A DNA stretch of 55,909 bases. Origin: a virus (Duplodnaviria > Caudoviricetes). Below, in pieces: positions 1 to 55,909 of the stretch. Position 1 is the first letter of the stretch; each line of letters opens with the position of its first letter. Below the pieces are notes generated by a model. It worked only from the letters and a program-made list of their open reading frames with translations. It was not told the DNA's origin and searched no databases. Position numbers and translations under genes: made by a program. The stretch covers positions 1-55,909 of IMG/VR virus record IMGVR_UViG_3300030106_007522, one strand, 5' to 3'.

Positions 1-3000
1 CATAAAGTTGATTGACTGCACCGGTCAAAAAAGTTTCTGACAGGTTTATGGAGTTACCTTCTTTATTTGTGTGGGTGAGATATGCTTTGTTTTTTTCTGG
101 TATTCCGAAAAGAACAAAGGCACCACCGTTGTTATCTTGAGCGACAGCAGTAGAGGTGGAGGCATCATCTGCAGATTCAATCTCCAGATCCATATTTGCT
201 TCAATAACCTCATGTGTCGGAAAAGAACTAGTGACTCCGGAATACTCTGCAAACTTGTTCATCTGCACTTCGTCACGCAGAACAACATCCATATAGTAGG
301 TCTTATCCGCTTCTACCTCTGCAAACTCATTCTGAGGCTTAGAGATGAAGGAGTTCACTTCAGAGTTCTTTAGGAAGAAGTTTACACTCTCTGCAAGATA
401 ATTGTGAGAAGCGATCTCGAAGTATGGCTTCTTTTTGCCGTTCCATTTGCCGTAGTATAAACTAGAGTCAGCAAAGGAACCATCAGTTGTCTGGTGGGGA
501 TGTGCACCGACGAGGAAAACTCTCTCATCTCTTGGAAGGTTTTCATTCAAGTTGACAAGAGTCTCAAAAGGAAGTCTAGTGCTCGCTGTCACATCCGAGG
601 ACAAGACCAAAACATTTGTTGGATTGTCAGACAAAGATGCGGTTTCAGGCTGACTTGTATAAATTGGATAATCAACAGCAAGACCTGCCTTGGTGGTATT
701 GTAAAGAATACCTGGGGATGCAATTGTCTTTAGGATTGCCGCATGACCCTGAACCGGATCGGTGTCCAAGAATTGTTCTGCCTTCGAAGGATTGCCGGCA
801 ACAGTCAAGTACCCCTGGATATTAGGAGCGATAGATTGGCTCAGGAGATTTCCAAGCTGAACCGTTCTTGTATCTGGGTAGAATCCGTTGTATGGCAACA
901 ATTTCTTGACACCTGCTGCAGTTAGAGTTAATTTTCTAGGTCTTGAGTGTCCTGTGTGATCTTTTTTGATTTTGTCGAAATGTTCCATCTTCTCGGAATC
1001 CAAAATGGTGTCCTCGAAATCTGTATCGAAATTTACAGATGCCCTGGCTGCAGCCGAGGAACTATTCTCGTGACCAAGAAGCGTTAAGAATTTTTTATTG
1101 TCTGCTCGGAAGTTTCCGGCGGCATCTTCGATGTAATAGTCCATATGTTCAGAGATTCTGAATTCTGGGATGACTGATGCTTCTGGTAATAAACCTCTGG
1201 AGTTTTCTTGGTACAAATCATAACTGTCGTACCATCTTGTTTTGCCCGACATCTCCTCGACAAGTCTTTCGTTGTAATCCGTGTCGGTCGATGCAACATA
1301 GGCATGGTTTGTTTCAAAAAAGTTTAAATGAGGTCGTACATATCCATCTGGGTCTATCACGAAATGGGTTTCATCAAAGTCGTAGTTCATTTCTCCGACA
1401 TTACCATTGTGACCCGGTGCAGACAGGAAGCTGTTCGCACCATCCGTTTTCATTGGATCAAATGCCAGGGCATAAGTGAGAAGTCCTTGGGAATTCAAAG
1501 CTGAGCTGCTTCTTCTCCCCGTGGAACTATACATGGTGTTCTGTGAGCCGAATCTTCTATCATATCCATTTTCACCTGTTCCTGCAACTTCTGTGTAATT
1601 GCCCCTGATTCTTACTTTGCTCTTGAAAGCGTTCTTTGAGCGTGGGAAAACTGTTTCGCCGTAAGTCATGGAGACGAATCTCTTGACAGGGTTTGCAGGA
1701 TCATCGATGCTGCGATTGATGTAGTTGTCTTTTAGCTGTGTATATGATGTTCCCTCGTCAGAGCGAATGTAAGCAAACAGCTCATTGATCTCTTCATTTG
1801 AGTGCCGCACAAGCTCGTTGCCATATGGACTCTTTACTGTGTAGTTTTCGTCTGTGGAGTCGATGCCAATAACATGTTCCATTGGCTTGTGCTTTGCAAC
1901 AACTGCAGGCTCGGAAAACTGAGTTATAATATCTTTATTGTTTGCCGCTGCAAGGATACTGTTTTCTCTGTAATACCTAGAGAGCTTTAGGTTTCCGCCG
2001 CGAATCTGCTTCCAAGTGTTGTAGCCGTAGACAGAACCAGTGAAGTCGAAGTCTTGTGTGTTGTTGTCTTCGTCGAGATGGACACTGTTCATTGGCGAGT
2101 CGAAACCGATTGTGTCAGAATAGAATGTAATGTCGCTGCCTGTGGCAAAGCCTTGGAAATCTGAAATAGTATCTTCTGCCGAATCATTGATCCAGGAATA
2201 CTGAAGGGTGTTCTGTGGGATTGCATGAGTGACATTGGCATTGTCGTAATCTGTTCTCAAGTAAGAGAAAGATGCGTCGGTCATCTCCGAGGGACCGCCT
2301 AGTGCAGAGTCAAAATAAAGTTTTGCAGGTGCATCGACCACTACCGTTCTCTGCACGGTGCCATTTTGCAGATATTGCACCTGGTTGCCGTCGTAGACAA
2401 TTGAGAACACATCTGTAGGAGATGCAGGAAAACTTCCCTGAGAGACATCTGATTCGTAAATGACTGCGAGGGTGCCGCCTACCAAGAACCAAGCAAAATT
2501 TAAAGTATGAAAATCAGCATCCAATGGTGGATCATCATTTAGACTAAAGAAAAAATTCCCGCTTCCCCAAGTTGCTGATGCAGCGGCATATCGCGGTGAA
2601 CCATCTTGTGAGTAAAAGTGCTCAGTAAAACTGGAGACTCCGGGGTTTGTTACAGTGGTGCCAACCACGGTGAGATTGTCACCAACAACGAATTCATCCG
2701 AGTCTACCACCGCAGATATCAGCCCATCATAGTTTGGATTTCTGTTGACCGGGTGGTCCTGTGCACTGAACTGTTCATTGTGTGTTGTTAAATTCTCGTT
2801 GTTCTCTTCTCGAACATTTAAGTTTCTAAAGGGTGTTGCATTGTATGCCGAGTATTCTTCGCCGATTGGGTTCAAGAAACCACGAGACATTGTGTATCTG
2901 TCACCTGGTGAGGAAAAGCGGTTTACGAAAACATGGGCACTCGCAGAGGATGAAAGCTCTGGCATTGCATAATCTTCGAGACTGTTAGTGCCTGAGACAT

Positions 3001-3685
3001 TGAGAACAGGATTCTCACTTCTCGGGAACAGAGGATAAGTCACAGAATATGCAGCTGCACGTGCCTGACCTGGATTCAATGTTCTGCCAGAAGTGTGAAT
3101 GACATCTCTAGTCTGAGCAAAGTTACCTGGGCTTTGTTGTCTAATATTTTTAATGTTTACCGATCTCTTCGCATATTCGTCGCGATACAGGACGGGTCGA
3201 GTTGGTCGGCTAATGAAAAGAGTCCCTGCACCATTGGGAAGACCTGTTGTTATATCTCCATCTCCATCGATCTCCCAAACTGCGTCGTTATCTGCTGGTG
3301 GATCGAGAGGTTGAATGTTCCCACCTCCGTCAAGTTCAAACATTAAATCTGTTCCTGCAGGTGCACCAGCGATGGGGGTCACTTCTGTGGTTGTGGATTC
3401 GAAAAGAAAAGACTGTGGACTGCCGAAGGAAACTGAGAATGCTTCCATTCTATCTGCTTGTCCGACAGAGTGATGTCTGTGAGTGTTGCCACCTACGAAC
3501 TTGTTTGTAAATGTACCCTGTGCTGGTGGGTGTCTAAATTCTCCATAAGTATCTGTATGAAGATTGTTTATCTCTATGCCGCCAGTAAAGTTGGTGTGAA
3601 GCTCAGTTAAGTAGCCGCCTTCGGCAGAAGAACTGAACATGGTAAAGGGGGCAATGTTTTTTGAATTGTTTCCGTCGCTACTCAT
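1..3685 (-). CDS. Large virion structural protein (>1228 aa), partial, runs off the left edge
   Basis: ATG at 3685 (MSSDGNNSKNIAPFTMF...). I translated several stretches of this frame by hand (the start, about 2200-2660, and 1-960) and found no stop; it ends ...SETFLTGAVNQLY at base 2. It is absent from the ORF track, presumably because there is no stop codon in the window. It sits in the tail/baseplate block. Confidence 0.8.
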   Translation of the reverse strand, partial: MSSDGNNSKNIAPFTMFSSSAEGGYLTELHTNFTGGIEINNLHTDTYGEFRHPPAQGTFTNKFVGGNTHRHHSVGQADRMEAFSVSFGSPQSFLFESTTTEVTPIAGAPAGTDLMFELDGGGNIQPLDPPADNDAVWEIDGDGDITTGLPNGAGTLFISRPTRPVLYRDEYAKRSVNIKNIRQQSPGNFAQTRDVIHTSGRTLNPGQARAAAYSVTYPLFPRSENPVLNVSGTNSLEDYAMPELSSSASAHVFVNRFSSPGDRYTMSRGFLNPIGEEYSAYNATPFRNLNVREENNENLTTHNEQFSAQDHPVNRNPNYDGLISAVVDSDEFVVGDNLTVVGTTVTNPGVSSFTEHFYSQDGSPRYAAASATWGSGNFFFSLNDDPPLDADFHTLNFAWFLVGGTLAVIYESDVSQGSFPASPTDVFSIVYDGNQVQYLQNGTVQRTVVVDAPAKLYFDSALGGPSEMTDASFSYLRTDYDNANVTHAIPQNTLQYSWINDSAEDTISDFQGFATGSDITFYSDTIGFDSPMNSVHLDEDNNTQDFDFTGSVYGYNTWKQIRGGNLKLSRYYRENSILAAANNKDIITQFSEPAVVAKHKPMEHVIGIDSTDENYTVKSPYGNELVRHSNEEINELFAYIRSDEGTSYTQLKDNYINRSIDDPANPVKRFVSMTYGETVFPRSKNAFKSKVRIRGNYTEVAGTGENGYDRRFGSQNTMYSSTGRRSSSALNSQGLLTYALAFDPMKTDGANSFLSAPGHNGNVGEMNYDFDETHFVIDPDGYVRPHLNFFETNHAYVASTDTDYNERLVEEMSGKTRWYDSYDLYQENSRGLLPEASVIPEFRISEHMDYYIEDAAGNFRADNKKFLTLLGHENSSSAAARASVNFDTDFEDTILDSEKMEHFDKIKKDHTGHSRPRKLTLTAAGVKKLLPYNGFYPDTRTVQLGNLLSQSIAPNIQGYLTVAGNPSKAEQFLDTDPVQGHAAILKTIASPGILYNTTKAGLAVDYPIYTSQPETASLSDNPTNVLVLSSDVTASTRLPFETLVNLNENLPRDERVFLVGAHPHQTTDGSFADSSLYYGKWNGKKKPYFEIASHNYLAESVNFFLKNSEVNSFISKPQNEFAEVEADKTYYMDVVLRDEVQMNKFAEYSGVTSSFPTHEVIEANMDLEIESADDASTSTAVAQDNNGGAFVLFGIPEKNKAYLTHTNKEGNSINLSETFLTGAVNQLY

Positions 3686-3766
3686 GAGTTATTGTAACAC
3701 CTTTTGATTTGCCTTTAAAAGCAATATTTGCACTAATAAATATCCAAATGTCTCAAAAGTGTCTTT

Positions 3767-6466
3767 TTATTCTTCTTCAATGAAAGTCTCGCCAGTTATC
3801 TCTTCCAGCTTGCGAATCATCTTTTCCATTCGAATGCGAACAACTTTGCCAGTTCTGGTGTTTCTGGAGAAATATTGCCACTCACCTTCCTCGTCGTGAG
3901 GAGAGATTTGTGTTTCGTTTCCGCCAGTATCCATAACATACATTTCACCAGACTTTGCATAGAGGTGAGCTGCGTTTGATGGGGTCGGTGGTGCAGTTGT
4001 GTCGTCCATCGTGAGGAGGTCGCCAGAGCCGCTGATAAACGATGTCGTTGCATCTTCGACCGTAAACACATTGTTACCGCTGTCGGTGTCACACCTAAGA
4101 GCCTTGGCAGATGAGGAAATGTTTACCTGAGAATCTGTGCCTGGAAAGCTAATACCTGATGAGGGCTTAAAGTGTGTTAGAGCCTTCGACTGTGCGTTAT
4201 CATACAGATGGACAGCTGCGATGCCAGTGTTTCCACTGCTGTTGCCGCCGTAAATTGTAAAATTGAAACCATCTGTGGCAATCTTACCAACAGTGGTGTT
4301 GGATCGTTTAAGCATAATCCAGTTTGGATTTGGACCATCGATAATGATTTCTGAATTGTTTGTTCCCGCTGCATCAACGAGGAGAGTTCCGATGATCTGG
4401 TGATTTTCTTCTGGATCTTCCGTACCGGCATAAAGGGCGCCGGAGATGTTCACAGAACCTGTAAATTGGTGAGTGTCTGTTGAAAGCTCTCCAAGCTTTG
4501 TTGATCCTGAGACTGAAAACTGTGCATCAGGGAGGGATGCGATGTCATAACTGACCCCTACTTTTTGTTCACTTCTATCAACGACAAATGTGTCTGGACT
4601 TGCATTAAGTCCAACAGATAAATCATTGTAAATAAACATTCCGAGATTACTGATTTGGTAGGTCGGGCTTCCGATTCCTGGTGCATGATAGCTCGTTGCA
4701 TAGATCGTTGGTGTATGAACTTCGGAGCCTGTGATGCCGAGGGAGGCAGAGAAATCACCTGTAACATTAACTGAACCGGAAACTTCTGGTTTCATTTCTA
4801 TGTTGCCACCACTAGCAGACAATATAATGTCACTTGTGGCCAGCATCATTAAATCACCGCCGCCTTCTTGTTCTATGCTACCAATTGTGGCACCGTTTCC
4901 TTTTTGAATTGTAAGGCCATCGGATTCTCTAATGATGAGAGAGCCTGTGATTTCTGCATTGCCGTCGTGTGTGCCGTCCCATTCACCAGTTACACCAGTT
5001 AGACCAGAGCCGTCGCCGACGAAGGAAGAAGCTGTGATGCCGAGGGAGGCTGATAGAACACCTGCAACTGCAACTTTACCTGCTGCGTTTGGAGTGATGT
5101 TTACATCTGTGCCGGATGCTTCAACAGATGCTGCACCGTTAGACATGAAAGCTTGACTGTTGGGAGCCACAATTCCCGTTGGTACACCAAATTCTCCGAC
5201 GAGGAGTACACCTCCGCCAGAATGCTGCAAAGAGCCTGAAGCGGTGCCGTCTTGACCATAAAGATACAAACCTCCGCCAGCATACATATCTATCGTGCCG
5301 CTGTGGACCGATGAGCCGTGTATGTGAAATGGACCAGAGTGGATACCAGATGCTGTGATGGCATTAGTGACCTCTACATCTGTAACCTTAAATATCTCCG
5401 TGTTTGGATTGTAAACCAGTCCAGTATCCACATAAACCTGTTCATATCCAGAGCCGATATTATCAACAAAGGCAACTCTAAAATCTGCACTTCCCGCAGG
5501 GTTTTCAACGACATCTATTTTATCAGCATTGGAGGCGGTGGTGGCGGTAATGCCTGAAAGGTTGGAGCCGTCTCCCCAGAATGAAGATGCGGAAACTTCC
5601 TGTGATGCCGAAATGTTTCCAACGACATCAAGAGTTTTTGCTGGGGTTGTGGTGCCAATGCCAAGATTACCAGAAAAATCCAAAAACATTACTGGGTGTT
5701 CTGAATCTGTGTCGTTGGATACATACCAAATAAATTGATTGTCGCCACCTGCGCCGCCATAGCCGGCTGTAAACCTAGAGCAATCATAAGTGGTGTCGTA
5801 TCCGAAAGATGTATATCTGCTGTGTCCCGAACCATAACTCGAAGGGCGAGCATAAAAAAGAAGATCATCTGTTGTAGGGTCAATGCCGTTTACAAGGAAA
5901 TAGCTAGTATTTGCAGTGACATAACTGCCGGCACTAATGTTGGAGGAGGGGCCGGAGAGGGTTGACCCATACTGAGAACTCAGGGATATAGTCGTGCCTT
6001 CGACATAAACGGCGCCGCCTGTGCCAAAAATAGGATCTTCTGCTCCGCCGACGATGAGGATGTCAGTCCCTGAAGAACCAGAGAGCGCCAGTGTTTTAAG
6101 AAGGACACCCGGTGGGGCTCCGAACGGGTTTTCTGTGCGGTAGGTGAAGTTAGCCGAGGCACTTCCTGAAGAGTCAGTTACGGTTAAGAAATCGTGCTGA
6201 ATTGCACTACCACTAGGTGTTGAACTGGTGGCTTGTAATGTCACACCATAGTCGCTATAAACAGCTGCGGAACCTGTAAAGATGTGAGTGTCGTCGGTCG
6301 AATCACCAAACTTGGTTGAGCCTTCTGAGTAAATCTCACTGGTCATTGTCGTTGTTTGGATATGATCGAAGGAACCTGTAACTGCCTGGACCTTGCTCCA
6401 TTTTTTGGAAGATGTACCTAATTCACCTTCGCCGTCTGCTCTTGGTACGATATTCTTTGTTGCCAT
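3767..6466 (-). CDS. Tail fibre-like Gly/Ser/Thr-rich structural protein
   Basis: 899 aa with repeated fibre motifs (GSTKxGxxxxDTHxFTGS x2, ASSFxGDGSxLxG x2, SASLGIT x2, GNLGIGTTTP). GGAGG RBS upstream. Confidence 0.75.
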   Translation of the reverse strand: MATKNIVPRADGEGELGTSSKKWSKVQAVTGSFDHIQTTTMTSEIYSEGSTKFGDSTDDTHIFTGSAAVYSDYGVTLQATSSTPSGSAIQHDFLTVTDSSGSASANFTYRTENPFGAPPGVLLKTLALSGSSGTDILIVGGAEDPIFGTGGAVYVEGTTISLSSQYGSTLSGPSSNISAGSYVTANTSYFLVNGIDPTTDDLLFYARPSSYGSGHSRYTSFGYDTTYDCSRFTAGYGGAGGDNQFIWYVSNDTDSEHPVMFLDFSGNLGIGTTTPAKTLDVVGNISASQEVSASSFWGDGSNLSGITATTASNADKIDVVENPAGSADFRVAFVDNIGSGYEQVYVDTGLVYNPNTEIFKVTDVEVTNAITASGIHSGPFHIHGSSVHSGTIDMYAGGGLYLYGQDGTASGSLQHSGGGVLLVGEFGVPTGIVAPNSQAFMSNGAASVEASGTDVNITPNAAGKVAVAGVLSASLGITASSFVGDGSGLTGVTGEWDGTHDGNAEITGSLIIRESDGLTIQKGNGATIGSIEQEGGGDLMMLATSDIILSASGGNIEMKPEVSGSVNVTGDFSASLGITGSEVHTPTIYATSYHAPGIGSPTYQISNLGMFIYNDLSVGLNASPDTFVVDRSEQKVGVSYDIASLPDAQFSVSGSTKLGELSTDTHQFTGSVNISGALYAGTEDPEENHQIIGTLLVDAAGTNNSEIIIDGPNPNWIMLKRSNTTVGKIATDGFNFTIYGGNSSGNTGIAAVHLYDNAQSKALTHFKPSSGISFPGTDSQVNISSSAKALRCDTDSGNNVFTVEDATTSFISGSGDLLTMDDTTAPPTPSNAAHLYAKSGEMYVMDTGGNETQISPHDEEGEWQYFSRNTRTGKVVRIRMEKMIRKLEEITGETFIEEE

Positions 6467-6504
6467 GCTTGTTCCTCCGCACTAATATACGGTAAATAGT
6501 GTGT

Positions 6505-9500
6505 TTAACTTATTTTAAAAGTAATTTTGGTCTTTCCGATTGGTCCGACGGATGTCGATGTCAAGTTACTTGTGCCAACTTCATAGTTTGCAGCCACAAC
6601 ATCTGCCGTCTGCTTTTCTTCTGTTCTGCTCGTTAGTTCGTCAGCCTTGAATGTTTGGTTGCTTTTTGCTCTGTTGTTCACAACATTGAGAAGCTGTCTT
6701 CTGTTCTCATCGATTGCGACAATACCGGTGGAAGCATCTTCTGGAATTTCATTTAAGATTCTCTCATCCCACGCATCTCCATTGTAAGAATTTTCATCTT
6801 CTAACGATGGTGATGGTGCTGTTGATGCAATACCCTCGATTATTCTAGAGTTTCTTACCGCGAATGTCGGTGCCTTGTGTTCGTGCTTGCTTCTTTCTAG
6901 AATGTGGCTCTCGATCACATTAAGAGGTCCGTCAATAACGGTGGCTGCAGCAGGGAGCACTTGGCGGAGCATCATGACGATACTGTCGTCGATCCACTTA
7001 AAGTATTCAAAGTATCTCTCTGCGTTTGTGTCATTTTGCATTCTGCTGAAAAATTCATTTCTCATCATTTCAAGTGCATTATACTTCTCTGCATATTTAT
7101 CATGCCCGTTGGCAAACATAGAAGCAATGTCTCTTGTTGCGGAAAAGAAACGAAGAATCTCGTCAGAAATAACCTGATAATAACTGTTCTCCACAGAAAA
7201 CACATGGTTCACTGGATTGGAGAATGTGTCACTTATTTCCTCTGCCTGAGACAATGCATTGACCATTGCTGCACCATTACTTGCCTCTGGGGAGGTTCTG
7301 TTGTAAGTGTTAATAAACTCTGATTTTACAAACTCCGTGCTGGAGGTTGGGAAGCCTGTTCCTGTTCCAGGATGATTCGTATTGTATGATCCGTAATCAA
7401 TGGAACCAGATGCTGCATCGAGAACTGTGAATTCGCCTGCTCCATCGGAACCAGTTACGAGGGTAAAATCCCAATGTAACTTAAGAGTGTTGATCGCTGG
7501 CATATCAAAGGATTCGCTAAATAACTTTTGATGAGGATTCGCAAGACCATAGTTCTTTGCGTCGATGGCATGAGATTCAATCTCTGCACTCGTCAATGCT
7601 TTTTCCCAGTAACGAACACTAGAAACGGTTGCATCACTGCGATTTTCTACAACACCAGACAGGCTCTCCCTCTTTGCACCTGCATACAATCCCTTGGATG
7701 CTGCATGGAAGTCGTCACCATCTGCTTCGATGATGATTCCTGCTACTTCAAAAGAGTTTTCGACTCTGCCGTTGTTCGCATTAACACCCTGGAAGCTAAC
7801 TGTGTAGTTCCCTGTTGTATCAACATCATCAGGTTGCACCTTGACTGCGAACACCCAACGGTCGTTGTCGTACACATCGCCATAAACTGAGGATGTTAAA
7901 TCGATGCCCAACTCGGAAGATGTCAATTGAAAATAAGCATTTGGTCCGTTTCTCTGCTCTCTTACACAATATACATGCAGATCATTACCGTTTGATGCGG
8001 AAAGACCGAAAAGAGATGAGCTCATGAAAGAGACATCGAAATAATGAGGGGAGTCAACATTCTTCTGTTTCGGGAAGTAAATGTCTGCCTCCAGTGTTGT
8101 TCCGTGAAGCTGACCGAAATCTCCAGAAGCAGAGATGTCTGCCTGTGTGTAGACTGTGCCTTCATGCAAATCTGCACCATTCATCGAAACCATTCTCTTC
8201 TTGTTCACGGCTTCAGTGTATGTATCTTTAAGTTCGTAGCTCTCACCGTTGCTGTAAACATTTAATTTCAAAAGCCTCTCGTCGACGCCAAAGCATCTTG
8301 CAAGGTTTCTAAATGATTTTTCTGTTCCCTTCGAACTCATGATGAAAGGAATGTTATTATAAATGTTTTGGTAGATGAGGTTCTTTGTGTCGTTTAATTT
8401 GTTGTCGTAATCCTCTTTCTCGCTGCGATCCATAAATCGCTCAAGGACAGAAGACTGGACAAAGAAATCTGTTGTTTCAAAACCCATGTTCTGAATATTC
8501 TTTTGAACAAAGTTGTAGGGCTTCTCTGAGCCACTTGGGTATTGATTTGATTTTAAATTCTTCAGTTCTGACACTTGGTTTTGAAAGGTGTCAAAATAAG
8601 AAGACATGATCTGTGTAAGCTTAAATAAGTTTCCTGTCTCGCGATCTTCTTCTCTCATCCACATTGGCATTGCTGCATAAATGGAGGAGTTGTTCTGCTG
8701 ATCGTACTGTGACCCTGTGGTCTTCTTTGAATCGATTAGCGACATGACATCAGTGTGCCTGGAGTATATAATAGGATCTTTGAACTCGGATGTTGTTTCT
8801 CCCGACAAAACCATTGCTGATCCTGTTTGACGTGCGGCAGAAGAATAGCCTGTCCACACACCGTTGGAGATTCTGCCTGAGTAATCGAGGATGGTTGCAT
8901 CCTGTTCTGTGTTCATGATCCCTTCGTTGAACTTATAGTAAACACCGAGGTCAGTATTTGCATCGTCTGTATTTGTGCCGCCGAATACCTGAGTGTTGTA
9001 GCTGATGCCGATCTGTTCTGCAGTTCGTGCGGTCTTCCAAAATCGAAATTCGTCAATGGATGCTGAGAGCTTATTCCACCCAACAACATTGGTCAGTGCG
9101 GTGCCATCAGCTGCACTGCCTGCATAGTAGGAACCGATAGTAGCGTTGAATGTTCCTTCAAGCTCGGTGGTGCTTGTTCCTGTGGTTGTTCCCATTGATG
9201 TGCCGTCAATGTATAAGGTCGCAGTGCCGTCACTAATAGTAATAGCGTAGTGGTGCCAATTGCCGTCAATGATGTCGGCACCATCAACAGGAAGGGTCAC
9301 GGTTGTAAGACCTGCTGTACCGGAGAGATAGGTCAGACCGAGAGGGGTTATTGTGTCTTCAAGAAAAACACAGAATCTCCCATAATCCGCATCACCAGAA
9401 ACAGAACCAGAGTTCCACATATCAAAGATGACTTCTTGTTTGCCGCCGTTTGCAAATGCGGCTTTTTTCAGCCAAAACTCGATGGTGTTACCAGCACCGA

Positions 9501-10029
9501 GGGTGAGGTTTGATTCTCTGGACTTATCTTCATCGAGGATGTTTGATTTGCCGCCGAACTCAGGAAAGAGATTGGCAAGAGTAGATGCTGCGGAGTCAGT
9601 GTTTGGTCCGCCTTTGATGAGGATATATTCCTTGTCGTCTGGTAATATATGGTTGGCCGGTCCAGCTCCTGCGCCCCAACCATCATGAGAAAAAGTGATA
9701 TGCCCGTTTGTTCGTGGATACTCGTTCTCGAACAAGTGATTTCCAAGACCGCTTGCAGTCAGATGCCATTGGGTCTTCTCGAACTTAGATCCATCGTAAG
9801 GATAATTCTCGTAAATGTTTTCTATTGCTCGTGTGTAGTATTCATAGGCAGATCCGTAGGTCACAAACTTCGATGGATCTGTGTAGTCCACTTTAGGTTC
9901 GATGGTGCCTTCAAGCTCGTCAACGGCTTTGACAACTTTGTATGATTCGAATTCTGATTCGAGTTCCTGCCGATTCTTTGACGAGATTGGCTTAGAACTC
10001 TTCTTTCCAAAAAGATCGCTGATGCTCAT
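6505..10029 (-). CDS. Virion protein with LamG/concanavalin A-like domains (baseplate/tail associated)
   Basis: 1174 aa. LamG-type motifs TIEFWLK, DGNWHHYAITI, LYIDG, SIDEFRFWKTART, plus a second degenerate copy (SSVRYWEKALT, LKLHWDF). Translationally coupled to the upstream gene (TAATG). Confidence 0.7.
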   Translation of the reverse strand: MSISDLFGKKSSKPISSKNRQELESEFESYKVVKAVDELEGTIEPKVDYTDPSKFVTYGSAYEYYTRAIENIYENYPYDGSKFEKTQWHLTASGLGNHLFENEYPRTNGHITFSHDGWGAGAGPANHILPDDKEYILIKGGPNTDSAASTLANLFPEFGGKSNILDEDKSRESNLTLGAGNTIEFWLKKAAFANGGKQEVIFDMWNSGSVSGDADYGRFCVFLEDTITPLGLTYLSGTAGLTTVTLPVDGADIIDGNWHHYAITISDGTATLYIDGTSMGTTTGTSTTELEGTFNATIGSYYAGSAADGTALTNVVGWNKLSASIDEFRFWKTARTAEQIGISYNTQVFGGTNTDDANTDLGVYYKFNEGIMNTEQDATILDYSGRISNGVWTGYSSAARQTGSAMVLSGETTSEFKDPIIYSRHTDVMSLIDSKKTTGSQYDQQNNSSIYAAMPMWMREEDRETGNLFKLTQIMSSYFDTFQNQVSELKNLKSNQYPSGSEKPYNFVQKNIQNMGFETTDFFVQSSVLERFMDRSEKEDYDNKLNDTKNLIYQNIYNNIPFIMSSKGTEKSFRNLARCFGVDERLLKLNVYSNGESYELKDTYTEAVNKKRMVSMNGADLHEGTVYTQADISASGDFGQLHGTTLEADIYFPKQKNVDSPHYFDVSFMSSSLFGLSASNGNDLHVYCVREQRNGPNAYFQLTSSELGIDLTSSVYGDVYDNDRWVFAVKVQPDDVDTTGNYTVSFQGVNANNGRVENSFEVAGIIIEADGDDFHAASKGLYAGAKRESLSGVVENRSDATVSSVRYWEKALTSAEIESHAIDAKNYGLANPHQKLFSESFDMPAINTLKLHWDFTLVTGSDGAGEFTVLDAASGSIDYGSYNTNHPGTGTGFPTSSTEFVKSEFINTYNRTSPEASNGAAMVNALSQAEEISDTFSNPVNHVFSVENSYYQVISDEILRFFSATRDIASMFANGHDKYAEKYNALEMMRNEFFSRMQNDTNAERYFEYFKWIDDSIVMMLRQVLPAAATVIDGPLNVIESHILERSKHEHKAPTFAVRNSRIIEGIASTAPSPSLEDENSYNGDAWDERILNEIPEDASTGIVAIDENRRQLLNVVNNRAKSNQTFKADELTSRTEEKQTADVVAANYEVGTSNLTSTSVGPIGKTKITFKIS

Positions 10030-11765
10030 TATTCCACCCTAAACTTAAACAATTCTGGTTGTTCTTCGAGTCTTCCCGAATTCTTGTATGCCACCTTGAT
10101 GCCATAAGAATAGTCTTTCTCAAACAGGGACATGTCCAAGTCAAAGTAGTTTCCGTCCTTGTCGTAGGACATCTTGGTAAATTCGACACTGCCTGTGCCG
10201 TAAGGAATCACATCAAAGCCGTCTGCAATTCTGTGAACCTTGTAATATGCTTCGTTAATGATCTTCGTTTCAATGTTTGTGGTTGCAACCGTGTAGATGG
10301 TTGGGTTCCAATCTTTGTCGCGAATGAACATGCGCATGCGAGCAGATTCGCTCTGAGAATACTTTTCTTTCAAGTTCACAATGTTTGAAACATGCTCGCC
10401 TGTGTTTGCAGAGGATTCTGCTGCAAAGGTACGAACAGAGACACGAGAACCTGTAACATACTGTGTCGAGTCGCTGTGCCATACATCATAAAGATATGAC
10501 GAGGTTGTGTTGATAGCAACCGTAGATGAATAAATACCTGTCGCAACCTTGGAGACTGTTGCAGTCTCAAGAACGGTTCCAACTGGACCTGAAGACTCTC
10601 CGTAATACAAACTCATTGTTAGGTTGGTCGCATCTGTTGGAATGTCTTTTAATTCTCCGCGAACTCTGTTGTAGATATACAAAGTGTTCAAGTTGTCTGC
10701 TGCGGGGACAAGAGAAGAAGAAGCATAAAAGTTGCCTCTATCGTCTTGGATGCCCGTTTCCCAACGTGCTTCAATCTTTGGCTTCAAGTAATGAAACTCA
10801 GAACCACGAGCAAAGAACTTCTTCGTGTAAAAAGATCTTGCATCTGATTCGTGAGATGCCGATAGCTTTATCCCAACACCGTAGTTTTCCTTGGTGTCGT
10901 CGAGCCACTCTTCTACGAGAGTTGTGATATCAATCTCGATATCTTCTGTGCCGTCGGAGATTGCTTGTGTATATTCAGGAGCACTGTGAAAATCACCTCC
11001 CTCTGCGCTCCAGGTTACATTTGTTGTTGCATTGACCCAGTTAGAGGCATCTGCATCTCTGTAACCTTCCATGTCAAGTCCGTAACCCTCTTCCCAAGAA
11101 CGGGAAACGGCAAGGACAGACAAGTTATAATCTTTTGGCAGTGTCTGACCGTGTGGTGCATTGTGCACACGGAGATAGAAGCTTACACTTCCGGCTGCTG
11201 GAATTTCGTCTGCATCACGATCTGCTTGGATTGCATCGGTGTCGAACTGCAACAAAGCTCTTGCTGCCTCAGAAGCATCAGTGCCACCAGCAAGAGTTGT
11301 CTCTGTGTTCGGAACAACACTGTCCAGGGAAGAACTAACAGTAAAACTGTTTCCTTCTGTTCCGGCATTTGCCGCCTTTATCTTGAGGTTGCCGCCGTCG
11401 ATGTTGGCAGAGAAATCAGCAGAAGCACTTGTGTTGATAATATCCGCAAGAGCTCCTAAAACACCGGCAGAAGCGAGCCCAGTCACATTGAATTTATTGG
11501 GAGCGTCTGCACTAGATGCGACAAATGTATAGGTCGTGTCCCCCGTAAGGACGATTTGCTGAGACTCGTCATCGGGAATCGAGTGAGACGAAGAAATATA
11601 CAAAGTGGTAGATGCTTTTTGTGACAGAACTTGTCCGTAAATGCTGAATACTTCCAGAATATCGGAAGCACCCATGTTTGCATCAGTGCCTCTTGTTGTC
11701 AAGTTATCCTTGAAGGCATTTGTGATGGTGTTGTCTAGAGTTGCAGTGTATCTTTTAATAGCCAT
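10029..11765 (-). CDS. Virion structural protein, DNRLRE-like beta-sandwich domain
   Basis: 578 aa. ARALLQFD, VSRSWEEG, WSAEGGDF, DITTLVEEW..NYG and PKIEARW resemble DNRLRE-domain proteins. Coupled to the baseplate wedge gene. Confidence 0.6.
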   Translation of the reverse strand: MAIKRYTATLDNTITNAFKDNLTTRGTDANMGASDILEVFSIYGQVLSQKASTTLYISSSHSIPDDESQQIVLTGDTTYTFVASSADAPNKFNVTGLASAGVLGALADIINTSASADFSANIDGGNLKIKAANAGTEGNSFTVSSSLDSVVPNTETTLAGGTDASEAARALLQFDTDAIQADRDADEIPAAGSVSFYLRVHNAPHGQTLPKDYNLSVLAVSRSWEEGYGLDMEGYRDADASNWVNATTNVTWSAEGGDFHSAPEYTQAISDGTEDIEIDITTLVEEWLDDTKENYGVGIKLSASHESDARSFYTKKFFARGSEFHYLKPKIEARWETGIQDDRGNFYASSSLVPAADNLNTLYIYNRVRGELKDIPTDATNLTMSLYYGESSGPVGTVLETATVSKVATGIYSSTVAINTTSSYLYDVWHSDSTQYVTGSRVSVRTFAAESSANTGEHVSNIVNLKEKYSQSESARMRMFIRDKDWNPTIYTVATTNIETKIINEAYYKVHRIADGFDVIPYGTGSVEFTKMSYDKDGNYFDLDMSLFEKDYSYGIKVAYKNSGRLEEQPELFKFRVE

Positions 11766-13555
11766 TATCTAACTGCTCCTTTAATGTCGATGCTTGGAAA
11801 TTTAATTTCGTAAATAGCATTGCGAGGAATGATGATTGATCTTCCGTCGTCGGACAAGTTGTCTTCGACTTGGAATGCGATGTTTGCATAATCTGCACCG
11901 CGTTTTGTTTGCACGGATACATCAACAACATCAACTACACCTGCAACATCTTTAAGTTCCTTGTAGACATCTGTAATATAGAAGTGTTCACCAATTGCTG
12001 GTGCTGTGGAGAATTTGTTTACCAAAGCCTGGATGCAGTCTTGAAGAACGATGCTGCTGTCTTTTTCTACATCCCCGACAACTGAGAAGTTGATTTGCAA
12101 GTTGATGATCTTTGCATCGACGATATCGACAGCATCTGTCATCATTCTGCTCTTATCAAGCCATGTTGCGAGGTTATCCTTGAGGACTGCATTGGAAGCA
12201 ACGAGTGCTCCATCTGAATCTTCTGAGATTGTTGCAACACTTACATTGCCTCTTCTTGGGTTTGGATTCTTAATTGCTCGAACTCTTTTGAGTTTGCCGA
12301 ACTTTGGTGGCATTGCATATGCCATTGCTTCGTAATCTTTCAAAGTCACTGCCCGACGTTGGGAAGAGAAAGTGTTCATGACACGAAGGCGAAGTTCTTC
12401 GACATCATCTGATTCGGAAAAACCAGTGATTGAATCTTCGTTGATGCACTCAAAGCTATTGCGAACAGTGCGAACCTCTGCTTGAGAGAGGTTGGCAACA
12501 TCAACGAATTCTGCGACAGGAGAAGATACTGTTGTCATTGTGCGAGCAGCAACATTGCTGTCTGCCTTTGTGTTTCTTCTGTAAGTGATTGTTAATGTTG
12601 TGCTTGATGGACCGACACCCATTGTGGTGTTGTCCAGGAATCTTGTTGGGTCGACCGTTGTGTCTGAAATGTATTCTTTTGCATGTAACTGCAAGGCAAC
12701 ATTCGAAGGATCAAGTGCTCGTTGACCTGAATCATCTGTTTCTTTGCCACTGCCGAACTGCAAGACCATACCGTCGGAAACTCGTTCTGCTGTAAATCTT
12801 CTTGGCACAACCAAAGGCTTTAGGATTTCAGCTGCAGTGTCTCTTGTGTCTGGATCTCTATTTGTGGATGAGCGAAGGATTGTGTTCTGTGTTAAATAAT
12901 CAACTTCGAAATACTCGTTGCCACTGTCGTCAACAATTGAGACAATCTCTGTGATATTGCTGTCTGTGATCTTTTCTTTTCTGAATCTCTGGAACTCTCC
13001 GACAGTGATGGTTGCTGTTTCATATTCGCCCGATGACACTGCACCGTAGCTCTTAACTGCATAATAAAGTGGTTGCCCTGTGGCAGTGTCTGCTGTTGCA
13101 ACGACGGTATCACCGTTTACAAAGTTCACATCTTCCTCAAGAAGAAATGCTGCGCCGGATGCGGATGTTAAGCCACTTCCTTTCTTTAAGATTGGAATGT
13201 AGCGAGCATCAGGTGCTGTGCCTGCAGAGTTTGCGGGAACAATAACAAAAAAGGTAACAATACCTCTTGAGGATGGGTTTTTCTGTACTTTATATCCAAC
13301 CTGCTTGCCAAGACTTAGAATGTTATCATATTCAGTTGCAGTGTCGATAAACGATTCGTTGACCTGGTAATCGAGGTAAAACGAAAGGATGTCACCAACA
13401 TAAGCAACAGTGTCGAGCATCAGTGCTCCGAAACCTGCTTCGTTGAAATCTTTGAAGGTTTCAGGGTAATATCTCTTTGCAAATTCAACAAGGTCTTCCT
13501 TAATTGTTGCAAAGTCTCTACTTGTGTAGTCGATTGGAACATTCTTTTTTGGCAT
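11765..13555 (-). CDS. Baseplate wedge subunit (T4 gp6-like)
   Basis: 596 aa. N-terminal YTSRDFATIKEDL...DFNEAGFGALMLDTVAYVGDILSFYLD...NESFIDTA and SQRRAVTLKDYE are hallmark gp6/Baseplate-J motifs. Adjacent to the gp25-like gene. Confidence 0.88.
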   Translation of the reverse strand: MPKKNVPIDYTSRDFATIKEDLVEFAKRYYPETFKDFNEAGFGALMLDTVAYVGDILSFYLDYQVNESFIDTATEYDNILSLGKQVGYKVQKNPSSRGIVTFFVIVPANSAGTAPDARYIPILKKGSGLTSASGAAFLLEEDVNFVNGDTVVATADTATGQPLYYAVKSYGAVSSGEYETATITVGEFQRFRKEKITDSNITEIVSIVDDSGNEYFEVDYLTQNTILRSSTNRDPDTRDTAAEILKPLVVPRRFTAERVSDGMVLQFGSGKETDDSGQRALDPSNVALQLHAKEYISDTTVDPTRFLDNTTMGVGPSSTTLTITYRRNTKADSNVAARTMTTVSSPVAEFVDVANLSQAEVRTVRNSFECINEDSITGFSESDDVEELRLRVMNTFSSQRRAVTLKDYEAMAYAMPPKFGKLKRVRAIKNPNPRRGNVSVATISEDSDGALVASNAVLKDNLATWLDKSRMMTDAVDIVDAKIINLQINFSVVGDVEKDSSIVLQDCIQALVNKFSTAPAIGEHFYITDVYKELKDVAGVVDVVDVSVQTKRGADYANIAFQVEDNLSDDGRSIIIPRNAIYEIKFPSIDIKGAVR

Positions 13556-13594
13556 ACGGGAGTTCTCCTAGTATTAGTTAAGTAGTTTATTCTC

Positions 13595-13996
13595 TTAACT
13601 TTTCAAAGTTCCATCTTCGTTAAAGAGAAAACTTATACTCTCATCGACATTTAGGCTGGGAACTGTGTAATCTACACGGAATGTCATGAGGTTGTTATCG
13701 TCGTCTGAATTTGCATCAACTCTTAGGATATTGATGAAGGGCATATACCTAGAAGCTTGTTCTCTTACTTCTACTTCTATGTTCCCCGCCAAGAATGGGG
13801 TGCTTTGCTCGAACAAGAACCTTTGCACACCGACACCAAAATCGGCATTCATGACACGTTCTCCAGGGATCGTCAAGAGAAGGTTTTTAAAGTTTTGCTT
13901 AACGACTTCTCTTAGATCGTCGTGGTGGTCGTAATCCAGCTCACCTGATTCGACAAGCGGAAGGATGGGTGTTAAAAAATCTGATACTTTGGTCAT
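13595..13996 (-). CDS. Baseplate wedge / sheath initiator, GPW/gp25 family
   Basis: 133 aa. Signature QNFKNLLLTIPGERVMNADFGVGVQRFLFE; RBS AGGAG. Confidence 0.9.
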   Translation of the reverse strand: MTKVSDFLTPILPLVESGELDYDHHDDLREVVKQNFKNLLLTIPGERVMNADFGVGVQRFLFEQSTPFLAGNIEVEVREQASRYMPFINILRVDANSDDDNNLMTFRVDYTVPSLNVDESISFLFNEDGTLKS

Positions 13997-14010
13997 TTAT
14001 AAATCTCCTA

Positions 14011-17000
14011 TTAACAGTCCTGATCTCCGCGAGATTCGATAGTGGTCTGTTGAAAGTCTGGTACTGGTGGGCAATCCTCTTCCTCTTCTGCATCATCGCC
14101 CGCTTGTGATTCGGAATCTACATCGATAACTTTGCAGTCTGCACCGATATTAGGTGAAACATTCATACCAATGGATGCAAGCAATTGCTGTGAATCTGAA
14201 TCTTCGCCCATCAATTTCATAAGGCGAGGCAAGTCTTTCAGAATAAAGATAAGTGGACCTACACCAAAATAGTAGATGTAGCCAAACGGAAGCGGTGAAA
14301 GTGGTGGCAAGCCGAACAAGGTCGGTGCCCATGTCGTCACTGTGGCAATGCCACCTTCGACGAGTGGTTGACTAAGCACACCATAGGTTGCCAAGAACAT
14401 CTCGTCCATTGGACGCTTGCCAGGAAAGGTTGGAACCTCAACGCACTTAATTTTAAAATCATCGAATGGATCTGGAATATTCTTCTTCTTCATGATTGGG
14501 ATGATCGGTAAGTTAAGGATGTCTGAAATCGTAGTTGTGATAAACACATTTGGATCTGTTGTCTTTGTCCAGCCGCGATATGTCTGCAGCGGTGCAAGAA
14601 CCATCGCAAGCAAGATTGCAGGATCAAGGATTGCATCACCGAAATCAGGGAACATCTGATTTAAATCTAAGCCGATGTTTTGTGGGGCGGTGTTACAAGG
14701 ATCTGCAGAAGTGTCTGCACCCGTTCTCCAGATGATGTCAAACATTTTGAAGATTGCTCTCTTTGTTGAGCGGAAAGCAGAATTAATGATCTGGTTCTCG
14801 TTCGACATCAAAGAATAAATCAATGCAAGATTGGAGATGTCGGGCACACTAAAACAAAATTCAAAAAGAATTCTTGTGTCATCCGACTCAACAAGTTTCT
14901 GGTCCATGAATGTCGTTAGCTTCTCCAGCACTGCACGATTCGTTGTTACAGATGTGTCGAGCTGCGGAAGAGCATGGGAGTGTTGCCTGTTGCCGTCGAA
15001 GTCGAACAGCGGGATAACTGCATACTCATTAATTGCATGTGTGTGAAAAGGAACATCGTCTCCAACAATTTCTGTTGTTCTGCCTCGACCTTCTGCATCG
15101 ATTTCATATTTGTGAGAATGACCCTCAGTTTCGGTTGTTGTACCAGAGTCTGGATACAGATGTCCGGTTTCACATTCAATCTCCCCAATACGAGATGGGT
15201 CAATACCAAGAGTCTCGAATGCCTCTTCAGCTGAGATTTGGAACTTTGCCAGAGATATGCGACTCTTTTCTTCGAAAACAATCTCGTAAACAAACTTGTC
15301 GAGATTTTCTGCCTGTTCTTTAAAATCCACTTCGTTGAGTGGGATTGTGTCGCCGTCGGTCAAGATGGCTGATGATTCTATTTGTAGCTTGCCCTCGGCT
15401 TTCTTGATGTAGTCGATGATGATCATTGTCATTGCATTGCGCAGGGCTGCATCGGATTCGGGCAGACAATCACCAGACACAAGGTGGTGCATCTTGGATG
15501 CGATGAAATTAAATTCATCCTCAAGGAAATATCGCATTGCATCTTTCCAACCAGAATAGAACCAGTCGGTGCCCTCTGTTTCGATTGGGTCACGGTCGAT
15601 AATGCCAGAGTTTGCAAGAACATTATATTGTTCAATGATTCTCACCCTAACCTGAGCCGAGTCTGAGGAGAACACCTCCATGTCGTTCTCAAGCTTTGTC
15701 AAGATGAGCTCTTGGACAATCTTGTCGTCCCGCTTAAAGAAGAGTGTTGAAAAAGGAATGATACCCTTCAACATGATGTCCACCAGGCAGGAGCGTGCAA
15801 GGATTCTTGGAGCAGAAGTTTTAAGTGCTGTGATTAGTGGTGGTTCTGTGAGGTTCTGCGGGCATGCAATCAGAGATGTGTAGTCGCCTGCAACCTGCTC
15901 TGTGAACGATGCCATGTCGATAAGGCGAGGATTCTGATTAATGTTTAAAAAGTTCATACCATATAATGTTGGACCATCACCTTCTTCTGTGCCGGGGATC
16001 GGCTTCAAAAGAGGAGAATCAGACAACTTCAAGAATATGGCTCTTAAAACTTCTCTATAAATTTTATCATAAACATCAACCTTTAAATCAGATGGGCTTG
16101 GGAGGTTGCTGTTGTTTTTCTGTGCAATAAATTCAAAAACATTCTCTTGTGGAGTGTAAAGATTTTGCAAGGTGTCGTCGTTTTGTGTGCCGTTGTTTTC
16201 AGATGCAGGATCATCACAGCCGACATCCAAACTCTCAACATATCCTTGCTCGATAATCTTTTGCTGCAGAATGGGGTCCATCGAAAAATCAGACGATGTT
16301 TGAATCTTTGTTCCAGGAGAAAAGCGATCATTTCTCTTGGTTTCAAGTTCCGTGATTAATTTACCGTTGAGAGCACGAGAAAAGGGCAAGAAATGCTTGA
16401 TTGAGGTCAAGAGGTCCCTGTCGGTAACACCAGCGACAATTGGCGAAGAACTTGCTTTAAGTGGCTCTAATAGACCTGTTTTTTCTTTCGATACAATGTT
16501 CTTAATTCCACGACCTGAGTTGACAGACCTTTGCAGGTAATATCCTGGCTTTGAATTGGAATCCAAGTCGTCGGCAGAACCAAAGTTCATAAATTCTAAA
16601 TTGTCCTGGCTGAATGCTCGAACGTTGTTTCCACCTGGATCTGCTTTTGGAATATAGACTGTTGCATAAGGATTGTCATAATCGGTGTAAGGTCCGAGAC
16701 TGTTCACAATGTCCTCTGGTTTTCCTTCTGGATCTTTAACATCGTCACCGTCAACTTTCGGTGCCAAAGAGTATGGACCCTTTTCTTTTCCCCATTCGCC
16801 GGAGAAGAGAGCACCGATGGACCAATCCTTTTTCATGACACCACCAAACTGAGTTCCATCTTCTGAGCCGTCTTTCTTTAAGGGAATGTATCCCTGTTCA
16901 AGCAGACTTTCGAATTCTGGATTGATTTGTGTCTTCTCTACTTTTACTTTCTTGCTTTTCATTTCGCCGTCTTCAAACACTTGTTGTTCAAACTCACTAT

Positions 17001-20000
17001 CCTTGAGCAAGACCTTTTTGACCTTCTTCTTTTCCTGACCGAATGTCAGGGAACCCATCTTGAAGAGGGTGAGGTCATTGTCGTATGCCATAAGGACAGG
17101 TGTATAAACATCGTTGATTGTTCTTCCGAGCGAGTTACGTTCCTGTGCAGAAAGCGGAATACTAAGCTCACAGGTCTTATCCTTGCCTGCATCGTCTATG
17201 CTGTCCTGTGTGTCGCCAAGAAAGTCCTTGATGCCTGCGATGTCGCCAGGGGTCAATGGATCGCCAATACGATCTCTGAAATCTTCTTGTGATTTACAAG
17301 GGTCATCAGTGGTGTCCCAAGACTTGTTCAATTCCTGGGCAAGATAAGAGAGAGTATTAACACCCTCGGAGACACCCATATCTTGACCGAGATTTGAATA
17401 ATACCCAGTAAGCAGTTCGTTTGTGAAGCTATCTGCATAATCTGGATAATTCTGTTGGATGTATGAATCAAGACTGTTGAGGGTCTGTTGGCTCATGTTG
17501 CCGCCGAGGGCTTCAACAAATTCCTCTGTTGACATCTGCTGTGTCGTGTTTCTGAGAACTTCGATTTGCCCGTCGGCAGATACTGCTATATTCGTGTCTG
17601 TACCGAGGAGGCCGCCATCAGGACCCATATTTGCAATTGTCTCAAACAATCCGTCACCTTGTCGCTGTGTCTTGTTGCTTGACACAGAGAGATTCCCTAT
17701 GCCGAGTGTCGCTTCCGAGACACCTTTTCCTGATAGTTTGACTGGTTCTTTAGCAAAGTCCAAAGCAGCCCTTGTGAGTATTGAGAAATCTTGATTCAAG
17801 AATTGCTCTTGTCCTTGTGGGGTCAAAAGACCAATCAAGGGGCTTTCTGCCATCATGTCCTCGAATGGTGTGCCTGAGCCGTTAAATGTTCCCTTTGCGA
17901 TTGCCTTGGCAAGTGGGCGCCAATTCTGACACTGCATTAAGTACTTGTCTGTAATCTGGTGTAGAAACTTTGCCGTTGCCTTGAGAAGATTGGTGACAAC
18001 CGACTTTTGCAATTGCAGCTTAACCTCTAGGTGAGGGTTCTGTGAGAATTTTGGCAGCTTAGGTATTGATCTCTTTTTCAGATTCGTGAGGTCAAAGTTG
18101 GAATCTGAATTTCCAGTTATAAGATCGATGATTGCCTCACACACTCGATTAAGCTGGAGGTTTCTATCCAAAATGTCAATGAACTTGTCTTCGTCTTTTG
18201 CCCTAGCAACACGAGCAACGATGATTTCTATGCTGTCAGAAGGATTCTCTCCATAAGAAGTTAGGTGTTGTTCGTTGCCGAGGTCTTTGATCTGTTTTGA
18301 TGTGTCGCCTACAGAATCACCCATTCTCCACCATGCTTCTGGTTTTGACAGACCCATGTTTTTATAATTCTTGTCGCTTGTTATCTTTCCTAGTTTCTTC
18401 CACTGCTCGTCATCAAACGACTTGTTCCAGATTGCCACCTCGTCAACAGAACCATGAAAGCCCTTCTGAACATTTGAAAGAGAGGTTGTTGCTTTGCCGC
18501 CAACTGTAAAGGATGCAGAGTCCTGCATTCCCAGGGGACCTTTAAAAAAGTTGCCCTTTGCCTTGTCCAGTTCCACACGTTGACCGTTGATGTAAAAATA
18601 TGCAATGCCGGCATCAGCAGTATATGCGAAGCCGATGTGGTTGTATCTACCGTTGAACACATTGAAGTTTCCTGCCAACTTAAGAGGTTCTGTGGTGTAT
18701 TCGATTTCTTCCCCTGTTTCAGAGGTGAAGCGGAATCTCAAATTCTCTGCATCGGTCTTGATTACCGAGAAGGTGTTTTGCAGATCAAGAATATAGCAGG
18801 TCTTTCCCTTGTTGTTTTCGAATTCTTTATTGTCGGTGCTTAGGTGGAAAGACACAGAGATGTCTTCTGATTCTGAATATACTTTTTGCTTTTGAAGCGA
18901 TGCATTGCCAAAAGCTGCTTTGTTGCTGTTGAATTTGGCTGCTTTAAAATTAAACTGAGTCTCGACCAGCTCATCCCATTGGTCGAATGCTGTTTTGAGA
19001 TCTTCAGTGTCGATGACCCTACCAAGGGCAAAGATTTGCTCCAGCATGTCCCTTGTTCGCCACACACCGAGATACTTGATTGCCTCCCTGCAGTTCGCGG
19101 GTAAAAGACAATCCATGATTTTTTGCAACAATGCTGCTGGACATATTTTTAGGAACAAAGGATCAAGATAATGCTTCTTAAATATAGCAACTACTTCTTC
19201 CTGGGTCAGGCTTTCGTCAAACCCCGCTTCGAAAGAAATGATGGAAGCACTGCGAGGTATGCGAATCTTTACTGGTTCGGCTGTGTCTTCTGGCCAGTTG
19301 CTCGGACGCAGATAAGCCAAGGCATCACCAGTGTCTTGAAGCCCCTGGACCATCATCTCGGCAACTTCACTATATTTGAATTTAGTGAGCTCCAAAACCT
19401 CTTCGCCGTCGAGGTCTTTAAGTCCTCCGCCTAAAACATAAACTTCATCTAAGTTCTCTTGTGGAGCCAAAGCAAACACATCATCTTCTTTGATCTCGTA
19501 ATCCACACCAGCAAGATCCGAAAGTGTTTCTTTCGCATCCTCTCTCAAGGATCTGTCAAATTCTTTTGCTGCTGCTTTGACCGCTGATACATTGTCTGAG
19601 ACGATGTTCTTGATCATCTCCATGTTTATTTCTTCTTTTGGTTTTTCTTGTTTTACTACAGTTGCGGGAGGATAATTATTTCCGTTTATAATGTCTATCA
19701 AAACATGGAAGTGAGATGAAAAAGCAACATAATCAACAGCGCGAGGGTCGATGCCCATGCTGGGTACACCACTGTCATAACCGCAGTCTGCAAACTTTTG
19801 TATCCTATCCGAGCCTGATGATATTGCCCTGAGAAGTTTTATGTCCTTTATATATCCGAGGACCTTTGTATTTCTCCATGCCGAGTTCTTTGAAAAGTGC
19901 TTGGCATCTACAGTAAGTGTAGACCTTGTGCCCTTTGGAGAAATCAAAAGACCTTTAAGTGTCTGGACGATATCACCGCCACGAATTATGTCATCGACAA

Positions 20001-20649
20001 ACTCAAGTGTTACGACATACGAATTGCCGATGGCAAGGTCCGATCCGGTTTCTGCTTTGGCACTTTGTATTGCGGTAGACAAGTCACTGTAGGAGTTTCT
20101 CAACATCTCCAAGTGTTCGTCAAAGTCCACGGCATTTAAAATTTTAAATTCTGCATTCTTTTTGTCCGCTTCTAGTCGGTTTTTGTGTAAACTGAAAATG
20201 GCGGCAACATGACCAGGGACCGCCAAATACTCCCTCATCGGTTGAAAGTCTGGATTGAGAATAATCTTTCCATCTTTTTCTTCTTCTGGTGGCAAGTCTA
20301 ACTCTGGAGCATTCATAAGAACAAAATCTTCGTCATCCATCAGATCAGGGTCAAGAGTGACCTCTTCCTCTTCTTCAACTTCTAAAGGTGGAGTTTCATC
20401 TCTTTCGAGAAAGTCGTCGACATACGAGGTGTCATCAAGGGTAGAGTTGATTTTACCCTCTTCAAAATTATTGGTGGCCTGGATTGCGGATTCGGATAGT
20501 AGTTCGTCCCCACCAACACTGTCTGCGAACAACGCAGCTGCCGTTTCCTTGGCAAGACTCTTTGGTGATTTGGATTCTTGGGAATACCTGTTTTGTGGAT
20601 CTTCCGTCTCTTCAGACTCATGTATATCAAATAAATTTCTATCTGCCAT
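14011..20649 (-). CDS. Very large acidic virion protein with a LamG domain and a His-rich (HxH) segment
   Basis: 2212 aa. LamG-like region (YNHIGFAY, YFYING, GSVDEVAIWN, PEAWWRMGD), three HxH motifs near the C-terminus and a hydrophobic C-terminal stretch. Lies between the gp25- and gp5-like genes. Confidence 0.6.
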   Translation of the reverse strand: MADRNLFDIHESEETEDPQNRYSQESKSPKSLAKETAAALFADSVGGDELLSESAIQATNNFEEGKINSTLDDTSYVDDFLERDETPPLEVEEEEEVTLDPDLMDDEDFVLMNAPELDLPPEEEKDGKIILNPDFQPMREYLAVPGHVAAIFSLHKNRLEADKKNAEFKILNAVDFDEHLEMLRNSYSDLSTAIQSAKAETGSDLAIGNSYVVTLEFVDDIIRGGDIVQTLKGLLISPKGTRSTLTVDAKHFSKNSAWRNTKVLGYIKDIKLLRAISSGSDRIQKFADCGYDSGVPSMGIDPRAVDYVAFSSHFHVLIDIINGNNYPPATVVKQEKPKEEINMEMIKNIVSDNVSAVKAAAKEFDRSLREDAKETLSDLAGVDYEIKEDDVFALAPQENLDEVYVLGGGLKDLDGEEVLELTKFKYSEVAEMMVQGLQDTGDALAYLRPSNWPEDTAEPVKIRIPRSASIISFEAGFDESLTQEEVVAIFKKHYLDPLFLKICPAALLQKIMDCLLPANCREAIKYLGVWRTRDMLEQIFALGRVIDTEDLKTAFDQWDELVETQFNFKAAKFNSNKAAFGNASLQKQKVYSESEDISVSFHLSTDNKEFENNKGKTCYILDLQNTFSVIKTDAENLRFRFTSETGEEIEYTTEPLKLAGNFNVFNGRYNHIGFAYTADAGIAYFYINGQRVELDKAKGNFFKGPLGMQDSASFTVGGKATTSLSNVQKGFHGSVDEVAIWNKSFDDEQWKKLGKITSDKNYKNMGLSKPEAWWRMGDSVGDTSKQIKDLGNEQHLTSYGENPSDSIEIIVARVARAKDEDKFIDILDRNLQLNRVCEAIIDLITGNSDSNFDLTNLKKRSIPKLPKFSQNPHLEVKLQLQKSVVTNLLKATAKFLHQITDKYLMQCQNWRPLAKAIAKGTFNGSGTPFEDMMAESPLIGLLTPQGQEQFLNQDFSILTRAALDFAKEPVKLSGKGVSEATLGIGNLSVSSNKTQRQGDGLFETIANMGPDGGLLGTDTNIAVSADGQIEVLRNTTQQMSTEEFVEALGGNMSQQTLNSLDSYIQQNYPDYADSFTNELLTGYYSNLGQDMGVSEGVNTLSYLAQELNKSWDTTDDPCKSQEDFRDRIGDPLTPGDIAGIKDFLGDTQDSIDDAGKDKTCELSIPLSAQERNSLGRTINDVYTPVLMAYDNDLTLFKMGSLTFGQEKKKVKKVLLKDSEFEQQVFEDGEMKSKKVKVEKTQINPEFESLLEQGYIPLKKDGSEDGTQFGGVMKKDWSIGALFSGEWGKEKGPYSLAPKVDGDDVKDPEGKPEDIVNSLGPYTDYDNPYATVYIPKADPGGNNVRAFSQDNLEFMNFGSADDLDSNSKPGYYLQRSVNSGRGIKNIVSKEKTGLLEPLKASSSPIVAGVTDRDLLTSIKHFLPFSRALNGKLITELETKRNDRFSPGTKIQTSSDFSMDPILQQKIIEQGYVESLDVGCDDPASENNGTQNDDTLQNLYTPQENVFEFIAQKNNSNLPSPSDLKVDVYDKIYREVLRAIFLKLSDSPLLKPIPGTEEGDGPTLYGMNFLNINQNPRLIDMASFTEQVAGDYTSLIACPQNLTEPPLITALKTSAPRILARSCLVDIMLKGIIPFSTLFFKRDDKIVQELILTKLENDMEVFSSDSAQVRVRIIEQYNVLANSGIIDRDPIETEGTDWFYSGWKDAMRYFLEDEFNFIASKMHHLVSGDCLPESDAALRNAMTMIIIDYIKKAEGKLQIESSAILTDGDTIPLNEVDFKEQAENLDKFVYEIVFEEKSRISLAKFQISAEEAFETLGIDPSRIGEIECETGHLYPDSGTTTETEGHSHKYEIDAEGRGRTTEIVGDDVPFHTHAINEYAVIPLFDFDGNRQHSHALPQLDTSVTTNRAVLEKLTTFMDQKLVESDDTRILFEFCFSVPDISNLALIYSLMSNENQIINSAFRSTKRAIFKMFDIIWRTGADTSADPCNTAPQNIGLDLNQMFPDFGDAILDPAILLAMVLAPLQTYRGWTKTTDPNVFITTTISDILNLPIIPIMKKKNIPDPFDDFKIKCVEVPTFPGKRPMDEMFLATYGVLSQPLVEGGIATVTTWAPTLFGLPPLSPLPFGYIYYFGVGPLIFILKDLPRLMKLMGEDSDSQQLLASIGMNVSPNIGADCKVIDVDSESQAGDDAEEEEDCPPVPDFQQTTIESRGDQDC

Positions 20650-20664
20650 GCTAGTAATTACCCT

Positions 20665-21621
20665 CTAGTCTAATTTGTGAAACTTGCTCGCAAAGACTGG
20701 CTCGTTTATGGCTGGGGTTGTTTCTTCTCCCGCATCCATCAGACCAAGATCCACTGTCAAATCAGTTATTCTACCTTCGATAGAGCGGCAGTCGTTCTCG
20801 ACCTTGTTGAACAGGTCAAGGGATGTCTGCCCCATCTGTGCAACAACATTCGGATCAACCACGACAGCAGAGGCATAGAAGGGCGAGATGTCCACCTTTG
20901 TTGCAACACTTCGGTTGAACTCTTTTTGTGCTGTTTGAAATGAGTAAACAAGGTTCTTTAAATCGATAACAACATTCATGAAATCATTAAGAAATACAGC
21001 AAGGTCTGTTGCCTTGACCATTGATTGCACCATGTCGTCTTTTCCGGAGCCGAGCAGGTGGACACCAGAGTTGCCACCAGCATCGCCGTTAAAAGAGTTT
21101 TCAGGTTCTGGGGTTGTTACGAGACGAATTCCTCCTGCAGAATCGCGAGAGATAATGCGAACAGCATCCGCTTTTACCACCGCAGCTGAACGTGTCGTTG
21201 TGTTTCCTGGTAAATTAAAAATATTATCGACATCACACTTCTGGCTCAAATAAAGACGGGCTGAATCTCTCTGTAAATCACCGCCAGAGAACGGCTGCGA
21301 AGCTCCTTCAATCTCTTTTGTTTTTGCATTCGCGTCTCGTTGCAGCGATACACCCTTTTTACCTTTCTTGGTAATATTATCGATTCGACCAACAGAGATG
21401 TCAATTGCACCAGCATTGGTTTGTGATTCTTTGTGGTAGTCCTTACGAAGAGTGATAGAAGCATTATGTCTGTTCTCCCAAACCATCTCGTGACCCTTGG
21501 AATAAACCCTTGGTCCAACTTCAGATAAGTTTGGATTTATAATTCTTCTATGTGTATCCTCTTCTTCATCGCCCGTTTTTGGTGGAAGCAAGTTTGGATC
21601 TATCTTTGGTACTTCTGCCAT
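20665..21621 (-). CDS. Putative baseplate hub/spike-associated protein (gp5 C-terminal-like)
   Basis: 318 aa with beta-rich motifs AGAIDISVGR, DSARLYLSQKCDVD and AVVKADAVRIISR. Coupled to the M15 peptidase gene. The function is inferred from gene position. Confidence 0.45.
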   Translation of the reverse strand: MAEVPKIDPNLLPPKTGDEEEDTHRRIINPNLSEVGPRVYSKGHEMVWENRHNASITLRKDYHKESQTNAGAIDISVGRIDNITKKGKKGVSLQRDANAKTKEIEGASQPFSGGDLQRDSARLYLSQKCDVDNIFNLPGNTTTRSAAVVKADAVRIISRDSAGGIRLVTTPEPENSFNGDAGGNSGVHLLGSGKDDMVQSMVKATDLAVFLNDFMNVVIDLKNLVYSFQTAQKEFNRSVATKVDISPFYASAVVVDPNVVAQMGQTSLDLFNKVENDCRSIEGRITDLTVDLGLMDAGEETTPAINEPVFASKFHKLD

Positions 21622-22628
21622 TATGTGTTACCTGTTTCTTCGTTGGCATAAAAAGAGCTGAGTGCCTCTTCTGAACATTGTTGACTGCTCTGTTTTGGAC
21701 CATCGGTGTATTCGAAGTGAAAGTGCAAACCAGTGCCGTGGTCGATGCCGACTGGATATTTAAAGCCCAACTTCTTTGCTTCTCGCACAAGACGTTGACC
21801 CTCTTCATTAAGTTGTTTGCCTGCGGTGACGAAGTTGTTGACTCTGAAGTCTACCCCTTGTCCAGTGCTGTGCTTTGAATTAGTTGTTGAGCCAACCCTT
21901 GCTGCATCAGCGGCAGTTCTATAGGCAGATGATATAACAAGGTCAAAGCCTGCGTTTGCAAGTTCTTGAATTTTTGTTTTCATGTCGTCGGTCAAGCAGG
22001 CATAGTTTACATTATCGTTCATGAGCGAGACAGAGCCCTTGCCAGCGGCGATGGAGTTGACCGCCTTGCCGTTCTTGTTGAAGAATTTCTCTTGACCTGC
22101 CAATTTTGAAAAGTCTGGATCTAACTTTGACGGTGCCAAGCCTCTGCTTGCATTTAGTTTATGTTTTATTCCCGTTGCCGTGATCATGAACCTGTCAGAA
22201 AGCAAGCCGTTCTGGATTGGTGTAGCGAACACCTCGCTGCCATATCCAGGGATCTCTCCGATGGTTTCGTCTCTCTTGAAATATCCTATTTTTGTGGATG
22301 ACATCAACAGCTGTTTCCGCTGATACTCTCGCTCTGATTCTGGAAAGTCTGCTAAATAGTCTGCTTCTGCCTGTGTTCCTGGCATTGGGTAAATGAGAGT
22401 TCCAAGTTCGGAATTGCCGACGGACTCTTCAATATAAATTCTGTAAGTAACGACTCGGATGTTCTCACCGTCGATACTCAAGATCTCTTCTTTGGGTTGA
22501 TTTTTATCGTGAGGGCTTACAACAATTGCTTTGCGAGCAGCATTGGAAATGCTCTTGCCCTTAAATTCTGTTTTGGAGTCAATGCGGGATATCTCGCCGC
22601 TAAGAAGACCTCTGAACTCTTTGGGCAT
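21621..22628 (-). CDS. Protein with C-terminal peptidase M15-like (Zn, peptidoglycan) domain; probable virion-associated lysin
   Basis: 335 aa. ISSAYRT...SKHSTGQGVDF...GLHFHFEY matches the M15 pattern R, H-x6-D, H-x-H. Confidence 0.75.
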   Translation of the reverse strand: MPKEFRGLLSGEISRIDSKTEFKGKSISNAARKAIVVSPHDKNQPKEEILSIDGENIRVVTYRIYIEESVGNSELGTLIYPMPGTQAEADYLADFPESEREYQRKQLLMSSTKIGYFKRDETIGEIPGYGSEVFATPIQNGLLSDRFMITATGIKHKLNASRGLAPSKLDPDFSKLAGQEKFFNKNGKAVNSIAAGKGSVSLMNDNVNYACLTDDMKTKIQELANAGFDLVISSAYRTAADAARVGSTTNSKHSTGQGVDFRVNNFVTAGKQLNEEGQRLVREAKKLGFKYPVGIDHGTGLHFHFEYTDGPKQSSQQCSEEALSSFYANEETGNT

Positions 22629-22922
22629 CTATTCGCCTCCTTGAATAAGTTCAAAGAGATCATCTTTCTCTTCTTGACTTAACCCTTCTGGACCTTTGTT
22701 TGCTGCTGCTCTCTGGATGATACCTGCGACCTTAACAACCTGCTCGTTGGAACGTTGCAGGGTTTCAACATATTTCGCGGCAATGGCACCGGCTTCAACA
22801 TGTCTCTCGTTGGATACTGAGATGTAATCAATTAAGTCGTTTAACAACCTCTTTGTCACATCTCTGTCTTCCTCGACATTCTCTAAAACCTGTGTCAATT
22901 GTTCATCTAAGTTCTTTCTCAT
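22629..22922 (-). CDS. Hypothetical helical protein
   Basis: ATG at 22922 overlaps the sigma-factor stop (TAATG). 97 aa, coiled-coil character. Confidence 0.6.
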   Translation of the reverse strand: MRKNLDEQLTQVLENVEEDRDVTKRLLNDLIDYISVSNERHVEAGAIAAKYVETLQRSNEQVVKVAGIIQRAAANKGPEGLSQEEKDDLFELIQGGE

Positions 22923-23668
22923 TAAATCTCGCCCTCGTTCCACTTTTCCTTAAAGGAAGCATATCTTACTCTAAGTTTGTTGAGAGTGCTCACGACCTGT
23001 TTTGTGTTAAGACCGGTAATCTCTCTTATGTAAAAGTAAATAGCTTTTTTATTGAAAATTTCAATGGCGTCGGGCTCAGAGAGAAGAATCTTAATTGCAT
23101 CAATAACCTTCTTTTCATTTGGTTTTGTTGCAACTGATTCCCATTGTTTTATTTCTTTCCACAAAGAATTCCAGAACTCGCTGCTTTCTCGGACCTCAAA
23201 GTACTGGTTTGTTGTGGTCATTTGTTCCTGTTCCATCTCCTTGGGCATTTGATCATAGTAAACTTCCCTGCGGTTCTGCAGGGCTGTTCTCTTGACCTTG
23301 TGGATGAACCAGTTCTTTGTAATGACGGAATAATAGGAGAATGCTTTGGAGCCCTTGGATGGATCAAACTTATCCAAGATTGTGGTTAGCCACACCTTGC
23401 ATTCTGCTTTTAAGTCTTCGATGTTGGGGAGATTTGTAAACTTATATGTATAGACGGTCTTATCGACCAATTCATTCAATGCTGGATTGATGATATCCAC
23501 ATAAAGTTTTGTTTTCTCCTCTCGTGAGTCCGAGAGGGCATACTGAACAATGGCATCTTCATGTACCTTTGTAAAGTATTTCTTTCCTCCGCCGCGACTA
23601 ACTCTGCGGCGTTTCTTTTTCTTCTTGACCGTAGTCGTAGCCTGAGTCTGTTCTTGTTTCTTCGACAT
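22922..23668 (-). CDS. Phage RNA polymerase sigma factor, T4 gp55-like (late)
   Basis: 248 aa. Sigma region-2-like segment IEDLKAEC...LDKFDPSKGSKAFSYYSVITKNWFIHKVK, a KYFT N-terminal motif and a C-terminal HTH-like segment (YIREITGLNTKQV). Confidence 0.72.
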   Translation of the reverse strand: MSKKQEQTQATTTVKKKKKRRRVSRGGGKKYFTKVHEDAIVQYALSDSREEKTKLYVDIINPALNELVDKTVYTYKFTNLPNIEDLKAECKVWLTTILDKFDPSKGSKAFSYYSVITKNWFIHKVKRTALQNRREVYYDQMPKEMEQEQMTTTNQYFEVRESSEFWNSLWKEIKQWESVATKPNEKKVIDAIKILLSEPDAIEIFNKKAIYFYIREITGLNTKQVVSTLNKLRVRYASFKEKWNEGEI

Positions 23669-23948
23669 ATTGCTCGAATTCCCTTTCCGTCAGTGAAAAA
23701 GAATTTTCGCATTCAACAAGGTATGCAACAAGGTCTTCTGAGTGGTCGAGCAAAGACTGTAGTGTCTGGTCGCCGTAGAATGTCTCTAACTCATATACTC
23801 CTCGCAAGTGTTTCTTGTATCTCTCAATAGCATCCAACATGTCCGTTGTGTTTTGAGAAGCATATGCATATTTCCTCAGTAGTTTGTAACCATACCACAT
23901 AAGGAAAAAATTAAATATTGCAGATAAAAATAATATTATTTCAACCAT
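23598..23948 (-). CDS. Hypothetical protein with N-terminal membrane anchor
   Basis: 116 aa with hydrophobic residues 2-20. Overlaps both neighbours. Confidence 0.6.
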   Translation of the reverse strand: MVEIILFLSAIFNFFLMWYGYKLLRKYAYASQNTTDMLDAIERYKKHLRGVYELETFYGDQTLQSLLDHSEDLVAYLVECENSFSLTEREFEQYVEETRTDSGYDYGQEEKETPQS

Positions 23949-24201
23949 TGTATTCTTTCTTCTTCAAGGACTTCAATTCCTTTTTTAATTCTGAACGAGA
24001 ATCTTCTATGAAATCCTTTACTCTTTGTCCCGCTGAGGAGTTATCATTTATCTCCTTGCCGAGAGTAAAAGAAAAAGAAGGAACTCGTACTAATGAATCT
24101 ATTGTATCACATTCTGAGCAGTCTTTAAGCTTTTCTTGCATAGAATGTACAACTTCAGTAACGAGTTCGCAACTTTTGCATCTATAAATGTACTTAGGCA
24201 T
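23941..24201 (-). CDS. FmdB-family zinc-ribbon protein
   Basis: MPKYIYRCKSC...CSEC is the typical FmdB CxxC/CxxC ribbon. Confidence 0.8.
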   Translation of the reverse strand: MPKYIYRCKSCELVTEVVHSMQEKLKDCSECDTIDSLVRVPSFSFTLGKEINDNSSAGQRVKDFIEDSRSELKKELKSLKKKEYNG

Positions 24202-24391
24202 TGGTTTCCAGTACGTTCTTATTTAATTTGTCTTCATCAATATGAAGAGTTGGTGGGTTTGTAACTGAAAGACCTTCGTCAGTAGTCACAAATTCCAAGT
24301 CTTTTAATAAAGGAACAATATCTGTTTGCTCCATTAAACATTTTTGCAGGACCATCATGATGGACCCAAGTGCTTGATCAGTTAGTTTCAT
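24194..24391 (-). CDS. Hypothetical protein
   Basis: The start at 24391 (MKLTDQALG) follows AGGAG. 65 aa. Confidence 0.6.
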   Translation of the reverse strand: MKLTDQALGSIMMVLQKCLMEQTDIVPLLKDLEFVTTDEGLSVTNPPTLHIDEDKLNKNVLETNA

Positions 24392-24797
24392 TTTGTTCTC
24401 CTTGTGCATTTAAATATTCTACAACCAAATCATGAATTTTTTCATCAACATTTTTCTTCCAAGAGTCATCATTCTCAGAAATAGAATTCCTAATAGATGT
24501 AGCTGATATGAATCCGATGTCAGCAGGTGGCTGGTGTTCAATTGTTCCATATCCAACACCTCGCCCCCAATTGACACTTTCGATATCTGGAATAACCATT
24601 ACTTCAACATCTTGACCTTCGTAAACCTTGTTGATCATTTCTACTGTCTGTTCGGTAGTGAAAGGGTTCTTGTCGTCTGGTGGGATGTCTCTCACACAAA
24701 TCAAAATCGGTGTTCCTTCGTCCAGCTTCTGACTAATCAGCCACTTATGACCGTTGTGCATCGGTTGCCACCTCCCAATAAACATTGCTCTCTTCAT
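24378..24797 (-). CDS. Small HIGH-superfamily nucleotidyltransferase (cytidylyl/adenylyltransferase-like)
   Basis: 139 aa. FIGRWQPMHNGH (HxGH), NPF, GRGVGY and ISATSIR motifs. Directly downstream of the APS kinase. Confidence 0.8.
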   Translation of the reverse strand: MKRAMFIGRWQPMHNGHKWLISQKLDEGTPILICVRDIPPDDKNPFTTEQTVEMINKVYEGQDVEVMVIPDIESVNWGRGVGYGTIEHQPPADIGFISATSIRNSISENDDSWKKNVDEKIHDLVVEYLNAQGEQNETN

Positions 24798-24805
24798 GTT
24801 GTCTC

Positions 24806-25534
24806 CTATGTATTTTTTAAAATAAACTTTTCTAATTTAGTTGCAGACTCTTCCAGCGACTCCTTGCTGGTATCTATGGTAAGATCACAAACCAACGGAA
24901 CATCAAAAGGATCTGAAATTCCTGTGAAGTTGTTAATCTTTTCTGCATGACCATCTGGCAAGAGGGCTCGCCTGTATAAATCTTTTGGATCTCTCTGCTT
25001 CAAGGTTTCAATATCACACTTAACAAAGACCGTCTTTGTATGTTCCGACATGTCTCGCAACTCCTTGCGGACATCCTCATATGGATTAATTGCCGACATT
25101 ATTGTAATAACATTGTTTCGAGCCAAGACCTTGGCAACAAACCCGAGACGTCGAATGTTGGTGTTTCTGTCTTCCTTGGAAAAACCAAGGTCATTGCACA
25201 AGCCTTGACGGTATTCGTCACCATCGATCACTTCTACTCTGATTCCTCTTTTTTCTAGTCTTCTTTTGACCTCCTTGGCGATGGTAGATTTTCCAGCACC
25301 GCTAAGGCCAGTCATTTGAATAAACATTCCTTTTCTTTTTCCCCATGAAAACATATTCCAGATCCTTTCGTGTATATTAAACATTATAAATGTATAAAGC
25401 TGATATATTAAGGACAAAGTTACTGCCTTTTTAATCGAGCCCGTGGTTATCAATCCGCCAACAGCGAGAGATAGAAATGTAAAAATCTTCCAAGTAAAGG
25501 CTTTAGTTAAAGTTCTTTTTGATGTATCAGACAA
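24806..25534 (-). CDS. cysC: Adenylyl-sulfate (APS) kinase with N-terminal DUF2061-like membrane domain
   Basis: TGLSGAGKSTIA, IDGDEYRQGL, DLGFSKEDRNTNIRR, RDPKDLY, FTGISDPF. The N-terminus has TLTKAFTWK...HERIW. Likely TTG start at 25534 after GGAG (the ORF track uses 25564). Confidence 0.92.
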   Translation of the reverse strand: MSDTSKRTLTKAFTWKIFTFLSLAVGGLITTGSIKKAVTLSLIYQLYTFIMFNIHERIWNMFSWGKRKGMFIQMTGLSGAGKSTIAKEVKRRLEKRGIRVEVIDGDEYRQGLCNDLGFSKEDRNTNIRRLGFVAKVLARNNVITIMSAINPYEDVRKELRDMSEHTKTVFVKCDIETLKQRDPKDLYRRALLPDGHAEKINNFTGISDPFDVPLVCDLTIDTSKESLEESATKLEKFILKNT

Positions 25535-25551
25535 TCTTTTTCTCCAAACTG

Positions 25552-26124
25552 TTATAAATCCCAAACAAAGTCACGATACATCGCTTCTATGTCTTCTTTA
25601 TAAACCTTTATAATTCTTTCTTTTTCTTTTGGATTAAGTTCTCTATGTGTGCTCGTGTTTTTTTTAGGTATGGAGAGCTTTGTGTTTAAAAAAGATTCCA
25701 TCTCTTCTTTTGCGGTGTCGAGCTCCTCAAGTCGCCAAATTTTATCTATATTTAATTTTCCGTCTCGATAAACTTGATAGTGAGGGTGGGTGAACGGAAG
25801 TGCATGTCTTTTTATATATTCTTTTTGATTCGAGAACTTGTAATAAGAGATGGACGAGTCTTCAACCAAATCCATTATCTCAGTCAAAGATATGTGCTTT
25901 CTTCTAAGTTTTAACAACATGCCCTGCAAGCTTAAGAGGCGCGAGACTGGATGTCTTACAATTGAAAATTTATTGAGATGGTTCCATTTTTCTTCTTTAG
26001 CAAGACTGATCAACTTGTTGGCGGGTGGAATCCAGATACTTTTAACATTCTTAAATGCCTGTTTCATGGATGTTCCGCCGCACTTATTGACATGTATAAA
26101 TAAATATTTCTTCTCTGTTTTCAT
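25552..26124 (-). CDS. Sulfotransferase (Sulfotransfer_2 family)
   Basis: FIHVNKCGGTS (5'-PSB), FSIVRHPVSRLLS (3'-PB) and C-terminal YKEDIEAMY. Confidence 0.85.
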   Translation of the reverse strand: MKTEKKYLFIHVNKCGGTSMKQAFKNVKSIWIPPANKLISLAKEEKWNHLNKFSIVRHPVSRLLSLQGMLLKLRRKHISLTEIMDLVEDSSISYYKFSNQKEYIKRHALPFTHPHYQVYRDGKLNIDKIWRLEELDTAKEEMESFLNTKLSIPKKNTSTHRELNPKEKERIIKVYKEDIEAMYRDFVWDL

Positions 26125-26126
26125 GG

Positions 26127-26936
26127 CTAGAACCCCTCTAGTAGATATTTTAACACAGCTTCATTTTTTACTTCAGCAGGAAAAGAGTTTATAAATTTCC
26201 TCAAGTCAAAATCAGGCTTATGCATTCTACTTAGAAGGTTTTCTATTTTTTTGAAATCAAAATCGTTTCCTGAGAAGTGTTCTTCATACTCAAGTTCCCT
26301 GTTTGTTGATTGAAAATAATCTCTGAATTTAAAGAGCCTTCCGAACAATTTTGTCCCGAACTCCACGAATGCAGTCGGAACACCGTAAGCTTCGCCAACG
26401 ATCAACCCATGCAAAGACGAAGTAACTAGTTTTTCACAGGACAGAATCCCCTCAATAACATTCACATGACCAGAGCGAATGTCTATGAGATTAACATTGT
26501 CATCAGAACATGATGCGAATGTAGAAACCCTATTGAAGTCAACATAATGTGGCAAAATGCCAAACTCATACTTCTTACCATTTCCAAAAGATTCCTTATC
26601 GAACAAGAGGGGCAAAACAGCACCTGGATCTCCGTATATCTCTGGACAGTCTCCTCCTGCTTGGATGATTCTTCGCCTGGTCTGAGGTCCGCGTACGGCA
26701 TGGAATTTGTGATTTCTTATTTGGGAAGATCCCTGGTTGTTATCAATCGCCCCACTTCCCCAAAATTGCATTGGAGATGGAAAGTTTTGAAAAGCAATGG
26801 AACCTATTGAGCAAAGAGAGCCCTCTTCAGTGCTTTTGATGACTTCTTGTCCAGTTAGCATTTCTAATATAATCGGAGAAATATCGTCACCGAAATTTGG
26901 TACGGATGCTTTGTACCACCAAGCCTTCAACACCAT
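26127..26936 (-). CDS. Polysaccharide pyruvyl transferase family protein
   Basis: NFGDDIS, IGSI, WGSG, AVRGPQTR, GDPG, ILPHYVD, TSSLHGLIVGEAYGVP, FKFRDY. Confidence 0.88.
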   Translation of the reverse strand: MVLKAWWYKASVPNFGDDISPIILEMLTGQEVIKSTEEGSLCSIGSIAFQNFPSPMQFWGSGAIDNNQGSSQIRNHKFHAVRGPQTRRRIIQAGGDCPEIYGDPGAVLPLLFDKESFGNGKKYEFGILPHYVDFNRVSTFASCSDDNVNLIDIRSGHVNVIEGILSCEKLVTSSLHGLIVGEAYGVPTAFVEFGTKLFGRLFKFRDYFQSTNRELEYEEHFSGNDFDFKKIENLLSRMHKPDFDLRKFINSFPAEVKNEAVLKYLLEGF

Positions 26937-26938
26937 GA

Positions 26939-27553
26939 TTAACCCCCCTCTTTTTGGGCGATCACCCTCAATAGATAAGGATCTTCTGAACCATAAACGG
27001 ACAGACCTCTTGATTCAATGCTGTAAGATATATTAAAACCTAAGTCTAGAAGCTTGTTTTTTAAACCTTCAGGGTCAATATATCTCCTGAAGTGTCCATC
27101 GTGGGTCTTTCTGAGATCTTTGTCTTTTGTGGTGCGAGCCTCGATAAGCAAGATACCGTCAGCAGACAAGCTTTTGTATGCCCAGGATAAAAGTTTGTTT
27201 TCCCGCTCTTCATCAATTGAATGAAGAAAGAATCTACTGTAAACGATCTCATATGTGTCTTGCAGACTATCAATGTCGTCGATATCCATACAAATAGAAT
27301 TAATTTCTGGGTGGTTTTTTTGAAGTTCTTTTATTGTTTCCTTCGCATTGTCTATGCTCGTAACATTAAGACCACTGTTAAGAAAGTGAATCGAGTCGCG
27401 ACCATTACCGCACCCGAGTTCAATAAGTCTTTTTCTGTTATCAACCCACTGATGTGAAAAATTCGCAAAAGAAGAGCAAGAAAGATTCGTCTCCTTGTTC
27501 TCTTTATAAAATTTGTTCCAATATTCTCTGTCGTCCATGTGAGCCTCTATCAC
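26939..27553 (-). CDS. Class I SAM-dependent methyltransferase
   Basis: YWNKFY, IELGCGNGRDS (motif I) and YSRFFLHSI. Confidence 0.88.
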   Translation of the reverse strand: MIEAHMDDREYWNKFYKENKETNLSCSSFANFSHQWVDNRKRLIELGCGNGRDSIHFLNSGLNVTSIDNAKETIKELQKNHPEINSICMDIDDIDSLQDTYEIVYSRFFLHSIDEERENKLLSWAYKSLSADGILLIEARTTKDKDLRKTHDGHFRRYIDPEGLKNKLLDLGFNISYSIESRGLSVYGSEDPYLLRVIAQKEGG

Positions 27554-28131
27554 CTATTATATACCACAACAAATCTGTTATTAATGATTCTTTGAAAGTA
27601 ATCCGAACCTTTTGCCAGGGGCTCTCTAAATCGATTCCCGTAGATGTATCTACATAAAGACTCTGGATTTTTTGGTGTTTTTATCTTTTCTCCAAAAAAC
27701 TCAACTTCATGACAATCAAAAATCATATCTTTTGGAAAGATGATGAAAGTCTCTTTGTTATCTGGTCTGCCACAGACGTTCCACTTGTCAACGACAAATT
27801 TCTCGTGAACATCATGATAAAAATAAATGTCCAAAAGACAGATCTCAGACTCTCTAATCTTATAGTATTGAGAAAAGATCCCTGGGAATACAGGTTGTCC
27901 GTTCACTTCTTGAGAACTTCTAAATCCACTTTCCTTTAAAAGGGTATCCACATTTTCAAAATCAGAATCCTTGACAAAAAGGTCGACATCATCGTCGCCA
28001 TCTATCAAATCTCCGTCCCTATGCAGACCAAGTGCGGTTCCATAGAAGACACAATAATCTACACCACGGAGGGCATGTGCTGCCTCCAAAAGTGTTTGAC
28101 GATGAAGTTCTTTGCTAACCTTTTTCTTCAT
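27550..28131 (-). CDS. LicD/fukutin-family phosphotransferase
   Basis: YGTALGLHRDGDLIDGDDDVD, LDIYFY and C-terminal PKNPESLCRYIYG..F.EP. Confidence 0.82.
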   Translation of the reverse strand: MKKKVSKELHRQTLLEAAHALRGVDYCVFYGTALGLHRDGDLIDGDDDVDLFVKDSDFENVDTLLKESGFRSSQEVNGQPVFPGIFSQYYKIRESEICLLDIYFYHDVHEKFVVDKWNVCGRPDNKETFIIFPKDMIFDCHEVEFFGEKIKTPKNPESLCRYIYGNRFREPLAKGSDYFQRIINNRFVVVYNR

Positions 28132-28140
28132 TTTGTTTCC

Positions 28141-30012
28141 CTAGTAGCTAAACAATGACAAGTCAATATCAACATTTTGATAATTTCCGGCTTTGTGTAT
28201 CTTGTCGAAAAATACTTCTTCTTTCCTGAGCCTATCGGCATCATAAGAATCGAACCAACTCCCCGTAACTCGTCCGCTATAAATATCCTCAAAAAAGGTT
28301 GTCATCGTCCTTCGGAGCTCTTTAGCCTCTTCTGTTTTAGTGTTTATCGACACCAAACTGTTCTCTCGGACAGGGATAGTCAACACACCTTGACAATTCT
28401 TATCGGTCGGTCTTGCCCATTCGTGCTTGCCGTTAACGTGATCTTGTCGATATTGTGTTTTACTCTTCTTCATTACTCTCGGAACAGGAACATGCATCTT
28501 GCAAACATCTTCATCAAGAACTGGTATGCCGTACTGTACAGTATAAACAGACTTGTTTCTCAAGGATTTGAGAGAATCTTTTATCATCTGCAAATAACCT
28601 TTGCCAAAAACAAAATCAGCATCGTGCATAAAGACAATTTCTTCAGAACTTTCAGCCATAACATCATGCCTCAAATCTGCAAGTGTAAATTCCTTGGAGA
28701 AGTCCCTTTTTTCAGTTTTAAAATTAAGCTTAATTCCCGCATCTCTATATTGCTCCTGAAATGATTTTATTACACCAAGGGTGTTATCGGAGGAGCGATG
28801 ATTGATTATATACACCTCTGAAAGTATATCACTAAATTGCAAACAAGATTTTAAATATCTACCTATTGTCTCCTCTTCATTGTATGCAGGGCACACAAAG
28901 CTGAACTTCTCCTTGATCGAAAAGCTTGCTTTGTTGACGACAGATAGGTAATTCTTTGAGGCAATCTCTTTTGAGAAATTCTTCTCCCAGTCTTCTCTGC
29001 TGTTTTTATTCAAGACAGAAGAAATTGCATTCTTCAGTTCTTCTGGATTAAAATCTATTTTATCCAAAACAACACCACCGTGAAGGGGTCCCATGACACT
29101 TGGTACACCGCCGACGGGTGTTGAAACCCAAGGCAGACCTGCGCTCATTGCCTCAATGAGGACGAGAGGTAATCCCTCAGCAGTGGACGGTAAAACATAA
29201 ACATCGGATTTTAACAGAAGAGAGTCGATCAAAGAGTTGTTGTTTGTGCCCTTGATGAACTTAATGCTTTCCTGAAGATCGTTGTCTTCAACAAACTTTT
29301 TGCACTCCTTAAAGTACGGAACATCCCACGAATCTCTTGGGCTCCCAAGAAACACCAGGGAGTAGTCTTGCTTCATGCCTGCCTTGTGGAAGTTCTCTAT
29401 CAAATGAAGCTGGTTCTTTCTTTGTTCAAAAAGACCATGATTGAATATCACCTTTTTGTTTTTATCCAAACCCAATGTCGAATGAAGGTCGAACTCTTTC
29501 TTTTCTGTCTCTCGAACATCTCTGCTAAAGTTTGGAATAAAAACATATTCTATGTTGTTTTCTTCCAGAAACTTGTTCACAGGAGCATCTTTACAAAACG
29601 AAACAACAGTATCAAATGTTTTGATTCTTTCAACAATTTTCGAAACAATCTGCTTTGAATATCCCTGCTCTTCGTTCTTAACCCACTTGTAAACATTTTC
29701 ATCCAGATTGAGAACGAGTACCGAGTGATTGATTGCAGAAGTCTGGATCGTGTGTAAGCTCTGTGAACCTAAGTCCGCAAAGACAAAAACACTATCATAC
29801 CCACGGGACCAAAAGAGTGGTTTATTCAAGAAATCTAAATTTGGCATTTCAACAAAAGAATAATCAAAAGATTTTAAATCCCTGTTGGTATCGTGGGTTG
29901 TGATCACTTCGACATCGTTCCCTGCTTCTCGAAAGATGTCAACCACAGATTGGCAAAGCTTTTGAGTTCCCCCGATGGACGGGTAATAAAAATCACAAAC
30001 AACACCAATCAT
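28141..30012 (-). CDS. Bifunctional glycosyltransferase (GT-B/GT4-like fused to GT-A/GT2-like)
   Basis: N-terminal YYPSIGG...RKNQ...PSTAEGLPLVLIEAMSAGLP. C-terminal VCPAYNEEETI...SSDNT...HDAD. Confidence 0.88.
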   Translation of the reverse strand: MIGVVCDFYYPSIGGTQKLCQSVVDIFREAGNDVEVITTHDTNRDLKSFDYSFVEMPNLDFLNKPLFWSRGYDSVFVFADLGSQSLHTIQTSAINHSVLVLNLDENVYKWVKNEEQGYSKQIVSKIVERIKTFDTVVSFCKDAPVNKFLEENNIEYVFIPNFSRDVRETEKKEFDLHSTLGLDKNKKVIFNHGLFEQRKNQLHLIENFHKAGMKQDYSLVFLGSPRDSWDVPYFKECKKFVEDNDLQESIKFIKGTNNNSLIDSLLLKSDVYVLPSTAEGLPLVLIEAMSAGLPWVSTPVGGVPSVMGPLHGGVVLDKIDFNPEELKNAISSVLNKNSREDWEKNFSKEIASKNYLSVVNKASFSIKEKFSFVCPAYNEEETIGRYLKSCLQFSDILSEVYIINHRSSDNTLGVIKSFQEQYRDAGIKLNFKTEKRDFSKEFTLADLRHDVMAESSEEIVFMHDADFVFGKGYLQMIKDSLKSLRNKSVYTVQYGIPVLDEDVCKMHVPVPRVMKKSKTQYRQDHVNGKHEWARPTDKNCQGVLTIPVRENSLVSINTKTEEAKELRRTMTTFFEDIYSGRVTGSWFDSYDADRLRKEEVFFDKIHKAGNYQNVDIDLSLFSY

Positions 30013-31262
30013 ACCAATAGGTCCTCTAAGTCGATCTGATCAAGACCGAGAGGGTCATGATTGATTTCATGTACCAGCTTATCAAGAATCTTAGACTCTT
30101 CAAATTCCTTAACAACATATTCTTTCAACTTGGAGGCTTTGCTTAATGCCAAGTTGTGATCTTTGTAGACATCCGCAATCTTTGTTTTTGCAGACTGAAG
30201 ACTCGGGAAAGCCCATTTGGAATCTGGTGTTACAACATTCTCCCAAACTGATTCTTTTTGTACGTTGTTTAAATCATATGCAACTTTACCAAACATTCCC
30301 TTTTTCTTTTCTTTGCCCTTTTTGTCTTTCTGGGGGATGTACAAGAAATCTAAATGGCCGCCCCAGTCTGTTGTGACGATTGGCAAACCATTGTATGCTG
30401 CTTCAAAGAGCGGTAATCCAAAACCCTCACCGTGTGCCAATGAAAGCATGCACTTAACTTTGTCGTGGTTAAGAAGTGTTGTCATCTCCGCTTCAGTGAG
30501 GCGACCATGCAAGAGATAAATCTTACATTTTCGTTCACCGTAACGTCTGGAGATGACGGAAAGTGTGTGTTCCATCGTAAGCCTGTCGTAAGTGCTGCCA
30601 TTTTTGATAGCAGTCTTAATGATTAATCCAACGTTCTCGTTGTCTCGGAACTGCTCAACAAATGCACGAATGGTTTGTTCTAGATTTTTTCTCTGTCCCC
30701 ACAGTGCAACAGTAAGAAAGTTAAAGTCCGTATCGAAATCAAACTGTACATCTGCAGGTTCAACATTCTTAACCGGATATCCTACAATTTCAACAGGCAC
30801 ATTACAAACTAAATCAGTAACATGTTCTTTCTTCTCATTCACAAGTGGATACTTCGTATCAAGAAAGCCGCTTTTGGCATGTTGCGAAATGGTGATGATT
30901 TTATCCATCTCGTTAGATTTCTGCAGCCACAACGGTGCGACCTTGTGAGTCTCAATACCAGCTGTGATGCCGATGTTTACAGGTGCAATTTTTTGAAATT
31001 CGTTTGGAATAGTGACCTGAAGGGACAAATCAAATTGAATTTTATTCTGCACCGCATGATGAGTTTTAATTATCAAAGAGTCGATCCAAGCTCGTTCTTC
31101 TGAGTTTTCTGAAATCCAACCTGTCTTGCCCCATTCAATGTTGGCAAAATAAACATCAAACAAGTCTTCTCTACTACGAAGAGCACGAAGAACAAGTCTT
31201 GCATGTTCCCCGTACCCAGATGCACTCAGTGCAGGTCCTTTTACAATTACTTTCTTTTTCAT
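30009..31262 (-). CDS. Glycosyltransferase, GT4-like
   Basis: SASGYGEHAR, QRKN, HGEGFGLPLFEAAYNGLP. The start at 31262 follows GGAG and overlaps the upstream stop (ATGA). Confidence 0.88.
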   Translation of the reverse strand: MKKKVIVKGPALSASGYGEHARLVLRALRSREDLFDVYFANIEWGKTGWISENSEERAWIDSLIIKTHHAVQNKIQFDLSLQVTIPNEFQKIAPVNIGITAGIETHKVAPLWLQKSNEMDKIITISQHAKSGFLDTKYPLVNEKKEHVTDLVCNVPVEIVGYPVKNVEPADVQFDFDTDFNFLTVALWGQRKNLEQTIRAFVEQFRDNENVGLIIKTAIKNGSTYDRLTMEHTLSVISRRYGERKCKIYLLHGRLTEAEMTTLLNHDKVKCMLSLAHGEGFGLPLFEAAYNGLPIVTTDWGGHLDFLYIPQKDKKGKEKKKGMFGKVAYDLNNVQKESVWENVVTPDSKWAFPSLQSAKTKIADVYKDHNLALSKASKLKEYVVKEFEESKILDKLVHEINHDPLGLDQIDLEDLLV

Positions 31263-32512
31263 GATATCTCCGTTAGTGTCCATCTGTCATAACCCTCTCT
31301 TTTGTCCCACGAGCCTCTAGTCTCAATTGTCTTTTTGACGAGTTCGACCCAGCGCTGCTGGAAGAGTTCAAAACCATAATTCTTTTCTGCATGTTCCCGA
31401 CCAAGAGAGCCCAACTTCTTTCTTTCTTCGTTAGTCATGTTGTACATTTTGAGCATAGCATTGACGACATCATCACCGGACAATCGATCCTCATAAATCC
31501 ACGGGATGTTTTGAGAGCCGATGATTGCTTTTGATGCTGGTTCGAGTCCAATGCCGAAATAGGTTTCACCATCAAACACCTGCTCCTGCAGACCGCCTGT
31601 CATCGTTGCGATGATGGGGGTCGCACAGTTAAGCGACTCAAGGGCAGACAAGCCAAAACCTTCCGCATCTGAAATCATGACACTACAGTCTGCAAGATTA
31701 TAATATTTTGCAAGGTCTTCGTTGGAAATCTTATTTCTAGAAAACAAAACCTGACCATTGGTCAATTCGAGGTTCCTGATGATTGCATCCAAATCTTGAC
31801 CATGAGGGTCTTTGGTGTCTGTGTGCATGATAAGGGTCGCCTTGTCGTGGCCTACCTTATCTAAAAATTCTTTATACCAAAACAACAAAGAACCACTTTG
31901 CTTTCTACGAGCATTGCGGCTATTGAAAAATAAAACAAACCGATCCTTGTTGTTTTCAAAAATCTTGTCCCTGTTCTCTTTTATTTCTTCATCAGAGGCA
32001 GGCTTAAAAATCTTATCATCAACCGCATGGGGGATGTAATGACACTCAACCTCTGGTGCAACTGTCTTAACAATATCATCTGTGACCTTTGAAATAGTTG
32101 CTATAACATCGTTGGAAAGGTAATGTTTTTTGTTGTATGTTGGGTAAGGATAATTATCCCAAACATGATAGTATATTAAAGGACAGGTGGAACGAATCTC
32201 GTCGTCGATTTCCCACAACCAGCCCCAGAAACGAGGGTCTGTCATAATCCAAACCAAATCAACCTTCTCTGTGCGGACGATGGAGCGAATCAAATCCTGA
32301 GTTCCATATCCATCTACAGGGAAAATTGTCCAATCCTCTCCATACTTTTCTAAACGTTGCGGATTGTAATCATTGTGTTTGATGGCACCAGCAAGAGATA
32401 TTACCTTGTAATCTCCCGTAGCCAACAGTGCTTCAATCACATATCTTGTTTGTGTACCAACACCACTTGGAGACAAGGGGTGGTCGGACAAAGTTAAAAT
32501 TGTTTTTTTCAT
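31259..32512 (-). CDS. Glycosyltransferase, GT4-like
   Basis: SDHPLSPSGVG, RNARRK, AEGFGLSALESLNCATP. Confidence 0.88.
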   Translation of the reverse strand: MKKTILTLSDHPLSPSGVGTQTRYVIEALLATGDYKVISLAGAIKHNDYNPQRLEKYGEDWTIFPVDGYGTQDLIRSIVRTEKVDLVWIMTDPRFWGWLWEIDDEIRSTCPLIYYHVWDNYPYPTYNKKHYLSNDVIATISKVTDDIVKTVAPEVECHYIPHAVDDKIFKPASDEEIKENRDKIFENNKDRFVLFFNSRNARRKQSGSLLFWYKEFLDKVGHDKATLIMHTDTKDPHGQDLDAIIRNLELTNGQVLFSRNKISNEDLAKYYNLADCSVMISDAEGFGLSALESLNCATPIIATMTGGLQEQVFDGETYFGIGLEPASKAIIGSQNIPWIYEDRLSGDDVVNAMLKMYNMTNEERKKLGSLGREHAEKNYGFELFQQRWVELVKKTIETRGSWDKREGYDRWTLTEIS

Positions 32513-32521
32513 GGATTCTCC

Positions 32522-33298
32522 TTATGGACAATGCTCGGTGCCCTTAAAATCACATCTCGAACAGGACAACCTGTTCTTCATAAAGTTTTTTCTATCAATA
32601 TTATACACCGACTGTTCAAGGAGTTTAAGGGCATTATTTGTCTTTTTATCTCCAGAAGTCACTCTCATGATTTCAACCTTATCTCTCTTGCCAGTTCGTT
32701 TGAGAAGAGCGAAGTAAGTCTCGATGTCTTCCTTTGGGATGCCACGTTTCTCTGAGAGAAAATGCTTATAATATGTAAGCTGGTATGTCACCATTGGGTC
32801 GGTTCTCTTTTTCATGTCCCAACCCCATGAGCATGTCTTCCAGTCGATGATGTGATATTTGCCATCTTCGGTTTTAATAAAACAATCTACATAACCTTTG
32901 AAGGTGTAGTTGTCATCGGTCTTATAAAAAAGTTTCTCGTGAATCTCCTCTTCAGAAGAGACAAGAGTAAAATTACCGAAGTACTCATGAAGAGCAGGAA
33001 TAATATCAGGTAAAATGCTTACACCCTGCTGTTCAAACTCAGTCAAAGTCTTTTCCTCAACTTCTTCTTTGAGTTGTTTTGTTTCGTTGATTAGGGCTTT
33101 TTTAAAATACTTCTCAGATTCGAAATTCTGGTTTAGTTGTCTGCTCAACAACATTGCTTCACAAGTATCATGAATCGCTTTACCGAAGGCAGTGTAGATA
33201 TTTCCTTCAAAGCCTTTGATTTTGTCGATTCGTGTTAGTTTGTGATAGTAGGGACAGAATTTCCAATCTTTAATAGCGGAAAATGAAACGTGAGGCAA
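32522..33298 (-). CDS. PD-(D/E)XK exonuclease, Cas4/AddB-like with Fe-S cysteines
   Basis: SFS...CP, GKAIH, GYVD, IIDWKT, QLTYY and C-terminal CSRC...C. Confidence 0.85.
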   Translation of the reverse strand: MPHVSFSAIKDWKFCPYYHKLTRIDKIKGFEGNIYTAFGKAIHDTCEAMLLSRQLNQNFESEKYFKKALINETKQLKEEVEEKTLTEFEQQGVSILPDIIPALHEYFGNFTLVSSEEEIHEKLFYKTDDNYTFKGYVDCFIKTEDGKYHIIDWKTCSWGWDMKKRTDPMVTYQLTYYKHFLSEKRGIPKEDIETYFALLKRTGKRDKVEIMRVTSGDKKTNNALKLLEQSVYNIDRKNFMKNRLSCSRCDFKGTEHCP

Positions 33299-33299
33299 A

Positions 33300-33656
33300 T
33301 TAGCTTCCTTTCTTCTTTCTCGTCCTTTTTTTCTTTGCAGGTGCTTTTTCTACGGACGACTCGGAATAGATACCATCTGTTGGCTCGGCTGTCATTGGAA
33401 TTGGTGCTAAGACTTCTTTCGTGTCGTTGATAATGGAAAATACCCACTTACCAATTCTTTTAGACAGATCACTATTATTATCTATTGTATCAGATATAAC
33501 ACATTTGTCAACCTTTATTTTGTCGTTTTCTAACATGGTTTTCACCATTCTGGTTGTAAAGGTCATTCTAGGATCTCTCGCAAGTGTCCGTTTTTTAAGT
33601 TCAATTAAGACAGTAACTTCCGTTCCTGTATCGTTTTTTATGATTTCTTTCTTCAT
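33300..33656 (-). CDS. Hypothetical protein with basic C-terminal tail
   Basis: 118 aa, AGGAG RBS, ends AKKKRTRKKKGS. Confidence 0.6.
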   Translation of the reverse strand: MKKEIIKNDTGTEVTVLIELKKRTLARDPRMTFTTRMVKTMLENDKIKVDKCVISDTIDNNSDLSKRIGKWVFSIINDTKEVLAPIPMTAEPTDGIYSESSVEKAPAKKKRTRKKKGS

Positions 33657-33691
33657 AGAATGTAAAACTCCTAATAGTATTTAGGTCTTTA

Positions 33692-35002
33692 TTAAAGAAT
33701 CTTTGCCGCTAAAGTGGCAATAGCACTTCTTTCGCCCTTCAAGAAGGACACATGACCCGCTAAATCATACTCTTTAAATCTCTCGACGGCATAGGTAAGA
33801 CCATTAGATGTTTCGTCGACATAGACATTATCAATTTGTTCAATGTCACCAGTCAATATTAACTTTGAATCTTCTCCGATTCTTGTAACAATTGTTTTCA
33901 ATTCGTGCCTTGTTAAATTCTGAGCCTCATCGACGATGATAAATGCCTTTGAAATAGAGCGACCTCTAATGTAAGTTATAGCTTCCATTTCTATTGTACC
34001 ACGATCTAAATATTCTTGAAGCATTAATTTATCATTTCCCATTAAAAATTGCAAATTATCTTGAATCGGTGTCAACCACGGTGCCATTTTCTCTTCCATC
34101 GTTCCCGGCAAAAAGCCGATGTCTTTACCCAAAGGCTGAATTGGTCGTGACACAATAAGTCTGGTGTACTCCTCAGTCTGCAGAACTTGTTCTAGTCCAG
34201 CGGAAAGAGCACACAAGGTTTTCCCCGTACCAGCAGAACCAATCAAACTTACGACTGGAATTGTTTTGTCAAACAAGAGATCCATTGCAAATTGTTGTTC
34301 TCTGTTTCTTGGGGAGATACCATAAAAATTCTGACGTTTGCTCAACATTCTGAGTGGTTTGTTTTCTCCGTCATATCTTGCAAGGGCTGTTCTAGATTCG
34401 TTTATGTTTGATTTCAACATAACAAACTGATTTGCATGCAAGTTGCTCTTTTCAATCTCGATGGGCTTTGCAATATAGAAATCATCGATAATGTTATCAT
34501 TGACAAGAACCTCTGTAAAACCAGTATAAACTTCTTCTCCGGCTTCTAAAATTTGGTCTGGATTGTAGTCTTCTGTTGGGAGCCCAAGAGCATCACATAT
34601 CACCCGCATATTCACATCACGAGAAACAAGAGTGACATCATTGTCGGGGCCCTTTTCTCGCTCCTGCATTGCTGTGGCAATGATTTTGTGGTCAGGGACA
34701 TCAGGAGATAAATCATCTGGGAGGTATGCATGGACATTTAAGGCACTTGGTCTTACTGTCAACATACCCTTCTCTTCTCCGAGAGAAACTCCCTCATAGA
34801 GTGAACCTGCTTCTCTTAGGTCATCAAAAATTCTGATTATTGTTCTAGCATTCGATCCTACGGAATCTTGTCTTTTTTTATGTTTGTCGATCTCTTCGAG
34901 AACTTTCATTGGGACGACAATATCATTCTTGCCGTAGGCATAAACCGAGTTTGCATTGGTAAGAAAAACGCTCGTATCGAGCACGTATATACTTTTTTTC
35001 AT
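33692..35002 (-). CDS. phoH: PIN-PhoH (PhoH2/YlaK-like) protein
   Basis: PIN motifs VLDTSV, EEID, DHKII, SRDVNMR. PhoH motifs GSAGTGKT, GFLPG, YIRGRS, DEAQN, GDIEQID, ERS. Probable start MKKSIY at 35002. Confidence 0.9.
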   Translation of the reverse strand: MKKSIYVLDTSVFLTNANSVYAYGKNDIVVPMKVLEEIDKHKKRQDSVGSNARTIIRIFDDLREAGSLYEGVSLGEEKGMLTVRPSALNVHAYLPDDLSPDVPDHKIIATAMQEREKGPDNDVTLVSRDVNMRVICDALGLPTEDYNPDQILEAGEEVYTGFTEVLVNDNIIDDFYIAKPIEIEKSNLHANQFVMLKSNINESRTALARYDGENKPLRMLSKRQNFYGISPRNREQQFAMDLLFDKTIPVVSLIGSAGTGKTLCALSAGLEQVLQTEEYTRLIVSRPIQPLGKDIGFLPGTMEEKMAPWLTPIQDNLQFLMGNDKLMLQEYLDRGTIEMEAITYIRGRSISKAFIIVDEAQNLTRHELKTIVTRIGEDSKLILTGDIEQIDNVYVDETSNGLTYAVERFKEYDLAGHVSFLKGERSAIATLAAKIL

Positions 35003-35110
35003 AAAGTTCTTCTTTCTATAGACATTTCGTGTGTGCCAATATAAATAGTTAAAGCATTTCATTTAGGGAATAAGTTTTACTTTTAATGACTCGGGTTCAT
35101 ACTTATTTGT

Positions 35111-35812
35111 ATGAAAAAATTATTATTAATCCCAGCCTTAATGACCTGCTTACTAATGTCAAGCTGTGCATTTACAAACCTTTTTACTAAAAATTTACTA
35201 GATCAGAGAAGAAGAGCATTTGTAGGTTTATCCAAAGTTATCTTCAACGAAGAAGGTCGCATGATGGGGATGTCGACTGCCTCTGGTGCTATCATTGAGC
35301 ACGACGGCGATAAATCATATGTCCTGACAGCAAAACACTTCTGCGAGCCGACTGGTGCGAAATATATAGATCAAATCAATATACATACCCATAAGATGGA
35401 AAACGCCAGAGCTGAAGTAGTCGCAATGGCAAAAGACATTGATGCATGTATTATCTCATCAAACAGGCTGGATGCGAAAAAACTTTCTGTTGCAAACTTT
35501 CCGCCTGAAATTGGTGAAAAGGTATACAATATGGCTGCACCACAAGGTGTGTTTGGGGAAAACCTCGTCATGCTTTATGAGGGGTTCTATTCAGGAAAGC
35601 TTGTTGAGGGACCACTCGGTCAGACCACTGCTGACATTTTTTCTTTACCCGCGAATCCTGGAAGTTCCGGTAGCCCTGTTATAAACGGTCGCGGAAAGCT
35701 AGTTGGTGTTGTCTTTGCTATACACTCCAGATTTCACCACATCACACTGTCCACACCTTTTGAGAAGATGAGAAGCTTCATCCATACTGTTTTAGAATCA
35801 AAGTCAGAATAA
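35111..35812 (+). CDS. Trypsin-like serine protease, predicted lipoprotein
   Basis: Signal peptide with lipobox LLMSSC. Catalytic motifs LTAKHFC, DAC and PGSSGSP. Confidence 0.85.
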   Translation: MKKLLLIPALMTCLLMSSCAFTNLFTKNLLDQRRRAFVGLSKVIFNEEGRMMGMSTASGAIIEHDGDKSYVLTAKHFCEPTGAKYIDQINIHTHKMENARAEVVAMAKDIDACIISSNRLDAKKLSVANFPPEIGEKVYNMAAPQGVFGENLVMLYEGFYSGKLVEGPLGQTTADIFSLPANPGSSGSPVINGRGKLVGVVFAIHSRFHHITLSTPFEKMRSFIHTVLESKSE

Positions 35813-35813
35813 A

Positions 35814-36500
35814 ATGGCACGGAAAGCAAAAGGAAAAAGAAAATCCTTTAAGTCAAGAAAAGAAGCGACAATCAAGAAAACAAGATTGACGTTCCAGATG
35901 GTTTCTGCGGAAATCATTGAGGCAGAGATTATTCTAGAAGATTGCATATTTGAATTCAACGAAAGATTTGAAACAGGAAGAAGACCTCAGATTGTAGAAC
36001 CAGATGAAATCGAGGAATCAGATTCCGTTGATATGATACAATCTGCTCCAGAAGAACCGGAAGAAGAGGAAGAAGAGAAAGAAGAAGTAGAGGAAATCGA
36101 AGAAGAAGTGTTGGAGAGGGATAAAGACTTAAAAGACCTCTTTAAAAAGATTGCTCTAAAAACCCACCCAGACAGACTATCAGACGATGACGACGAAGAG
36201 TACAAAACAGAACTCTACAAAGAGGCTGCATCTGCAGTTAAAGGTGGAGATGGAATGGCACTCTTAGAAATAGCATATGAATTGGGAATCAATGTCGATA
36301 TCGATCCAGAAAAAGAACTCGAATGGTTAAACAGAAAGATCCGCATGCTTCAACACAAAGTTACAGAAATGCAAAACACCGCCGAGTGGATTTGGTACCA
36401 CAGCGACGGTGCAGAACGTGTTAGAGTTGAGATGATGGTTCAAGGTCAACTCGGCTTTAAAATAAGAGAACCTAGTTCATACGACAATAGCGATGAGTAA
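35814..36500 (+). CDS. J-domain-like (DnaJ) co-chaperone protein
   Basis: LKDLFKKIALKTHPDR is a helix II-HPD motif. It is preceded by an acidic linker. Confidence 0.7.
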   Translation: MARKAKGKRKSFKSRKEATIKKTRLTFQMVSAEIIEAEIILEDCIFEFNERFETGRRPQIVEPDEIEESDSVDMIQSAPEEPEEEEEEKEEVEEIEEEVLERDKDLKDLFKKIALKTHPDRLSDDDDEEYKTELYKEAASAVKGGDGMALLEIAYELGINVDIDPEKELEWLNRKIRMLQHKVTEMQNTAEWIWYHSDGAERVRVEMMVQGQLGFKIREPSSYDNSDE

Positions 36501-36738
36501 CACACCACTCTCCATCACAAATTAATTCTGTTTCAAAGTCTTCACAGATTGCAGGATAACCACACAATTCTTCAAACTTTCCAGCATCCATTTCTTCTCT
36601 AACAGAAGCATCCATTGTTTGACACAATGCTGTTTTGCTCACGGTGAGCTCTTCAGCAGCAAAATCAATTCGAACAGTTGGTTCTTCCATCCCGCATGCA
36701 AAAAGAAACGGGACAGCAAATAAAAATAACTTTTTCAT
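36472..36738 (-). CDS. Small predicted lipoprotein, Cys-containing
   Basis: MKKLFLFAVPFLFACG is a lipoprotein signal. Several further Cys follow. Confidence 0.6.
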   Translation of the reverse strand: MKKLFLFAVPFLFACGMEEPTVRIDFAAEELTVSKTALCQTMDASVREEMDAGKFEELCGYPAICEDFETELICDGEWCVTHRYCRMN

Positions 36739-36742
36739 AACT

Positions 36743-36916
36743 TTAATCCTTGTAGCAACCATAATCCCATTTACTGCTTTCCACTAGAAGCTGTTTATTC
36801 TCTTTCTTCCCCTCATTTGAAACTAAAGTAATTTTAACTTTCTGATTATCGCTTAGTTTCGAGATGTATAAGAGGGCTTCATCTTTTGTCATTGTTCCAG
36901 TGGATACGTCGGGCAT
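36743..36916 (-). CDS. Small hypothetical protein (57 aa), not in ORF track
   Basis: AAGGAG RBS, then MPDVSTGTMTKDEALLYISKLSDNQKVKITLVSNEGKKENKQLLVESSKWDYGCYKD*. It fills the gap and ends 4 nt before the next ATG. Confidence 0.55.
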   Translation of the reverse strand: MPDVSTGTMTKDEALLYISKLSDNQKVKITLVSNEGKKENKQLLVESSKWDYGCYKD

Positions 36917-36984
36917 AGGGATCTCCTTTTGGTCTGTTGTAAGTATTATTAAGAAAGAGTTATTCTAACATAAAAATGAAAAAA

Positions 36985-38373
36985 TTAAAAGTATTTTATT
37001 TGAGGGCGACCATGATATTTGCATGCATCACTTATTGCATCCTTAATCATCTGCTCCTGCTTATTTTTATCCTTCCAATCCTCTTGTGCTGAGGGTGATA
37101 AAGATTTAATTGGATCAACATAATAGAAGAACCCATCTTTCACTGCTGGTGCCTTGTACACTGAGATACCTGTTCTTTGGTTGTAGTGTTCGAAGCTATG
37201 AATATCTCTCTTTCCTCCGCCACCAGGGGCATCAACAATGAAAAGGGGAATATTGAAACCTGCAGTGGTTCCTCTTAATCGCTTCTCAAGATCCATAGAT
37301 GTTCTAGCAGTTGTTCTCAAATCTTCTGTTCCTCGAACAAGATCGTGCATGTAAACATAATAAGGCTGAACATTAATGTAGCCTAACTTTTTAATAAGAC
37401 TCCCCATCAATTCTTCTGTATCGTTTACACCTGCCTGTAACACAGCTTGATTACGAACAGTTATACCACGCTCGAAAAGAAGATTCATGGCATCTTGAGA
37501 GATTCCCGTTATTTCATTTGGTGTGTTGAAATGAGTATGAATGACAACATCTTTATGCATCTTTCTTCCTCGTTCAACCACTTCCGTGATTGCATCTGTC
37601 CAATCAGTGTCAGTTAACACTTTCATAGGTTGAATTGCAAGACCCTTGGTTGCAAAACGGAATCTTCGGATATGTGGAATATCTAAAAGTGCATTGCCGA
37701 TTTCTCTTACCTGATCTGCTTTAAGTCGATACATATCACCACCACTGATGACAACATCCTCTACTTCTTCTCTTTCCCGAATATACTGTAATGCTCTTGC
37801 CCATCGCTCTTGGTTTGCCTTGAGCTGGACCTTCTCAACAGTGTCAGTATCCAAACCCACAGCATAAGACCTCGTACAGAAGCGACAGTAGACCGGGCAG
37901 GTGTCCAGAGCAAGGAACAGTACCTTATCAGGGTAACGATGAGTTAAGCCCTCTACGGGGGCATCTGCTTGCTCGTGGAGGGAGTCTAAAGTCAACAGAG
38001 GGTGGTCTGGTTGCAACTGAGAAGCTACTGGTAGGAATTGTCTTCTTATGGGGTCGTTATAGGGGTCTTCCCAGTCGATAAGAGACAAGAGATAGGGGGA
38101 AATACGGACAGCCATTGGTGCCGCACTAAACCCTGCTTCCAAGTCTTTAACAAACTCTTCTGAGACAATACCATCAACGGCTTTCAGAAGCTTTTTAATG
38201 TTTGTTGCAGCATTCTTCTCTTGCCATTTGTGACTCAGGAAAGTCTCTTCGTCAATGTCTCTCCATGCAGGTATCTTTTGCCAGAAAGCATCTCTTCTTA
38301 AATTTCTCCAATTTAAATCAAGTGGAGAAACTTTTGGTTTTAAATGTTTTATTTTTTGCCCAATAGTTTGCAT
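36985..38373 (-). CDS. kamA: KamA-family radical SAM/PLP enzyme (lysine 2,3-aminomutase-like)
   Basis: DPIRRQF, GLTHRYPDKVL, CPVYCRFC (radical SAM), ISGGD, HFN, NQAVL, PYY...D and DAPGGGGK (PLP lysine). Confidence 0.9.
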   Translation of the reverse strand: MQTIGQKIKHLKPKVSPLDLNWRNLRRDAFWQKIPAWRDIDEETFLSHKWQEKNAATNIKKLLKAVDGIVSEEFVKDLEAGFSAAPMAVRISPYLLSLIDWEDPYNDPIRRQFLPVASQLQPDHPLLTLDSLHEQADAPVEGLTHRYPDKVLFLALDTCPVYCRFCTRSYAVGLDTDTVEKVQLKANQERWARALQYIREREEVEDVVISGGDMYRLKADQVREIGNALLDIPHIRRFRFATKGLAIQPMKVLTDTDWTDAITEVVERGRKMHKDVVIHTHFNTPNEITGISQDAMNLLFERGITVRNQAVLQAGVNDTEELMGSLIKKLGYINVQPYYVYMHDLVRGTEDLRTTARTSMDLEKRLRGTTAGFNIPLFIVDAPGGGGKRDIHSFEHYNQRTGISVYKAPAVKDGFFYYVDPIKSLSPSAQEDWKDKNKQEQMIKDAISDACKYHGRPQIKYF

Positions 38374-38381
38374 ATGGACTC

Positions 38382-38903
38382 CTAATCAATAAGTTCGTAT
38401 TCTTCTTTGCGACGAGTGTCAAACCATGCTGGGACTTTGTCAGCAGGGTATCGCATCTTTGGTTTGTCAGAATAAAAGTTTCTATAGGACTTGACAATGT
38501 TGTCAGACTTGTATTCGTCTGGCATGCATAACGGAAGTGAGGTTGGTTTGTCGTGTGGGAACAAAGATGCATCAAACAAGTCTTTGCAGATGTTGAGTAC
38601 ACGTTCGCACTTGTGTACCTTGTGTTGACCGAAGCGAGCTTTGTATTCGTCGAGCATAGCTTCTGTGTGTTTGACAAGGTTGAGAAAATTAGCAGATGAC
38701 TCACGAACCCACTTGGTGCTGGGGTGATTGAAGTGAGCATTGCGGTAGGGTGTTTCGAAACCCTGGTGATTAAGGGTCGTACATAACATTTGGCATGACT
38801 CCAGAATCATTTTGACAACACGATAATTATCAAGCTCACGAGCAGACTGTTCCCAGTCGATAGTTCCAGTTTTCTCGCAGCCGCCAATAGCAAAAATATT
38901 CAT
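38382..38903 (-). CDS. Pyrimidine-dimer DNA glycosylase-like (DenV-related) protein
   Basis: MNIF, VVKMILESCQML, HFNHPSTKWVRES, RFG..KVHKC, MPDEYK..SYRNFY. The start at 38903 follows AAGGAG. Confidence 0.72.
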   Translation of the reverse strand: MNIFAIGGCEKTGTIDWEQSARELDNYRVVKMILESCQMLCTTLNHQGFETPYRNAHFNHPSTKWVRESSANFLNLVKHTEAMLDEYKARFGQHKVHKCERVLNICKDLFDASLFPHDKPTSLPLCMPDEYKSDNIVKSYRNFYSDKPKMRYPADKVPAWFDTRRKEEYELID

Positions 38904-38926
38904 ACATACTCCTTGTGTGTTCAAAC

Positions 38927-38955
38927 ATTATAACATACAGATCACTTTATGTCAA
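38927..38955 (-). promoter_or_regulatory. Consensus sigma70 promoter (host RNAP, early-type)
   Basis: The minus strand reads TTGACA-N17-TATAAT with an extended -10 TG, upstream of the DenV-like and kamA genes. Confidence 0.85.
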
Positions 38956-38964
38956 TCATTATGT

Positions 38965-38991
38965 AAAAAAAAAGAGTCCACAAGGGACTCT
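38965..38991 (-). terminator. Rho-independent terminator after the beta-barrel gene
   Basis: AGAGTCC/GGACTCT stem followed by a T-run on the minus strand. Confidence 0.8.
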
Positions 38992-39015
38992 CTTTGAAAA
39001 TTAATTCATTACTTC

Positions 39016-39654
39016 TTAGAAGCGTAGCTGGGCTGAAACAGTTACAACATTTGCATCATCTGCACCAGTCATTTGCTGGCGGAAGTATTCTGCACGGGCT
39101 GATAAATTATCAGTCAATGATGTTGCTGCTGCAGCAGTAATACGATTCTCTTTGATTCCGTTAACGTCTGCATGAATCTCATCACCAATGGATAAATCTA
39201 GGCTAAAGAAATGCAAATTAACATTCTTTGAAATCATGATTTGTTCACGAATGCGCAGATCCGTTTCATCAACTGCGGTAATATCCCCAGTCTCGTCAAG
39301 TTGTAATCGTAATCGATTTTGCAACCCTACTCCCATAGGCAAGGAAACAGAGGAATTCAAGTCTAATGACAAGCGGTTCTCTGATGTGCCTGCTGTGTTA
39401 GTGTTACGGACACGGAACTGAACTGCATTGTTATCGTTCAAATCCCTGCCAATAGCGAACACGGTATGCTCGTATGGAGCTGCCTTTGTAACCATGTCCT
39501 CACTAATGCTTAGATCATGACGAACTTGTTCCTCAACAGTGAGGGTGTTGTCGCCAACCTTAGCAGATGCAGTCGCTTCTAAACGAAGTTCGTCTGCATA
39601 ACTTACGGTACTTACCAAAAACGCCATAATGGTCGCTAATAGTGCTTTTTTCAT
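39016..39654 (-). CDS. Outer-membrane beta-barrel protein (porin/DUF2490-like)
   Basis: Sec signal (…VSYA), alternating amphipathic beta-strands (ENRLSLD, QNRLRLQ, RIREQI, ENRITA), C-terminal ...AQLRF with terminal Phe, and a strong RBS. Confidence 0.7.
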   Translation of the reverse strand: MKKALLATIMAFLVSTVSYADELRLEATASAKVGDNTLTVEEQVRHDLSISEDMVTKAAPYEHTVFAIGRDLNDNNAVQFRVRNTNTAGTSENRLSLDLNSSVSLPMGVGLQNRLRLQLDETGDITAVDETDLRIREQIMISKNVNLHFFSLDLSIGDEIHADVNGIKENRITAAAATSLTDNLSARAEYFRQQMTGADDANVVTVSAQLRF

Positions 39655-39786
39655 AGTTTTCTCCTTTTAATTCGCCTGCTTGATTGCAGGACGAGGTTCA
39701 AGTTGATACTATCTTATCATAGTTAAAGTAATTTGTAAAGTATTGCGAAGTTAAAGTAAAGGATTAACTTTGATGCGATGTGTCAT

Positions 39787-40239
39787 CTACCAGTCTTTAC
39801 AGGACCAATATCCAGCAGTGAATTTATCTTTCTTATTCTTGCAATCATGGCGACTGCGGAAGTCTGCCTTGTTCTCTGGATTGTCGCTCTTATTTTCCAT
39901 GTTGGCATCGCCGAACTTGACAATTTTCTCTTTGCCCTTCTTACATGCCTTCACAACTTTTTGCTTCTTTCCGTAACCTGTGTCGCCTTTTTTGAGATAA
40001 CGAGGGCTGTTGCATTTCATTCTATCTTTGTCAAAAGCTTCTTCGAGTTCTGATTCGTCGAGTTCTTTTTTAAGTTCGCAGCTGCCGTCTTCGTAATCTT
40101 CCTTTCCGTCCACCTTGACATATCCACCCCAACAAGGGTTTGTTTCTAAGAGTTCCTGGCGAACCATCTCTTCAATTTGTTCGCGAGTGTAGTTGTCTTC
40201 TTCTAAGAATTTGTTCCAGTTTTCAAATAATTTATTCAT
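39787..40239 (-). CDS. Phage protein with Cys/His-rich C-terminal domain (DUF6321-like)
   Basis: MNKLFENWNKFLEE leader, a PCWGGY..C module and KIVKFGD..M...FRSRHDC...TAGYWSCKDW. Confidence 0.6.
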   Translation of the reverse strand: MNKLFENWNKFLEEDNYTREQIEEMVRQELLETNPCWGGYVKVDGKEDYEDGSCELKKELDESELEEAFDKDRMKCNSPRYLKKGDTGYGKKQKVVKACKKGKEKIVKFGDANMENKSDNPENKADFRSRHDCKNKKDKFTAGYWSCKDW

Positions 40240-40406
40240 TTCTTTTTGCCTCGTTTCTTGAGCTTCTTTTCAATCTGCTCTAAGCGAACCTTTGTGATCT
40301 CATTGTCGATTTCAAGCTGACGTATCGTTGTTAATTGATAGGTCATAACACCAACCACCAAGGTGGTTACAAGTGCGGTTGCCAATTTAGTTAAATCAAG
40401 TTTCAT
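40236..40406 (-). CDS. Small single-TM protein with coiled coil (56 aa), not in ORF track
   Basis: MKLDLTKLATALVTTLVVGVMTYQLTTIRQLEIDNEITKVRLEQIEKKLKKRGKKK*. The stop overlaps the next start (ATGA). Confidence 0.6.
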   Translation of the reverse strand: MKLDLTKLATALVTTLVVGVMTYQLTTIRQLEIDNEITKVRLEQIEKKLKKRGKKK

Positions 40407-40411
40407 ATCTA

Positions 40412-40419
40412 TAAATAGT
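40412..40419 (-). promoter_or_regulatory. Representative copy of the candidate phage late-promoter motif (A)CTAYTTA
   Basis: The same motif precedes gene starts at 6493, 13579, 35042, 48790 and 53746. Variants occur at 3737, 20655, 36940 and 45436, and on the plus strand at 35098. Confidence 0.6.
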
Positions 40420-40424
40420 ATAAC

Positions 40425-40455
40425 AAAAAAAGAACACCCCCGTTAAGGGGTGTTC
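40425..40455 (-). terminator. Rho-independent terminator
   Basis: 9-bp stem GAACACCCC/GGGGTGTTC followed by a T-run on the minus strand. Confidence 0.85.
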
Positions 40456-40487
40456 CAGGCATCGAAACGATAGAGAAAAACCAAAAA

Positions 40488-41201
40488 CTATCGTTCACAA
40501 TATCCAACTCCAGGGGTCACACCATTCATAACACATTGGGTGTCTCCTGGGCAATTCGAATGACCAAAACAGATCTTTCCACAAAAGCCCGTTTCAGGGA
40601 TTACTTCAAAATTGTCAACATGACGAGAAAGACAAGCTAAAGGATAAATGCAGGATGATTGAAAGTTATAGATGTTCCCCTCAAGATTGCACTCGTCAGA
40701 GAAGCCGTCTTCGGTAGGTTGCTCTTCTTCGACAACTTCTTCCTCTACTGGGACTTCCTCTTCTTCGACAACTTCTTCCTCTACTGGGACTTCCTCTTCT
40801 TCAACAGGTTGTTCTTCTTCAGCAGGCTGTTCTTCTTCAACAGGTTCTTCTTCAACAGGTTCTTCTTCAACAGGTTCTTCTTCTGCTGGTTGCTCTTCTG
40901 CTGGTTGCTCTTCTGCTGGTTGCTCTTCTTGCACAGGTTCTTCTTCAACAGGTTGCTCCTCTTGCTCGACCTCTTCTTCAACAGGTTGCTCGGTTGCGTC
41001 CTCTTCTGGTGCCTGCTCTTCTTCAAAAACAATTCGCTCTGCATAAAACAGTTCTTCTACTTCTGGTGCAGTGTTCGCTTCCAGATACTCCAATTCTGTA
41101 ACTGGGAGTTCATTTTGGGTTTGCGGGTAAATAATAATAGTATCGGGTCCACAGGCGAGTGCGGGTAAAATCAAACAAGTGGTAATGGTTTTTTTAATCA
41201 T
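40488..41201 (-). CDS. Predicted lipoprotein with Glu/Pro-rich repeat stalk and Cys-rich C-terminal domain
   Basis: Lipobox LPALAC-G, PVEEE/PAEEQ repeats and 8 Cys in the last ~70 aa. AAGGAG RBS. Confidence 0.75.
   Translation of the reverse strand: MIKKTITTCLILPALACGPDTIIIYPQTQNELPVTELEYLEANTAPEVEELFYAERIVFEEEQAPEEDATEQPVEEEVEQEEQPVEEEPVQEEQPAEEQPAEEQPAEEEPVEEEPVEEEPVEEEQPAEEEQPVEEEEVPVEEEVVEEEEVPVEEEVVEEEQPTEDGFSDECNLEGNIYNFQSSCIYPLACLSRHVDNFEVIPETGFCGKICFGHSNCPGDTQCVMNGVTPGVGYCER
40722..40990. repeat. Coding tandem repeats (36-bp x2 and 15/18-bp units)
   Basis: ctcttcttcgacaacttcttcctctactgggacttc x2, ctcttctgctggttg repeats and ttcttcttcaacagg repeats. Confidence 0.85.
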
Positions 41202-41274
41202 GGTTTCTCCTTTTCAAAATGTGCCCTTATTATACACAACCAGAAAAAGAAAACAAGGAAAAAGATCTGTTTAA

Positions 41275-41437
41275 AATCAATGACTTAGGCAGAAAACGAC
41301 AATCAGGTACTTAGCCATCATTGCTGCACATAAACGAAAAAACAGGCACTTAGACCTGTTTTAAGGTGATCTCTAAAAAGTCAATAAAAACAGGTACTTA
41401 GCCTAAGTGCTTGATTTTAAAGGGTTTTTAGAGATCA
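41275..41437. repeat. Cluster of five IHF-box-like repeats and a 71-bp imperfect palindrome
   Basis: AATCAATGACTTA 41275, AATCAGGTACTTA 41301, AAACAGGCACTTA 41340, AAACAGGTACTTA 41388 and inverted AATCAAGCACTTA 41404-41416. The palindrome spans 41367-41437, centred on 41402. Confidence 0.8.
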
Positions 41438-41648
41438 GTTCTAAATCGTAATATCGCTCTTCCAAGATGTATTTGCAATCAATCTTCATGAAGTGCTCTG
41501 AGCCTTTTGCTGAAGCTCCGAACCAGTGGACCAGAAACTCTTCTCTTTCGTTAGGGCGATACTTTATAACCAATCCAATCAAATTAAAGTTATGTAAAGT
41601 GCCGCCGCGAACTAAGTCTCCGACCTGTATCCCGTTCAGCCGTTTCAC
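41403..41648 (-). CDS. Small hypothetical protein, SH3/KOW-like beta fold
   Basis: IQVGDLVR...GLVIKY...FLVHWFG...DLELIS. The GTGA start overlaps the lon stop. Confidence 0.6.
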   Translation of the reverse strand: MKRLNGIQVGDLVRGGTLHNFNLIGLVIKYRPNEREEFLVHWFGASAKGSEHFMKIDCKYILEERYYDLELISKNPLKSST

Positions 41649-44002
41649 TTCTCAAGTGCCAGCTCAAGAACCTCTTCGACTGTCTCCGGGAAAAAGATTT
41701 CTAAATCGTTTCGAACTGATTCTGGAATATCTTTTACATCTTTCTTATTCTTTGGTGGAAGAAGAACTCTTTTGATTCCTGCTCGGTGAGCAGCAATAAC
41801 TTTTTCTTTAATGCCACCAACTGGCAAGACCAAACCGCGCAAGGAAGTTTCTCCTGTCATAGCAGTGTCGGTGCGAACCTTTTTTCCAGTAAATAGAGAA
41901 ACAAGAGCGGTGGTGATTGTCACACCAGCAGATGGCCCGTCCTTCGGAACTGCACCTGCAGGAAAGTGAACATGAACATCTGTGTCTTCTAAGAACTTCT
42001 GTCCCTCTTCTGCTACACCAACCAAGTGTGCCTTCGAACGAACAAGACTGAGTGCCATTTTTGCTGACTCTGACATGACCTCGCCAATTTTACCTGTCAA
42101 TTGAAGTTGACCTTTTCCTGGAGCTTTGCTTGTTTCGATATATAATACATCTCCGCCTGCAGCTGTCCAAGCAAGACCAGTTGAAACACCTGGTTCTCTT
42201 GCTCTCGTATCGACTTCGTTGTCAAATTTAGTTTCTTCCAAAAAGTCTACAAGATTGTGTTCATTAACGACCTTGGAAAAGGGTGTATCTGGGCTTTCCT
42301 CTTTGTGAATTGCCAACTCTGCTGCAGTTACACGACATACACGAGCAATTTCTCTTTCAAGACCACGCACACCAGCTTCACGAGTGTAGCCGAGAATAAT
42401 TTTATTGATTGCTGCATCGCGAATCCTTAATTGAGCTGATTCCAAGCCGTTTGCTTTAATTTGTTTTGGAATCAAGTGGTTCTTTGCAATGTTGAGTTTC
42501 TCCTCATATGTGTACCCCGACAAACTAATGATTTCCATCCGGTCACGGAGAGGTCCGGGCACAGTAGAAATATCGTTAGCAGTGGCGATGAAAAGAACAT
42601 CGGACAAATCATAAGGATTGTCAACATAGTGATCCATGAATGTGTTATTCTGCTCTGGATCTAAAACTTCGAGCATTGCTGCTGCAGGATCGCCCTTATG
42701 GTCTTTACCCATCTTATCAATCTCATCTAAAAGAACAAGAGGATTGGTAACACCAACTTTGGTCATGCCTTTAATAATCTTTCCTGGCATTGCTCCAATG
42801 TATGTTTTTCGGTGGCCACGAATTTCTGATTCGTCTGCAACACCACCAAGGGAAATTCTGTTAAACTTGCGACCAAGAGCTGCTGCAATGGAGCGACCCA
42901 AGGATGTCTTACCAACGCCAGGAGGTCCAAGCAAACAAAGAATTGGTCCTCGCATGTCGTCTTTCAATTTGCGAACAGCGAGATATTCAATGATACGTTT
43001 TTTAACTTTCTCTAATCCGTAATGATCTGCATCAAGCTTTTCCTGAACTTTTGTTAGATCCAAGTTGTCTCTGGTTTTGACATCCCAGGGCAAATCTAAA
43101 AGAAGCTCAAGATGATTCAATGTTACATTATATTCAGCCTGACTTGGCTGCATGTTTCTCATCTTTTTAATTTCTTTTGTCATAAGCTTGACAACATCTT
43201 CAGGCAAGTCGATGGTTTTCATCTTTTGCTTAAGGGCTTCAAGATCATCGTTGTCCTCAGCTGCATCGCCGAGCTCATCTTTAATGGCTTTGAGTTGTTG
43301 GCGAAGATAATATTCTTTTTGATTCTTGGAAATTTCTTCTTTAACCTGAGTCTGAATTTTGCTTGACACATAAAGCATTTCTTGCTTTCGCCCAATCAAT
43401 TCTAAAGCTCTCATGATTCTGTCTCTAATGGAGAATGTTTCTAAAACTTCTTGTTTCTCCTCGACTGTCTCTGCGACGTTGCCTGCAACGATGTCTGCAA
43501 GGTTGCCCGGTTCTTCAACTCTTTCAATGAACTCTGCAACGTTAGAGGGCACTTCCTGCAAATATGCAATAATATCAAGGGAACTTTCCTTGAGAGTTTC
43601 GAAGAGGATTTGAACCTCTTCATCTTCAATGCCTTCTATCTCTTTTGGAATAGATTTTATCTTTGCAGTGAAGAAAGGTTCTTCGTCGATGTATTCAACA
43701 ACAGAAAATCTCTGAACTCCCTCAATCATGACATTGTAATGACCATCTGAGTTTTTGGAGAATTTGATAATCTTCGCCAGGGTGCCAACAGTATATAGGT
43801 CTGCTGCTCTTGGGCTCTCGTCCTCTAAATCCCTCTGGGCAACCACACCAATATAAGTGTTTTTCTTTATCGCATCCTCAATCAGCTTCATAGACTTATC
43901 TCTGCCAATCAAAAGTGGAACGACGGTGCCGGGGTAAAGAACGGAATTCTTTAAAGTTAAAATAGAAACTTCTTGTTCTTTCTCTTTTTTATTACCAAAC
44001 AT
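41645..44002 (-). CDS. lon: ATP-dependent Lon protease (LonA)
   Basis: Complete N-domain, DHYGLEKVKKRIIEYLAV, GPPGVGKTS, DEIDK, PKDGPSAG (catalytic Ser) and PVGGIKEK (catalytic Lys). Confidence 0.97.
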   Translation of the reverse strand: MFGNKKEKEQEVSILTLKNSVLYPGTVVPLLIGRDKSMKLIEDAIKKNTYIGVVAQRDLEDESPRAADLYTVGTLAKIIKFSKNSDGHYNVMIEGVQRFSVVEYIDEEPFFTAKIKSIPKEIEGIEDEEVQILFETLKESSLDIIAYLQEVPSNVAEFIERVEEPGNLADIVAGNVAETVEEKQEVLETFSIRDRIMRALELIGRKQEMLYVSSKIQTQVKEEISKNQKEYYLRQQLKAIKDELGDAAEDNDDLEALKQKMKTIDLPEDVVKLMTKEIKKMRNMQPSQAEYNVTLNHLELLLDLPWDVKTRDNLDLTKVQEKLDADHYGLEKVKKRIIEYLAVRKLKDDMRGPILCLLGPPGVGKTSLGRSIAAALGRKFNRISLGGVADESEIRGHRKTYIGAMPGKIIKGMTKVGVTNPLVLLDEIDKMGKDHKGDPAAAMLEVLDPEQNNTFMDHYVDNPYDLSDVLFIATANDISTVPGPLRDRMEIISLSGYTYEEKLNIAKNHLIPKQIKANGLESAQLRIRDAAINKIILGYTREAGVRGLEREIARVCRVTAAELAIHKEESPDTPFSKVVNEHNLVDFLEETKFDNEVDTRAREPGVSTGLAWTAAGGDVLYIETSKAPGKGQLQLTGKIGEVMSESAKMALSLVRSKAHLVGVAEEGQKFLEDTDVHVHFPAGAVPKDGPSAGVTITTALVSLFTGKKVRTDTAMTGETSLRGLVLPVGGIKEKVIAAHRAGIKRVLLPPKNKKDVKDIPESVRNDLEIFFPETVEEVLELALEK

Positions 44003-44022
44003 TTCATATCCCTCAGTTTTTG

Positions 44023-44382
44023 TTATTCATCTTTAAAATACGGATCTGGATTAAAAGCCTTCAATGTTTCCATCCACTCTGCAGCCTTTAAACCAAGAAA
44101 GTTTTGAGCTTCGATTTTTGAATGGCATGCACTGAGTGCATATTTAATCACTGCGTCCTTAATAACTAGTTCCAAGTACTTCCAAATCGGAATTCCATAC
44201 ATTTTACCGCCTGATGCTTGAGCGGATAATTCGAGCTTCAAACCAATCACTTCTTCCAAGGAGAGGCTGTTGAACATTGCCTCAAACTCATCAGTGATAT
44301 TCTTTTTCTTACGAAGGACTTTTGAAATCGAATAATTTTTGTTTGTACCCTCGTGGTACTTTGCTTTCTTCCAAGTTTCCAT
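44023..44382 (-). CDS. Hypothetical protein, possible C-terminal HTH
   Basis: 119 aa. VIKDAVIKYALSACHSKIEAQNFLGL resembles a Fis-type HTH (weak). Confidence 0.55.
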   Translation of the reverse strand: METWKKAKYHEGTNKNYSISKVLRKKKNITDEFEAMFNSLSLEEVIGLKLELSAQASGGKMYGIPIWKYLELVIKDAVIKYALSACHSKIEAQNFLGLKAAEWMETLKAFNPDPYFKDE

Positions 44383-44501
44383 ATGCTAACCTGCTTAGTA
44401 TTTGCTTATTAATAAAATAAATAATAATAAATAAAGATTGCTTAGTGCTTAGGATCTGCTTACTTGCTTAGTGCTACTTTGCATATCTGCTTATTTGCTT
44501 A
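44383..44501. repeat. TGCTTA hexamer array around an AT-rich core
   Basis: Eight exact TGCTTA copies at 44392, 44403, 44439, 44446, 44457, 44465, 44488 and 44496, plus variants. An A/T-only run spans about 44406-44435. Confidence 0.85.
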
Positions 44502-44676
44502 GATCCCATTATAGTTATAATGACACAGATCTCAGGATTTGTAAAGTACAAAATGCAAATAATATAAAAAAAGTATTCTCAGGAAAATCTTTAATAAATT
44601 GTTGTTCAATGGGACGGCGGTTTCGGAGCCGTTTTTCGTTCGACCCTTGCCGTGACCCACGATGATCAATAGAAAG

Positions 44677-44701
44677 AAAAAAAGGGGCTTTAAACCCCTT
44701 T
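44677..44701 (-). terminator. Rho-independent terminator overlapping the stop codon of the 890-aa gene
   Basis: Minus strand AAAGGGGTTTAAAGCCCCTTTTTTT. Confidence 0.75.
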
Positions 44702-47362
44702 CTCATCGTTATAAATTTCACTTTCTGGCTCGTCCACAACCGGAGCAAGCTCATCATCGAATTTGTCGAAGTAAAGTTTCAAATTTGCCATCAAGTAATC
44801 GTAGAATAAATCACGATCTGTTGCTGCAGCAAGTTTTCGATAAGAGTCAACGATGTTGGTTTCAATACGTTCCCAAGTCATCATTGCAAAATTTCTTCCT
44901 GTCTCTTCTTGACCGTCAATGACGAAATCTTCTTCTTCCTCTTCTGGTTCTGCCTTTGCTTTTGGATCGATATCGATGAACTTTTCTGGTTCGCCCATTG
45001 TAATCTCAATATCTTCTTCTACATCACCGATGTCAAATGTATCTTCATCGGGAAGATCCAACGGCTTGACATCTCTGGAGTCTCTTGACACTGCACCGCC
45101 TGGGGCTAATGCATTTTGAACTGCCTTGAGGATGTGAGCACGGAAAGAGTCTCTCTGATCTTCTGAAGTTGTTAGGCTTTTATAATCTGGCTCGATAACA
45201 GGGATGATCTTTTTAAGAAGTGTTTCGAGCTCGTTGATACCTGTGCTCTTATAAGGTGCCTCTGCAACATCTTCACTGATCATGTCACGAATGGCAGCAC
45301 GAACAAGCTGTTCCTCTGTCATTGAGTTTTCGTATTTTCTTTGCAGCTTCTCACGAATTGTCTCACGCACTGCAAGCTCTTCAAGAAATGTTTTTCTGTC
45401 GATCATATATTCACTCATCTCGTCTTCCTCTTCTCTAATTAGTGTCTCCTCGTGGTTTGTTCTTCCACCACCTTGAACTGAGCCTCCGCCCATTGAAGAC
45501 ATTTCTTTGATATCTGCTTCGGTGTATACTGATCCCCGTGAAAGAATGTCTAGAACTGCTTGGACAGATACACCATCTGGAATAAAATCTTTTAATACCT
45601 CTATATCACCAGTTGCGATTGCATTTCTCATGTTGGTGGCGCTGAAATTTCCGTGTGGCTCTTTGGGCATCGGAACGACAGTTAGGTTTTTGTATTTTTC
45701 AAAAGGTTGAACAAAGTCTTTATTGAATCGGTCTTTGTCTCCAGGGTCTTTAGTACTCACACCGAGAGCAACAATAATACTCTTGTCAGTTTGACCAATG
45801 TCTTCTAGCTTACTGTGCAGATATTGCATCGGGTTTGTCTCACCCTCTCTCCAAATTGCAGGAACTTCTATTTTCCCAGTTAGACCTTCGTTTTCGATGT
45901 ATAAGTCAAAAATCTCTTTTGATGCATCCGGGCTTACTTCTAACTTACCCTCAACATCGGGCATATCAATAAATCTGATGCTGTTTGCACTTTGTGGATC
46001 TGAAATCAGAACAACCACTTTGCGTGCACTTTTTGCATAATCTTTCATCAGTTCGAAGTGACCCTTGTGAGGTGGCTTGAAAGAACCAGGAACATAAACA
46101 ACATCTGCCTGGATTTGACCTTCGTCTTCGTCAATCTTCATCGCAGGGACATCACCTCTACCATATCGGAATAATCCCAATAATTGATTGATAGGAGCGA
46201 AGTTTCCGGTGAATTTATAGGTCTTTCCATCATAAGTGAATACAAACCCCTCGGCAGCAGTAGAAACATTTTCTATGTCTTTAAGTTTCTTCATTTGCTT
46301 GACGAGAATCTCTGTAGCAGTTTCGTTGTCTGCACCTTTGATTGCCTGAATTGCTTTTGCAACTTCGTCTTTAAGTCTTTTAACTTCTTCTTCGTTGTCA
46401 ATGACGAATGCTGACTCTAAGCCTCTGAGCATTTCAACGGAGAAGTCATGAATGATATCTTCTAAAGGAAAAATAGCAGCAGAGATAATCTTCTTATCTC
46501 CTTTTACAATCTTTCTAACTTTTTCTTTCTGAGAAGGGTCATCAAGGAGTCTATAAATCTTGCTCAATGTAACACCAGGTACTTTAAGGATTCGTTTTGT
46601 GATTTCCCTCTTTACCTCGTCACTTAACCCAGAACCAGTTCGGCCGACGACATCTGTTATTCTTTTTACAAGAAAATCTGCAACAGTATTCTCTTCACCA
46701 AGACCTTCTCTGGACATTGCTCTGCGTAGTCTTTTGATCGATGCCGTTAGGACAGTATCATTCGACAGACCCCTTAAAGTTCTTACGGCATTCACTTGCA
46801 CAGAATAGTCTTCACCGGGCAGCAAAGCATTTGCATCTTGCAGAGCTTGTTCAAGTTTCTTTGCATTAGCTGTAACATCTTTGTCGTTGTTTGGTCTACC
46901 GGATTGTTTGTCGAATTCGGCATGCCCAACACGATGGATTGTCAACGACTTAGCATTATAATTGATAACGTTAGATGTTCTAGGATCTTGTACTTCTGCA
47001 TTAAACCAGATGTTAGCATCGGGTCCAAAGATTTCAATCTGAGTCTCCAACGAGAACAAATCTACTGCTCTTTCAAATGCAGCAAAAGACTCCGTAAAGG
47101 ATTTCTCCAAATCACCTCGTCCTGCAAACTTTGCAGCAAGACCAGCAGCATCCATGCCACCACTCTTGATGTTACCGAGATTCCTTGCAGCCTTTGCACG
47201 ACCGTCTTTCACGGAATAAGAAATAAAAATGTTTTGACCATCTGTCTTTTCTGTCCCAACGAGTTCTCCACTTGATGCTTTTGTTAAAACATCTTCAATC
47301 TCCCGAAACTTAAGTTCAGGATTATCATAGAGATGAGACATGTGCCCAGCTAAACCACCCAT
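44690..47362 (-). CDS. Multidomain protein: KxDG ligase-like (DUF6267-like) domain + HIGH-type nucleotidyltransferase + acidic C-terminal domain
   Basis: TEKTDGQN...AEGFVF...YKFTG, then PGSFKPPHKGH...FSATNMR, then an acidic helical tail. Confidence 0.65.
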   Translation of the reverse strand: MGGLAGHMSHLYDNPELKFREIEDVLTKASSGELVGTEKTDGQNIFISYSVKDGRAKAARNLGNIKSGGMDAAGLAAKFAGRGDLEKSFTESFAAFERAVDLFSLETQIEIFGPDANIWFNAEVQDPRTSNVINYNAKSLTIHRVGHAEFDKQSGRPNNDKDVTANAKKLEQALQDANALLPGEDYSVQVNAVRTLRGLSNDTVLTASIKRLRRAMSREGLGEENTVADFLVKRITDVVGRTGSGLSDEVKREITKRILKVPGVTLSKIYRLLDDPSQKEKVRKIVKGDKKIISAAIFPLEDIIHDFSVEMLRGLESAFVIDNEEEVKRLKDEVAKAIQAIKGADNETATEILVKQMKKLKDIENVSTAAEGFVFTYDGKTYKFTGNFAPINQLLGLFRYGRGDVPAMKIDEDEGQIQADVVYVPGSFKPPHKGHFELMKDYAKSARKVVVLISDPQSANSIRFIDMPDVEGKLEVSPDASKEIFDLYIENEGLTGKIEVPAIWREGETNPMQYLHSKLEDIGQTDKSIIVALGVSTKDPGDKDRFNKDFVQPFEKYKNLTVVPMPKEPHGNFSATNMRNAIATGDIEVLKDFIPDGVSVQAVLDILSRGSVYTEADIKEMSSMGGGSVQGGGRTNHEETLIREEEDEMSEYMIDRKTFLEELAVRETIREKLQRKYENSMTEEQLVRAAIRDMISEDVAEAPYKSTGINELETLLKKIIPVIEPDYKSLTTSEDQRDSFRAHILKAVQNALAPGGAVSRDSRDVKPLDLPDEDTFDIGDVEEDIEITMGEPEKFIDIDPKAKAEPEEEEEDFVIDGQEETGRNFAMMTWERIETNIVDSYRKLAAATDRDLFYDYLMANLKLYFDKFDDELAPVVDEPESEIYNDEKGV

Positions 47363-47364
47363 TC

Positions 47365-47619
47365 TTATTCCTCTTTTTTATTTTCTTCTAATACAGAAAG
47401 CTTTTCTTCGAGCATGGAAACCTTTTCCTGCAAAGAGGTAAAGTCTCTCGTCACTGCAGTTAAATGAGTTTTCATGTTCTCGATGAGAACTGCTTGTGAT
47501 TGAGAGGAAGGGCGAAGCTTAGCAAAGCCATCTCTCAGTGCACGAAGATATGCTCTTGTATTAATAGTTTTAGATTCCCCTAAAAGGAACCTCTTTGTCA
47601 TACCATCAAAATCAATCAT
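47365..47619 (-). CDS. Hypothetical coiled-coil protein
   Basis: 84 aa with a C-terminal heptad pattern. Closely packed between its neighbours. Confidence 0.6.
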   Translation of the reverse strand: MIDFDGMTKRFLLGESKTINTRAYLRALRDGFAKLRPSSQSQAVLIENMKTHLTAVTRDFTSLQEKVSMLEEKLSVLEENKKEE

Positions 47620-47624
47620 AAGTG

Positions 47625-47876
47625 TTAAGCAGATCTACTAGATCTTCTCCGTCTTCTTGGTTTCTCGTCAGCTTCTTCTGTGGTAGCTGCTTCTGCTGCT
47701 GCCTGAGCTTCTGCTGCGGCTTGAGCTTCTGCTGCTGCCTGTGCTTCTGCTGCTGCTTGAGCTGCTTCTGCTGCTGCCTTGGCACGTGCCAATTCTAATG
47801 CTGCTTGTGCATTTGTTTGCTCTTGTTCACTCTTCATTCTTAAGAGTCTTCTTCTTTTCTGTTTTGGACTAGTCAT
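47625..47876 (-). CDS. Small Ala-rich protein with Arg-rich ends
   Basis: PKQKRRRLLR...(AAAEAQ)n...KPRRRRRSSRS. AGGTGGTG RBS. Confidence 0.65.
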   Translation of the reverse strand: MTSPKQKRRRLLRMKSEQEQTNAQAALELARAKAAAEAAQAAAEAQAAAEAQAAAEAQAAAEAATTEEADEKPRRRRRSSRSA

Positions 47877-47904
47877 AATGTATCACCACCTTTCTTTTTG
47901 TATT

Positions 47905-48387
47905 TTACTGATCTGAGTCAGTATCTAAATCTTTTTTTTCGTCACCATCTTCTGGCGGTACTTCACCATCTTCTGGCGGTACTTCGATGTTGTGGACTTC
48001 TTTGAATGTGCTTTCAATGTCGTCACCAATATCGCCTACAAGTTTGGAAGCATCATCGCCCATATCTTTTAGTGTAGACAACACATCTTTAACTGCTTGT
48101 GCAAGAATACTGTCACTGAGATTTGGCAATTGGTTTTTAATTGCAGAAACAACCTTAGTTATTAGTTCCGCAACCTCCGGTCTTGTGTTCATCTTTTTTA
48201 AATCTTTTGCAACTGTAGTGTGGGCAAGTGCTTTATCTAACCCAGGAGTTTCATCTTCTTTCATTGGTTTACCAAATTTATCTGGTGGGTTTTTCTCGTC
48301 GTAATCACCCTCTTTTACTTTGATGCCCTGGTTTTCAAACAGTCTTGAAAAAAGCTTCTCGTTTCTTTCATTTAAAATCTTTTTCAT
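47905..48387 (-). CDS. Hypothetical acidic protein, possible internal head protein
   Basis: 160 aa. The leader RNEKLFSRLFE is shared with the 49168 gene. A 21-bp tandem duplication at 47942-47983 encodes EVPPEDG x2. Confidence 0.6.
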   Translation of the reverse strand: MKKILNERNEKLFSRLFENQGIKVKEGDYDEKNPPDKFGKPMKEDETPGLDKALAHTTVAKDLKKMNTRPEVAELITKVVSAIKNQLPNLSDSILAQAVKDVLSTLKDMGDDASKLVGDIGDDIESTFKEVHNIEVPPEDGEVPPEDGDEKKDLDTDSDQ

Positions 48388-48780
48388 TTATTGTCCCGCC
48401 TTTAGTTGGTCTTCGTAATCTCTAACACCCATACATCCTTCGAGGTATGCTTCCATTTCCATCTTTCGAAGATGTTCATCTTTTTGAGCATACCCCTCTT
48501 CTGTGGACATTGGTCCGGCAAATTCTCCTCGACAATTCTGGGCATGATGTACGAGCTCGTGAGAGAAACTGCGCAGAATATCTTTTGGGTGTCTTCCTGA
48601 AATGTAGAGGTGAACTTCCATGTTGTCTGGATCGTAATATGCGGTCTTTCCGAGTGGGTTTACTGCATTCTCCGCATCATCGTGCAGAAATACACGGCAA
48701 GGCTTGTCAAAACCAAACCTGCTTTTCGCATAAGGATAAAACCCTTGTATTAGACCGTGAATTGCTTTTTTGTCATGCAT
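48388..48780 (-). CDS. Zinc metallopeptidase-like protein (HExxH)
   Basis: DILRSFSHELVHHAQ...MEMEAY. Confidence 0.75.
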   Translation of the reverse strand: MHDKKAIHGLIQGFYPYAKSRFGFDKPCRVFLHDDAENAVNPLGKTAYYDPDNMEVHLYISGRHPKDILRSFSHELVHHAQNCRGEFAGPMSTEEGYAQKDEHLRKMEMEAYLEGCMGVRDYEDQLKAGQ

Positions 48781-48820
48781 AACTTCTAGTAAGTAGTATT
48801 ATAACATGCATTATGCTCTT

Positions 48821-49162
48821 TTAAAGGGCTATTTGAATTATGATGATGATAAGAGAAAGAAGAAGACAAAGAATTGTTTTTAGTGTAAGACCTTCAGACA
48901 TTAAAGTCCATGCCAAAAATGCAAAGATAATTGTGCCTGTTGAAAACCCAATAATTCTCATTGGCCATATCTTTCCACCGAAGTCATCGTATGCAAACTT
49001 TGATGCCATAATTGCAAGGTAACTTGACGGCACACCAAGAAGAGCAACGATGTAGGGATACTTTTTAAAGAAGTCCCAAAGAAACTGCCCGTTTACTTGA
49101 AACCAGAAAATAAGATGGCTTATGCAAACGAGCAGAAAGAATATTAAGATGTTCTTGGTCAC
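48821..49162 (-). CDS. Small four-TM membrane protein
   Basis: 113 aa with four hydrophobic segments; SMR/DMT-like size. Confidence 0.65.
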   Translation of the reverse strand: MTKNILIFFLLVCISHLIFWFQVNGQFLWDFFKKYPYIVALLGVPSSYLAIMASKFAYDDFGGKIWPMRIIGFSTGTIIFAFLAWTLMSEGLTLKTILCLLLSLIIIIIQIAL

Positions 49163-49167
49163 GAAGA

Positions 49168-49590
49168 TTACTTTCTTTTAGCTTGCTCAGATTCCGAGAC
49201 GATTTTACTACTTAACCACTTTTCAGTTTGTGTCATGTTCCCTATCTTATTTACCCACTCTTCTTTAGATGCCAAATAAGCGGGGATTTTTGTAAGTATG
49301 TTGTTGTAAGCATCGATCATTTCTTCAAAACCATCATCTTGCTCTTCTTCTTGCTTCCTTACAGCCACTTGTTGATATAGAACCTTTAAGCCCTCTGGGT
49401 TCTCTGGGTTCAAACTTATCAGCCTCTGCATGCTTTTCAGAACCGCTCGTTCATCAGACAACTCCGTTTGATAAATAATGTCGTCAATCTCTTCACGATC
49501 TTCCATTTCGTTGATGCTGGTGTTGGCAGACGTCGATTCTGTCAATCTGTTAAATAATCTTTCGTTTCTTTTATTAAAGTGCTTTCTCAT
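49168..49590 (-). CDS. Hypothetical protein, possible internal head protein
   Basis: The start at 49590 (MRKHFNKRNERLFNRLTES) follows GGAGG. Confidence 0.6.
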   Translation of the reverse strand: MRKHFNKRNERLFNRLTESTSANTSINEMEDREEIDDIIYQTELSDERAVLKSMQRLISLNPENPEGLKVLYQQVAVRKQEEEQDDGFEEMIDAYNNILTKIPAYLASKEEWVNKIGNMTQTEKWLSSKIVSESEQAKRK

Positions 49591-49594
49591 AATA

Positions 49595-52500
49595 TCACCC
49601 TCCCGGTGGTGCTGATTTTCCTGGTTTTGTGCTGACAACCTTCATTCCTTTTGGAATGCCTTTGTTTGGACCCTTGGTTGCTGCCTTGAGTGCTTTCTCT
49701 TGCCACTTCCTTGCTTTTATTTGATAGGGTTCCCTCTCATTGAGTGCATTAATTATAACATCTGTTACAATTTCTGTCAAGTCATTTTGTTTACTTTCCG
49801 CTCGAACTGGAGCACCGATTCGGGCACCAATAGGTGCACCGCGCTGGACAGCATCTTGTGGTGGTTCTGCCTTATCTTTTGCCCATCGCATTTCATCAGG
49901 GTTCATCTTGATATATCTTTCGAGGGCATCTCTCATAGCAATTTGAAAAAGTTTAAAGTTTCTATCAATTATTTTCATTCCCATGACCACATTATCCATT
50001 TCAGACTCGGTAAGTTTGCCGAGCTTCATGTCGATTTCTATTTTACACATTGTTTTGTAGGTAAAGAAATAACCAACGATGTCGTTTCTTGAAACAACAC
50101 CACGAAACATTTCGAAATATTCCTCGTCACCTTCGTCGAAGCCAGGAAGGTTTGGCTGTCTATCCATAACCTGACTCATTGTGATTAATGCTCTTCTTAA
50201 AATATAATCTTTATTCCTTGGTGTATCGCCGATGACAGACACCTCATCGTTCGCCAATTCTGCGGGAGGAGGAAAAGATAATCCTTGAAAGTTTATTTCC
50301 ATAAGTTCGTCGTCAAAGGCAACGAGAACATTTTTAAATTGTTCCTCGAATGCTTCTTGTCTGTCTGCTAAATCTTTTGGTTCAGGTTTATCGTTAGGAT
50401 CACCATATTCACCAGGTTCATCTTCGTCGTCTTGGTTAGCATGCTCGCCATCCCAAACATTAATCTCATCAGATAGTAGTTTATCATATTTCGTTAGAGG
50501 TAATGCACCGTATTCTACAAGAGCAACTTGCAACTTTGCTTTGAGCTCTTCATATCTGCCGTCGATGTTGTTGTCTACATCAGAGAAGAAGCCCTCTATT
50601 TCGTGCATAGAGTCTTCACCACGACTTTCGGTTGATGCCCATGAAGATAACCAGCCGCTGATTTCTAGTTTGATGGTGCTGTGTCCTGCATCATAATCTA
50701 CATTCTCGTTTTCGTCACCGTAACTGTCTTCTTGTCCACCGACTTTCATGTTAGTTATGTCGCTAAACACCGATTGGATTGCTTCGTTATCGTAAATGTC
50801 ATCAACAGGAGTAAATTTGTTGGGATCAAAACTGTAAACGAATGCTACATTAAAACCAGCATTCAGATTTGTGGAATCATAATCGTCCTCGACATCTCCG
50901 TGGATCTTTACTTGCGGGTTGTCGAATCTGCGTTCATAATCCTTTACCAAGTTCTCCATCGCTTCGTCAAAATCGAAATGCTCATAGTTGAACACTGCTT
51001 CGAATCTATCTTCAAAACCGTTGTCTCTGAGCACATCTTTTAATTTGTCGTGAAGTCTTTCAAACTCTTCTCCTCGAACGGGAGTATCTTCTACATCCAT
51101 AAATTGTGGGCAGTCATCGCAACCAAAGGCGAATTGGAATCTGTCGCCGTGTTGGATTATACGACCAGTGCTATCTTTTTCTGCGGGAGTGTGAATAAAA
51201 AATAAAGGATCATCTTCACCGTTATAATATGTATCGAAGTAATTCAATCCAGGAGCAGCTGTGCACCAGTTTGTTTTCTTACCGAGCAAACAGGCAGCAC
51301 CTTTGTTGTGTGCCGCAGCGATAACCCAACCGTCTTTGCTGAATCTAAATAATGGAATACCTTCTTCGTCTCGCATGATGTCGCCGTTCTCATCTCTCTT
51401 GAAACCACCTGCAAAGAACTCAGTTCCAGCACCAGCATCGGCACCCATCTTCTTGTCGTTCTCGGCATCAATTGATGCTTGTGCAGCATCAACAACTTTG
51501 TTTAAGTCGTCTGCAGTTTGGAGTTGGTTTAAATCCTTCACCTTCATGTGACGGTTATGTTGGAAGAACTTTTCCATGTTTTGTTTGATGGCTCGCGAAA
51601 TGCTCTGCCATTGACGGTGAGGGTCGTCACCTAAGAGCATAGCAGTCTTTTCTTTATCCTTCTTCAAGAGGCGGAGCATCCACATGATACCGAGTGCTCT
51701 TCTTTTTTCAATTTCTTTTTCTTTCCCGATTGGGTCCATGCTTGGATCGTTTGCAACTTCGCCAGGAAGCACATCGTGGGGAACAGTAGTCATAATCGTA
51801 TTTCTAATCGTTGTAACGAGCTTGGACATATTGTCCATTGGATCTTTGCCTTGGTCGAAGTTAAAACTCTTGACGAGCTTCTGTGCAGGCTTGCCAGTCA
51901 GCGATGCCTGTGCTTGTTCGTAATCAACTTCCAAGAGGAGTTCTTCTCCCATTAGTTTTGCTAAAATCTTTTCTTCTAATGACATTGCTTGTCTCTCCTC
52001 TGGCAAATGAGCCATGATGTCGTCTACATTCTTCTCAGTCTCTGCCTTTTCTTCTTCTGGTGATTTGCGAGGGTTCTGTTCCATCCATCGCTTTGCCATG
52101 AACTGGAATTCTTCCCAAGCCTGCTCTTTAACTTTTTGTATGCCGTCTTCCATGAAGTTGCGAATATCGCCAACGACGTTCAACATAGTTTCATCGAGTC
52201 CGCCTTCGTCAATAACACCAACAGTGTCTCTTATCTTCACCATCATTCGCAGATCCATAAAGATAAATCTCTGTTTCGTTACAGGTCCGACATATTCAAT
52301 ATCCGCCTCTGGTGCAGGTGCTTTTGTATCGTCCTTGGGTCGTCTTTGAAAAATGGTGTCTGCTCTTGACTTCCCCGGTTCTTCGCCGAACTCATTCTGA
52401 AGTTTTTTAGTATATTTTTCCTTGGCAGCATCAAAAGATTTAAATGTTTCATTCACCATTGTTGCTGCTGGTCGCCACAGTTGCATGTTGTTCCTGAGCA

Positions 52501-53704
52501 TGTCTTTGAAATTTTGCAGTCTTCCTCTGTCGTTTCCTCGGAATGTTCTGTCTTTCGTCATTTTTTCATACCCGCCAATTTCGTCGGGAATAGGAAAATA
52601 AAAATTAGCAGTAAAAGGAATAACCATTTCACCAGGTTCGACTCTGTAATTCTTTAATGTCCCGTAAGCAACGGGAGCTCTTGATGCCTTCTCAGGATCG
52701 TCAAAGAAGTTGGGCTTCAAGTTATCGTGGTAGTTGGACTCAAGGGCGTCGTTCAAAGAATCAACTGCACCCTTAATCTTGTTCATTCTGTCTCTAACAG
52801 GATTTGGGTTCTCTTTCATATCGGCATCGATTGCATCTTCGACAGCACCAAAGACATCAAGCCCTTCTTTGGCATCAATACCCCATGTCGGCATAATGAA
52901 AGAGATAAGATCTTTGAGTTCGATGTCTTTGTCTTGGGCATCGTACATCTTGCTTCTGTAACCTTCGGGATGCATAACAATTGCAACCTTATCAAAACGA
53001 GTTCTCTCTTGTCTCTGACCTTTTTCTTTTTCCTTTTCGGGCTTCTCTTCTCGACCAATGTATGGGAGAAGTTTGTGGTAATAATCAATAACGTTGTTTA
53101 CTCTGCCAGTGGCATATTCTCTTCTTCGTTCTTGAGATTGGAAAGCATCTGCTACCTCTGCCATCATATCGACTGCAGTCTTCACCATCCATTCAAGATA
53201 TTTGTTTTTGCCTGAAGGATCTTTGAAAGCCCTGATATCCCATTCTGGATATTTCTTTTGTAAGTCTTGGACCTTGCCTTCGAACAAGTCATCAAGCTGA
53301 TTGTGGAAATCTTCTTTCTCGGCATCAACAATATCCCAATCGACATCAACCTTTTTCGGGAGAACATAATAAAGAGTCATTCCCCAACGGTTATAATAAC
53401 GATTGAATTGATTATCTTCAGATGCAGCAGTGCACCACTTTGTTCCAGCACCGTAGAGGCAAGATGCTCTCGTGGACATAGGAACAATGATTTGGAATTT
53501 ATCACTTACTGTTGGGAGTTTGCGATACTCGTCGCCAGGAATGTTCTTTGCCAGCTTCTTGTCGTCAGCAACCTTCTTTGCAGATTGTGCTTTTTGAACA
53601 GCGGCTTGCATGTCCTCAAAGGACAGAGTTGTATGGTCCTTGGGATTTGGCTTCTTTGCTTTTTCAGCTAATTTATTGTAGATTAGTTCTTCAAGATTTT
53701 TCAT
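49595..53704 (-). CDS. Large acidic protein with two copies of an AxCxxGxxTxWCTA domain
   Basis: 1369 aa. ASCLYGAGTKWCTAA...FNRYY and AACLLGKKTNWCTAA...FDTYY. Confidence 0.7.
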   Translation of the reverse strand: MKNLEELIYNKLAEKAKKPNPKDHTTLSFEDMQAAVQKAQSAKKVADDKKLAKNIPGDEYRKLPTVSDKFQIIVPMSTRASCLYGAGTKWCTAASEDNQFNRYYNRWGMTLYYVLPKKVDVDWDIVDAEKEDFHNQLDDLFEGKVQDLQKKYPEWDIRAFKDPSGKNKYLEWMVKTAVDMMAEVADAFQSQERRREYATGRVNNVIDYYHKLLPYIGREEKPEKEKEKGQRQERTRFDKVAIVMHPEGYRSKMYDAQDKDIELKDLISFIMPTWGIDAKEGLDVFGAVEDAIDADMKENPNPVRDRMNKIKGAVDSLNDALESNYHDNLKPNFFDDPEKASRAPVAYGTLKNYRVEPGEMVIPFTANFYFPIPDEIGGYEKMTKDRTFRGNDRGRLQNFKDMLRNNMQLWRPAATMVNETFKSFDAAKEKYTKKLQNEFGEEPGKSRADTIFQRRPKDDTKAPAPEADIEYVGPVTKQRFIFMDLRMMVKIRDTVGVIDEGGLDETMLNVVGDIRNFMEDGIQKVKEQAWEEFQFMAKRWMEQNPRKSPEEEKAETEKNVDDIMAHLPEERQAMSLEEKILAKLMGEELLLEVDYEQAQASLTGKPAQKLVKSFNFDQGKDPMDNMSKLVTTIRNTIMTTVPHDVLPGEVANDPSMDPIGKEKEIEKRRALGIMWMLRLLKKDKEKTAMLLGDDPHRQWQSISRAIKQNMEKFFQHNRHMKVKDLNQLQTADDLNKVVDAAQASIDAENDKKMGADAGAGTEFFAGGFKRDENGDIMRDEEGIPLFRFSKDGWVIAAAHNKGAACLLGKKTNWCTAAPGLNYFDTYYNGEDDPLFFIHTPAEKDSTGRIIQHGDRFQFAFGCDDCPQFMDVEDTPVRGEEFERLHDKLKDVLRDNGFEDRFEAVFNYEHFDFDEAMENLVKDYERRFDNPQVKIHGDVEDDYDSTNLNAGFNVAFVYSFDPNKFTPVDDIYDNEAIQSVFSDITNMKVGGQEDSYGDENENVDYDAGHSTIKLEISGWLSSWASTESRGEDSMHEIEGFFSDVDNNIDGRYEELKAKLQVALVEYGALPLTKYDKLLSDEINVWDGEHANQDDEDEPGEYGDPNDKPEPKDLADRQEAFEEQFKNVLVAFDDELMEINFQGLSFPPPAELANDEVSVIGDTPRNKDYILRRALITMSQVMDRQPNLPGFDEGDEEYFEMFRGVVSRNDIVGYFFTYKTMCKIEIDMKLGKLTESEMDNVVMGMKIIDRNFKLFQIAMRDALERYIKMNPDEMRWAKDKAEPPQDAVQRGAPIGARIGAPVRAESKQNDLTEIVTDVIINALNEREPYQIKARKWQEKALKAATKGPNKGIPKGMKVVSTKPGKSAPPGG

Positions 53705-53760
53705 ATTGGTCCATTATAACATAAAAAAACATTGTTTTTATACTATAAATAGACTTTTCT

Positions 53761-53991
53761 TTATGAAAGAACCTTTAAATGTTTTTCGTTGACGAAGCAC
53801 GTATAGCCGTCGGTTGAAACAGGGAAGTCTGGGGCGGGTGTCCAATGGACTTTCATCATTCGGATACCACTAACCTGAACAGGGAACTCGCCAATCACAA
53901 CACCAAGTCTGCAGAGGTCTTTGTCTTTATCTATAAAAAGTATTTCTTCAACCAAGGCGCCAATCTCAAGTGAACCAGTCTGAATCATCAT
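53761..53991 (-). CDS. Small hypothetical protein, SH3-like beta fold
   Basis: LEIGALVE...LGVVIG...KVHW...HLKVLS. Likely start after GGAG; same pattern as the 41403 gene. Confidence 0.5.
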   Translation of the reverse strand: MMIQTGSLEIGALVEEILFIDKDKDLCRLGVVIGEFPVQVSGIRMMKVHWTPAPDFPVSTDGYTCFVNEKHLKVLS

Positions 53992-54667
53992 CGTCTCCAT
54001 AGAAATATTCGTAATCGTCGTCGGTAGTGGTTTGCTGATATGGAAGGTTGTCCACATAATTTTGTAATTCTTCAAGCTCTTCTTCGCTAATGGTCCAGTC
54101 GTCGCTTATTGGTTTCTTTTTACTCTTTGCTTTTGACGCGACCTTTCCTCTTTTTGTTCTGACTTTCTTTCTGTGGCTATTTGCTTTTGACTTTGGGGAA
54201 TCACTAGGGTCCGTCATTGTGCCGCCGTTGCCGGGGAGAGGAATAACTTCTTTCGTGGTAATCTCTTGCCAGTCATCATAAAGCTCTTCTTCGACCACTT
54301 CTTCTTTTAGCTCTTTTTTTAATTCTTCTTCTGGCTTGTCTTCGCCGAAAACACCTTCAAGTATTTCGTCTCTCAATCTTTTACACACACTCTCGTGATG
54401 TTGCAATCTTTCACATGCCTCTTGCACGGCTTCATCAAAAACAATATTATAATTTTCAACTTTGATAAGATGATCGGGAAGGAACCACAGTCTTTGGTTA
54501 CGATGGTCAACTTCAATGAATGTGCTATTGGTCCACTTGTCAGTAGATACTTCAGTTATCTGACCTCTCTTGCCGCACAGGTTTGTATGTTCCACACTCC
54601 AGTGTTCCCATCGGTAATCTGGGTATGGGCATATCTCCACCCAGTTTCCCTTAACAAACGTTGCCAT
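53966..54667 (-). CDS. Hypothetical protein (SH3-like N-terminus, acidic/basic tail)
   Basis: The start MATFVKGNWVEI at 54667 overlaps the HNH stop (TAATG). Confidence 0.6.
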   Translation of the reverse strand: MATFVKGNWVEICPYPDYRWEHWSVEHTNLCGKRGQITEVSTDKWTNSTFIEVDHRNQRLWFLPDHLIKVENYNIVFDEAVQEACERLQHHESVCKRLRDEILEGVFGEDKPEEELKKELKEEVVEEELYDDWQEITTKEVIPLPGNGGTMTDPSDSPKSKANSHRKKVRTKRGKVASKAKSKKKPISDDWTISEEELEELQNYVDNLPYQQTTTDDDYEYFYGDDDDSDWFT

Positions 54668-55248
54668 TATAAAAACCTTTTCCAAACATCATTTGGATAT
54701 CGTTGTTCGAATCTTTTGAACCAGCCACGATCCCAGAATAGAGGCTTGGGCTTATTATAAAGCTTCATGCCAGATTTGTCAAGATCTTTGTCGCCCTTTT
54801 TATTGTTGCAGGAGCGGCATGCGGTAACAACATTGTCCCATGTCAATCCACCGCCCTTGCATGCAGGCACAACATGATCTATCGTCGATTCACGATGAGT
54901 AAGTTTTACTTGACAATACTGACATATGTTCAGATCTCTGAAGTTGACATTCTTCTTTGTGCAGATCGATTGTCTGATTTGTTTCTGTTTGTAATGTCTC
55001 ATAATCAAAACGTCGGGCACACCAAAAGCTGAATCAACAGAACGAAGTGCTTTAAAGTCAGAATCAATGGTCATGCGAATCTCTGAGTGGGTTATCCATT
55101 CGCGGAGATCAAAAACATTATAATCTGAATCAATCACATTTGCAGCCTCTCTGAACACCAAATATATAGCTCCCCGTAAATCTACAATTCTCATTGGTTG
55201 GTATGTCTTGTCTAACACTAATACTTTCTTGCTAAACAAATCAGTCAT
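54667..55248 (-). CDS. HNH endonuclease (McrA-like)
   Basis: VLVLDKTYQP, RDLNICQYC, TIDHVVP..KGG..TWDNVVTACRSCNNKKG. Confidence 0.9.
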   Translation of the reverse strand: MTDLFSKKVLVLDKTYQPMRIVDLRGAIYLVFREAANVIDSDYNVFDLREWITHSEIRMTIDSDFKALRSVDSAFGVPDVLIMRHYKQKQIRQSICTKKNVNFRDLNICQYCQVKLTHRESTIDHVVPACKGGGLTWDNVVTACRSCNNKKGDKDLDKSGMKLYNKPKPLFWDRGWFKRFEQRYPNDVWKRFL

Positions 55249-55251
55249 GTT

Positions 55252-55909
55252 CTACCCGCAGTGATATGTGCACCCAACAAAGGCTACTTTATATATTGTA
55301 CCATTGTGTTCGACTTCTTTACAGTCGTAATCTGTAGATTCTAAATCGAACATGCAATCTTGTGTAATCTTTGCTACTGTGTAGTTGTGGAGGATGTCGT
55401 CGTCTTGTCTCATACCATAACCAGGGATTTCGCAAGTGGTAATGTAATCTCCGTTCTCCAACATTCCGTTGATGTCAGATACCCAGATGGCACCTTCGCC
55501 GAGGGAGTTCACAACAATTCGATTGTCTTTCTTTTGAATCTTTGTTCCAAATGCCCCAGCAACATATTTTCTGATTGTTTCATTTGGGTCCTCCGCTTCA
55601 GAAACTACACCAAACACAGATTTTTGATTTCTTGTAGAGGATAATTCCACCCTGGGAAGGGACTCGTTTATTGTGGCAACGCTTTCTAAGGTGGAGATGT
55701 TGTTGTATGTTCCGTCAGCAACAACAATCATTCCCTCTTTACCGTCGAAGTCGGAAATTTCACCCGAAGAGGGTAAAGACCTGTGTTGACCAGTGAACTG
55801 GAAGTTTTTTTCGTCGTTGGCCGCATTCATGTATCCGCCATCGCCGCTCTCCTTGTACTCGAAGTGTAGATCTGCTTTGCTGGTTGTGGAGTCGGAATCC
55901 AATCCGATG
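55252..55909 (-). CDS. C-terminal part of a tail fibre/appendage protein with peptidase G2-like autoproteolytic chaperone domain (partial)
   Basis: FTGQH...VFGVVS...VNSLGEGAIWV...LENGDYITT...GYGM...TVAKIT...VGCTYHCG. The frame is open to the right edge. Confidence 0.7.
   Translation of the reverse strand, partial: IGLDSDSTTSKADLHFEYKESGDGGYMNAANDEKNFQFTGQHRSLPSSGEISDFDGKEGMIVVADGTYNNISTLESVATINESLPRVELSSTRNQKSVFGVVSEAEDPNETIRKYVAGAFGTKIQKKDNRIVVNSLGEGAIWVSDINGMLENGDYITTCEIPGYGMRQDDDILHNYTVAKITQDCMFDLESTDYDCKEVEHNGTIYKVAFVGCTYHCG

What the first reader, a model, noticed from the sequence alone, without database searches (positions are those of the whole stretch)
24378..24797. 139-aa HIGH enzyme next to cysC may be a minimal ATP sulfurylase
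Seen: GRWQPMHNGH, WGRGVGY and ISATSIR motifs, 8 nt downstream of the APS kinase, with no sat or cysD/N in the window. Known: Sat-type ATP sulfurylases (about 400 aa) belong to the same HIGH superfamily, with RNPxHxxH, GRDHAG and ISGT motifs. Inference: this tiny enzyme may make APS, completing sulfate -> APS -> PAPS -> sulfotransferase in three adjacent genes. Alternatives are a TagD-like cytidylyltransferase feeding LicD or a NadM-like NMN adenylyltransferase.
Basis: inference. Interest (0 to 1): 0.7.

Follow-up and report, generated by a model that had tools for sequence, protein, structure and literature searches.

The report
Minimal ATP sulfurylase beside phage cysC
A 139-residue enzyme in a marine phage, descended from NAD-making enzymes, most likely performs the first step of sulfate activation, which would make it a third, very small kind of ATP sulfurylase that is also used by whole bacterial lineages.

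Summary
It sits 8 nt after a bona fide APS kinase and next to a sulfotransferase, in a glycan-modification island of a T4-like marine phage.

The protein belongs to a large family (1150 representative clusters) that clearly descends from archaeal-type NMN adenylyltransferase (hhalign 99.85%). It has lost the central NMNAT segment, which is replaced by an invariant G-R-x-V-G-Y loop.

Four lines of comparative evidence point to ATP sulfurylase:
- **Fusion.** 53 of 150 representatives are fused to an APS kinase, in both domain orders, and one homologue is fused to a sulfotransferase.
- **Neighbours.** The commonest neighbours are APS kinase and sulfotransferases. LicD was never found.
- **Missing partner.** 30 of 30 genomes carrying the family have APS kinase, 0 of 30 have Sat, and only 3 of 30 have a credible CysD.
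- **Mutual exclusion.** In two clade samples the family, Sat and CysD never occur together. In one, 54 CysC-positive genomes split 42 CysD, 11 Sat and 1 this family. In the other, 78, 18 and 15 of 120 genomes carry the family, Sat and CysD, with no overlap.

No enzyme assay exists, and no structure could be predicted because the tool was off. My literature searches found no prior description. This would be a new variant of a known enzyme activity, of high interest.

The parts
24378..24797 (-). 139-aa HIGH-superfamily nucleotidyltransferase of the 'GRxVGY' family; proposed minimal ATP sulfurylase (ATP + sulfate -> APS + PPi)
   Evidence: ORF. PF01467 at 2.9e-6. hhalign 99.85% to an NMNAT-like profile, with the central segment deleted. 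Fusion, neighbourhood and phyletic evidence.
24747..24776 (-). GRWQPMHNGH (residues 8-17): the HxGH nucleotide-binding signature with the preceding Arg
   Evidence: Read. G8 and H17 are invariant; R9, P12 and H14 are at least 90% conserved. hhalign aligns it with RNPIHRAH of Sat and with GRFQPFHNGH of NMNAT.
24549..24569 (-). WGRGVGY (residues 77-83): the family-defining loop that replaces the central NMNAT segment; proposed sulfate / phosphosulfate-binding loop (inferred)
   Evidence: Read. G78, R79, G82 and Y83 are at least 90% conserved. The motif is present in family loci and absent from all NMNAT-like loci. hhalign places R79 on the Arg of Sat's GRDHAG, but at low probability, 24-32%.
24489..24509 (-). 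ISATSIR (residues 97-103): the second nucleotidyltransferase signature (ISxTxIR)
   Evidence: Read. S98, A99, I102 and R103 are at least 90% conserved. It aligns with SGTEIR of NMNAT 1f9a and with LSGTKVR of Sat.
24798..24805 (-). 8-nt spacer between the cysC stop and the HIGH start, with GGAG just upstream inside the cysC 3' end; suggests co-transcription and coupled translation (inferred)
   Evidence: Sequence; ORF ends.
24806..25564 (-). APS kinase (CysC, residues 76-252) with an N-terminal DUF2061 membrane domain (residues 20-70)
   Evidence: PF01583 at 5.1e-48 and PF09834 at 8e-6. TIGR00455 at 176 bits, above the 138.7 cut-off. P-loop, DGD, NIRR, ISPY-type and NFTG motifs are conserved in alignment A6.
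25552..26124 (-). PAPS-dependent sulfotransferase (Sulfotransfer_2 type)
   Evidence: PF03567 at 5.7e-7; phrog_3347 'Galactose-3-O-sulfotransferase' at 7.7e-10.
26127..26936 (-). Polysaccharide pyruvyl-transferase-like protein
   Evidence: PF04230 at 1.3e-6.
26939..27553 (-). SAM-dependent methyltransferase
   Evidence: PF13489 at 3.3e-12 and related families.
27550..28131 (-). LicD-family phosphotransferase. Part of the same glycan island, but not a recurrent partner of the HIGH family.
   Evidence: PF04991 at 3.9e-7. The window's LicD found no homologue in 103 related loci.
28141..32512 (-). Three glycosyltransferase genes (a GT1+GT2 fusion at 28141-30012; GT1 at 30009-31283 and at 31259-32512), the likely builders of the glycan that is sulfated
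   Evidence: PF00534, PF00535 and PF13692.

Best explanation
**What it is.** The 139-aa protein is a minimal, stand-alone ATP sulfurylase of a previously unrecognised type. It descends from archaeal/NadM-type NMN adenylyltransferase. It keeps the HxGH and ISxTxIR signatures. It has lost the roughly 25-30-residue central segment of NMNAT, and a short invariant G-R-x-V-G-Y loop stands in its place.

**Proposed mechanism (inferred).** The HxGH and ISxTxIR parts hold ATP as in other members of the superfamily. With the large acceptor pocket gone, the Arg-bearing loop positions a sulfate ion. Sulfate attacks the alpha-phosphate and gives APS + PPi.

**How the pathway runs.** This reaction is thermodynamically unfavourable (recalled textbook knowledge). 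The adjacent APS kinase, which is fused to the family in a third of cases, therefore phosphorylates APS to PAPS at once. In the phage, the next gene, a sulfotransferase, uses PAPS to sulfate a glycan. That glycan is built and decorated by the downstream glycosyltransferases, pyruvyl-transferase-like protein, methyltransferase and LicD. The phage would thus carry sulfate -> APS -> PAPS -> sulfated product independently of its host.

**Shown versus inferred.**
- Shown: gene order, family membership, ancestry, the deletion, the fusions, the neighbourhoods and the phyletic complementarity.
- Inferred: the catalytic activity, the role of R79, the glycan target, and any physical complex with CysC.
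For: **1. Fusions.**
- Among 81 longer homologues most carry PF01583 APS kinase. One (P0181) carries a sulfotransferase instead.
- Among the 150 best representatives at 50% clustering, 53 carry PF01583.
- Both domain orders occur. On a family tree, strongly supported branches alone force at least 6 changes of the kinase-HIGH state and at least 2 of the HIGH-kinase state.

**2. Neighbourhoods.**
- CysC is adjacent in 19 of 23 viral loci, in either gene order. The one complete genome without adjacency has CysC elsewhere.
- CysC is adjacent or fused in 27 cellular loci from Acidobacteriota, Bacteroidota, Marinimicrobia, Omnitrophota, Planctomycetota, Saccharibacteria, Gammaproteobacteria, Halobacteriales and DPANN archaea.
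- Pfam census of 138 ORFs around 17 cellular loci: APS_kinase 16, Sulfotransfer_3 9, Sulfotransfer_1 5, Inositol_P 2.
- Pfam census of 148 ORFs around 11 viral loci: APS_kinase 8, Sulfotransfer_2 3, plus sugar-nucleotide and glycosyltransferase genes.

**3. Missing-gene logic in 30 genomes carrying the family.**
- APS kinase in 30 of 30.
- Sat in 0 of 30.
- CysD over the cut-off in 1 of 30, with strong sub-cut-off hits in 2 more.
- Six of the 30 are single-chromosome assemblies by their record titles.
- Five of these six chromosomes were searched further: 4 of 5 have sulfotransferases and 0 of 5 have aprA over the cut-off.

**4. Complementarity.**
- Chitinophagaceae sample, 151 genomes. 54 have CysC. 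Of those, 42 have CysD, 11 have Sat and 1 (G014) has this family. There is no overlap, and every CysC-positive genome has one of the three.
- Phylum of G002, 120 genomes. 78 have the family, 18 have Sat and 15 have CysD, again with no overlap. The 92 CysC-positive genomes split 74 family, 15 Sat and 3 none.
- Comparing 3 of 30 with 53 of 53 gives Fisher p=8e-19. This is descriptive only, because the genomes are not independent.

**5. Anatomy.**
- The family profile against NMNAT 1f9a aligns positions 8-75 with residues 5-76, and 83-130 with 109-154. So 32 NMNAT residues are replaced by 7.
- hhalign to an NMNAT-like profile gives 99.85%, but the segment holding NMNAT-invariant W83, Y98 and F108 is absent.
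- GRxVGY is present in the family loci and in none of the NMNAT-like loci.
- hhalign to Sat puts HNGH on HRAH, R79 on the Arg of GRDHAG, and ISAT on LSGT.
- The ATP-sulfurylase Pfam model hits 10 of 150 representatives at E<=1e-3. It scores 27.1 bits, above its 24.3 cut-off, on P0201.

**6. Related virus genomes.** Five large related virus records, two at least 90% complete, have no Sat over the cut-off and no CysD.
Against: - **No biochemical data exist.** No structure could be predicted either (tool off). The role of R79 and the shape of the pocket are therefore untested.
- **Similarity to Sat is weak.** hhalign probability is 24-32%. Sat's QXRN and PFR motifs (listed in PMC6607087, passages read) are not present. 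The window protein itself does not hit PF01747.
- **Three of 30 carrier genomes also have CysD or a CysD-like gene** (G030, G018, G024).
- **In the Dadabacteria-type genomes the gene is not next to cysC.** It sits among housekeeping genes: aat, a GATase and an Mpo1-like gene.
- **Some partner kinases are short and divergent.** This holds in SAR11/SAR86 single-cell genomes, in Marinimicrobia, and in Xylella phage Sano and Stenotrophomonas phage DLP_6. There the kinase matches only the first ~90 positions of PF01583, at 28-38 bits in SAR11/SAR86 and the two phages. The Sano gene lies among replication genes, not glycan genes. Its substrate could differ.
- **Other fusion partners exist:** HAD, cupin, and an unidentified Cys-rich N-terminal region.
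- **Most genomes are MAGs or SAGs of unstated completeness.** Absences can therefore be false.
- **The exclusivity is partly clade-structured.** The number of independent displacement events is small.
- **Some 'cellular' Bacteroidota loci may be phage-derived.** They hold phage tail-collar domains, 5 ORFs.
Confidence: 0.8

Rival explanations
1. It is a nucleotidyltransferase that belongs to the PAPS/sulfation module but does not make APS. It might adenylylate another small anion or acceptor, run mainly in reverse, or be a nucleotide-binding regulatory or scaffolding partner of APS kinase. In that case APS would come from an unidentified source.
For: - The fusion and neighbourhood data show functional linkage to CysC but not the reaction itself.
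- Other fusion partners exist, HAD and cupin.
- Short divergent kinases partner the family in SAR11/SAR86 and in the Sano-type phages.
Against: - The catalytic HxGH and ISxTxIR residues are conserved at 90% or more, which argues against a non-catalytic role.
- Carrier genomes have APS kinase and sulfotransferases but no Sat, CysD or AprA. Something must make APS.
- The family is mutually exclusive with both known sulfurylases in two clades. That pattern is expected of an analogous enzyme, not of an accessory.
Confidence: 0.12
2. It is an NMN adenylyltransferase (NadM-like) that makes NAD, for example for phage NAD salvage.
For: - The closest solved and curated relatives are archaeal NMNATs: 1f9a at 9e-15 with the family profile, PRK01153 at 6.1e-15, and hhalign 99.85%.
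- Phage NadM-Nudix proteins are weak tblastn hits.
Against: - Scores are far below the NMNAT family cut-offs: 55 against 127, and 44 against 181.
- Only the N-terminal half and the C-terminal helix align. The central 32 residues of 1f9a, including NMNAT-invariant W83, Y98 and F108, are missing.
- There is no Nudix domain.
- The family is a clade apart from the NMNAT-like sequences, with 99% support.
- Its partners are CysC and sulfotransferases, not NAD genes.
Confidence: 0.04
3. It is a TagD/CCT-like cytidylyltransferase that makes a CDP-alcohol (CDP-glycerol, CDP-ribitol or CDP-choline) for the LicD encoded five genes away.
For: - It matches the generic Pfam family PF01467.
- It is of TagD-like size.
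- A LicD gene lies in the same island, at 27550-28131, and no other recognised cytidylyltransferase was seen in the window.
Against: - With the family profile, the TagD structure 2b7l scores only E 0.049, against 9e-15 for NMNAT.
- The window's LicD has no detectable homologue in any of 103 related loci.
- LicD is not among the 25 commonest neighbour families in either census.
- This rival explains none of the CysC fusions or the Sat/CysD complementarity.
Confidence: 0.03

Closest known systems
Sat-type ATP sulfurylase (PF01747 catalytic domain with a PUA-like N-domain, about 390 aa; e.g. the yeast enzyme 1G8H)
   Same: - It carries out the proposed reaction and belongs to the same HIGH/HxxH nucleotidyltransferase superfamily.
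- HNGH is the very motif of human PAPSS1 (PMC11697783, passages read).
- hhalign puts R79 and GVG on the GRDHAGVG loop, and ISAT on LSGT.
- It is often paired or fused with APS kinase.
   Different: - It is a third of the size and has no PUA-like domain.
- It has no QXRN or PFR motif (motif list from PMC6607087).
- The window protein does not match PF01747.
- Profile similarity is only 24-32% probability. Its real ancestry is NMNAT, so any active-site likeness is convergent.
CysDN heterodimeric ATP sulfurylase (PP-loop CysD plus GTPase CysN)
   Same: It performs the same metabolic step. It is mutually exclusive with this family in genomes.
   Different: The fold is unrelated and the enzyme is driven by GTP hydrolysis. 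The HIGH protein has no GTPase partner, so it must rely on APS kinase and pyrophosphatase to pull the reaction (inferred).
Archaeal / NadM-type NMN adenylyltransferase (MJ0541, PDB 1f9a; M. thermautotrophicus 1ej2)
   Same: It is the closest relative by sequence: 9e-15 and hhalign 99.85%. It shares GRxQPxHxGH, NPFT, IPDI, SxTxIR and a conserved Trp in the C-terminal helix.
   Different: The family lacks the central 32 residues of 1f9a (77-108) and the NMNAT-invariant W83, Y98 and F108. It has GRxVGY instead. Its genomic partners are CysC and sulfotransferases.
Bifunctional PAPS synthase (animal PAPSS: APS kinase fused to Sat-type sulfurylase) and, by analogy, CoA synthase (PPAT fused to dephospho-CoA kinase; recalled, not checked here)
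   Same: The architecture is a HIGH-type adenylyltransferase joined to a P-loop kinase that phosphorylates the 3'-OH of the adenylylated product. The fused family members (P0135, P0140, P0174, P0199, P0201) would be PAPS synthases of 300-350 aa.
   Different: The sulfurylase half belongs to a different family. Both domain orders occur. In the window the two halves are separate genes.

Membership tests
Sat-type ATP sulfurylase (PF01747) | Significant match to the ATP-sulfurylase catalytic domain model over most of its length | tested here: not met
   The window protein has no PF01747 hit at E<=0.01. 10 of 150 relatives hit weakly. The one examined over the cut-off, P0201, scores 27.1 bits against 24.3 but covers only profile positions 29-85 of 212. 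hhalign probability is 24-32%.
Sat-type ATP sulfurylase (PF01747) | HXXH motif | tested here: met
   H14-N-G-H17. It aligns with HRAH of Sat.
Sat-type ATP sulfurylase (PF01747) | QXRN motif directly before HXXH (motif list from PMC6607087) | tested here: not met
   The sequence is G-R-W-Q-P-M-H. The Arg is one position further from the His than in Q-T-R-N-P-M-H, and there is no Gln or Asn in register.
Sat-type ATP sulfurylase (PF01747) | VGRDHAG 'GRD loop' | tested here: inconclusive
   The family has an invariant G-R-x-V-G-Y. hhalign aligns its Arg and GVG with the GRDHAGVG of Sat, but at low probability, and D-H-A are missing. No structure was available.
Sat-type ATP sulfurylase (PF01747) | PFR motif and the N-terminal PUA-like domain (PF14306) | tested here: not met
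   The 139-aa protein has no such region. The Sat homologues carry PF14306 + PF01747.
Archaeal/NadM NMN adenylyltransferase | Score above the curated family cut-offs (PRK01153, TIGR01527) | tested here: not met
   55.2 bits against 127, and 44.4 bits against 181.2. Only residues 2-74 match.
Archaeal/NadM NMN adenylyltransferase | Central helix-strand segment (1f9a residues 77-108) with invariant Trp, Tyr and Phe. That this segment binds NMN is recalled, not checked. | tested here: not met
   The segment is replaced by 7 profile positions. W83, Y98 and F108, invariant in 10 NMNAT-like sequences, have no counterpart.
Archaeal/NadM NMN adenylyltransferase | Common descent (same fold family) | tested here: met
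   hhalign gives 99.85%, E 8e-31. The family is nevertheless a separate clade, with 99% support.
TagD/CCT cytidylyltransferases | Sequence relationship to glycerol-3-phosphate cytidylyltransferase, and association with CDP-alcohol users such as LicD | tested here: not met
   2b7l scores E 0.049 with the family profile. The window's LicD gave 0 hits in 103 related loci.
Functional class 'ATP sulfurylase' (any fold) | Genomic coupling to APS kinase and PAPS users | tested here: met
   Fusions in 53 of 150 representatives; adjacency; sulfotransferases are the top neighbours after APS kinase.
Functional class 'ATP sulfurylase' (any fold) | Phyletic complementarity with the known sulfurylases in CysC-positive genomes | tested here: met
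   Sat in 0 of 30 and CysD(-like) in 3 of 30 carriers. The three sets are disjoint in two clade samples.
Functional class 'ATP sulfurylase' (any fold) | Catalysis of ATP + sulfate <-> APS + PPi | not testable with these tools
   Needs an enzyme assay or genetic complementation.
APS kinase (the neighbour, 24806-25564) | Match above the equivalog cut-off and the catalytic motifs | tested here: met
   TIGR00455 at 176 bits, above 138.7. PF01583 at 5.1e-48. P-loop, DGD and NIRR motifs are conserved.

The most novel reading that the evidence does not exclude
This is a third, independently evolved class of ATP sulfurylase and the smallest known, at about 130 aa. It arose from NMN adenylyltransferase by deletion of the acceptor-binding segment.

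It would be the sole sulfate-activating enzyme of whole lineages. Those include 78 of 120 genomes sampled in the Dadabacteria-type phylum. They also include members of SAR11, SAR86, Marinimicrobia, Omnitrophota, CPR bacteria and DPANN archaea.

Abundant marine T4-like phages carry it together with cysC and a sulfotransferase, so they can make PAPS and sulfated glycans without any host sulfate-activation pathway. 'Orphan' viral and microbial cysC genes that are now read as fragments of assimilatory sulfate reduction would then be complete PAPS-synthesis modules.
Probability: 0.72. Interest if true: 0.85.

Novelty: new variant of a known kind. Interest (0 to 1): 0.78.

Why it matters
**A third way to activate sulfate.** Sulfate activation is the entry point of all sulfate assimilation and sulfation. 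Only two enzyme types, Sat and CysDN, are used to annotate it. A third, tiny type would have several consequences:
- It would close a 'missing gene' gap in genomes that have APS kinase and sulfotransferases but no sulfurylase.
- It would change how viral cysC 'auxiliary metabolic genes' are read. The two viral-cysC papers I read in passages (COBRA, PMC10914622; bioRxiv 10.1101/2021.01.05.425418) treat them as part of assimilatory sulfate reduction, and their main texts do not contain the word 'sulfurylase'.
- It would suggest that some SAR11, SAR86 and Dadabacteria cells, and their phages, make sulfated surface glycans.
- It would offer a very small part for engineered PAPS regeneration.

**An example of enzyme evolution.** It would also show a new substrate specificity arising through loss of a substrate-binding element.

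**Limits of the novelty claim.** It rests on eight library searches. Subscription-only papers and all supplementary files were not visible to me.

Tried and rejected
**Structure and complex prediction.** I asked structure prediction four times.

**Atlas search.** The ESM Atlas holds the sequence but no model. It returned only 'cytidyltransferase-like', mostly viral, clusters.

**Transcription.** One marine metatranscriptome library holds two short contigs identical to the window. One lies inside the HIGH gene (24400-24554) and one inside cysC (25000-25223). The tool warns that DNA can be present in such libraries, and the rest of the stretch is uncovered. I count this as a weak hint at most, not as evidence of expression or co-transcription.

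**Host identity.** The PhoH protein found no cultured phage above 38% identity. The host is unknown.

**Defence role.** There was no PADLOC match for the HIGH protein. CysC gave only P-loop cross-hits.

**Sat-profile comparison.** The last homologue search returned only Sat sequences at least 74% identical to the query. The Sat profile (A7) is therefore shallow, and the 32% hhalign probability may understate or misstate the relationship.

**NMNAT literature.** I looked for open text on the NMN-binding residues of archaeal NMNAT and found none. That the deleted segment binds NMN is my recollection, not a checked fact.

**Considered and rejected.**
- A non-canonical PPAT-DPCK pair. The kinase is a strong APS-kinase match. 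The carrier G014 has a separate weak, N-terminal-only match, which I took to be PPAT without checking.
- APS supplied by reverse APS reductase. AprA was over the cut-off in 0 of 5 chromosomes.
Full report
**Observation.** The window is a 55.9-kb viral record, about 31% of a genome by CheckV. Its genes mark it as a T4-like marine phage:
- baseplate wedge, PhoH and a gp55-like late sigma factor;
- related contigs that carry Gp23 capsid genes.

ORF 24378-24797 on the minus strand encodes 139 aa. Read from the sequence, the three motifs are:

| Motif | Residues |
|---|---|
| GRWQPMHNGH | 8-17 |
| WGRGVGY | 77-83 |
| ISATSIR | 97-103 |

The gene starts 8 nt after the stop of ORF 24806-25564 and has a GGAG just upstream. 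That upstream ORF is a true APS kinase. It matches PF01583 at 5.1e-48 and TIGR00455 at 176 bits against a cut-off of 138.7. It also carries an N-terminal DUF2061 membrane domain.

Upstream of it, all on the same strand, lie:
- a Sulfotransfer_2 protein;
- a pyruvyl-transferase-like protein;
- a methyltransferase;
- LicD;
- three glycosyltransferase genes.

Sat, CysD and CysN are not in the window.

**What the protein is related to.** Curated libraries give only generic or sub-threshold matches:
- PF01467 at 2.9e-6;
- archaeal NMNAT models at 55 and 44 bits, against cut-offs of 127 and 181, covering residues 2-74 only.

The family is large. There are 2922 near-length homologues, mostly from marine metagenomes. 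There are 1150 clusters at 50% identity with E<=1e-3, of which 392 are at E<=1e-10.

With a profile of 32 diverse members (A2), the best solved relative is the M. jannaschii NMNAT 1f9a at 9e-15. PPATs come next, and TagD scores only E 0.049.

The residue-level alignment shows a deletion:
- Profile positions 8-75 match 1f9a residues 5-76.
- Profile positions 83-130 match 1f9a residues 109-154.
- So 32 NMNAT residues are replaced by 7 positions, which hold the G-R-x-V-G-Y loop.

Profile-profile comparison with ten NMNAT-like ORFs gives 99.85% probability. It shows the same deletion, which removes the NMNAT-invariant W83, Y98 and F108.

The loop motif is present in all the family loci listed apart from one regex miss (L059). 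It is present in none of the NMNAT-like archaeal loci. On a tree, 157 family rows separate from 8 NMNAT-like rows with 99% support.

So the protein is a derived offshoot of NMNAT that has lost the central segment. I recall, but could not check, that this segment forms the NMN site.

**Link to APS kinase.**
- Of 81 homologues longer than 244 aa, most carry PF01583. One carries a sulfotransferase domain. Others carry HAD, cupin, or an unidentified Cys-rich N-terminal region.
- Among the 150 best representatives, which is an unbiased sample at 50% clustering, 53 carry PF01583.
- Kinase-HIGH and HIGH-kinase orders both occur. Strongly supported branches alone force at least 6 and at least 2 changes of these states respectively.
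- In 23 related viral loci, CysC is adjacent in 19, upstream or downstream. One of the other four is cut at the contig end. One is a complete 190-kb genome with CysC 52 kb away. Two are 11-15% fragments.
- In genome contigs, CysC is adjacent or fused in 27 loci from at least nine phyla of bacteria and archaea.
- A Pfam census of 138 ORFs within 3.5 kb in 17 cellular loci ranks APS_kinase (16), Sulfotransfer_3 (9) and Sulfotransfer_1 (5) highest. Inositol_P, a CysQ-type family, appears twice.
- The viral census, 148 ORFs in 11 loci, ranks APS_kinase first (8). DUF2061, GDP-mannose dehydratase and epimerases follow at 5 each, with Sulfotransfer_2 and glycosyltransferases at 3.
- LicD appears in neither top-25 list. 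The window's LicD found nothing in 103 loci.

**The missing-gene argument.** I took 30 genomes chosen only because they carry the family.

| Search | Result |
|---|---|
| APS kinase | 30 of 30 |
| Sat | 0 of 30 |
| CysD over its cut-off | 1 of 30 (G030) |
| CysD, strong sub-cut-off hits | 2 more (G018, G024) |
| CysD, weak hits of 40 bits or less | 3 more |

The search method works: it finds Sat and CysD in the expected control genomes and in the samples described below.

Six of the 30 are single-chromosome assemblies by title. Five of these six chromosomes were searched further: 4 of 5 encode PAPS-type sulfotransferases and 0 of 5 have AprA over the cut-off. These genomes have a PAPS maker and PAPS users but no known way to make APS.

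**Complementarity controls.**

*Family of carrier G014 (Chitinophagaceae by the record title), 151 genomes.*
- Only G014 has the family (1.2e-50). The other hits, at about 1e-6 and N-terminal only, I take to be PPAT.
- 54 genomes have CysC. Of those, 42 have CysD and 11 have Sat.
- The 11 with Sat are exactly the CysD-less genomes other than G014.
- So 53 of 53 non-carriers with CysC have a known sulfurylase, and the single carrier has neither.

*Phylum of carrier G002, 120 genomes.*
- 78 have the family at E<=1e-20. 18 have Sat. 15 have CysD.
- No genome is in two sets.
- The 92 CysC-positive genomes split 74 family, 15 Sat and 3 none.

A Fisher test of 3 of 30 against 53 of 53 gives 8e-19. 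I give it as a description only, because the genomes are related and the exclusivity follows clades.

This three-way mutual exclusion is the pattern expected if the family is an analogue of Sat and CysDN.

**Resemblance to Sat.** Against a Sat sequence and a shallow Sat profile, hhalign gives 24% and 32% probability (E 8.6e-4 and 4.9e-4). The register is consistent in both:
- WQPMHNGH on RNPIHRAH;
- G-R...G-V-G on IIGRDHAGVG;
- ISATSIR on LSGTKVR.

The ATP-sulfurylase Pfam model hits 10 of 150 representatives at E<=1e-3. On P0201 it exceeds its cut-off, 27.1 bits against 24.3, over the HxGH region only. In one related phage its only weak hit lies inside the HIGH gene itself.

Sat's QXRN and PFR motifs (list from PMC6607087, passages read) and its PUA-like domain are absent. 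HNGH is also the motif of human PAPSS1 (PMC11697783, passages read). I therefore file the protein as working like an ATP sulfurylase but not as a member of the Sat family.

**Mechanism proposed.**
- Shown: the conserved HxGH and ISxTxIR signatures, the loss of the acceptor segment, and a new invariant Arg-bearing loop.
- Inferred: ATP binds as in NMNAT. The trimmed pocket admits only a small anion. R79, perhaps with R9 and Y83, holds sulfate for in-line attack on the alpha-phosphate. APS is removed by the adjacent or fused APS kinase, with host pyrophosphatase pulling the unfavourable equilibrium. The sulfotransferase then sulfates a glycan assembled by the island's transferases.

The parallel with PPAT plus dephospho-CoA kinase in CoA synthesis is recalled, not tested.

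**Evidence that does not fit neatly.**
- In the Dadabacteria-type genomes the gene is not next to cysC. It lies among aat, GATase and Mpo1-like genes.
- In five SAR11 and SAR86 single-cell genomes, the partner directly upstream is a short P-loop ORF. It matches only the first ~90 positions of PF01583, at 29-31 bits. Marinimicrobia also have a short kinase.
- Cultured Xylella phage Sano and Stenotrophomonas phage DLP_6 have a kinase-HIGH fusion with an equally weak kinase half. In Sano it sits among replication genes.
- Three carriers also have CysD(-like) genes.
- Some Bacteroidota 'cellular' loci contain phage tail-collar domains and may be phage DNA.
- Most genomes are MAGs or SAGs of unstated completeness.

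**Population and expression.** Near-identical DNA occurs in marine metagenomes of several studies. Against one related population, 3 of 4 differences in the gene and 6 of 6 in cysC are synonymous. One RNA library holds two exact short contigs, one in each gene. That does not show transcription.

**Novelty.** Eight full-text searches found no paper describing this family or any third type of ATP sulfurylase. Two papers on viral cysC were read in passages. They treat cysC as part of assimilatory sulfate reduction, and their main texts do not contain the word 'sulfurylase'. Supplements were closed and subscription journals are not in the library, so prior description cannot be excluded. JGI names some stand-alone members 'adenylylsulfate kinase', most likely by transfer from fused forms.

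**Verdict.**
- Best explanation: a minimal, NMNAT-derived ATP sulfurylase, at confidence 0.8.
- Rivals: another role within the PAPS module (0.12), NMNAT (0.04), TagD-like cytidylyltransferase (0.03).
- Novelty class: a new variant of a known kind, meaning a new enzyme family for a known reaction.
- Interest: 0.78.
- The decisive test is a simple enzyme assay, or cysDN complementation in E. coli K-12.

Noticed in passing
window 25340-25564 (-), residues 1-75 of the APS kinase: The APS kinase carries an N-terminal DUF2061 predicted membrane domain (PF09834 at 8e-6). The same domain recurs in 5 of 148 neighbour ORFs of related viral loci. It is also fused to CysC in Chitinophagaceae loci L048 and L050. 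This may tether PAPS synthesis to the membrane. Its role is unknown.
   Followed up: partly
window 23941-24409 (-): ORFs 24194-24409 (71 aa) and 23941-24201 (86 aa, Zn-ribbon PF09723): Two small ORFs directly downstream of the HIGH gene. The first overlaps its end by 32 nt. They are syntenic in most related viral loci and have no known function.
   Followed up: partly
L001:5048-5995, and likewise L005, L007, L008, L020, L022: In these phages the CysC gene upstream of the HIGH gene is about 315 aa. APS_kinase covers only residues 25-173, and the C-terminal ~140 aa has no Pfam match.
   Followed up: no
L064, L066-L069, L071, L072, L074, L075, L082 (SAR86 and Pelagibacteraceae single-cell genomes): SAR11 and SAR86 genomes carry GRGVGY-family members of about 130 aa. 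A short, weak APS-kinase-like P-loop ORF lies directly upstream. Five of five genomes tested have neither Sat nor CysD. This is notable because I recall SAR11 being described as unable to assimilate sulfate.
   Followed up: partly
L114:2596-3333 (Xylella phage Sano gp35 'kinase') and L115:2593-3324 (Stenotrophomonas phage DLP_6): Cultured phages encode a kinase-HIGH fusion of about 245 aa (phrog_10255) with a truncated, weakly APS-kinase-like N-half. In Sano it sits among MazG and topoisomerase genes rather than glycan genes. Its function may differ from that of the marine family.
   Followed up: partly
window 41645-44002 (-): The phage encodes a full-length Lon protease, with LON substrate-binding, AAA, lid and Lon_C domains (Lon_C at 8e-81).
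   Followed up: no
window 44690-47362 (-): An 890-aa ORF with no Pfam match. It has a weak phrog_395 'cytidyltransferase' match at residues 417-461. It could be a second HIGH-like element, or chance.
   Followed up: no
window 14011-20649 (-): A 2212-aa ORF next to baseplate genes, with acidic low-complexity ends. Presumably a virion or tail protein. Not examined.
   Followed up: no
P0155, P0167, P0192: Some family members carry an N-terminal extension of about 180 aa, rich in Cys-x-x-Cys pairs. I did not identify this region.
   Followed up: no
L039-L043 and neighbours: Five ORFs with phage tail-collar domains (PF07484) lie near the family gene in loci filed under Bacteroidota MAGs or SAGs. 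Some 'cellular' occurrences may therefore be phage or prophage DNA.
   Followed up: no
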